Part shown: piece by piece, positions 1-30,642 of the stretch | Position numbering within the stretch: the stretch's first letter is position 1 | Layout: every line of letters starts with the position of its first letter | Source of the DNA: a virus | Taxonomy: Duplodnaviria; Caudoviricetes | DNA: 30,642 nucleotides | Direction: 5' to 3' (one strand) | Virus record (IMG/VR): IMGVR_UViG_3300025128_000209 | Span: 1-30,642 of that record | Translations under genes and position numbers: made by a program | Notes under the pieces: generated by a model | Seen by the model: the letters and a program-made list of their open reading frames with translations, nothing else | What the model was told of the DNA's origin: nothing | Databases searched by the model: none

Positions 1-3000
1 ATAAACTCCAGTATTATATCTAAAATCATTTGGACTTACTTTAAATATCTTAGCCCCTTCTGTTAATTCTAATTTACCAGTTCCGATTTCATAGTTACCT
101 ACAGGAAAATCTCCTATTTGTTTTCCAGAAGTGTTATAAACTAGCATATTAATTCCCTTTTCCTTTGTTACAGGGTCTACATATTCCTCCATCATCTTAG
201 ATAATTCTGGGGTAGTATCATGTAAAGCATATTTAAGAACCTTAGTACCATCTTTACTTTTAACAAGTAAAATTGACTTTTCTTGCCCTGAATCTGGGAC
301 TCCTTTATCAGCTCTAGCTACTTTTCCTGTATTCCTAGTTGTTACTATACCTCCATCAAATGGTTGCTTAAGGTCTAAATTTGATGCATTTAATATATTA
401 TCTGGACCTTCTGGAGCTTTTACAAATGCAGCTTTTAAATTACCATTAGCATCTAAGAAGTCAGGATTATTAACTCCATGATTCCTAGGGTCTTTCCAGA
501 ATTCTGCATCACCTCTCCAACCATTAGACATCCATAAAGGATTTCTTTTATTATCTTCTACAGAATTTTTAATAAAACCTTCTTGTCCTGCTATTTTATC
601 TATAGGTCTTCCATCATTTAAATCTTCTATATATTTTATAGTAGATTTAGTCATTTTATCATTAGTCTTTTTATCTATCCCATACATATCTTTAGCAAAT
701 TGATAATATCCTTTAGGTAAAGAAGGCATTTTAACTGTATCTAATTTAGGGTGATACTTAACAAAGGTGATTTTATCTTTATCGCCTTCACCTCCCCATA
801 TTTGGAAACCTTTTTTATCCATTTCCTTTACTAATGTCTCAATATGAAGTTTAGTCATTGTTTTAGCAGTTTCAACGGCATTTGAATACTTGTCGAATTT
901 AGGAGCTATATCTTTAGTTATAACTTGTTCTAACCTAGACAAGTCAACATCTCTAATATTTCCATTTCTATCTTTATATGTTATATCTGTAAAATTAACT
1001 ACTATAGGGTCTTTACCAGGAGTAACTTCTTTACTTCTTCTTTCATTAACAAAGTCTTGTAATTCATTAGCATGACTTCTATATCCTTTTGCAAAATAAA
1101 GTAAATTTTTATTATCTAAAGTGCCCTTATCGATTTGGTCTAATATCCATTGCCTTCTCTGAGGCTCTACATTTTGATATGCTGTACCTTCTAGCCATGC
1201 TCTATAATTTGCAATTGAAGTAGGAATGTCTTTGGCTTTTATTGTTCCTTGATACCCTTTAGATGACCATGGATTACCAAAATTATTAATTTCATTAACT
1301 AAAGGAATATTATCTCCCTTATTAGGACGCATTACATAAACACCCTCACCTCTTCTTGCGGCCGCTTTAGTATTAGAAGTTCCTTCTACAATCTTTACTT
1401 CAGATTCTACAGGGACAAAAGTACCTTTTTTAGCCTTCAAATAAGCTTCTTCTATTGCTTTTATAGGACCTTGTTCTTGTTTGAGTGCTCCAGATTTACT
1501 AAATGGAGATTCTGGAGTAATAATATCAACCTCTCCTTCATAATAAGAACCAGTAAATAAAGGATAGGATTGGTTTTGCATTACTAACCATTGCCTTAAA
1601 TCCCTCTTTAATTGATTTGGCAATGTCTTTTTATCTTCAGCTTTATCAATTCCTAAGTTTTTATTTAATTGCTCTTCAATTGCTTCTATCCATTCCCTAG
1701 AACGGGTTGTACTTCCTTTGACTAAAAAAGGACCTTTTGCATCCCCAGAAACAACTATTTCTCCAGCTTTTTTTGCAACTTTACTTATATTGTCAAATCT
1801 CTCTAAAGTTTCAGGATAATCTTTTTCAAGAAACTTATCTAGGTTTCTTTCAAATATAGATGATAATCTGAAGTCCATTTTAGATTGAGCGACAGTAGCA
1901 TCATCATATTCTATATTTTCAACAGTATCCATTTCTTCAGTTTTCTCTGTTTTTGCTAGCATTTCATCCTTAAAGCCCTTAGAAGCATGTTTTTTGAAGA
2001 TATTCTCTATTTGACCTACTTCTTTAGTGTTAGGGTCAATAGTGCCGAAAAAGGCCGTTCTACGAGCTAATTCAGGCACCTCACTAGTTTGGTCAAATTT
2101 ATTTGTCTTAAAATTGTATTTATGCCAACCCCCTATCTTACTATCAAAAGCATATATTTCTTTTACATTTGGATTGTCAATAGCCATTTGAGTTTGGATT
2201 CTAGATAAACCCTTTGTTTCTGTCACATGTCCATTTAAAGGGTCTATAATTATAACCTTTTCTGCATAATCAATTCTAGCTGCATCTCTTCTTAATGAAT
2301 TTAAATAGTTTTCGGAATACTTACTTACATCTATTTTATTACCATATCCTGTTTCTTCAACTCTATTATTAAGAACTTCAACTGCATCTGCTATTTTTCT
2401 ATTTCCTAATACCATAGTCTCTGGAAATAGAATAATCTGGTCTGTAGAAGAGGTTTTTGTATTTTCAATTTGCCCTTTAAATAGAGGTTGAACTTCAGTT
2501 AATCCTGCTTTATGAGATTCTTGAGAGACAACCGCTTCTATTCCTTTTTGACTAGAAGTTAAAATAAAAGTATCTCTTCTACTTTTTTCTATTTTTCCCT
2601 CTGGAGTTGAGGGTTTAACTTTTATTTTTTTAATAGGAGGTCTATCTTTAGCTTTTGCTTTATTTATAACATCGTAAATATTTTTTTCAGCATGTAATGC
2701 TCCTTCTGGGGTTCCACTTTTTTTAGCAGCACCAATTCTTTGCATTATAAAATATAAGTGCCGACCAAATCGTTCACCTTTTTTTCCTAAGCTAGTATCA
2801 TTTAATATTTCCTTCCAAGATAATCCTTGATTAGAAAGTTTTTTAATATGATTTATAAGTCTTACTACGTTATTATCATACCATTTGTGATATATTTCTC
2901 TGTTATCAGCTAAGCCTTCATTAAATTGTAATCTTTCTTTTTCACTATAACCTTGTTCTTTAGCTTCCTTTTTAGTCATATCTTTATGAAGATACGTAAT

Positions 3001-4911
3001 TCTATTATAAGTAAGTGCCACAACACCCAAATAATCTTCTTCAGTTTTACCTGGATTTTTAGCAAGCCATTCATCTCTTGTCTCTTCATAAGCCTTATCT
3101 ATATCTAAAACCGTTTTTTTCTTTGTCTTAATATGTTCAACTTCAAATGTATTATCTTGTTTTTCAGGCCTCTGTTTTACTATATTATCATAAAATTCTA
3201 TTATTTCTTTATATTTTTTATCATATTCCTTTTTAGAGATTCCCCCTGCTTTATACTGGGCAAATAATCTAGCTCTATCACGCCCTTTGCTTTTCTCTAT
3301 TACATCAGCGGCATCTTCTTTTTTACCTCTTCTCATAAGAAATTCATATAATTTTGGAATATCTGTAAGAATACTTCTTTCATAATCTGATAGTAATTGT
3401 TTGTCCTTTAATTTGGCAGCTTGTTCTGGAGATAATTCTCTTAAAGCTTCTGAACGAATTTTATCAAGTCGTTTTCCATGTTTCATTATCAAATCAAGTT
3501 GCTGAGGAGTATATCTATCTCTAATTCTTTGTGCAAGACTTTCTGCAATAGGGTCACTAATACGCGGTACTAATTGACTATATGTATGCATTAGACTGTT
3601 CGCAGTCCCAGGAACACCAGCGTCCTCTAATTCTTTAATCATATCAACTACTTCTTTGTCAAGTTCTCCTGGGAGCTCTTCTTGATATTTTTTTTCTAAA
3701 ATCTCTTTCTTTTCTTTAATTGTAAGTTCTTTTACACCTAATTCTTCTTTTAGGTACTCTATACCATCTTTTTCACCTTCGGGTTTCTTAGGTTTTTTAC
3801 CTATTTTATCACCTGGTTTTAATCCAAGGCGTTCAGCTAATTCATATCCTGGCATACCTGCTTGATGAGGTCTTTGTAAAACATGTTTTGCAGCCATTTC
3901 TCTTAATTCTACTCTAACTTCTTGAGGGATATCTGGCCAACGTGTAAACATTTCAGGGTCAAGCGTTCTTTCAAACTGAGCATCTGGATTTTCTCTAGCT
4001 TCTTTTATACCTCTTGTTAGCTCTTTAGCTGCTCTTTTTGTAGTCCAAGGTTTTTCTTTACCACCAAAATAAGCTCCCATTAAATATTCATATATTAGCT
4101 CAGGAGTTGTAGCCCCCCTTATAGAAGCAGGTAGCCCCATAAGCAAAGAACCTGATAAAGTTCTAGCAAATTTCTCTGCCTTTTCAGATTCTACTGAAAA
4201 TTTATAAGGTCTTTGTCCTTTAACATTCTTACCTATTAGATTTCCTATAGATGTGAAGGCACCACCATAGAAAGCTCCACTACCAAAGCTACGCATCATT
4301 TCATCTACGCCGCCCTGCCAACTAGAAATACCACTAGCAGCACCTAATTTAAAAGCACCTGAAGCTACATCCCTTAAAGCTCCACCTTTACTAGGATGAA
4401 GAAGATACTTACTAAAAGTATCGAAAGCATCAGTTCTTTTTAAATAAGAAGATTTTAAAGCCTTTGTTGCAAGTTTTGCTGCTCTTGGTTGTAAGATATC
4501 TTCAGCTATTTTTAACGGAATACCTCTAGCACCTTTTAACATATGAGATGCAGCTTGAAGAGAATTTATTTTACCAATCTTACCTAACCAACCTAATGGG
4601 CCTGATAATATACCAGGAGCAAAGCCAATTAAATGTCCTAAACTTCTAGCTACAGCTTCCCATTCATTATCAGGATGCTTTTTCCCGATGTCAAGTGTTG
4701 TAAACCCTTGAATAAATCCAACGCCAGCTTGCGTTATAGCATCTGCAATACTGAAATCTCCTTCGTAGAAAGGTATATTATGATAGTGTGCGTGTTGTCT
4801 TAAAGCGTTAATTGAATCCCCGCCAAAACCTCTGGGATTCTTGTTGTATCGATTTATAAGCTCTCTTGTTTGCTTATAGCTAAGGTTTGGCGACCATTGT
4901 TGTTCAGCCAT
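1..4911 (-). CDS. Giant multidomain virion/ejected protein (3'-partial, at least 1637 aa); SLOG-like and DUF4326-like domains, probable start of a two-barrel virion RNA polymerase
   Basis: Not in the ORF track because it has no stop in the window. Translated by hand from ATG at 4911 (MAEQQWSPNLSYKQTRELINRY...), preceded by AGGGG; no in-frame stop down to base 1 (...FKVSPNDFRYNTGVY). Gly/Ala-rich hydrophobic N-terminal part; SLOG-like aa ~781-974; DUF4326-like aa ~1190-1290; DG...K...SxK motifs aa ~1519-1597. The ORF is secure; the function is an inference. Confidence 0.85.
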   Translation of the reverse strand, partial: MAEQQWSPNLSYKQTRELINRYNKNPRGFGGDSINALRQHAHYHNIPFYEGDFSIADAITQAGVGFIQGFTTLDIGKKHPDNEWEAVARSLGHLIGFAPGILSGPLGWLGKIGKINSLQAASHMLKGARGIPLKIAEDILQPRAAKLATKALKSSYLKRTDAFDTFSKYLLHPSKGGALRDVASGAFKLGAASGISSWQGGVDEMMRSFGSGAFYGGAFTSIGNLIGKNVKGQRPYKFSVESEKAEKFARTLSGSLLMGLPASIRGATTPELIYEYLMGAYFGGKEKPWTTKRAAKELTRGIKEARENPDAQFERTLDPEMFTRWPDIPQEVRVELREMAAKHVLQRPHQAGMPGYELAERLGLKPGDKIGKKPKKPEGEKDGIEYLKEELGVKELTIKEKKEILEKKYQEELPGELDKEVVDMIKELEDAGVPGTANSLMHTYSQLVPRISDPIAESLAQRIRDRYTPQQLDLIMKHGKRLDKIRSEALRELSPEQAAKLKDKQLLSDYERSILTDIPKLYEFLMRRGKKEDAADVIEKSKGRDRARLFAQYKAGGISKKEYDKKYKEIIEFYDNIVKQRPEKQDNTFEVEHIKTKKKTVLDIDKAYEETRDEWLAKNPGKTEEDYLGVVALTYNRITYLHKDMTKKEAKEQGYSEKERLQFNEGLADNREIYHKWYDNNVVRLINHIKKLSNQGLSWKEILNDTSLGKKGERFGRHLYFIMQRIGAAKKSGTPEGALHAEKNIYDVINKAKAKDRPPIKKIKVKPSTPEGKIEKSRRDTFILTSSQKGIEAVVSQESHKAGLTEVQPLFKGQIENTKTSSTDQIILFPETMVLGNRKIADAVEVLNNRVEETGYGNKIDVSKYSENYLNSLRRDAARIDYAEKVIIIDPLNGHVTETKGLSRIQTQMAIDNPNVKEIYAFDSKIGGWHKYNFKTNKFDQTSEVPELARRTAFFGTIDPNTKEVGQIENIFKKHASKGFKDEMLAKTEKTEEMDTVENIEYDDATVAQSKMDFRLSSIFERNLDKFLEKDYPETLERFDNISKVAKKAGEIVVSGDAKGPFLVKGSTTRSREWIEAIEEQLNKNLGIDKAEDKKTLPNQLKRDLRQWLVMQNQSYPLFTGSYYEGEVDIITPESPFSKSGALKQEQGPIKAIEEAYLKAKKGTFVPVESEVKIVEGTSNTKAAARRGEGVYVMRPNKGDNIPLVNEINNFGNPWSSKGYQGTIKAKDIPTSIANYRAWLEGTAYQNVEPQRRQWILDQIDKGTLDNKNLLYFAKGYRSHANELQDFVNERRSKEVTPGKDPIVVNFTDITYKDRNGNIRDVDLSRLEQVITKDIAPKFDKYSNAVETAKTMTKLHIETLVKEMDKKGFQIWGGEGDKDKITFVKYHPKLDTVKMPSLPKGYYQFAKDMYGIDKKTNDKMTKSTIKYIEDLNDGRPIDKIAGQEGFIKNSVEDNKRNPLWMSNGWRGDAEFWKDPRNHGVNNPDFLDANGNLKAAFVKAPEGPDNILNASNLDLKQPFDGGIVTTRNTGKVARADKGVPDSGQEKSILLVKSKDGTKVLKYALHDTTPELSKMMEEYVDPVTKEKGINMLVYNTSGKQIGDFPVGNYEIGTGKLELTEGAKIFKVSPNDFRYNTGVY

Positions 4912-4922
4912 AATGCCCCTAA

Positions 4923-5930
4923 TTATCGTCTAATGCCAGTAATATTAACTTTTGATGCTTCTAATACTTGATTTAGATTTGCTTTTTGTGCTTGTTTGTA
5001 TCTACCTTTATCTTGAGTTGCTATTTTGTAAATTGCCCACATCATTAACATAGGTAGATTACCTTTAACTAAATTCCCCACAAGCCTTACAGCTCCTGCT
5101 CTTCCTAAACTAGGAGTCAAGTTCTTAAGGAGCTTAGTTTTTCCACCTGTTTGCTGTAATACAGTTTTTGCTTGACTTTTAGAAATTTTAGCACCTTGAC
5201 CAGCTCCTCCTCCTCCGCCGCCCCAACCTTTAGGCATTTTACCTTTTAAATATTTATATGCACCAGGAAGGTATTTGCCTCCATATTTATAAGCTGCATA
5301 ACCTGCTATAGCAGATGGAATAGGGTAATCCCAGACTGTATCCCAAGCCTTGCCAAAAAAACCTTTTCCTTCTGTAAGCCAAGGATATATAGGATTAGCT
5401 TGTTCTCCAAACATCTCTGCCCCATATCCAGTTCTGATTAATAATTCTTTTAAGCCTTTAGTCGTTCCAATCAGTTCTCTCATTTTATCATCAGATGCAC
5501 CTGTCATTTGCTGATGCGTAATCATTTGTTGTGCTATCTCAGGAACCATTTGAGTAATTTGTTCATCATAAGCTTTCTTAAAAGCAATAGGATTTAGAAG
5601 ATTATTTTTCTTAGCATACTTCAATCCTCTTCCTCCATCTTCCGTTAATTGTGTCTTCCAATCTAAATAAGCCTTACCAGAAGAGTCAATTAAATTGAAA
5701 TCTATCCCGCTTGCTCCTTTCCCTGCCCAATCTCTAAAAGGGGTTGAATAAGCAGTTTCTATAGGTGCCATAGAGGCTGAGAGTTCTGTATTTATAGAAT
5801 CATTATACTTATCTTCGGGAGATTTTATAAGGGACATCAAACTAGACATTCCTTGGTTTTGTTGTTGCATACTCGTTTGCATTGCTTGACCATATCCATG
5901 ACCAAATCCTTGGGGTACATTTATTGCCAT
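4923..5930 (-). CDS. Probable internal virion (ejection) protein, 335 aa
   Basis: Lies between the tail genes and the giant ORF; Q/M/G-rich N-terminus, hydrophobic segment IPSAIAGYAAY, poly-Gly linker and basic C-terminus resemble podovirus ejection proteins. Function is positional inference. Confidence 0.55.
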   Translation of the reverse strand: MAINVPQGFGHGYGQAMQTSMQQQNQGMSSLMSLIKSPEDKYNDSINTELSASMAPIETAYSTPFRDWAGKGASGIDFNLIDSSGKAYLDWKTQLTEDGGRGLKYAKKNNLLNPIAFKKAYDEQITQMVPEIAQQMITHQQMTGASDDKMRELIGTTKGLKELLIRTGYGAEMFGEQANPIYPWLTEGKGFFGKAWDTVWDYPIPSAIAGYAAYKYGGKYLPGAYKYLKGKMPKGWGGGGGGAGQGAKISKSQAKTVLQQTGGKTKLLKNLTPSLGRAGAVRLVGNLVKGNLPMLMMWAIYKIATQDKGRYKQAQKANLNQVLEASKVNITGIRR

Positions 5931-5946
5931 TTAATTATCCTGTTCA

Positions 5947-6528
5947 TTATCCTAATTGGTTACCTAAAGCTGTCATAAAACTTGCTGCTGGATTATAAGG
6001 ATTTCTATTGCTCATGTCTGTATTAGCCATAGAAACATTCGCTAAATTATCTCCTAATTGTTGTTGCACTTGAGTCATATTCTGCATTTGACCCATACCT
6101 TTATATCTTTGATTCATTAAAGCTTGAAGCCATTGTTGGTTTACATTACCCATAGCTCCTACAGTTCCAAATTGAGAAGCCATCATAGCTTGAGCGGGAT
6201 TAACACCTCTCATAGCAGCTATTTTCATAGATTGTGAACCTGCTTGTGCGCCTGATTCAGCAGCTTTTTGTGCTAAAAATTTCTTAAGTTGTAGATTAAT
6301 GTCAGAACCAGGGTCTATATGCTCTTCAGCCATACTAAGTTGCCTGTCAACTAAGTCTTGAGTTGGTTGTTGGAATTCTCTTATTTGGTCTAAATCTATA
6401 GGCTTAGGTCTAGAACCTCTCCCACCTAAAAGTCCTCCTAGTCCACTTGCTATTGCTCCCCAAAAGGGTTGAACTAATGTTCTTAATATAGGTTGAATAA
6501 ATACTCTACTAAAGTTATTCATTATCAT
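5947..6528 (-). CDS. Probable DNA ejection/pilot protein, 193 aa
   Basis: SD AAGGAG 9 nt upstream of ATG; FWGAIASGLGGLLGG Gly-rich hydrophobic segment followed by a Q/M/A/N-rich helical body, the composition typical of P22 gp7/T7 gp14-like ejection proteins. Confidence 0.6.
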   Translation of the reverse strand: MIMNNFSRVFIQPILRTLVQPFWGAIASGLGGLLGGRGSRPKPIDLDQIREFQQPTQDLVDRQLSMAEEHIDPGSDINLQLKKFLAQKAAESGAQAGSQSMKIAAMRGVNPAQAMMASQFGTVGAMGNVNQQWLQALMNQRYKGMGQMQNMTQVQQQLGDNLANVSMANTDMSNRNPYNPAASFMTALGNQLG

Positions 6529-6560
6529 TATATATATATCTCCTTATAATCCATCACTAT

Positions 6561-6589
6561 AATTTACACTATTTAAATCATTAAAACAA
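6561..6589 (-). promoter_or_regulatory. Putative sigma70-type promoter for the ejection-protein/giant-ORF module
   Basis: Minus strand TTGTTT (6589-6584), 17-nt spacer, TAAATT (6566-6561), within a 62-nt intergenic gap upstream of an AAGGAG SD. The AT-rich background lowers specificity. Confidence 0.45.
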
Positions 6590-6590
6590 G

Positions 6591-7325
6591 TTATTTCCAT
6601 AATAGTATCCTTACATCCATCCTGTCCCAATCCCTATGGCCATTATCACCATCATAAGTATGAAAAATATTATGAGTTGAATTGAGCCAAACTTTTAATT
6701 CTGTTTCTAATATTTCATAATAAAATCCATCCCAACCTCTTGAATCATTGTCTTGAAGTCTAAAATAAGGAAAAACAGCATTTGTTGCAGCTGTACCATC
6801 GCTTTCTCCGTAAGCATCTCTAACAAAGCATTGGGCAGTTACTATACTTGTCGTTGACAAACCGTGAGTATGGGTAAGTTCTCTTTTAGCCGCATCAGTT
6901 CTATCCATATCAACCCATCCAGTATCATAATCAGGCCTAGGAAGAACAAATTTTTTTGCTTTTTCATCAAATATAGTCTTTTTAGCTTTAGAAGCACCTG
7001 TGCTAGTATCCTCTGTTTCTATCTCATCTATAGATTTTTTAGGTTGATTAGCTTGCCTAGGCTTATCTTTAAAAGTTATTATATTCTCTTGGAATATAGG
7101 TGTTTTCCACCCTGTATCAGTTTTAAATTCAAAGGTATAGGACTTATCTGTATTCATAGTGACTTGCAAATCTCCTGTTTTACCTTCTCTATCTGTTATT
7201 TCTGACTCTGCTTTAGAGTTAACAGACTTTGTCAAATCATTAAACATCTTCTCTATCTCTCTTAAAGATTTCTCAACATCTTGAAAAGATGATATTTTAG
7301 ACTGCAATTTTATAATCTTTTCCAT
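6591..7325 (-). CDS. Putative tail-associated/fibre-like virion protein, 244 aa
   Basis: TAATG-coupled to the nozzle gene; N-terminal coiled coil; C-terminal PDYDTGWVD...LTHTHGL beta-rich segment resembling tail-fibre C-terminal modules. Confidence 0.5.
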   Translation of the reverse strand: MEKIIKLQSKISSFQDVEKSLREIEKMFNDLTKSVNSKAESEITDREGKTGDLQVTMNTDKSYTFEFKTDTGWKTPIFQENIITFKDKPRQANQPKKSIDEIETEDTSTGASKAKKTIFDEKAKKFVLPRPDYDTGWVDMDRTDAAKRELTHTHGLSTTSIVTAQCFVRDAYGESDGTAATNAVFPYFRLQDNDSRGWDGFYYEILETELKVWLNSTHNIFHTYDGDNGHRDWDRMDVRILLWK

Positions 7326-10300
7326 TATTTCACAGCTTTTTTTCTAAATATTATACCAACAGAATCTAAATCTTCAGTCATATTTTCTAATTTGAATTGT
7401 AACCATCTACCTCTTTTATTACTGCTACTAATTTTATACTCAGAATGATTAGAATCTTTAGATGTATAAGATACATCACTTGAAGCTATAGTACCTTCAT
7501 TAGTTGCTAGCAATAATCTATCACTGCTTTCCATATTAGAACCACCTAAATTAACATTATTTGATATAGCATTTAATTTGATTCTATTGAATACTTTGAC
7601 TACTGAATCTTCTCCTGCTGTTATCTTTTTACTTACCCAAGTATAATCTCGTTTTTCTGAGCCACCTCTATGTTTAAATATGGCATTATTTATAGGTATA
7701 TATATTGAACCATCATCACCATGAAAAGGTTTGCCTATCATAGAGTTTTCTGATAATTCCCATAAATCCCACCTTTTATATAAAACATGGTAAGACCATA
7801 TATATTGAATTGATTTAGAGGTTCCATCTGTTTCTGTTCCAAGATAGTTTATTATAAATAAAATAGAAGACATATTGGAGTCATAAGTAACTTTAATATC
7901 ATTGAAATCTGATTTTGATACTATATTATCCCAACTAACATCTTTTATATTATCAGTACCTCCAAAAGTAGTACTAACATCTCCTCCTCTATGTATAGGT
8001 TGAGATATCTTAATAGGCTGGCTTCCATCATGAAAGTAAGCACCATTTTTATCAGCAAAAAACATACCATATTCTGTCACAATAATAGCATCTTTATTGA
8101 TGCAACCAACTCCCTCATAAAAGTCTTCAATAGCTAAATTCTGTTGATTTATTCTATATATAGTATTCGCATCAAACGCATATAATCTACCATTAAAGTT
8201 TGCTAAAGCAGTAGGTTTAGAGTCTAATGTAAGATAATCCCTAACATAGTCAAATACACTAAACATTCCAGGTCTTGACCTAAATATTAAATTACTTGAT
8301 TTTTTAATTCTTTTATGAGAGCAATCAGCAGCAAATAAATATCCGTCTATTTTAGTAGACATCCCGTATTTTAATTGTATTGTATCTAGTAATTCAGACA
8401 TTCCAGTTCTTGCTTCATAACTAGCTCCTAATTCTCCATCATCATTAACAGTCACCTTATAAGCACCATCGCTAAAAGACCAAGCTGTATCTGTTTTAAT
8501 TTCTTTGACTAATTTATATAAATCAAATCCAGAATCTTTTCTATATATACAAACGTGAGATAGTCTTTTGCTATATTGAGCTAATTTTATAGATACTGAT
8601 AATAAACTTCTTGTTACACTATCATTGTAAATCCATGTACCATCGGATAAAGGACCTTCTTGATAACCATCATATATTAGAGATATCTTGTAATGGTAAT
8701 TATTATTTGACAAGAAATAATCACCAGAATCAGCAGTTTCAGATGCTGCTTTTATTTCCACGAATGAATCACCGACAGCAAGAAAAGATGAAGCATCTTC
8801 ATCAGTATCATATCTCGCTATATTCCCTGCTATATTTCCTTTGTCCCAAGAGTTAAATCCACTTCTTATTTCACCTAATTTAGACTGATTGCCTCTCTCC
8901 ATTACAACTGATTCCCATTGATTAGTAGTCCAATCTCCAGGTGTATTAGTAGAAGTAGTATTTGCTACATCAAACGTATCTTCAGTAGCACTAGGTAATG
9001 CTCCTGCTCCTACCTTAACTATATATGTACCATCTTGAGCTGCCGTACTATCACTTTTATGAGTAATACTATCTCCTGCAGAAAGTCTATGGTTAGCACT
9101 AGTTAGTCTGATATCATCAGTATCATCAGCTATGGCGCTAACTTCCCCACCTCTTAATTTTCTCATGTCAAGTCCACCAAAAGTTGTCTTAATAGTTGGA
9201 GTATATATATCAAGCAACATTGGATTAGCAGCAGAAGATTCTCCAGTAGGTAATAATTTCCAATTTCCTATAGTCTCACTAGGAGTTACTGTACTAGCAA
9301 ATCTAAATATTTTAGGATTCACTACTGTAACTTTATAAGAAGCTTCATTGTAATTAACTGTATCAGAGATTTCAACGTAATCATTACTAGTTAAAAAATG
9401 TATATTATCAGTAGTAACTGTAACTAAACTACCACTTCCGCTTATAGAAGCAATAGTCCCTGATTTAGGATACATAGGAGCACCTAATGTAGGGTCTTGC
9501 TTATTAGCATTAGGTAATCCATAAGGTAAAGGTGTTTCTTTTAATAATCTTACTGGAGCAGTACAAACATCTGCATGACTCCATATATAAAAGTAATCAT
9601 TAGCTGCTGGTGCATGACCAAAAGGATAGTGGACATCTAAATAAAGTATCTCACCTTCTGCGGGTGTATAGTTTGGGTCTTCTGAACTTAGATAAGGCCT
9701 AGAGCCTACTATTTGTCTTGTTTGCATAGTTCCTGTAGTTTGGTCTACAATAGTCAAACATGCTCCTGCTAACCTATTAGGTACAGAAGCTATTCCATGT
9801 CTATCTCCATGGTTACATGACGATGAACCATCTCTAGATGTTTGGTGTGTAATTCCTGCATTACTTAACCATTTAAATCCATGATATATATCATCAGCAT
9901 CTGTATCAATAGCTACTACAGGACATAATGTTGCATTTGGATGGTCTGCTACTGCTGTTGAAATATAAGGACTAGAATCTAACTTACCTGCAATTAACAC
10001 ATCCCAATCATCGCCTCCTCTATTCCAAGTATTTGAATTAGTAGTAAATGCTGGAAATCCATCCCAATTATCAGTTGGGGACCCTTGCGCTGGAACATTA
10101 ACTACATCAGGCACATAACTTCCTTCATCTGGATACATAAAGTTTAAATCACATATGTATACATTGGATTTTCCTTCTTCTGTAGGAGAAGCTATAAATA
10201 ATCTATTTGCAAATTGATTATTAACAGCACTATTATTTACGTGATAATGTAATTTATTGCTATTTTTAAGATGATATATTGTATCAGGCATACTAGGAGA

Positions 10301-13300
10301 ATCAACTGCAGTATAATTTCCAACTATTAAATTTTCAAAAGTATTTTCAGACGTATCAAAAGGCCTCATCATATATCCTGCTCTGAAGTTTAATTTATCA
10401 ATCTTATTTAAGATTCCAGGAGAACCCCACCATCCATCTTCAGATTCAACTGATGTATACCAAGTTTTAGTATAATGTCCTCCTGCTCTTTCAGGGTCTT
10501 TAAAAATACTACCATCAGTAGGTTCTGCAGAATTAAAAGAATAATGATATAAGTGCTCCCCCTCTCTGTTTACACCTCTTACCCAGCTTGCTTGATTATC
10601 ACTCCTACCCCAACTAATATGGGAATCATTATACATTTCATAACTAGAAGTATGTGGATGTATCCATCCTGTATCTGGAGTACCATCACCATGTGCATAA
10701 TCAGCTGCACTTAGAGATGTAGTAATTTCACAACTACCAGTTGCTTGACTAGAATCAACACTTACTATATAAGCAGATATACCTCTATTATTAGTTGTTC
10801 TTGCAGAAAAATCAGCACCAGTAGCAGGTAAATTATCAGCAATATCATCATTATTAGCATTCTGTACTTTTGAACTTATAAAGACTAAATCCCCTGCTTG
10901 TAAATTAGCAACATCAGCTTTGGCATCTGATAATACAAAAGTTAATAAATTAATTCCAGATTCTGTTGTATTATCGGACGCTTTAATATCAGTATATTGA
11001 TATCCTTGTTTAGGTTGAAAATCCCCATAATGCATATCAGTACATATGAAGATACATTTATCCATAGAAACACTAGAAGGAGCTTCATGAACTGGATGTG
11101 CTTCCCAGCCTGAATCAGAATCTTCTCTATCTGCATAACCTTGCATTCCCATCCAATTTGCGTCCCAAGAATTACCAACCTGATTGCCCATGGCTTGTAG
11201 TTTACCAGCTCTTCTTCTCCAGTTATCTTCACAACCTCCTATAACTCCTACAGCATGAGCCGATACTCTTTGATGTAAGTTGCCATAAGGATGCTTTAAA
11301 TCAGCAGTAGACTGCATAGATTTACTACTAGGGACTACTACTCCTGTTCCATCTAGTACACCATCTCTATCATTATCTGATACAGGAAAAAGTCCATATT
11401 TAGCTACTTTTATACCAGGGGAATGAGGGAATGAAGCCCATCCAATATTATGCCCAAAATTAAAATAAGGACGACACCAATCGCCTTGAGATTCAGCAGA
11501 CCAACCTCCATTAGTTAAATCTTCACCTACTCTAGTATATATCCATTCAAGCACATGATTGCCTATTACAGTACTGGACCTCCTGGCTCCTTTAAAATAA
11601 GAGTGTGCATCTGCTAATTCATTATATTCTCCAGGAGATTCATAACCATAAAGGTTATGGCTTATAGGAATACTAAACTTTGCATCAAAAGCGTAATTAT
11701 GCCCACCAGTACCAGGGGCATTGTAATATTGTAAATTAAAAGGCCATTTATAAGAACTGTAAGTAGTAGTAGGTGGAGTTCTATCTGCCATATATATAAT
11801 AGCGTTTCCAGCAGTATTAGTAGCATTTGATTTACCGCAAAATAAAAATCTATCACCTTCTCCAAAAGTGCCATCTCCAGCAGGAGAATATTGAATCCAC
11901 AATCTTGTATCAAAATCTTCCGTATCGTTTCCATTGATAGCCTCTGTATCAGGAATAAATGTTGAAGTAGGCCCTTTAGTTTCCAGTATATCAGAAGCTA
12001 TTCCAGAAGGAGCAATACTTGGTGTACTCTCTTCAGACAATCCGCCAAATACTCCTGTAGTTCCACCTATATTGCCATTAACATTATCATTGCTCCATTT
12101 AAATGCTCTATATTCTAAATTCATACTACTTACTTGTAAAGGAGTAGTTAGCCATTCATCATATTTAACTTGTACATCTACTGTTGATATTTGTCCTAAT
12201 GAATTTAGAACATATATTTTTCCACCTCCTATACCTCCATCATCTCCTTTGCTATAGCAAGTAGCTATAGAAGATAAAGGATATGACAATGGAATACTTT
12301 TTTCTATTTTACCTGCAGTATACTCTGTATCTAAAGCTGGAGTTCCACTTCCATCAGTAAGCCTATCTCCAGGAGTAATTCTAAATATAGAGTTATCTCC
12401 TTCTCTTATACCATAATAGTAATAAGGTCTATAACAAATTCTTCCAGTATTACCATCTCTAGCTCCATTTGTTTGAAGGAAGTTGGCATCAGGAGGATTA
12501 GCATCTAAAGTAGTAAATCTTTTACAGACAAATGTATTATCATCCGTTCTAGTAGTTACCACCCAAACTCCTGTTCCAGCCCAAGTATTTGAAGCATCTG
12601 CCCATTCTCTTATTATAAGATTATCGCCTACATCAACGCTATGATTTGTATGGGTAATAGTCAAAACCGAACCTGTGCTAGACGATACTGCTACTAAATA
12701 CTCATGTTCTCCTGCTAAGGCTATCTTAGATAACATAGCAGAACCTTCTGTTCCATATTTATGAACAGTATCTTCATCTTGATATAGTTGATTAGTATTA
12801 TCAGAACCAAATAATTTATGATTAAGATAACCTAACCATTGAGGTGCAGGACTACCAGCAGTGCCTCCTAATCCTATATGTAATTCTCTATTATTCCTTA
12901 TGGCAGAAACTGTATCAGTATCAAAGTCTTGTAAGGCATATAATGATTTAGAGGGACTTGTAAAATCATAACTTAAACCATCTCTATTAAAACAATTTTG
13001 TATTATTTGAAAATCCTTATTACTTCTATTGTAAAGCATTAAATCTTTAGCACCTGAATTATCTAATACTGAAGTAGCTAATATAGGATTCCCAGTATTA
13101 TTATATATTAGAGTACTTTCTAGCAAATCTATCTGTGCTAAACAAAATTTATCTTCATCAGCATCAAGACTACTTGAAAATTCTATATCTAAATCAGATA
13201 TTTTTTCTAAATTTTTTGGTATTGTAAATTCATATTTAAATCTTCTCCAAGTAGTATCTAATGATTCTGATAAATTACTCCCATTAGGTTTATCTAAATC

Positions 13301-15511
13301 GCTAAAATTAATCCATCTTGTTTCTTGTGTTATATTACTAGCTGAAGATGTATAACTTCTATATAATGGGTCAACTATATAACCTTTAGATATTTCTGTA
13401 TTAGCAAGATTCCATTTTCCATTAGAAGAAAAACTTCCTCCATTATAAGTTAAAGATAATGCCCCTTTGGGATTACCATTAACTGATTTAGAGTAGAAAT
13501 ATAAACAATATTCTTGACCTCTTTTTAATAAAGACTTATCAATACTTTGTTTTATAGTATGATTTACATTTACATTAACTTGACTGTCATTTGGAATCTC
13601 TATAGCATTGCTATTATAACCTCTTGCAACGGTTATTTGTCTATTATTGATTGACAAAACTCTCATATATTCAGTGCTAATCTTTATAATATTCCCAGTA
13701 GCTAACTTTAAACTAGCGTCACCGTCTAATGTTATCGTAGATACATCTGGACCTATTGCATTTACTGTATCTGTATCTAAACTTATATCCTCATATTCGC
13801 ATTCAATAGCAAGAACTTCAGGGTTTGCTTGAAATGGATAAAAATTTTCTGAATTATCAGCAGCGGCATTTAAATCTTGACTATCATTATGTGAACCACT
13901 TTTCCAATATCCATCAGTATCCAATCTAGATACCTCTGTATCAGTAGTATCAGCCCAAACATTAGTTATTCCAGTTTTTTGATGCACCCAATCATTAATC
14001 TTATATGCTTTATCGGCTCCTGTATCTTGTGTTGCTGTATCTAATGAATGAAAAAGAGTACAATTTTTTATTAAACTTGATTCGACAAATACTCCTGTTG
14101 CATCAGTTCCATCTAATACATCTGTTACAGGGGCGGTATCCATTGTCCATGTAGTATAACCACCATCAGTTACTGTTTTTAATATAGTACCTGAATATCC
14201 ATGATTTGATGATGCTTCATGCATATAAAATGAAACATTATCTCCTTCATTAAACTCAGGAGCTTGTGTTTTAAACTTAATTGTTTTGTCAGTAGCACTA
14301 AATGTTATTTCATAAGTACTTGATGATACCATATAGCCATTTTTAGCTTTTGTTGCAGTATCAGAAGAATATAACCAATGTCTACCACTACCACCTATAT
14401 TATTACCTGAATAGCTACTCCATTCATATAAGTTACAATAGCCATAATCAGTAGTATAAAATTCATCATTTATTAAATATTTATTAGCATATATATCGTA
14501 GATTGCAGAAGTATATTCTTTTTTCTTAGTTCCAAATAAACCTCTTTGTATTCTAATAGTAGTTCCTGAAGTAGATACTACACGCATTATTTCTGTATTA
14601 TCGCTACTATCTACATTATAAGTAGCAGAAGTCCCTATTAACGAAAAGTATGTACCAGCAGTTAAATAATGTGATACACTTCTTTGAGCTAATTGTAAAT
14701 TAAGAAGTGCAGTAGCTCTAGTCACCGTTATTCTATCTCTATGTCCATTTTCACTATTTAAAGCAGTTTCTATCTCAGCTGCAACACCAGCTAGAGTACT
14801 TTCTCCCTGCACATCAATTCTGGTCCAAGTTCCTCCACTAGTATCTTGTGTGCCACTAGCACCTGAGCCGTCATTATAAAATTTATATATCACTACTCTA
14901 TTATCAGGAGTTGTGATAGTAAATGTATCCCCAGCAAGTTGAGCTGGGTCGTTTTCACCTACTGTTATAGTAGCTACTCCTTCAGTAAATCCACTAATAG
15001 CTATATCTGTAGGGGAACCTGTTATAGTTTGGTCTTCTGATAATATAGTTATTTCAGTATCTGTTGGATTGATTGTAGAAGCTGGTTTATAATTAACATC
15101 TTCATTTGCGGACAGAATTAATTTACGAGCATAAGGTCTAGGGTTGACAGCAGTCAATCTTTCATTTCTTCCTTTAGTTCCTTTAAAAGATAAAGAAGCG
15201 CTATCTTTCCCCTGAAATACATCTAAGTTTATTTTCATAGGAGAACTAAATGAATCACTTCCTCCTGCACCTAATTCAGAGCTATTTTCATTTCCTGAAT
15301 GCCCCCAAGGAATAGGTAAGTCAGAATATGTAAATGCTCCAGACGATAAAGCGAATAATTCATCTGTATTTATAGCACTTAATATTCCACTTTCTGATTC
15401 TGGATTAATGTTTAATGCAAATATAGATGCATCTTCTATTACATCTCTTTCAGAAGCATTTAAAACAGTTCCTTTTATGAAACCTCTTATTTCCTTTAAT
15501 TGCTTAGGCAT
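7325..15511 (-). CDS. Giant tail nozzle/stabilisation protein (P22 gp10/T7 gp12-like termini) with large inserted beta-rich domains, 2728 aa
   Basis: N-terminus MPKQLKEIRGFIKG...ALNINP...GIL and C-terminal GVGCINKDAIIVTEYGMFFADKNGAYFHDGSQPIKISQPI and RGRWLQFKLEN match the pattern of podovirus nozzle beta-propeller proteins; the interior is T/S/D/G/N-rich with repeated small beta modules. Confidence 0.7.
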   Translation of the reverse strand: MPKQLKEIRGFIKGTVLNASERDVIEDASIFALNINPESESGILSAINTDELFALSSGAFTYSDLPIPWGHSGNENSSELGAGGSDSFSSPMKINLDVFQGKDSASLSFKGTKGRNERLTAVNPRPYARKLILSANEDVNYKPASTINPTDTEITILSEDQTITGSPTDIAISGFTEGVATITVGENDPAQLAGDTFTITTPDNRVVIYKFYNDGSGASGTQDTSGGTWTRIDVQGESTLAGVAAEIETALNSENGHRDRITVTRATALLNLQLAQRSVSHYLTAGTYFSLIGTSATYNVDSSDNTEIMRVVSTSGTTIRIQRGLFGTKKKEYTSAIYDIYANKYLINDEFYTTDYGYCNLYEWSSYSGNNIGGSGRHWLYSSDTATKAKNGYMVSSSTYEITFSATDKTIKFKTQAPEFNEGDNVSFYMHEASSNHGYSGTILKTVTDGGYTTWTMDTAPVTDVLDGTDATGVFVESSLIKNCTLFHSLDTATQDTGADKAYKINDWVHQKTGITNVWADTTDTEVSRLDTDGYWKSGSHNDSQDLNAAADNSENFYPFQANPEVLAIECEYEDISLDTDTVNAIGPDVSTITLDGDASLKLATGNIIKISTEYMRVLSINNRQITVARGYNSNAIEIPNDSQVNVNVNHTIKQSIDKSLLKRGQEYCLYFYSKSVNGNPKGALSLTYNGGSFSSNGKWNLANTEISKGYIVDPLYRSYTSSASNITQETRWINFSDLDKPNGSNLSESLDTTWRRFKYEFTIPKNLEKISDLDIEFSSSLDADEDKFCLAQIDLLESTLIYNNTGNPILATSVLDNSGAKDLMLYNRSNKDFQIIQNCFNRDGLSYDFTSPSKSLYALQDFDTDTVSAIRNNRELHIGLGGTAGSPAPQWLGYLNHKLFGSDNTNQLYQDEDTVHKYGTEGSAMLSKIALAGEHEYLVAVSSSTGSVLTITHTNHSVDVGDNLIIREWADASNTWAGTGVWVVTTRTDDNTFVCKRFTTLDANPPDANFLQTNGARDGNTGRICYRPYYYYGIREGDNSIFRITPGDRLTDGSGTPALDTEYTAGKIEKSIPLSYPLSSIATCYSKGDDGGIGGGKIYVLNSLGQISTVDVQVKYDEWLTTPLQVSSMNLEYRAFKWSNDNVNGNIGGTTGVFGGLSEESTPSIAPSGIASDILETKGPTSTFIPDTEAINGNDTEDFDTRLWIQYSPAGDGTFGEGDRFLFCGKSNATNTAGNAIIYMADRTPPTTTYSSYKWPFNLQYYNAPGTGGHNYAFDAKFSIPISHNLYGYESPGEYNELADAHSYFKGARRSSTVIGNHVLEWIYTRVGEDLTNGGWSAESQGDWCRPYFNFGHNIGWASFPHSPGIKVAKYGLFPVSDNDRDGVLDGTGVVVPSSKSMQSTADLKHPYGNLHQRVSAHAVGVIGGCEDNWRRRAGKLQAMGNQVGNSWDANWMGMQGYADREDSDSGWEAHPVHEAPSSVSMDKCIFICTDMHYGDFQPKQGYQYTDIKASDNTTESGINLLTFVLSDAKADVANLQAGDLVFISSKVQNANNDDIADNLPATGADFSARTTNNRGISAYIVSVDSSQATGSCEITTSLSAADYAHGDGTPDTGWIHPHTSSYEMYNDSHISWGRSDNQASWVRGVNREGEHLYHYSFNSAEPTDGSIFKDPERAGGHYTKTWYTSVESEDGWWGSPGILNKIDKLNFRAGYMMRPFDTSENTFENLIVGNYTAVDSPSMPDTIYHLKNSNKLHYHVNNSAVNNQFANRLFIASPTEEGKSNVYICDLNFMYPDEGSYVPDVVNVPAQGSPTDNWDGFPAFTTNSNTWNRGGDDWDVLIAGKLDSSPYISTAVADHPNATLCPVVAIDTDADDIYHGFKWLSNAGITHQTSRDGSSSCNHGDRHGIASVPNRLAGACLTIVDQTTGTMQTRQIVGSRPYLSSEDPNYTPAEGEILYLDVHYPFGHAPAANDYFYIWSHADVCTAPVRLLKETPLPYGLPNANKQDPTLGAPMYPKSGTIASISGSGSLVTVTTDNIHFLTSNDYVEISDTVNYNEASYKVTVVNPKIFRFASTVTPSETIGNWKLLPTGESSAANPMLLDIYTPTIKTTFGGLDMRKLRGGEVSAIADDTDDIRLTSANHRLSAGDSITHKSDSTAAQDGTYIVKVGAGALPSATEDTFDVANTTSTNTPGDWTTNQWESVVMERGNQSKLGEIRSGFNSWDKGNIAGNIARYDTDEDASSFLAVGDSFVEIKAASETADSGDYFLSNNNYHYKISLIYDGYQEGPLSDGTWIYNDSVTRSLLSVSIKLAQYSKRLSHVCIYRKDSGFDLYKLVKEIKTDTAWSFSDGAYKVTVNDDGELGASYEARTGMSELLDTIQLKYGMSTKIDGYLFAADCSHKRIKKSSNLIFRSRPGMFSVFDYVRDYLTLDSKPTALANFNGRLYAFDANTIYRINQQNLAIEDFYEGVGCINKDAIIVTEYGMFFADKNGAYFHDGSQPIKISQPIHRGGDVSTTFGGTDNIKDVSWDNIVSKSDFNDIKVTYDSNMSSILFIINYLGTETDGTSKSIQYIWSYHVLYKRWDLWELSENSMIGKPFHGDDGSIYIPINNAIFKHRGGSEKRDYTWVSKKITAGEDSVVKVFNRIKLNAISNNVNLGGSNMESSDRLLLATNEGTIASSDVSYTSKDSNHSEYKISSSNKRGRWLQFKLENMTEDLDSVGIIFRKKAVK

Positions 15512-15596
15512 CTACATATATCCAGTCTATATCCTTAGATGATACCCAGTAATCTTCTGGAAGTATTATTTGTTTCCGTCTAGTAACTCTCCCCAT
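15504..15596 (-). CDS. Small bridging ORF, 30 aa (MGRVTRRKQIILPEDYWVSSKDIDWIYVDA)
   Basis: Hand-found. GGAG lies 9 nt upstream of the ATG inside the phosphoesterase 3' end; the ORF fills the 54-nt gap and its stop overlaps the nozzle start (ATGCCTAA). Confidence 0.5.
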   Translation of the reverse strand: MGRVTRRKQIILPEDYWVSSKDIDWIYVDA

Positions 15597-16348
15597 ACTG
15601 TTGTTCTCCCGTCTATAATTTGAACTACATCAACAGTAAATCTACCGCCTTTATAGTAATCTACTATCGCAAATGCATGAGCCCACTTATGTTGTCTACC
15701 ACCTAGCCATGCGTTCTTTTCTGAACTCATGTCTTTTAAACAACCTAAAGACCAAGCTGACTTAGGACCATCCATATATGTAACACTATCTTGTTGCAGG
15801 GAATGATGATGTCCATACATTATGTTAGCACCTAGTTTTCTCAGATGATTCGCTGCGTGATATTGTCCGCCAAAATGGTGCCCATGATAAAAATAGAGCT
15901 TTCCTATTTTAAGATACTTTCCTGGTTCATTGTACTTGTATCCTCTATCCTTGAAATTACACACCTTTTCAAAACGATAGTCTAGATAAGGATGCTCTTC
16001 TACGAATCTATCTAACCATTCATCATGATTCCCTGCACAAATATATTTCTTTTTACAGTCTACTTTGTCAAGTGATTCATCTATTATGTCAAGTAACTCA
16101 TTTACTGCTTTTACATCTTCGTCCACTTTTGGCATTATATATTCCAATGGTGGCTTTTTCTTTCTCTTCCATTGCCAATGCGACACGCTAGAGAACTCTC
16201 CTAGGTCACCTAAATCGATGTAAATATTTGGCTTGACCAGTTCTATAGCTTTGCAAACAACATTGATTGCCGCTTTATCATGCAACGGAGCGTGTTTATC
16301 GGGAGTAACAATCGCACGATTGATTACGCCATTGCTTTTCTTTTTCAT
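15566..16348 (-). CDS. Calcineurin-like metallophosphoesterase, 260 aa
   Basis: All five motifs in order: DxH (PDKH), GD (LGDLGE), GNHD/E (GNHDEW), HG (YHGH), GHxH (GHHH). Confidence 0.9.
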   Translation of the reverse strand: MKKKSNGVINRAIVTPDKHAPLHDKAAINVVCKAIELVKPNIYIDLGDLGEFSSVSHWQWKRKKKPPLEYIMPKVDEDVKAVNELLDIIDESLDKVDCKKKYICAGNHDEWLDRFVEEHPYLDYRFEKVCNFKDRGYKYNEPGKYLKIGKLYFYHGHHFGGQYHAANHLRKLGANIMYGHHHSLQQDSVTYMDGPKSAWSLGCLKDMSSEKNAWLGGRQHKWAHAFAIVDYYKGGRFTVDVVQIIDGRTTVWGELLDGNK

Positions 16349-16365
16349 ATATTAAAAAACCTTAC

Positions 16366-16698
16366 TTAATTGAATTCATCTTTAGGACGATAACCCCAAT
16401 CACTCGGGTTAGTCCAATATGCTTTGGCGGATTGTAATTCCTTCTCTGTTTTATCGAGTGTATACTTTAAATACATATAATTACAATCATCACATTCCCA
16501 AAGCAATATGCCATCTTTATCGGCACCCATTACTTCTATTCCAGATACTTCTTCTGATAGACAATGCGGGCAAACTGGAGGAACTGTTTTGAAGATATTA
16601 TATCTAAATTCTTCATCAACAAGTTGCTTCACTAAACTTCCTTTTAGCTCACCCACTAAGTCTACAACTAGAATCATTTTGTTACTAAGCTTATCCAA
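16366..16698 (-). CDS. Zinc-ribbon protein (CPHC...CDDC), 103-110 aa
   Basis: Two CxxC pairs. The track start is TTG at 16698; an alternative ATG lies at 16677. Confidence 0.7.
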   Translation of the reverse strand: MDKLSNKMILVVDLVGELKGSLVKQLVDEEFRYNIFKTVPPVCPHCLSEEVSGIEVMGADKDGILLWECDDCNYMYLKYTLDKTEKELQSAKAYWTNPSDWGYRPKDEFN

Positions 16699-16843
16699 CT
16701 TTATTCTTTATAGCTTCGTAAACTGGTTTAAGAACCATGTCAAATATAACATCGTCTTTTTTTGAAGGCGATAATTTTATAACTTTTTCTAATACATAGA
16801 AAGCTAATAAAATCCATTGCCAATTACCTAGAATCCATTGCAT
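16691..16843 (-). CDS. Small holin-like membrane protein, 50 aa (MQWILGNWQWILLAFYVLEKVIKLSPSKKDDVIFDMVLKPVYEAIKNKVG)
   Basis: Hand-found, below the track cutoff. Strong SD AAGGAG; hydrophobic Trp-rich N-terminus and a (T/S)PxxxDD turn seen in small phage holin-like proteins. Holin function is an inference. Confidence 0.65.
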   Translation of the reverse strand: MQWILGNWQWILLAFYVLEKVIKLSPSKKDDVIFDMVLKPVYEAIKNKVG

Positions 16844-16855
16844 AGGATATTCTCC

Positions 16856-17026
16856 TTATTTGATTAGTTTTTGTAACTTCTTGAGTTTTTTCTCAAGCTT
16901 TGCGACTTTATCATCAAGTTCGTTTGGCTCCTGAACATACTTTTGAATACCATCTAAATCGAACTTTTTCATAATTCGTTTCATAACTAAATCTAATACT
17001 TTTTTTATAATAATTCCTTGTAACAT
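16856..17026 (-). CDS. Small amphipathic/coiled-coil protein, 56 aa (MLQGIIIKKVLDLVMKRIMKKFDLDGIQKYVQEPNELDDKVAKLEKKLKKLQKLIK)
   Basis: Hand-found. AAGGA upstream; fills the gap; heptad-patterned C-terminus. Confidence 0.7.
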   Translation of the reverse strand: MLQGIIIKKVLDLVMKRIMKKFDLDGIQKYVQEPNELDDKVAKLEKKLKKLQKLIK

Positions 17027-17027
17027 T

Positions 17028-17192
17028 TTATTTTTTTTCCTTTAACTGTTTTTTGCAACAATCACATGTAACAAAATCCCTAGGTGAATGAGCTATTTTT
17101 TCTAGAGCTTCCAATCGTTTCCGTAAATCAATATAATCCCGCCTACAAAGACAATTAAGAAACCCAGTAAAAATGCCCCAATCTCTCCCATC
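17028..17192 (-). other. Open, protein-like reading frame lacking an ATG (...DYIDLRKRLEALEKIAHSPRDFVTCDCCKKQLKEKK*), overlapping the 29-aa membrane ORF in the -1 frame
   Basis: 55 codons including TAA at 17030-17028, ending 1 nt before the next ATG; coiled-coil segment plus CxxC. The only candidate start is an internal TTG. Confidence 0.35.
17102..17191 (-). CDS. Single-pass membrane microprotein, 29 aa (MGEIGAFLLGFLIVFVGGIILIYGNDWKL)
   Basis: Hand-found. ATG overlaps the upstream stop (TGATG); continuous ~20-residue hydrophobic helix. Confidence 0.55.
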   Translation of the reverse strand: MGEIGAFLLGFLIVFVGGIILIYGNDWKL

Positions 17193-18246
17193 AGAATCTA
17201 TAATTTACCCCCATGCTTATATTATGTTCTTCTCGTCCATAATAACTTAATTTACTACCCTCAATAAAGACCCCAATATGCTCACTTAGGTTAGCACCAA
17301 CCAGAGTTCCAACGTCATATTGAATGCCATCTCCCTTATAAGACTTCTCTGTCAAGCCCTTTGAATAGGGATATGCATTAACCCAAATATGGGAATAAAA
17401 TCTTTCACCGCCTACATAACAGTCTATACCAATAACTACGCTTATCTCTGCTTGCCATTCTTTAACTTTGTTTTCTTCGTTATATTGCTCTATAATACCT
17501 GGCATATGGTATTCATAAAACTCTGCATCAGAATAAGCGACTGCATTAGAGTCGGGGTCTGTCCAATAATAATCAGCATCCTCATAATAATATTGCCAGA
17601 AACCATCCTCTGTGTCAGGGTCTGTTTCAACCCATAAATAATAACTATCAATTTCTCCATTGTCATTTAAATCATTTAAAGGTACTAAATAATCTTGATA
17701 TCCATACTCATATGCAAGATACCACCAAGGGTCTTCATAGTCCTCATATGCAGGATGTCCATATACTGGATGCCCCATTACATTAGTACCTAAAGATAAG
17801 AATACAGAACCCATAGTAAACTTAACTCTAGTATCTATATATGCAAGTTGTAAGTCTCTACTTTCTTTCTCTAAATACTTAACTTTAGCAATAAAGCGAT
17901 TATTTGACCATTTTAGCCAGTATTCTTGGTCTATGAAGGCATGACCCCTATTTCTTACAGAACTCGCTGAAATGAGGTATTCTAAGCCGTCTACAGCACC
18001 AAATAAAGCATTATCACTGAGTGCTGATTCTTCGCCTTTATAAAATTTCTTTGATGATTGATAAGGAAATAAGGCTATTTTCCTTATACCAATGTTATAT
18101 TTATAGTCATCTTTTAACTCTATATTACCATTTATATAGGGCGTACCCATTGAGCCAGACACATATAAAGTCGAGTTATCAAATAGCCCACCAAAAAGTA
18201 AACTAACATACGTAACCAAATAACATATAATTCTTTCATAAGCCAT
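17191..18246 (-). CDS. Predicted exported outer-membrane beta-barrel protein, 351 aa
   Basis: Signal-peptide-like N-terminus (MAYERIICYLVTYVSLLFG), alternating amphipathic strands, and C-terminal HNISMGVNYRF ending in Phe (BAM beta-signal pattern); acidic/aromatic insert with DLNDNGEID. Confidence 0.65.
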   Translation of the reverse strand: MAYERIICYLVTYVSLLFGGLFDNSTLYVSGSMGTPYINGNIELKDDYKYNIGIRKIALFPYQSSKKFYKGEESALSDNALFGAVDGLEYLISASSVRNRGHAFIDQEYWLKWSNNRFIAKVKYLEKESRDLQLAYIDTRVKFTMGSVFLSLGTNVMGHPVYGHPAYEDYEDPWWYLAYEYGYQDYLVPLNDLNDNGEIDSYYLWVETDPDTEDGFWQYYYEDADYYWTDPDSNAVAYSDAEFYEYHMPGIIEQYNEENKVKEWQAEISVVIGIDCYVGGERFYSHIWVNAYPYSKGLTEKSYKGDGIQYDVGTLVGANLSEHIGVFIEGSKLSYYGREEHNISMGVNYRF

Positions 18247-18482
18247 TACTCTGTACCGCCTTCACCGCTAGAGCCAGTGTTACCTTCCCCTCTATGACGC
18301 CCACCAGAAGTCCCTTCTTTTCCTCTATCTGAATTTACCTCTATAGCGTCATTTTTAAATGTATCTTTACGCTCTCTATCTACACTCTCAGGAGAATAAG
18401 CTTTGGTTAAAGTATGCAAATCAACAGAAACTCTCTTTTTGCCAAATCCTTCTATGTGTTGTATAAACTTGTCTAGTTCCAT
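18246..18482 (-). CDS. Hypothetical protein with Gly/charged low-complexity tail, 78 aa
   Basis: TAATG-coupled at both ends; no recognisable family. Confidence 0.65.
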   Translation of the reverse strand: MELDKFIQHIEGFGKKRVSVDLHTLTKAYSPESVDRERKDTFKNDAIEVNSDRGKEGTSGGRHRGEGNTGSSGEGGTE

Positions 18483-19165
18483 TAAAACCTCCCTGATTCC
18501 TTCTTATTTTCCAGTTTAGTAATTCTTTCTTCTAAGCTTTTAATACTACCTGATAAAATATCTAATTCATACTCTACACCTGACAAATCAACTTCAGGTA
18601 TTTTCTTATTTTTAAGTTTAGCTATCTCTATTTTAATTTCATTTAAATCAGAAGCCAAAGGAGTTAACTTAACTGCTAATTTTTTTATTTCAGTAAAGGT
18701 CTCCTTAAACTCTGTCAGCTGATATGTTATAAGCTTTAAGTCTCCAGTAGACTTAATCAAATCTACTTCACCTTTAAGATAATCATATTCTAATCTATTA
18801 GGACTATTATTAGATTTAAGTTCAGAGATAGAGCCTTGTATACTAAAATATGTAGCACACGCAGAGACTATTACTGCCCCTATTGTAGCCATAAATTTTA
18901 AGTCAAATGTAAATTTACTATCTTCACCTATTTCTGTTGGTTTTGGCACTGATATCTCCTTTTTTTCTTCTATTTTTTCTTTTGACTGTTGATTTAAAAC
19001 ATCACTTATATCATCAACTGTAACATATTTCATTTCAATTAGAACTTTTCCTAGAGGAACAGCTCTGTTGTAATTAATGGCTTCATCAGCCTGCTTACTT
19101 AAAGCCTCTTGTAACTGATTCTTATTAATAATACGATTAAATAATAATAAGTCACCTATTTTCAT
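18482..19165 (-). CDS. MshEN-like domain + single transmembrane helix + coiled-coil protein, 227 aa
   Basis: aa 2-25 KIGDLLLFNRIINKNQLQEALSKQ and aa 37-60 PLGKVLIEMKYVTVDDISDVLNQQ each fit the 24-residue MshEN pattern RLGxxLLxxGLIxxxxLxxxLxxQ; TM aa 91-109 FMATIGAVIVSACATYFSI; heptad-rich C-terminus. Confidence 0.75.
   Translation of the reverse strand: MKIGDLLLFNRIINKNQLQEALSKQADEAINYNRAVPLGKVLIEMKYVTVDDISDVLNQQSKEKIEEKKEISVPKPTEIGEDSKFTFDLKFMATIGAVIVSACATYFSIQGSISELKSNNSPNRLEYDYLKGEVDLIKSTGDLKLITYQLTEFKETFTEIKKLAVKLTPLASDLNEIKIEIAKLKNKKIPEVDLSGVEYELDILSGSIKSLEERITKLENKKESGRF
18947..18961 (-). promoter_or_regulatory. Internal in-frame ribosome-binding site and GTG start within the MshEN-like gene
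   Basis: AAGGAG-ATATCA-GTG at codon 73; would give a 155-aa MPKPTEIGEDSKF... isoform. Confidence 0.5.
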
Positions 19166-19560
19166 TAAAAGTCCTGAGGGACTACTCTGCCAGTAGATAC
19201 ATAATTGCTTCTAGCAAACCTCTTAGCCTTCTTAACACCATCTTGATACCCCCCTGAAAATATCTGAGAGTTTTCCATATTCATATTTCTAGGGTCTAAA
19301 TAACCCATAGATATAACATGCATAGCAATAGCACTATGAAATCTAGAAGGTATATTAGAATAACTACCATCTAAAGTTCCAGCTGCTAAGTCAGTATCAG
19401 TAAATACACCTCTTATTTTAATTCCTTTAGCAGAAGAAACAGTTTTATATTCATCTGTATAACCATCTTGAGTTATAGTATTCTTAGCTTCTTCTACTAT
19501 AGCTATTTTTTCACCTGTACTATGAGTATCTATAAAATAAAATCTTTGAGTTTTTGCCAT
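19165..19560 (-). CDS. Head-tail adaptor/ring-like protein, C-terminal-half-like, 131 aa
   Basis: IPSRFHSAIAMHVISMGY resembles the IPxx(F/Y)HxAIxxxxxxxxY C-terminal helix of podovirus adaptor proteins. Confidence 0.5.
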   Translation of the reverse strand: MAKTQRFYFIDTHSTGEKIAIVEEAKNTITQDGYTDEYKTVSSAKGIKIRGVFTDTDLAAGTLDGSYSNIPSRFHSAIAMHVISMGYLDPRNMNMENSQIFSGGYQDGVKKAKRFARSNYVSTGRVVPQDF

Positions 19561-19562
19561 AA

Positions 19563-19829
19563 TTAAGTCTCGTCATTTATAATAGGATTACCTTGCAATC
19601 TAGGAATCCTAACATCGTTAAAATAAACTTCTTCTATCTTAGTTAAACCAGAAGGAATAGCATACCATCTAAGGTCTGCAGTAGTAGTAATAGACGTATC
19701 TGTTTTCTTATATATTTCAGTTTCTTCACAAAAGTCATCCTTAGCCCTATTAAGGAGTTTGACTATTTCTGTCTCTCCCATATGAGGATGATGTTGTTGA
19801 ACTAATTCTATCATTTCTTTTAATTCCAT
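19563..19829 (-). CDS. Head-tail adaptor/ring-like protein, N-terminal-half-like, 88 aa
   Basis: EIVKLLNRAKDDFCEET...TADLRWYAIPSGLTKIEEV resembles the LNxAxxxF...YxLPxxxxxIxxV N-terminal half of adaptor proteins. Confidence 0.55.
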   Translation of the reverse strand: MELKEMIELVQQHHPHMGETEIVKLLNRAKDDFCEETEIYKKTDTSITTTADLRWYAIPSGLTKIEEVYFNDVRIPRLQGNPIINDET

Positions 19830-20521
19830 TATTCTCCTTCAGGCTGCTTAGTTTTATCCATAAATCTTTGCATTTCTCCAGCATAACTCTTTTCTAAACT
19901 TTGTATTTGAGCTGTAACCATCGTTAACAATTCTTGGTCTTCTTCTTCTTGCACTTGCTCACTTATATATGTATTTAATATATTTATACAAGACTTTAAT
20001 ACAATAGCATGCATAGATGTTTTAGGCATAAACTTAGTATTTAAAGTAGATGTAGTTATTGTTGTCAAATCATCAGTATCGACAGCATAAGCAAATGACC
20101 ATATTCTACCTACTTGACCTGAACCATTGCAATCAGGATGTATAAGAACTGTACTAGCGTCATTAAGACTATATACTGTATAAACAGGACTATGAGCAGT
20201 TGCTTTATATATACTATTTGAATCTGAAGCAATAGAATAATTAGTTTGCTCTAAGAATTTACATTCTTTGTCAACTCCATTACTATTAGCATCAACTCTA
20301 ACTACCTTTAGTATCTTTTTGTCCTCAATAGACACACCTGAAGCAGAAGTAACATTAGTTGGAGTATTTGAATATTTTAATAACTCCTCCGTAGATATCG
20401 TATCTGCAACTTCATTAAAAGCAGCATTTATCAAATCCTTATAACTCAAACTAGGAATAGTAGAATAAGTATCTCCAATTAAATCAGATATTCTACTTGC
20501 TATTGTAGCATTTACAGCCAT
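19829..20521 (-). CDS. Putative head-tail adaptor (gatekeeper/ring) protein, 230 aa
   Basis: DLINAAFNEVAD N-terminal helix, ILKVVRV strand, MPKTSMHAIVLKSC C-terminal helix; positioned after the head genes. Confidence 0.55.
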   Translation of the reverse strand: MAVNATIASRISDLIGDTYSTIPSLSYKDLINAAFNEVADTISTEELLKYSNTPTNVTSASGVSIEDKKILKVVRVDANSNGVDKECKFLEQTNYSIASDSNSIYKATAHSPVYTVYSLNDASTVLIHPDCNGSGQVGRIWSFAYAVDTDDLTTITTSTLNTKFMPKTSMHAIVLKSCINILNTYISEQVQEEEDQELLTMVTAQIQSLEKSYAGEMQRFMDKTKQPEGE

Positions 20522-20634
20522 TATTTCTTACCTTTTTTCTTTAAGTTCAATTTTCTTCTAGTATCAGGTTTCACATGACCATGCCAAGGATTCCCAATAC
20601 TAGTAGAAAATACGTTCGCTAATCTTTTAGCCAT
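20521..20634 (-). CDS. Small basic protein, 37 aa (MAKRLANVFSTSIGNPWHGHVKPDTRRKLNLKKKGKK)
   Basis: Hand-found. Fills the gap; its stop overlaps the next start (TAATG). Confidence 0.65.
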   Translation of the reverse strand: MAKRLANVFSTSIGNPWHGHVKPDTRRKLNLKKKGKK

Positions 20635-20638
20635 TAAA

Positions 20639-20884
20639 CTAAGGCTTACCTGGTAATTTAGGTGGTAATTTAGGTGGCAATTTACCTGGTGCTTTAGGTG
20701 GTGCTTTTACTGGAGCTTTTTTATCTAAATATGATTTAGACTTCATTACTCTACTTCTGCCACCTTTTCTACTTCCTGCTTTTTTTTCTTTTTTCTTTGG
20801 CCTAGCTGAACCAGCCATAGTAGTTCCCATATCAGTTGCACCAACTAAGTCTATATGGAATCTTTCTTTATTTACTCCACTCAT
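20639..20884 (-). CDS. Highly basic Lys/Pro-repeat protein, 81 aa (possible DNA-binding core protein)
   Basis: SD AAGGAG; K/R-rich with a K(A/L)P(V/P/G) x6 tail. Confidence 0.7.
   Translation of the reverse strand: MSGVNKERFHIDLVGATDMGTTMAGSARPKKKEKKAGSRKGGRSRVMKSKSYLDKKAPVKAPPKAPGKLPPKLPPKLPGKP
20648..20719 (-). repeat. Six imperfect 12-bp tandem repeats (coding)
   Basis: AAAGCTCCAGTA / AAAGCACCACCT / AAAGCACCAGGT / AAATTGCCACCT / AAATTACCACCT / AAATTACCAGGT. Confidence 0.85.
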
Positions 20885-20898
20885 TACTTCTCCTTTAA

Positions 20899-21375
20899 TT
20901 AAAATTGTGGATACAATGTTACAGTCGCTGTTTTACCCGACTCATTTCCATTAGTATCTAAAAATCCTATTCTTGTATATGGTGAAAATCCATGTGTATC
21001 TATATCAAATACAGTCCACCATCCATCTTCCTCATCAAACGCACTTCTATCTATAAATGCTAATTTAGCTAATTCAGTACCTGCTCCTGCTGAGGTTACA
21101 GCTGTCGTATTTTGCTGTCCTTCTACAAACCAATTAGTTCCATCAACGCTATGCTCTAGCCTAACTTCACAATCTCCAGCTAAAGCTGATGAGAGCTTTA
21201 CTAATACTGTGATATCACCTTTTATAGGTATATTAATAGGGCTAGTGTAAGCTAAAACTCCATTATTAGCTCCACCAGACCAATCTAATAATTGCACTGT
21301 TTCTGTCAAATATCCTGTATTTACAGTTACCTGACCATTGCCACCGACTGTTCTGTGTATTCTCTCCCATGCCAT
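20899..21375 (-). CDS. Putative beta-sandwich virion protein, 158 aa
   Basis: Beta-rich; VRLEHSVDGTNWF motif typical of small jelly-roll phage structural proteins. Confidence 0.55.
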   Translation of the reverse strand: MAWERIHRTVGGNGQVTVNTGYLTETVQLLDWSGGANNGVLAYTSPINIPIKGDITVLVKLSSALAGDCEVRLEHSVDGTNWFVEGQQNTTAVTSAGAGTELAKLAFIDRSAFDEEDGWWTVFDIDTHGFSPYTRIGFLDTNGNESGKTATVTLYPQF

Positions 21376-22172
21376 TATAAATTAGGTCTTCCTTCCATAT
21401 AATTAAAATTACTAGAATCCATTCCTACCATTGTGGCATGATTCCCATTCCCAGACATATCGTATATAGTTGTCCCAGTACCATTTTCATCTCCATCTCC
21501 CATTCTCCACCAACATACTAAATTATCTTTATAAGGACCTGTTAAATGATTATGCATATTTCCATCTTCATAAAAAGTCCACAAATCACCACTAATTATA
21601 TATCTATCATAAACTGCAAATTCCGCTATTTCTCCATCAAAAAATTGGTCTGCATCTCCTTCGTCATTTCTAGCTCCAAGAAAAAATGGAATAACGGACG
21701 TCCAATTTTGTCTATTTGCTTGAGTTACTCCATTCAATGTCATACTATGTACTAAACTTCCATTCCTATGCCATCTAGTGACTTGTGACGAAGCATTTGA
21801 GTCACTATTTGATGTCATACAATAGTGAGTCCATCCATTTAAAGTCCCATTACTCCATCCACTACTAACTGAAGTTAGTTCCTGGTCATCTCCATTAGCT
21901 TCAAAATCAAGTATAGATTGCCCAGATGTGCCAATTTGAATATCAGCCCTATTATTACTATCTGCTTTTACTCCAAAAATACTTTGAACAGAAGAAGGTT
22001 GTCCATCATGAGGCCTAATCCACATTGATATACTAAAACCATCATCATTTCTCATAGTATTTTGAAAAGTAGTCCCGCAATCTAAATATTCATCCGAACC
22101 ATTAAATTCTAAAGCATACTTATCCCATATACCCTTTTCCCCTACTACTGTATTTAACATAGCAGGAAACAT
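21375..22172 (-). CDS. LamG/concanavalin A-like lectin domain virion protein, about 265 aa
   Basis: ALEFNGSDEYL, FSISMWIR, WTHYCMT, FFDGEIAEFAVYDR, LVCWWRMGDG, IYDMSGNGNHATM are characteristic LamG_3 motifs. Start moved from 22220 to 22172 (TAATG coupling). Confidence 0.85.
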   Translation of the reverse strand: MFPAMLNTVVGEKGIWDKYALEFNGSDEYLDCGTTFQNTMRNDDGFSISMWIRPHDGQPSSVQSIFGVKADSNNRADIQIGTSGQSILDFEANGDDQELTSVSSGWSNGTLNGWTHYCMTSNSDSNASSQVTRWHRNGSLVHSMTLNGVTQANRQNWTSVIPFFLGARNDEGDADQFFDGEIAEFAVYDRYIISGDLWTFYEDGNMHNHLTGPYKDNLVCWWRMGDGDENGTGTTIYDMSGNGNHATMVGMDSSNFNYMEGRPNL

Positions 22173-22714
22173 TAATCTTGTATTACACCTACTTTTAAAA
22201 GTAATCCTGATGCTGTCCATGTTTTAGCACTAGCATTTTTATTAATTGCAGCTACATAAATATCTCTACTATCTGATGCTGCTTTTAAGACCATACCTAT
22301 ATTCTGTTTGTGACCTGCTTTCCAAAGCACTCCATCTAAATAATTAGTAACTCTGACTACTCCTAATATAGCATCAGGTACAGCACCATCAGTAGCTGAT
22401 ATTACAGCACCTTCTGTACCTAAAGATGAACTTGCATTAAAAAATACTAAATCTACAGGAACCCCATGGTCATCATCGTCTACTAAGACTACAGACTGTA
22501 ATATACAAGAGCCACCTTTTGTAGATACTAAATTCTCTAATTTTTCATTGTCAAATATAATTTCACCATCAGAACAAGCATTAGTAGTAGTACCTGGAGT
22601 TATCTCAATAATATCTACATTCATTTGAGTTAACTTTTTTTCAGAACCAACAACTTCAGCTCCTGTTCTTTTAGCTTGGGTTACCCCAGCTTGTTGTATA
22701 ACTAAATCACTCAT
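22172..22714 (-). CDS. Putative virion structural protein, 180 aa
   Basis: SD GGAG; beta-rich; located in the head accessory cluster. Confidence 0.55.
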   Translation of the reverse strand: MSDLVIQQAGVTQAKRTGAEVVGSEKKLTQMNVDIIEITPGTTTNACSDGEIIFDNEKLENLVSTKGGSCILQSVVLVDDDDHGVPVDLVFFNASSSLGTEGAVISATDGAVPDAILGVVRVTNYLDGVLWKAGHKQNIGMVLKAASDSRDIYVAAINKNASAKTWTASGLLLKVGVIQD

Positions 22715-22730
22715 TCTTTCTCCGTGTTAT

Positions 22731-22754
22731 GTGAAGGGGCCGAAGCCCCCTCAC
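22731..22754 (-). terminator. Stable C(UUCG)G hairpin without a U-tract (attenuator, processing or stability element)
   Basis: GTGAGGGGGC-TTCG-GCCCCTTCAC: 10-bp stem with one G-U pair; followed by ATAACACGGAG rather than poly-T. Confidence 0.6.
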
Positions 22755-22775
22755 GATTGTTAAACTAACCACTTA

Positions 22776-23273
22776 CTACGATGGGTCAGAACCAACACCT
22801 GCTATTGTAACATTAGATTGGTTAGGACCGCCATTGAAATAGATAATACTAAAAGTGACAGTATTTGCTGCACTTCCAGTTCCATCCTTCAAACAAACAA
22901 GTTTCATCCCATCAGTAATCGCTCCATTCCATGAAGCAACCGCTGTAGATGATGCTGTTTGATTAACAATTAATTGACCTGTACCATCTTGATAAGTTCC
23001 AGCAGTATTTTTCATATGGATAGTAGTATCCGTTTGAATAGTTCCTGCACCTAGAGTTACTTCGATAAAAAAACTACCAGCAGCTTTTAATTCGTTAATA
23101 ATAGGCATTGTAGGCCCATCAGTAACAGCATTTACTGTTGAGTTTGTAATCGCAGTACTCTTAACATCATCACCAGTACCAGTTGTAAAAACATCTGCAA
23201 CTTCTACTAGTTTAACCCAACCATCACCGAGTTCAGTTTTAGTCCAGCCATTATCACTTTGTACACTTGCCAT
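22776..23273 (-). CDS. Putative capsid decoration/cement protein, 165 aa
   Basis: Immediately follows the capsid gene with strong SD GGAAGGAG and precedes the hairpin; T/G/A/S-rich beta protein. Positional inference. Confidence 0.5.
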   Translation of the reverse strand: MASVQSDNGWTKTELGDGWVKLVEVADVFTTGTGDDVKSTAITNSTVNAVTDGPTMPIINELKAAGSFFIEVTLGAGTIQTDTTIHMKNTAGTYQDGTGQLIVNQTASSTAVASWNGAITDGMKLVCLKDGTGSAANTVTFSIIYFNGGPNQSNVTIAGVGSDPS

Positions 23274-23287
23274 AATTCACTCCTTCC

Positions 23288-24691
23288 TTAAGAGAACTTA
23301 AGAATTGCGTGAGTTTCAGGAACGCTAATTTCCAAGCCACATTCAGTGATGATTTGGTCTTGTCGACCATCAACACCATTGTCTTGTACATTAGTTTCAA
23401 TGAAAGTGTCTCGACTAACACCATTACCCGCTAGTGGTCTATAAGCTACATTCTTCATATCAACTGCAACGCAATAGTCTTCCCAAGGACCTCTTAATAA
23501 AGGCTCTTGAACAAAGTGTAAATTACCAAATATAGTATTTACCATTGTTACTGTATGCCCGAAAGCACCAGGGATAGTTTCTACGTCAAGTCTATATTGA
23601 GAAGAACCTACAGAATTATTTAGAAAGCTACCACTACCTAATTTATTTAAGTAAGTAATAACTTTTCTTGAAGCTAATACTAGTTTGTTACCACTATTAC
23701 CAGATTCAGGAGCGAAGAAATCTTCCATCGCATCTAAAAACGCATCATAACCAGATGAAGCATAAGACATATTGTAGATTTTACCATAAGATTCAGTATA
23801 TGGTAATATCCCCCAAGTAGTTCTAGTTGGTACAGTAGCTAAAGCTTCTCTAGAAGCGGCACCTACACCAAATAACATAGCTTGTTCGATATCCATTTTA
23901 TGTTCCATTAACTTGTCTTGCCAGATTCTTTGAAACTCATTAGCAATACCTCTGTACTCAGTAGCTAAAGCTGTTCCAGAGAAGATGTTCATACCAGTTT
24001 TGAAGATTTGACAATATCCTTCTCTGTCAAATAACTTATCTTCCCAACCAATAGGACTATCAGTTCCCTCAGCCCATGCACTACCAATCACTTGACCTTT
24101 ACTAGATGTTGTGAAATCAGTACTAGAATCCCAGTTACCTATAGCATCTGCATGCCAAGTAGTACCTGAGTGAGTATATAGATTAATAGTAGTTTTAGCT
24201 GCATGATGAGTTATAACTACATCACTATGTAGTTTTAATCTTCTTACAACGCCACCATCATCTGCAATAGCAAGTACCTGTCCTGGTAAGATAAACTTAC
24301 AAGGCTGAGATGCTTCTATTTGACCATACTCGTTATAACCGCAAGTTAAATCAAGTTCCAAGTCACTACCTTGTGCTGCGAAAGTTGCAGGATTACCACC
24401 ATCTGTTAATGGGGCTTCATGCACATCACCACCTGTACCTGTCATTGCTGTTTCAACTGTGAAATTACGTCTTTGCCACTGATGCCTTTGTTCAAGAAAT
24501 TTGAACACTGGGTCATTAGTAGCTCTTTTTGCCACCTTCGATAAATATACGAAGAATGGACTTTGAATTGGAGCTAACTCAGCAACTCTCTCACCGAAGT
24601 TAAACTTACGTCTAGTATCGTTTAACGAAACGTTTGAGGCTTGTGCTGTATTAGGTCCACCCATATTCGAAAATATAGTTGCGTTCGCCAT
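23288..24691 (-). CDS. Major capsid protein (HK97 fold, SU10/DUF5309-like), 467 aa
   Basis: Follows portal and scaffold; SPFFVYLSKV, FKFLEQR, GSAWAEG, YCQIFKT, HKMDIEQAMLFG, RTTWGIL, TECGLEISVPETHAIL are typical of this capsid family. Confidence 0.85.
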   Translation of the reverse strand: MANATIFSNMGGPNTAQASNVSLNDTRRKFNFGERVAELAPIQSPFFVYLSKVAKRATNDPVFKFLEQRHQWQRRNFTVETAMTGTGGDVHEAPLTDGGNPATFAAQGSDLELDLTCGYNEYGQIEASQPCKFILPGQVLAIADDGGVVRRLKLHSDVVITHHAAKTTINLYTHSGTTWHADAIGNWDSSTDFTTSSKGQVIGSAWAEGTDSPIGWEDKLFDREGYCQIFKTGMNIFSGTALATEYRGIANEFQRIWQDKLMEHKMDIEQAMLFGVGAASREALATVPTRTTWGILPYTESYGKIYNMSYASSGYDAFLDAMEDFFAPESGNSGNKLVLASRKVITYLNKLGSGSFLNNSVGSSQYRLDVETIPGAFGHTVTMVNTIFGNLHFVQEPLLRGPWEDYCVAVDMKNVAYRPLAGNGVSRDTFIETNVQDNGVDGRQDQIITECGLEISVPETHAILKFS

Positions 24692-24708
24692 GTTTCCATC
24701 CTTTTTAT

Positions 24709-24745
24709 CCCTCTATCAACTGCCTTGTTAGGCCTTCAAGTAGGG
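24709..24745 (-). promoter_or_regulatory. Structured leader upstream of the capsid RBS (k-turn-like stem-loop)
   Basis: CCCUACUUGA-AG-GCC-UAACAA-GGC-AGUU-GAUAGAGGG folds with tandem G-A pairs and a U-U pair; folded by eye. Confidence 0.35.
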
Positions 24746-24759
24746 CGGTTAAATTAAAA

Positions 24760-25689
24760 TTACTTCCAAGGGTTTTTACTATTAAAATTCCCTATCATTG
24801 TATCCATAATCTTATCTTCCATTGTCCTTCCATCAACATTAGTATTCCCAGAAGGCATTACTCCCATAGGAGATGGTACTTGCTGAGCATTCTGTGTTTG
24901 AGTAAAAGCTTCACTAGGTGCAGGAGCATTTTGTGGTGGCTGTTGAGCGTTACCACTTCCTTGCAACCTATATAATTGGACAAGATTATCGATTGTTATT
25001 GAATTAGGGTCTGACATTTTTTTCATAAAATCTACAGCTTCACCTTCCTGCATACCATAATGTCCTGTTAATCTAGATTTAATCTCATTAGCTTGTTGAG
25101 CTTGTTGCTGTTGAGCTTGCGCTCTTTTTACATTATTAACTCGCTCTTGTTCCATTTGATTAAATTTATCCTCTATAATAGCAGTATTGTATTCAGATTT
25201 AAGTGTGTTGTATTCATTCATGTCATCACGCCATCCTTCTAACTCATCATTAAACCTAGCACTATTGCTAGAGGGGTCACTATAAGCTTCCTCTCTATTA
25301 TAATCTCTAGGTCGTTGTGGTTTCTCAGGCGGAGGAGGAAAACTATCAGCTTTATATTGAGGTTCAACAGGTGCTTGCGGTTGTGCTTGCGGTTGTTGAG
25401 CTTGTTGTGTCTGCTGTTTCACTGCTGCCAACTCATTCTTATATTTATCTGCTTGAGATTGCCAGTATTGATAGCGAGTTTCATCATTATTAGGTTGATT
25501 ATTTCCTTCTGTACTTACCTCAGGTTGTCCTTGCGGAGCTGGTTCAGTACTACCTTCATTACCACTAGTAAAAGCACTTGAAACATTATCATTAGAGCCC
25601 TCACCGCCAAATACTGCTTCTTCTAAAGAGGCAAATTCATTTGCGCTTTCTTGAGGGGTATCTTGTTGTATATTGTTATCTTGTGTCAT
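24760..25689 (-). CDS. Capsid scaffolding protein, 309 aa
   Basis: Between portal and capsid; acidic/Q/P-rich disordered N-terminus, RYQYWQSQADK followed by coiled coil; SD AAGGAG. Confidence 0.75.
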   Translation of the reverse strand: MTQDNNIQQDTPQESANEFASLEEAVFGGEGSNDNVSSAFTSGNEGSTEPAPQGQPEVSTEGNNQPNNDETRYQYWQSQADKYKNELAAVKQQTQQAQQPQAQPQAPVEPQYKADSFPPPPEKPQRPRDYNREEAYSDPSSNSARFNDELEGWRDDMNEYNTLKSEYNTAIIEDKFNQMEQERVNNVKRAQAQQQQAQQANEIKSRLTGHYGMQEGEAVDFMKKMSDPNSITIDNLVQLYRLQGSGNAQQPPQNAPAPSEAFTQTQNAQQVPSPMGVMPSGNTNVDGRTMEDKIMDTMIGNFNSKNPWK

Positions 25690-27911
25690 TATTTCTTTCT
25701 CCTTTTAGCTGTCCCTGTGCCACCAGAGGGAGTAGAGCCTTGTTTAGCCGAATCTCTTATTTGAGTTTTGACAGTGGCTAAAGTATCGTCAAGTCGTTTT
25801 TCGTAAAGAGTACTTGCTGCACCAGCTTTATTACTAACTTTATCAAGGTCTCCTTTAAACTTCTCAACTTCTACTTTTTTCCTTAAATTAACAGCTTCTC
25901 GGTCTCTTGTTTGTAAGTCACCTTTCAGCTGTTTTATTTGTGATTGAGCACCTTGCAACTGTTGTTGCAATTGCTGTATCATATCAGTTCTTTGCATGAC
26001 ACCTTCCATGTCAAATATTTCTGTTTTCTTAAGAACTTCCTGTCTATCTATTAAGCCTTTAGAATATGCATCCATATAGAATTCTAATTCTGCATATCTA
26101 TTAGAAGGCAATGTAGACCCTGCTACTACTATAACATCATATTTACCTATTGTTATATCGTTTATTACCTTTATTTCACCAGTCTTATCATCAACTAATT
26201 TTTTATTTATAACATATTCACTCATAGAATTGTTAGGTTGAACAATTCTGAAAATCTTTCTACTGGTATATAATTGCTGCATTAATGGAATAGCAACTTG
26301 CCCTGCTCTGGTTAATGCCGCTTCTATATCTGCTAACTTAGACTTCATCTTTCTTTGTCCAAATTCATCAATCGATATGGTAGCTTTATAAGTTTGAGGC
26401 GCAGCTTGCGAATTCCCCATCATCATTTCATATAAACCTAAAGCATGGTCTATATCATTCTTAGCAGTTGTCTCATTTTGATACAATTCATTAGGAAGAG
26501 GAGTAGGTTGTACTGGCAAAGGAGCACCGTCAGTAGGGTCATAAGGTATAGCTACCCCTGGTTGTGCCCACTTTTCTTCAAAATTCTTCATATCTACACT
26601 GCCTTCTGGAACTAATATTTTTGTATTAGTACTAGTAGTAGCATGAGCTATTATCAAAGAGCGTGTTTTATTAATGTATTCCTGCAATCCTTTTATCATC
26701 CTCACATCAGATACTGGATAAGGAGTTCTAGTATGAACGTTCATTATAGGAACTACAGGATAGTGTTCTAGAGGTAATACTCTCGAATATAAATGCTTAT
26801 CACCTACTATAACACATTGTTTTATCTTTTTACTTGAAATCTTAACTATAGATATTTCTTTTTTCTCAATTAAATCTTTATAAGTTATTTCTTGAAAGTC
26901 TATATTAGGAACTTCTTCTTCTGCTATTTTTTCTACTTCTTCTTTTTTATATCCTGCATGAATCAATTCTTGTTGCTTCATTAGAAGAGCTTCTTGCCTT
27001 TTTACAAGAAGTTGTTCATATAATTTATTAGCCTTTTGAGCATCTGCAATAATCTGCTGTTGTATTATCCAAGCAGGTCTTTGAGTATACTTCTCGTAAT
27101 CTTCTTCACTTAGTAATTCTTCTTTACCAGAGAACTTTTCAAATGTTCTAAATTCAGTTACGTCTACTTTATAATATCTTTCATATCCCCTGATATAATC
27201 TTGATTGTTCACTCTACCTACATCTTCTGGGAATTGAACTTCCCCATCATCTTCGCGTACGGTAGCAGGGGCATTAAAATCAAAACGAGTACCACTATTA
27301 TCTGCTGCATTCTCTATCGCTTTTGAATACATAGGCCATAAGTTTTTAGCCTGGTCTTTAGTAAAAAGTTTAGATATAATTACATTTTCAGCATCATCAA
27401 AAAGCTTATGTCGACTATTAGGGTCAACATACACATCTAAGGGGTCTATATCCTTAAAGCATACTTCTCCTTTGCCCATATCCATTGTAGGGTCTTGATA
27501 TACTTGCATATAACCTACCCCCATTACATAATAATCATCGACTGCTTGCCTTATAACAGACCTTCCATCAGATATATCATACATATATGCTAATAAAGCA
27601 CTCATAACCTGAGCTACTTTATTATCAGAATCTTCTCTAGGAGCAGCTCTAAATGAAGGTCTATTAGCAGTTAACATAGCTTTTGCTGACTCAACTGCTG
27701 GATGAACTCTGTTTATAACTATAGGAGCTTGCCCACGAGATTCTAAGGTTTTTCTTTGTTCAGCAGTCCACTGCCTCCCAAGTCTAAATTCTTTATCTTC
27801 CTTCGCTTGATTTGCCCAAGTATCTCTTTTACTTGAATACTTGTCAAATAAGTCTAAGGTCTCATCTACTAAATTTTTTGACGATTTTCCGTCTTTTTGA
27901 GTATATGCCAT
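25689..27911 (-). CDS. Portal protein (P22-like, with C-terminal coiled-coil barrel), 740 aa
   Basis: Follows TerL; FRLGRQWT...RGQAPIVINRVHPAV, PREDSD, DPLDVYVDP, LQEYINKTRS, GKYDVIV motifs of P22-like portals; Q-rich C-terminal helix. Confidence 0.9.
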   Translation of the reverse strand: MAYTQKDGKSSKNLVDETLDLFDKYSSKRDTWANQAKEDKEFRLGRQWTAEQRKTLESRGQAPIVINRVHPAVESAKAMLTANRPSFRAAPREDSDNKVAQVMSALLAYMYDISDGRSVIRQAVDDYYVMGVGYMQVYQDPTMDMGKGEVCFKDIDPLDVYVDPNSRHKLFDDAENVIISKLFTKDQAKNLWPMYSKAIENAADNSGTRFDFNAPATVREDDGEVQFPEDVGRVNNQDYIRGYERYYKVDVTEFRTFEKFSGKEELLSEEDYEKYTQRPAWIIQQQIIADAQKANKLYEQLLVKRQEALLMKQQELIHAGYKKEEVEKIAEEEVPNIDFQEITYKDLIEKKEISIVKISSKKIKQCVIVGDKHLYSRVLPLEHYPVVPIMNVHTRTPYPVSDVRMIKGLQEYINKTRSLIIAHATTSTNTKILVPEGSVDMKNFEEKWAQPGVAIPYDPTDGAPLPVQPTPLPNELYQNETTAKNDIDHALGLYEMMMGNSQAAPQTYKATISIDEFGQRKMKSKLADIEAALTRAGQVAIPLMQQLYTSRKIFRIVQPNNSMSEYVINKKLVDDKTGEIKVINDITIGKYDVIVVAGSTLPSNRYAELEFYMDAYSKGLIDRQEVLKKTEIFDMEGVMQRTDMIQQLQQQLQGAQSQIKQLKGDLQTRDREAVNLRKKVEVEKFKGDLDKVSNKAGAASTLYEKRLDDTLATVKTQIRDSAKQGSTPSGGTGTAKRRKK

Positions 27912-27917
27912 ATGCTT

Positions 27918-27947
27918 AATTTACGAACTACATAGTCATCCAATCAA
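27918..27947 (-). promoter_or_regulatory. Possible promoter giving a leaderless portal mRNA
   Basis: TTGATT (27947-27942), 18-nt spacer, TAAATT (27923-27918), then 6 nt to the ATG; no SD is evident before the portal start. Confidence 0.3.
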
Positions 27948-29427
27948 GAGTTTTCTTTTGTTTTCTTAAATCGTCTTCAGATAATTTCTTGAATTCATGT
28001 AATCTACATGGCTTAGCACCGTCTAATGCTGTCCATATAGCATCCATAATATCATCATTTTTACCTTTAGGATAGGATAGAAACTCTTGTTGGGCTTTTA
28101 TGTCTTCTGGTCTAAAGTGAAATGTCCCCTTCGCGAAGAGAGGCACTAAAGACAATAACCTTTCTGATTTACTATTTCTTGGTTTAACACCAGATTCTAA
28201 ACCTGGTATATAAATATTTTCTTCCTTCATAAGTTCTCTTACAGCAGTCCTTAATGCTTCCTGATATCCTACAGTCTCGACTTTAACCCTTCTAGGTCTA
28301 TACTTCTTGTAAGTATCTATTATCATATTAGGCTGTTCTGCTGGAGATATTCTATTTCTGTATATATCTACAACGTATTTGTTGTTATCATTATCGATAG
28401 CAATAGTCGCGATAACAAAGTAGTCAGCCCTAGCAGAAAGAGAACTCGCAGGGTCCACACCAGTATACAGTTCAACAGGTATAGTTCTTTCATTATCTAA
28501 TCCTTTATTTTTAACTAAACAATTTTGACCTTGTATTCTCTCATAATCGTAATGATGTATCTTAATCCAATCTGGTTGAAAGGGAGCATCATCAGGAGAT
28601 TGGGCTATATTCATGTATTCTTGATAGAATCCATTAATATTCCCTACGGACGAAAACTCGTCCTTTATGGCCAATATCCTTTCTTTTGGAAAACGTTCAG
28701 GCCAAATACTTTTCTCATCCTCATCCCATATAGAAAACCACAATACATTCCAAGCACTTGATTCTTTAGCCCAGCATAAGAAGCAATCTTCTGATATAAC
28801 CGTGCCAATCATTGCTATCTTACCATCATCTGATAAAGACGGAATAACCGCTTCTGTTAACCACTTTCTATTCTTTGCTCTAGCATCAGGAGTAAATGCA
28901 TTTAATTCAGATTCAAAGTCATCTACTATAATTAAGTTAGGACGAGTATCTCCTTGCAGGAAACCCCTAACTCTTTGCCCTGTGCCTACAGCAACAATTC
29001 TAGTACCATTAGCAAGTATAATATCTGTATGAGTCCATCTCTGAGCAGTCTCAGGACCTAGGTTTCCAAATATTGCTTTAAACTCTTGACTAAATGTCAA
29101 GTGATATTTAATCCTCGATAAGAAGTTAATAGACTGTGCTTGTGATTCGGATATAATAACTATAAATAAATCTTCATTAGTGCTTTTAAAAGCAGCTCTC
29201 CATAAAGGATATATAAGCGTAGTAACTGTAGATTTAGCTGTTCCCCTAGGTGCTGCTATTAATACTCTCTTTTTCTCTTCATCAGACAAATATTTATATA
29301 TATCTCCATGAAAAGGAGGAGTAGTCTTCTTTAGAGCAGTAGGAAAGCAATGTTTCCCAAACAAAGCCATATTATTACGAAGCTTTTTAAGTGCTTGTAG
29401 TTGCTCGTATTGTTCTTCGTAGTCCAT
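27928..29427 (-). CDS. terL: Terminase large subunit, 499 aa
   Basis: Walker A APRGTAKST, Walker B LIIVDDFE, coupling motif IGT, nuclease-domain GVDPA...DY and DDIMDA. Confidence 0.95.
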   Translation of the reverse strand: MDYEEQYEQLQALKKLRNNMALFGKHCFPTALKKTTPPFHGDIYKYLSDEEKKRVLIAAPRGTAKSTVTTLIYPLWRAAFKSTNEDLFIVIISESQAQSINFLSRIKYHLTFSQEFKAIFGNLGPETAQRWTHTDIILANGTRIVAVGTGQRVRGFLQGDTRPNLIIVDDFESELNAFTPDARAKNRKWLTEAVIPSLSDDGKIAMIGTVISEDCFLCWAKESSAWNVLWFSIWDEDEKSIWPERFPKERILAIKDEFSSVGNINGFYQEYMNIAQSPDDAPFQPDWIKIHHYDYERIQGQNCLVKNKGLDNERTIPVELYTGVDPASSLSARADYFVIATIAIDNDNNKYVVDIYRNRISPAEQPNMIIDTYKKYRPRRVKVETVGYQEALRTAVRELMKEENIYIPGLESGVKPRNSKSERLLSLVPLFAKGTFHFRPEDIKAQQEFLSYPKGKNDDIMDAIWTALDGAKPCRLHEFKKLSEDDLRKQKKTLDWMTM

Positions 29428-29434
29428 AAAAGAC

Positions 29435-29665
29435 TTAAGCGTCCATTTCGCTTTCTTCTTCTCTTAGCATTTCTGGTGGCTTTTCATCTGGTAATAACAT
29501 AGCTGGAACATCTCTTCCACGCATTTTTACACCCGCTCTATAATCAGAGTTCTTTTTACCATATTTAGCATTCATAACCCTTGCAGCCTGCGACCCAGCC
29601 ATTACTGCAGGTCCACCCGCTGCTATAGCTGCCGCTTTTAATACTTTTTTAAGTTTTTCACTCAT
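29435..29665 (-). CDS. Hypothetical protein, 76 aa
   Basis: TAATG-coupled; SD-like GGAGG upstream; Ala/Gly-rich N-terminal half. Confidence 0.6.
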   Translation of the reverse strand: MSEKLKKVLKAAAIAAGGPAVMAGSQAARVMNAKYGKKNSDYRAGVKMRGRDVPAMLLPDEKPPEMLREEESEMDA

Positions 29666-30414
29666 TATTCTTCCTCCTTAGTAGTAGTTTTAGTAGCTAT
29701 AAGCTTATCTTCAGTCTCTCTAAGCTCGTCTATGAGCTTGACATTGCTAGTAGCTTCTATTTGCTCTACTGTTTTAACAAGATGCTTATCTTTCATTCCA
29801 TGCATATCTTGTAAATTATCAACAGCTCTCATCAGATTGGTGACATCACCTTTATCCTTAGCTGTTTTAATAGTATTCTCTAGTAAATCTAAAGTATACT
29901 CTTCTGTAAGTCCATGCTCCTTTAGTAGAGCTTGTAATTCATCTCTTACCATATCTTTGAATTTCTCCTTCTTCATTCTTCTCTTCCACATAATCTTTTG
30001 ATTATTAGTTGGATTATCTAGAACGTGGTCTATTGTTTTGTCGTAATCCATGGTTTGAGCATACACCATGGCTAGATTCTTCATTTTCTGTCCATTTGAG
30101 ATAACTTCCCAATGTGTTTTCCCAGAAATGGTGTTATTTGACTTTCTACCAGCAGCCTTAAGCATAGTGCTAGTATACTTAGGGTTATAAAAAGCATAAC
30201 CAAAGGGAAACCTAATATAAATACTAGTAGGCTTATACTTTGCCCTTGAGATGACCTTAGCCACGTAGTTGTCGTCTGATAACCCGTATTCTCCTTCATT
30301 AGCATCCCTCCAGTATTTATAGTCAATTTCTTTAGTATCTGCTTCTTTTTTGTCAAAAACCTTATAGGTTGTAGGAGATTTATCTCCTTTGTGATGTATG
30401 TCAATAGTATACAT
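29665..30414 (-). CDS. Probable terminase small subunit with extra N-terminal domain, 249 aa
   Basis: Two genes upstream of terL; C-terminal helical LDLLENTIKTAKDKGDVTNLMRAVDNLQDMHGM resembles the TerS oligomerisation hairpin. Confidence 0.5.
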   Translation of the reverse strand: MYTIDIHHKGDKSPTTYKVFDKKEADTKEIDYKYWRDANEGEYGLSDDNYVAKVISRAKYKPTSIYIRFPFGYAFYNPKYTSTMLKAAGRKSNNTISGKTHWEVISNGQKMKNLAMVYAQTMDYDKTIDHVLDNPTNNQKIMWKRRMKKEKFKDMVRDELQALLKEHGLTEEYTLDLLENTIKTAKDKGDVTNLMRAVDNLQDMHGMKDKHLVKTVEQIEATSNVKLIDELRETEDKLIATKTTTKEEE

Positions 30415-30641
30415 TAATAATTAAAAGCCTCATTACCTTGTTCATTTACTACATTGCTTTGCATACTAGGCATAAGTTTATTTACTCTGTTTCTAGTAGC
30501 ATCATCTGGGTCTGTATGATGAAACTTATAATAAGCATTCTGTCTAGCCTCCATATCACCTTTTCCTATTAAATTGAGCAAACTATCAGAGCCTGACTGA
30601 GCAAATGTATTAGCTAAGAACATAGCATTTGCCTGCTCATC
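30414..30641 (-). CDS. 5'-truncated hypothetical protein (C-terminal 75 aa visible)
   Basis: The frame stays open upstream of the track ATG to the window edge (...DEQANAMFLANTFAQ...), so the true start probably lies outside the window; its stop is TAATG-coupled to the next gene. Confidence 0.65.
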   Translation of the reverse strand, partial: DEQANAMFLANTFAQSGSDSLLNLIGKGDMEARQNAYYKFHHTDPDDATRNRVNKLMPSMQSNVVNEQGNEAFNY

Positions 30642-30642
30642 A

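Follow-up and report, generated by a model that had tools for sequence, protein, structure and literature searches.

The cassette on the minus strand at positions 15504-19165 of the window, the 30,642-nucleotide stretch of an uncultured marine Caudoviricetes virus analyzed here (IMG/VR record IMGVR_UViG_3300025128_000209), may well be a lysis region in which a 227-residue inner-membrane protein and a 351-residue predicted outer-membrane (OM) barrel act as a lipoprotein-free analogue of a spanin, a reading that we hold with about as much doubt as confidence. The cassette comprises ten back-to-back open reading frames (ORFs), with neighbors that overlap or are separated by a few bases, in agreement with the nine or ten tightly packed genes reported in the initial annotation. 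The flanking genes had been assigned as adaptor and nozzle: the adaptor label of the 88-residue gene upstream is weakly backed by a sub-threshold match to PF24175 (E 3.4e-4), but the nozzle label is not backed, as the 2728-residue downstream gene gave zero matches in Pfam, PHROG or PDB. Completeness is 59% for the window phage (G000) and 83% for a longer twin of it (G001).

The first gene of the cassette (18482-19165) encodes the 227-residue protein, consisting of an MshE-type domain, a membrane helix and a helical tail. The N-terminal domain (residues 2-60), of the c-di-GMP-motif type, is recognized by the curated MshE-type model NF053729.1 of NCBIfam (E 1.7e-10; 40.5 bits at a cut-off of 38), and the family profile retrieves the N-domains of PilF, PilB, and MshE from the PDB with E-values of 1.4e-4, 0.0069, and 0.033, respectively. 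Hydropathy indicates only one membrane-helix-like stretch, at residues ~91-109, which together with the match above cut-off upholds the architecture originally assigned to this protein. The family alignment shows a conserved juxtamembrane "IGEDSKFTFDLKF", and the C-terminal half is helical, with a tail of ~118 residues ending in an invariant RF. The protein is probably oriented N-in/C-out, which would place the helical half in the periplasm.

As in the MshEN domains of MshE, PilB, PilF, and NfrB, the N-terminal region carries two tandem helix-turn-helix-like motifs of 24 residues, following the sections of Wang et al. (2016; PMC5013675) that describe these motifs. Whereas the proteins covered there join the domain to an ATPase or glycosyltransferase, the viral domain precedes a membrane helix and a coiled coil; motif position 1 is K or P instead of R, the spacer has 11 residues instead of 5, and neither motif of the window copy conforms at position 10. 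The proposed gating by a nucleotide signal (c-di-GMP) is unsupported, given the degenerate motif in the window copy and the absence of the whole domain in one lineage. The MshE-type domain may be an optional extension with a regulatory task in the cytoplasm.

The 351-residue protein (17191-18246) is predicted to form a 12-strand OM β-barrel. The AF2 model (pLDDT 75.1) finds OM barrels without exception as its best Foldseek matches, and structural alignment by VIA-align yields Z-scores of 14.8 for EstA, 14.2 for NalP, 13.9 for both KdgM and NanC, and 13.2 for Tsx. The dyad hydrophobicity of 2.32, compared with 1.37 ± 0.30 for shuffled sequences, exceeds at least 997 of 1000 shuffles. All these analyses agree with the barrel label of the initial annotation. 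The N-terminus resembles a signal peptide, and the C-terminus (..GVNYRF) ends in Phe; host machinery would insert the barrel into the outer membrane. The predicted fold and strand number are those of the autotransporters NalP and EstA and the porins NanC, KdgM, and Tsx. Unlike NalP and EstA, the protein has no passenger domain, and unlike the 12-strand barrels in general, it carries a 97-residue acidic and aromatic insert in one loop (residues 164-260; net charge -25). A conserved 30-residue segment (residues 57-86) is modeled with low confidence. The protein has 342 relatives at E ≤ 0.001; 36 members of the barrel family gave zero matches to Pfam families even at E 10, and a pattern scan of 185,579 species genomes returned no cellular homologue.

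The genes for the two proteins are strictly linked. Homologues of the 227 gene were compared in 80 viral loci: the barrel gene lies downstream on the same strand in 72, and the other eight end at a contig edge. Every one of the 51 loci that extend 1500 bp or more downstream keeps this order, with a median gap of 29 bp, which identifies an obligate pair rather than independently assorting genes. The gap spans 2 to 1204 bp. In the window, this variable slot is filled by an ORF for a hydrophilic 78-residue protein (18246-18482), confined to one identical contig (L002) in our tblastn survey of 24 related loci; elsewhere the inserts are unrelated to it or absent, and in L067 and L068 a 323-residue gene with weak SLT matches separates the pair. 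The same survey matched the 351-residue protein in 24/24 loci and the 227-residue protein in 22/24, the remaining two loci being cut, followed by the 260-residue (15/24), 50-residue (14/24), 56-residue (13/24), 29-residue (10/24), 110- and 30-residue (5/24 each), and 28-residue (2/24) products. The genes move together as one module, which comes after adaptor-like genes in window-type loci, sits in most loci behind the phosphoesterase and ahead of giant tail genes, and is placed between TerL and portal in four (L006, L009, L019, and L108), a region that endolysins fill elsewhere within the same genome groups. Linkage and predicted locations, a periplasmic tail anchored in the inner membrane and a barrel in the outer one, fit the trans-envelope pair that had been suggested, apart from its nucleotide gating.

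With regard to the sections of Kongari et al. (2018; PMC6139136) on spanin organization, the pair resembles two-component spanins such as lambda Rz/Rz1 in that an inner-membrane protein, with a single membrane helix near its N-terminus and a helical portion in the periplasm, is encoded beside an OM protein; some separated spanin pairs have genes split by inserted genes, as do the 227- and 351-residue proteins. The phages with the pair also have no other spanin candidate. Unlike in Rz/Rz1, the OM partner is a predicted barrel instead of a short lipoprotein, the inner partner has a 90-residue cytoplasmic region with the MshE-type domain, and sequence conservation of the pair is high. No homology of the cassette proteins to spanin families was seen in Pfam, PHROG or NCBIfam. 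Several points speak against the spanin reading. The defining o-spanin trait is missing, since the 351-residue protein has no lipobox Cys. Spanins evolve fast, and the barrel is unusually conserved, beyond capsid and portal (55-87% identity versus 29-47% across the same divergent loci). The acidic insert, predicted to face outward, would be left unaccounted for, and some large phages have the cluster beside type IV pilin-like genes instead of lysis genes.

The comparative context ties the cassette to lysis genes, indirectly but repeatedly. As initially stated, neither an endolysin nor a lipoprotein o-spanin is recognizable in the window, and no endolysin was recognized in the longer twin either. 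Relatives encode endolysins elsewhere in their genomes (M15 type in G002, G003, G004, and L016; T4-type lysozyme in G005); the lack of an endolysin is therefore a trait of the incomplete contig, not of the phage group. Of the conventional holin/endolysin/spanin set that might exist elsewhere, the endolysin is thus found in relatives but the spanin is not: five relatives that are 83-100% complete contain no convincing lipobox protein or lipoprotein spanin, and other membrane proteins are nearly absent from them. The M15 endolysin has no signal sequence and therefore needs a holin.

Among 80 loci kept from 574 relatives of the M15 endolysin, the families of the 50- and 56-residue proteins (p50 and p56) and the metallophosphoesterase (MPE) adjoin the endolysin in 19. 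The p56 gene lies immediately upstream of it in 12 loci, and the strings M15-MPE-p56-p50, p50-M15-MPE, and M15-MPE occur in 4, 2, and 1, respectively; p50 adjoins it in L162, L182, and L257-type loci. The endolysin gene overlaps the phosphoesterase gene in G003 and adjoins the 227 gene in L016, the only one of the 80 loci of the 227 family with an endolysin within 4 kb. Neither gene of the pair lies within 5 kb of the endolysin in any of the 80 M15 loci. Because adjacency of pair and endolysin is rare in podophage-type lineages, the link to lysis runs through neighbors and other lineages.

The MPE itself (260 residues, 15566-16348, without signal peptide) is well supported as such by phrog_221 (E 7.1e-27) and its predicted fold (AF2 pLDDT 88). 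Foldseek returned generic matches (Vps29, purple acid phosphatase, LpxH, and SbcD; E 3e-7 to 1e-5), so the substrate cannot be read off. The connection to the phosphoesterase had been called the weakest part of the proposal; a role for the enzyme is indeed unsupported, but the gene is tightly linked, occurring in 57/80 loci of the 227 family and adjoining the 227 gene in 26. The neighboring 110-residue product (16366-16698, TTG start) has a four-Cys pattern (CPHC ... CDDC), and its Zn-ribbon label is weakly backed by sub-threshold matches to Pfam Zn_ribbon_IS1595, at E 0.0024 for the window protein and 4.4e-5 for the G005 homologue; the gene is restricted to window-type loci and L087. The 30-residue ORF (15504-15596) overlaps the end of the MPE gene and the start of the 2728-residue gene, and, apart from the identical L002 (100%), tblastn matched it with 50-70% identity in L003, L004, L005, and L021.

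Homologues of the pair occur in other phage lineages. In large marine phages, represented by 61 loci on contigs of as much as 131 kb, a barrel homologue (hhalign 99.94%, E 8.3e-37) lies upstream of an MshE-type/membrane/coiled-coil homologue, the A4 family (99.4%, E 8.4e-22 against the 227 family), in 51 of 56 loci with enough upstream DNA, and a lipoprotein gene sits between the two. In a third lineage, the 227-family member has 113 residues and lacks the MshE-type domain (hhalign 92.6%, E 4.5e-7); its gene is part of a string that also encodes small lipoproteins and membrane proteins and includes two p50-type genes and the M15 endolysin. Among its 21 loci with at least 3 kb downstream, the endolysin follows at 1.5-2.5 kb in 9, p50-type genes occur in 14, small lipoproteins in 10, and a barrel gene in none.

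Small genes follow the barrel gene in the window. The 29-residue ORF (17102-17191), whose start shares one base with the barrel gene stop, encodes a single-helix peptide with a Kyte-Doolittle value of 2.88 over 19 residues, in keeping with its designation as a membrane peptide. The Cys-rich 28-residue ORF (17028-17114, TTG start) is a doubtful gene resembling the C-terminal tail of longer p56 members. The 50-residue protein (16691-16843) has a moderately hydrophobic N-terminus and a conserved "KLSPSKKDD"; p50 has 465 relatives, none with a name, and is found in 38/42 loci with enough DNA past the barrel. This protein, perhaps together with the 29-residue peptide, could be the holin. The 56-residue protein (16856-17026) combines an amphipathic N-terminal helix with a coiled coil and has a net charge of +7; p56, with 35 distinct members, is found in 40/42 such loci.

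These features raise an alternative, to our mind rather improbable, in which a disruptin-like 56-residue peptide or another small protein of the lysis region breaks the outer membrane and the 227/351 pair serves timing, sensing or anchoring. The peptide passes the disruptin screening cut-off (<80 residues, at least +4) given in bioRxiv 10.1101/515445, whose description of phiKT gp28, a 56-residue cationic amphipathic helix from a spanin-less phage, also fits it; p56 is also the cassette member most often adjoining an endolysin (the 12 loci plus the 4 longer strings above). Unlike gp28, p56 is encoded alongside a candidate envelope-spanning pair, and half of it is a conserved coiled coil; its cationic character is not conserved (charge 0 to +15, length 56-106 residues). 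This alternative also gives the deeply conserved pair no role, and in the barrel-less lineage the membrane/coiled-coil homologue stays together with lipoproteins, as is typical of spanins. Within a spanin-like lysis region, the cationic protein might act as a regulator or as another membrane-active factor.

We consider it equally improbable that the pair is a surface-remodeling or exclusion device, whose acidic loop would mask or mimic a receptor under regulation by the inner-membrane partner, shielding infected cells or stopping progeny from sticking to debris. The large, highly conserved insert, predicted to lie on the barrel's outer face, a barrel conservation exceeding that of capsid genes, and the many uncultured phages encoding porin-, Ail- or autotransporter-type barrels would suit such a device. 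Yet the genes of the pair lie among the late structural genes and on their strand, promoter and terminator signals do not rise above chance, the pair co-travels with endolysin-linked genes, and the 227 homologue persists within an endolysin cassette in the barrel-less lineage. Derivation from a type II secretion or type IV pilus machine, exporting something or tampering with host pili, is very unlikely: PilB, PilF, and MshE ATPases carry the same kind of N-terminal domain, two large-phage loci (L198 and L228) have several type IV pilin-like genes and a TadE-like gene a few kb downstream of the cluster, and a pilin homologue occurs in 15/61 large-phage loci, but genes for an ATPase, platform protein, secretin or pilin are missing from the window and from the five near-complete podophage-type relatives alike, one lineage dispenses with the MshE-type domain, and the barrel fold is that of 12-strand porins and autotransporters, not secretins.

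If the cassette is indeed the late lysis region of the phage, the 227- and 351-residue proteins would touch and span the periplasm as a pair, replacing a two-component spanin without the need for a lipoprotein. Once the endolysin has cut the wall, this pair may break the outer membrane or fuse it.

The gene for the 227-aa protein (18482-19165, minus strand), which joins an MshE-type domain to a membrane helix and a coiled coil, is closely tied to that for the predicted 351-aa outer-membrane barrel (17191-18246, minus strand). A profile built from 20 members of the 227 family (the window copy and 19 loci) recovered 80 viral loci, 72 of which carry the barrel gene downstream on the same strand; the other eight end too early. 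The initial annotation had proposed these two proteins as partners, and their neighbourhood is indeed conserved, as the pair is linked, 227 then 351, in all 51 testable loci (those with at least 1500 bp downstream), at a gap of 2-1204 bp (median 29 bp). The larger gaps are taken up by unrelated inserts, namely the 78-aa ORF of the window, proteins of 400 and 244 aa, and runs of small, highly basic proteins; the insert of loci L067 and L068 encodes a protein of 323 aa whose SLT matches are weak (E 0.002, below the cut-off). Downstream of the barrel, relatives of the 56-aa protein (p56; window 16856-17026) occur in 40 and relatives of the 50-aa protein (p50; window 16691-16843) in 38 of the 42 loci with enough DNA. 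The 260-aa metallophosphoesterase (MPE; window 15566-16348), earlier regarded as the weakest part of the proposal, proved by linkage to be a regular companion of the module: of the 57 loci (out of 80) that carry it, 51 have it upstream of the 227 gene, directly abutting in 26, and six have it downstream, as does the window. We set aside the distance correlations (r 0.69 for 227-351, 0.33-0.49 for MPE with the others), which kinship alone can generate.

The window is the entire IMG/VR record, a linear contig of 30,642 bp that CheckV rates 59% complete, with a G+C content of 29-39% and every long ORF on the minus strand. Pfam and PHROG matches identify the large terminase (27928-29427, minus), a P22-type portal (25689-27911, minus) and an SU10-type major capsid protein (23288-24691, minus); a Laminin_G_3 protein is also recognisable. 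Upstream of the cassette, the adaptor-like region (19165-19829, minus) consists of an 88-aa and a 131-aa ORF, both conserved, which are read in different frames and have 2 nt between them; the weak SU10_adaptor match (E 3.4e-4) falls on the 88-aa ORF only. Downstream are two giant proteins on the minus strand, one of 2728 aa (7325-15511) and one whose window part is at least 1637 aa long (1-4911; 3687 aa in the longer twin contig G001); neither has a sequence match in Pfam, PHROG or PDB. Relatives of the 2728-aa protein share only about 120 N-terminal residues and some internal stretches. G001 is a 42,811-bp contig, 83% complete, whose common genes are 99-100% identical to those of the window. 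Among 50,697 cultured-phage records, neither the cassette region (blastn) nor the 351-aa and 227-aa proteins (tblastn) had a match, and no host can be inferred for the window phage because its capsid and terminase share no more than 29% identity with their nearest cultured relatives. A promoter and terminator scan gave counts no better than chance. Three paralogous 2OG-Fe(II) oxygenase genes are found in the early region of the complete relative G002 (L031:3126-3896, 10555-11265 and 11265-11843).

The module does not keep one position. The window type has it behind the adaptor-like genes and most loci have it before the giant tail genes, while in L006, L009, L019 and L108 it lies between terminase and portal. 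In divergent loci the module proteins are 55-87% identical to those of the window and capsid and portal 29-47%; since the former are about twice as similar, the sequences point to a module that has been exchanged between phage lineages or is strongly constrained.

The barrel family comprises 342 relatives at E <= 0.001. We aligned 36 members (the window copy, 17 of 24 loci and 18 of the 120 proteins listed, with truncated loci excluded) and modelled the 351-aa protein from this alignment with AlphaFold2, obtaining an N-terminal helix followed by twelve long strands (pLDDT 75.1, pTM 0.60). The leading Foldseek matches were all outer-membrane barrels, and VIA-align against 48,161 chains returned EstA (Z 14.8, rmsd 3.7 over 197 residues), NalP (14.2), KdgM and NanC (both 13.9) and Tsx (13.2), all of which we take to be 12-strand barrels. 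Hydrophobic/polar alternation along the strands reached 2.32, as compared with 1.37 +/- 0.30 for 1000 shuffles of the strands (maximum 2.48), and the protein ends in GVNYRF. The dyad pattern and the C-terminal aromatic residue fit the closed outer-membrane barrel that the model predicts. Judged by strand parity, a highly conserved 30-residue segment of low model confidence (residues 57-86) would face the periplasm, and a 97-residue insert (residues 164-260) with a net charge of -25 and 25 aromatic residues would face outward. Pfam at E 10 contributed nothing relevant for the 36 members, PF24653 (Phage_OMP), raised by Atlas look-alikes, does not match the window, and a barrel pattern scan of 185,579 species genomes produced 209 pattern matches, none of which was confirmed. 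Complex prediction of barrel residues 22-351 with residues 108-227 of the 227-aa protein, using both family alignments, gave no answer (score 0.00) and was counted neither way. Arg-Phe is the C-terminus of both the 227 family (GRF; window 18482-18487) and the barrel (N[YW]RF; window 17191-17196); the p56 members of L051, L086, L087, L099 and L102 include ARF, PRF and ERF ends, and thioredoxin-like proteins of other lineages end in GDVF.

Residues 2-60 of the 227-aa protein match NF053729.1 of NCBIfam ("cyclic di-GMP-binding domain, MshE-related") with 40.5 bits (E 1.7e-10, cut-off 38), and the family profile finds the MshEN-type domains of PilF (E 1.4e-4), PilB (0.0069) and MshE (0.033) in the PDB. 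The domain is followed by a single predicted hydrophobic helix (91-109), whose flanking charges, read from the sequence, are uninformative on orientation, and by a predicted helical C-terminal half with an invariant terminal RF. The "VSAC" stretch in the membrane helix was ruled out as a lipobox, its Cys being substituted in six of 20 aligned members. According to Wang et al. (PMC5013675), MshEN binds c-di-GMP through two 24-residue motifs with a 5-residue spacer. In contrast, the spacer of the window copy measures 11 residues, and the guanine-stacking Arg of MshEN is replaced by Lys or Pro in the 227 family. Neither relaxed motif matches the window copy, in which position 10 is R or K; among 64 distinct family members, both motifs match in five, one in 40 and neither in 19. 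The domain is thus degenerate in the window copy, and c-di-GMP gating, a form of the nucleotide gating originally proposed for the cassette, is unsupported for the window, given the failure of both motifs, the replaced Arg and the longer spacer. Gating by this domain is possible in some relatives, judging from their motifs. Around residue 75 of the window copy (window 18941-18943), which has Lys-Pro there, the family shows a nearly invariant Met, with which the natural forms devoid of the MshE-type domain begin (L257:4992-5333, of 113 aa, and P0275); this alignment hints at an internal start in the relatives. The profile drew no match in Pelagibacter phage HTVC008M or Prochlorococcus phage P-SSM2, and cultured phages offer no positive control.

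Searching 1.84 billion representatives with the 227-family profile gave 795 matches at E <= 0.001, most of them bacterial proteins with repeated MshEN-type motifs. Six share the architecture of the 227-aa protein, namely an MshE-type domain, an "SEDTKF" juxtamembrane motif, a membrane helix and a coiled coil, and a further match, P0275, is without the N-terminal domain. The alignment of these six is homologous to the 227 family (hhalign 99.4%, E 8.4e-22) and led to 61 viral loci on contigs of up to 131 kb. There, a barrel of about 428 aa, a lipoprotein, the MshE-type/membrane/coiled-coil protein and an exported thioredoxin-like protein follow in this order. This larger barrel, found in 51 of the 56 loci where 2600 bp or more lie upstream, is homologous to that of the window (hhalign 99.94%, E 8.3e-37, 35% identity over 343 columns). 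In L198 (7100-9200) and L228 (7280-8430), several type IV pilin-like genes with a "GFTLIELIMV" N-terminus and a TadE-like gene follow the cluster, which is also trailed by a membrane protein whose C-terminal half resembles a cyclic-nucleotide-binding domain; a pilin homologue occurs in 15 of the 61 loci.

A third lineage encodes a 113-aa form that lacks the MshE-type domain, its sequence beginning at the juxtamembrane motif (hhalign to the 227 family 92.6%, E 4.5e-7); the domain is optional across lineages. This lineage comprises 28 loci, 21 of them with at least 3 kb downstream. L257 contains a string of two lipobox proteins (66 and 75 aa), the 113-aa protein, a thioredoxin-like protein, three small membrane/coiled-coil proteins, a p50 homologue, a second p50-like protein, an M15 endolysin and a large protein. 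The N-terminus of the latter resembles by eye, unaligned, that of the 2728-aa protein of the window. Among the 21 loci, the thioredoxin-like gene comes next in all, p50-type genes are present in 14, small lipoproteins in ten and an endolysin 1.5-2.5 kb downstream in nine; none has a barrel gene. The sequences suggest that the membrane/coiled-coil family always neighbours an outer-membrane-type gene, be it a barrel, a lipoprotein or both, and that it sits in what appears to be a plain lysis cassette where that neighbour is a lipoprotein.

An endolysin was recognised by Pfam and PHROG in neither the window nor G001 (records 59% and 83% complete), as the initial annotation had already stated for the window. 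Of the ordinary lysis set that it allowed for elsewhere in the genome, the relatives supplied one part: endolysins are present in the near-complete relatives G002-G005 and in L016, and no lipoprotein spanin was found in five relatives. G002 encodes an M15-type endolysin (phrog_465, E about 1e-38) between terminase and portal; that of G003 overlaps the start of the MPE gene, with p56 and p50 coming next, and further copies are found in G004 and in L016, where the gene abuts the 227 gene. G005, the closest near-complete relative (91% complete, barrel 87% identical), encodes a lysozyme of the T4 type (PF00959, E 1e-13) two genes ahead of the terminase. At the position of this lysozyme stands a 233-aa protein, the end of which is window 30415-30642 and which is complete in G001 (L026:4626-5327). 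A by-eye "ES..NP.A....SAKG.YQF" stretch resembling lytic transglycosylases (SLT-like) in this protein upstream of the terminase found no support in Pfam, PHROG or PDB, and the protein is unrelated to the L067 insert. A regular-expression lipobox scan of the five near-complete relatives yielded no credible lipoprotein; its matches lay inside or antisense to large genes, or in the 227-family membrane helix with its unconserved Cys.

Since the sequence of the M15 endolysin shows no export signal, there has to be a holin somewhere. Outside the cassette, the five near-complete genomes have almost no membrane proteins; members of the cassette are the best holin candidates on sequence grounds, and p50 relatives abut the M15 endolysin in loci of the L162, L182 and L257 types. 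An 82-aa membrane/coiled-coil protein adjoining the endolysin of L152 is not homologous to the 227 family. From 574 confirmed relatives of the M15 endolysin we kept 80 loci (L118-L197; 77-100% identical). A cassette member (p56, p50 or MPE) abuts the endolysin in 19 of these: p56 lies directly upstream in 12, and the orders M15-MPE-p56-p50, p50-M15-MPE and M15-MPE occur in four, two and one. The remaining 61 have terminase and/or portal alone, or nothing, within 5 kb, and in none of the 80 was the 227 or 351 gene within that distance. The slot of the endolysin varies (before, after, or between terminase and portal), and by its distribution it behaves as a mobile lysis gene common to many marine phages.

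As the initial annotation stated, the ten ORFs of the cassette (15504-19165, minus strand) leave almost no spare bases. The 260-aa protein is a metallophosphoesterase (phrog_221, E 7.1e-27) with the calcineurin-like motifs DxH, GD, GNH[DE], H and GHxH, and D17, H19, D45, G47, D48, N107, H108, H180 and H182 of the metal site are invariant in 22 sequences. Its model (pLDDT 88) has the metallophosphoesterase fold; the Pfam metallophosphoesterase model was silent, the PDB sequence search empty, and the fold search singled out no subfamily. By hydropathy, the 29-aa ORF is a strong single-helix membrane peptide. The 50-aa and the 56-aa ORF are each part of a large conserved family, and the hydrophobic stretch of the former scores under the 1.6 hydropathy threshold. 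The 110-aa ORF has four Cys and weak Zn-ribbon scores, and the 78-aa, 28-aa and 30-aa ORFs are poorly or not at all conserved among relatives. Although it precedes the 56-aa gene, the 28-aa ORF (17028-17114, TTG start) looks like the Cys-rich tail at the C-terminus of longer p56 members such as the L087 copy, and may be a rearrangement remnant.

Like the 227/351 pair, two-component spanins are encoded by two co-inherited genes, which may be adjacent, overlapping or embedded. The i-spanin is defined as an inner-membrane protein of class II topology (N-in, C-out) whose periplasmic domain is helical or a coiled coil, and the o-spanin as an outer-membrane lipoprotein with a lipobox Cys. Unlike the latter, the 351-aa protein is without a lipobox, and the 227/351 pair falls outside the spanin families because of this missing lipoprotein. 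We read the region as a lysis region with the pair as a lipoprotein-free analogue of spanins, a view that we hold with middling confidence. The holin candidate p50, perhaps together with the 29-aa peptide, would free a cytoplasmic endolysin late in infection. The 227-aa protein would be anchored in the inner membrane, its helical half extending into the periplasm, and the barrel would be exported via its signal-like N-terminus and then assembled into the outer membrane. The two would be joined; candidate contacts are the conserved residues 57-86 on the barrel side and, on the side of the 227 family, its invariant C-terminal RF. After wall cutting, the pair would act on the membranes in the fashion of spanins, by disrupting or fusing them.

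Several observations speak against a spanin-like pair, starting with the absence of the lipobox that defines o-spanins. The pair itself adjoins an endolysin in only one of its 80 loci (L016). A disruptin-like role for p56 would leave the pair with another task; the disruptin phiKT gp28 is described with a screen for proteins of <80 aa with a charge of at least +4 and an amphipathic helix (bioRxiv 10.1101/515445), and the 56-aa protein has a net charge of +7 in a family whose members carry charges of 0 to +15 and reach 106 aa. We consider this role of p56 rather unlikely. Comparably unlikely in our judgement is that the pair is a surface-masking or exclusion device, though the barrel is unusually conserved and its acidic domain is predicted to face outward, which counts against the spanin-like reading. 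The cluster also stands beside pilin-like genes in some large phages, a further point against that reading; that the pair is part of a pilus- or secretion-related machine seems very improbable.

Under the spanin-like reading, we tentatively suggest that marine phages from two or more very dissimilar groups might use a spanin devoid of lipoprotein to break the outer membrane, in which an inner-membrane coiled coil docks onto a phage-made, BAM-assembled 12-strand barrel, and that in many lineages a c-di-GMP-type sensor might couple lysis to host signalling; this full scheme is less likely than not. Marine viral contigs that carry the 227/351 pair measure 42-55 kb or >100 kb. In the survey of Kongari et al. 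(2018; PMC6139136), 91 of 677 phages of Gram-negative hosts, about one in seven, are reported without a recognisable spanin, and disruptin is the only alternative to spanins described in the literature covered. A full-text search, viewed as titles and abstract openings, returned no description of a barrel-type spanin partner and no mention of a phage-encoded MshE-type domain; within that search, the 227-aa protein would be the first phage-encoded MshE-type domain on record. If true, a pair that is anchored by a barrel and needs no lipoprotein would add a third solution to outer-membrane breakage and, with 342 relatives in the barrel family, a common one, and several very abundant ocean-phage genes that are unnamed in any source would gain an annotation.

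Follow-up and report, generated by a model that had tools for sequence, protein, structure and literature searches.

A phage-encoded membrane protein with a predicted MshEN-type c-di-GMP-binding head, a candidate internal start and a predicted outer-membrane barrel as genomic partner

In MshEN domains, c-di-GMP is contacted by the Gly3 amides, two hydrophobic triads (positions 2, 17 and 21 of the 24-residue motif), Gln24 and a stacking Arg1, and the C-terminal subdomain of MshEN is described as unnecessary for binding (PMC5013675). NfrB has been reported to be needed for adsorption of phage N4. The known dealings of phages with c-di-GMP are interference by cyclase-binding peptides (PMC8085984) or sequestration by sponges. 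Among phage envelope proteins, the i-spanins have the layout of an N-in TM helix followed by a periplasmic coiled coil (PMC9636201). The literature searched, in which few subscription papers and no bioRxiv supplements were covered, gave no phage-encoded MshEN, and the main text and two supplementary files of PMC5013675 mention none.

Here we describe such a candidate from a window of 30,642 nucleotides (positions 1 to 30,642 of IMG/VR record IMGVR_UViG_3300025128_000209), the whole stretch of DNA that was analysed. The phage is podovirus-like; the window represents its late region and has every gene on the minus strand, in the order terminase, P22-like portal, SU10-type major capsid protein, adaptor-like genes and then the MshEN-headed gene. 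The phage context given in a preliminary description of this DNA is borne out by the terminase, portal and capsid genes upstream on the same strand. No tRNAs were found, and promoter and terminator signals were not above chance (24 found vs 27.0 expected). New here are the conserved internal start with its Shine-Dalgarno (SD) sequence and the linkage to a predicted outer-membrane barrel gene in two lineages.

The MshEN-like head and its ligand pocket

At its 5' end the 227-aa ORF shares bases with the preceding stop codon (TAATG), and its own SD is weak. The gene and its parts are as follows.

18482..19165, minus strand: predicted long isoform, 227 aa, with an MshEN_N head, a variable Lys/Glu linker, one TM helix and a coiled coil ending in GRF
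19091..19162, minus strand: MshEN motif 1 (K2-Q25), KIGDLLLFNRIINKNQLQEALSKQ, with I3, G4, L18, L22 and Q25 at ligand-contact positions
18986..19057, minus strand: MshEN motif 2 (P37-Q60), PLGKVLIEMKYVTVDDISDVLNQQ, with L38, G39, I53, L57 and Q60 at ligand-contact positions and P37 replacing Arg
18839..18895, minus strand: single transmembrane or signal-anchor helix, aa 91-109 (AlphaFold2 model and hydropathy)
18485..18838, minus strand: helical coiled-coil region, aa 110-227, probably periplasmic in the long isoform

The translation contains two 24-residue repeats separated by an 11-residue linker (A26-V36), exactly as first described. A relaxed motif pattern found just these two copies across the six frames of the window; in 200,000 shuffles of the protein, one motif copy occurred in 19 and two copies in 0. 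The NCBIfam model NF053729 covers aa 2-60 over its full 53 positions with 40.5 bits (E 1.7e-10; curated cut-off 38 bits). It was passed by 7/7 tested main-clade proteins having the 11-aa linker and a PLG/PIG motif, and was not passed by P0122 nor by three proteins of a degenerate subclade. Weak NCBIfam matches over the head were obtained with the NfrB-type models NF008411 and NF012033. A profile of 67 homologues gave Thermus PilF (6F8L, E 1.2e-4) as the top PDB match, with Geobacter PilB lower.

The AlphaFold2 model of the head is a four-helix bundle (helices 3-9, 15-31, 38-44 and 50-69; pLDDT 79-88). Comparison with the V. cholerae MshE N-domain had been proposed as a check on the assignment; among 48,161 chains the best structural matches of the head are indeed MshE with c-di-GMP (5HTL; Z 9.1, with 58 residues superimposed at rmsd 2.0 Å) and PilF GSPII-B (8PDK, Z 8.4). 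A Z of 9.1 is modest for a helical bundle, yet it agrees with the sequence evidence. Foldseek placed the same entries first but more weakly (E 0.034), with none at E below 0.001. The proposed search against the Pfam MshEN family turned out to be misleading: PF05157 matched neither the query nor any of the 67 family members, and in the bacterial matches scanned it covers the C-terminal alpha/beta subdomain, without the motifs, so that a missing PF05157 match is not evidence against MshEN_N. This subdomain and the ATPase domain are absent from the phage protein, in which aa 60 is followed by the linker, the TM helix and the coiled coil. We concluded that the head is, as judged from profile and predicted fold, homologous to MshEN_N and belongs to that family; the 227-aa protein itself lies outside the MshE/PilB ATPases.

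Hydropathy shows a single hydrophobic stretch, at aa 91-109 (maximum of 1.81 for Kyte-Doolittle 19-mers). C-terminal to it, AlphaFold2 predicts helices 124-139, 141-185 and 195-220 at moderate confidence (pLDDT 50-70 for most blocks). The TM helix and helical C-terminal half of the preliminary description are therefore present, and its assignment of an MshEN module to a protein of inner-membrane architecture is supported by profile (NF053729), structure (5HTL, 8PDK) and conservation.

The residues expected to touch the ligand are highly conserved in the main clade. Gly3 and Leu21 are each kept in 52/52 loci in both motifs, and Gln24 in 52/52 loci in motif 1 and 50/52 in motif 2; taking Gly3, Gln24 and the hydrophobic positions 2, 17 and 21 of both motifs together, conservation is 50-52 of 52 loci. 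The head is under purifying selection, with a median pairwise dN/dS of 0.13 (488 pairs, 50 loci). Only one residue precedes motif 1, so that the protein has no counterpart of the N-terminal extension of the helix by which binding is blocked in PilF GSPII-A (PMC12002112). MshE carries a basic patch ahead of the motif, which this protein lacks.

Three departures from the canonical motif had been raised as caveats, namely K/P instead of R at position 1, R/K instead of G at position 10 and the long linker. Position 10 and the linker length are structural rather than ligand-contact positions. R11 of motif 1 is strain-specific, 118/120 homologues having Gly there, and this part of the caveat largely falls; at position 10 of motif 2, where the query has K46, Gly is found in 29/52 main-clade loci, compared with 50/52 for motif 1. 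The 11-aa linker is real, but Geobacter PilB and PilF also align with linkers longer than 5 residues, and PilF GSPII-C, which has a longer linker and Pro at position 1 of motif 2, binds c-di-GMP at ~0.3-0.5 µM; GSPII-C carries three motifs, and which two form its pocket is not established in that account (PMC11731258). At the stacking position, K2 fits the extended consensus: Lys at position 1 of motif 1 in PilF GSPII-B is associated with a KD of 6 nM, and K167R binds 25-fold more weakly (PMC11731258), which largely removes the Lys part of the position-1 caveat. P37 lies outside R/K/L, and Ser at the equivalent position abolished binding in a rebuilt GSPII-A; Ile at position 17 or 21 lowered binding only 2.4-fold (PMC12002112). 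From the sequence, P37 is a real doubt on the pocket, and in this respect the caution of the first interpretation stays in force next to its upheld MshEN and membrane assignments.

The head could also be an MshEN-derived four-helix bundle kept for oligomerisation or docking, with c-di-GMP reading lost or replaced by another ligand. In one subclade of 17 loci, motif 1 no longer has L17, L21 or Q24 and motif 2 no longer has Q24; this subclade scores ~32 bits with NF053729, below the cut-off, yet it is under strong purifying selection (dN/dS 0.05). In a second lineage (clade B), the Gln of motif 2 is mostly absent and position 1 is Thr/Ser. These cases indicate that the head can persist without a canonical pocket, and GSPII-A and XpsE are described as retaining the fold without binding (PMC12002112, PMC5013675). 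In the main clade, however, the contact residues, both surface Gln and both Gly3 included, are near-invariant amid varying flanks. Such a pattern is better explained by a ligand pocket than by constraint on the fold, and we consider a ligand-free scaffold unlikely. The query clade has the best-preserved pocket among the lineages compared, and the main-clade head probably binds c-di-GMP.

Predicted internal start and two isoforms

A second set of initiation signals lies inside the gene, in an unstructured A-rich stretch just upstream of the membrane segment.

18947..18961, minus strand: predicted internal ribosome-binding site, AAGGAG (18956-18961), with a 6-nt spacer to the in-frame GTG of V73 (18947-18949)
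18482..18949, minus strand: predicted short isoform, 155 aa, with TM helix and coiled coil and no MshEN head, matching natural headless genes, e.g. L091:3394-3879

We analysed the starts in 69 of 74 non-identical loci of the query lineage (clade A). L091 was left out as headless and L094 as a contig end; L074, L088 and L090, each with an in-frame Met at the site, are GTG-started genes whose 5' end is missing from the extract. An in-frame ATG (63) or GTG (6) just before the membrane segment, 0-4 codons ahead of a conserved TEIG-like word, was found in 69/69 loci, which are related, so that the counts given here overstate independence and are not separate events. At the internal start, 63/69 loci have an SD of <= -5 kcal/mol; the first start has one in 28/69, and over all in-frame codons the share is 8%. 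Because the Lys/Glu-rich linkers are purine-rich, synonymous-codon resampling was applied; it predicts an internal SD in 45% of cases vs 91% seen, and in 24.3 of 52 unique linkers vs the 50 observed.

The residue at the internal start is likewise constrained. Among 120 proteins it is Met in 112 and Val in 6 (2 not scorable); other Met-rich columns swap freely with Ile, Leu, Thr and Gln, whereas the internal-start column swaps only with Val. GTG makes up 38/739 Val codons elsewhere in these genes, and the internal GTG is retained in three tree branches, in two of which ~30% of four-fold sites differ; this argument is weakened by the fact that ATG to GTG is the sole one-step route to Val. Natural headless genes start at the same place, as in L091 (with AGGAGG) and in L358, L366 and L383, which make up 3/65 of the second lineage. 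Stand-alone heads of 64 aa also exist (P0160, P0161 and P0196); scans for their genomic context gave fused forms or cellular MshEN proteins. Clade B has no such conserved site: among 59 of its 61 loci scored for starts, a start with SD occurs in 12/59, at scattered places.

Taken together, the sequence signals indicate two in-frame starts, each with its own initiation signals, and make the dual start a clade-A trait on this evidence. The internal start is very likely used, and a long, sensor-headed isoform and a short, headless isoform are both likely made. The likely history is that a head gene was fused to a TM-coiled-coil gene whose old start was retained under selection. A lipoprotein reading of the short isoform, suggested by a lipobox-like word (VSAC) in the TM segment, was rejected, the Cys being absent in 29/74 loci.

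Two other explanations bear on this arrangement. The first is a sponge anchored in the membrane, which would take up c-di-GMP (or 3'3'-cGAMP) where this serves as a signal in immunity or lifestyle. MshEN_N alone is reported to bind c-di-GMP with a KD of 0.35 µM and cGAMP weakly (PMC5013675), the 64-aa heads can occur alone, and Acb2, Tad1/Tad2 and Acb4 are described phage sponges. The protein has, however, one site per chain, its headed isoform is given the weaker start (the SD figure of 28/69 above), its gene lies late, and a sponge would need neither a membrane anchor nor a coiled coil; we regard this role as most improbable. The second is a dual-start holin/antiholin pair, in which the short form would be a one-TM holin, the long form a c-di-GMP-controlled inhibitor and the barrel a separate, co-inherited moron. 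It would follow the dual-start logic of lambda S105/S107 and of S21 (PMC9636201), and headless forms are weakly similar to phrog_1296 (E 3.8e-4 and 7.8e-3). No stretch of these matches passes alone and they look like coiled-coil noise, the PHROGs hold no holin family match for the query, other holin candidates adjoin the gene, clade B is without the second start, and the barrel linkage is near-absolute. A holin function is thus very unlikely.

Linkage to a predicted outer-membrane barrel and a possible lysis role

Downstream of the MshEN-headed gene lie the following genes.

17191..18246, minus strand: conserved partner, a 351-aa predicted 12-stranded outer-membrane beta-barrel with a signal-peptide-like N-terminus and a C-terminal Phe
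18246..18482, minus strand: 78-aa ORF between the MshEN-headed gene and the barrel gene, an insertion separating the two conserved genes
16856..17026, minus strand: 56-aa amphipathic or coiled-coil ORF, within 7 ORFs in 40/74 clade-A loci
16691..16843, minus strand: 50-aa small hydrophobic ORF, within 7 ORFs in 38/74 clade-A loci

The 78-aa ORF gave no family match and has no relative among the clustered neighbour ORFs; the 50-aa ORF is holin-like by appearance only, with no Pfam or PHROG match. Structure prediction of the barrel protein gave 12 strands and an N-terminal signal-like helix. Its structural matches to KdgM, Tsx, EstA and OmpG are tied at Z 11.0-11.2, so that no specific porin family can be named, and a structure-atlas search agrees with the barrel assignment. 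The C-terminal residue is Phe in 46/49 barrel proteins. From the strand order of the model, segment 57-86 would face the periplasm or the lumen and the acidic/aromatic insert 161-263 would be extracellular; both are conserved like the strands (insert 0.77 vs barrel 0.69-0.74). A virion-component reading is not favoured for a protein with a signal peptide and a terminal Phe.

The barrel gene is linked in 45/45 clade-A loci with at least 1.5 kb downstream (64/74 overall), and in 40/64 its start is within 10 nt of the stop of the MshEN-headed gene. It is nearby in 58/61 clade-B loci. In the reverse view, the fused gene is present in 66/73 loci retrieved by the barrel; the remaining 7 are headless or cut off on the upstream side. 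The two genes stay paired while other neighbours reshuffle. They very probably belong to the same functional module, and the chance that the two proteins contact each other directly is about even. The invariant GRF end of the MshEN-headed protein is a doubtful docking motif, its codons doubling as the SD of the next gene (GGA/GGG AGG/AGA), although the Phe of this end is encoded by both Phe codons. Neither the internal GTG start nor the conserved barrel link had been noticed in the preliminary description.

The gene is widespread in uncultured marine phages, and the family is large. A total of 1343 proteins are close to the query, and at least 4706 match the profile of the second lineage, a figure that may include unrelated MshEN proteins; the membrane part of the second lineage is found in 523 viral stretches. 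Clade B is myovirus-like, with contigs of up to 131 kb among its loci; its TM region is homologous to that of clade A (hhalign 91%, E 1e-6), and its heads pass NF053729 in 6/6 tested. Among its 61 loci, a secreted protein of thioredoxin fold is a neighbour in 56 and a lipoprotein-like gene in 41; tandem type IV pilins lie within 7 ORFs in 16 and a GTA-type 3TM holin within 7 ORFs in 15. A Popeye/cNMP protein in 13 loci and H-NOX in 5 add a signalling context. Neither the MshEN-headed protein nor the barrel had a match in 50,697 GenBank phage records or a family in PHROGs. GTDB genomes gave no relative of the full-length protein; with the clade-B alignment they gave 20 loci, all head-only matches from scattered phyla, so that no host or donor can be named. 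No long cellular relative of the head was present among 110 candidates, which is weak evidence, and an atlas search with the clade-B pilin returned viral clusters only. Acinetobacter was not adopted as host, the basis being one cluster member labelled Acinetobacter sp. SD use by the phage genes and the presence of the barrel would fit a diderm host with SD initiation.

A folded head without a signal peptide would stay cytoplasmic, which places the coiled coil in the periplasm. With this topology the protein would have the N-in single TM helix and periplasmic coiled coil of i-spanins. No o-spanin lipoprotein is conserved among the clade-A neighbour clusters, the constant partner being the beta-barrel, and by the lipoprotein test the pair is not a two-component spanin. 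A lysozyme is found within 3 ORFs in 28/74 clade-A loci, which together with the 3TM holin of clade B provides a lysis context. The PF00959 lysozyme occurs in 1/5 genome records, ~12 kb from the module, and was not found in the longer record of the query phage; a lysozyme-looking ORF at the right end of the window has no PHROG or NCBIfam match.

We tentatively propose a c-di-GMP-gated trans-envelope unit acting on a late lysis step. The short headless isoform, with its strong internal ribosome-binding site, would be the constitutive subunit. The long isoform, whose start is weak and coupled to the structural gene ahead of it, would join the short one by way of the TM helix and the coiled coil, its folded head fixing the N-in/C-out topology. 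Binding of c-di-GMP would alter the oligomer or the way it touches the barrel, so that outer-membrane disruption is held back or released. The isoform ratio would set the gain, as the dual start of lambda S107/S105 sets lysis time. Ligand binding, isoform co-assembly, barrel contact and lysis output are all inferred, and lysis as the output is possible, at somewhat less than even odds; the conserved insert of the barrel is hard to explain by lysis alone.

The insert, as conserved as the barrel and placed outside by strand order, would fit a c-di-GMP-responsive envelope unit that serves to exclude superinfecting phages or to remodel the cell surface. In this case the barrel would display its acidic/aromatic domain on the infected cell, and the head would drain c-di-GMP from the host pilus ATPase or mimic the N-domain of this ATPase, so that a pilus or glycan receptor is shut. 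The tandem pilins of the 16/61 clade-B loci point the same way, and Tip, Aqs1 and Zip are precedents as phage PilB/PilZ inhibitors (PMC11656802). The gene is, however, located among late structural genes and coupled to head-tail adaptor genes, and no pilin cluster is present among the clade-A neighbours. Exclusion proteins are usually early or lysogenic. We consider this output unlikely. A bolder reading, also unlikely, is that marine phages in their thousands, with virions of at least two unrelated types, carry a new kind of trans-envelope relay: the barrel would sense an outside cue and act with the periplasmic coiled coil and the cytoplasmic c-di-GMP receptor, which one lineage could add or leave out through its choice of start codon. 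With such a relay a lytic phage would time its burst by the sessile or motile state of the host. It would be the first second-messenger receptor of a phage to be coupled to lysis and would offer a lipoprotein-free route to outer-membrane disruption.

A phage envelope protein that carries a receptor domain of the host type would imply that the phage reads the c-di-GMP signal. The two-start design would be an unusual way to obtain regulated and unregulated subunits from a single gene. The 60-residue head is easily expressed, and the c-di-GMP question is directly testable.

Comparison with known systems

The head is most like the MshEN_N of V. cholerae MshE (5HTL, NF053729, PMC5013675), with which it shares the tandem 24-residue motifs, the four-helix bundle, both hydrophobic triads, both Gly3 and both Gln24. 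Unlike MshE, the phage protein is viral, has K/P rather than R/R at position 1 and an 11-aa linker, lacks the MshEN_C subdomain and the ATPase, and is fused to a TM helix and a coiled coil; its head is likely removable through the internal start. With T. thermophilus PilF it shares K at position 1 of motif 1 (GSPII-B) and P at position 1 of motif 2 (GSPII-C). In the PilF domains (8PDK, 6F8L; PMC11731258) the C-terminal subdomain adds contacts and a hexameric ATPase is regulated, whereas the phage protein carries a single head on a membrane anchor. NfrB and NfrB-like MshEN-glycosyltransferases are similar in being membrane-associated MshEN receptors tied to phage biology; NfrB is host-encoded and enzyme-linked, and the phage protein has no glycosyltransferase.

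The arrangement resembles lambda Rz/Rz1 spanins in having an inner-membrane protein with a (predicted) periplasmic coiled coil and an adjacent outer-membrane partner (PMC9636201), but the partner is a beta-barrel rather than a lipoprotein and no spanin profile passes. As in lambda S105/S107 and phage 21 S68/S71, one frame would give isoforms differing at the N-terminus (PMC9636201); the holin isoforms differ by 2-3 residues, whereas those predicted here differ by a 72-residue putative ligand-binding domain, and no holin profile passes. Finally, like the PB1-like YIP peptides (PMC8085984), Acb2, Tad1/Tad2 and Acb4, the phage protein would engage host cyclic-nucleotide signalling. YIP and the sponges are described as binding a cyclase or as small soluble proteins that soak up the signal; the phage protein would instead couple a receptor domain of the host type to an output at the envelope.

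Metallophosphoesterase beside the module

In clade A, the lineage to which the window belongs, a metallophosphoesterase gene is found close to the module formed by the MshEN and barrel genes in 51/74 loci. The copy in the window is:

15566-16348, metallophosphoesterase (phrog_221)

In several loci the same place is occupied by a different metallophosphoesterase (e.g., L074:2581-3765). Because the phrog_221-type enzyme is replaced in this way, the arrangement suggests that metallophosphoesterase activity beside the module is under selection.

Neighbors and head variants of the MshEN gene

The following genes accompany the MshEN gene in the second, myovirus-like lineage (61 related viral loci, designated by L-numbers):

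L104:4450-5001, H-NOX gene (PF07700, E 5e-44)
L132:5977-6627, phage-encoded Popeye-domain/cNMP-binding membrane protein
L095:2727-3152, small MscS beta-domain membrane protein
L122:6814-8881, L132:7272-8408 and L147:7054-9004, pilin-like tandem arrays (N_methyl/PHROG pilin matches)

In L104, L109, L111, L131, and L156 (5/61 loci), an H-NOX gene immediately precedes the one for the MshEN membrane protein. The Popeye-domain/cNMP-binding protein is present in 13/61, and the MscS beta-domain protein is encoded close to the module in 11/61. About four type IV pilin-like genes in tandem follow immediately downstream of the MshEN gene in phages of this lineage, such arrays being detected by N_methyl and PHROG pilin matches in 16/61.

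A degenerate yet strongly conserved MshEN_N head was observed in L010:4589-5245 and 16 related loci. This subclade carries a CC pair within motif 2, the second 24-residue copy; it is possible that the ligand has changed or that the head contains a redox or metal site.

Other ORFs and the barrel insert

1-4911, continuing in L321:3-6494, giant ORF (about 3,700 aa)
21375-22714, Laminin G3 domain protein (E 4.6e-16)
30414-30642 (L320:4626-5327), ORF of 233 aa, located upstream of the terminase genes

The giant ORF, whose window part (1-4911) gave no family match, probably encodes an ejected virion protein. The Laminin G3 protein, one of several beta-rich, capsid-adjacent ORFs that differ among relatives, is a probable head decoration. 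The 233-aa ORF had no match in PHROG or NCBIfam; by eye, its C-terminal half looks like a lysozyme/transglycosylase.

Within the insert of the predicted outer-membrane barrel (17191-18246), the word DLNxNGEID is conserved and surrounded by invariant Trp, Tyr, Asp, and Glu residues; we take it to resemble a calcium-binding loop.
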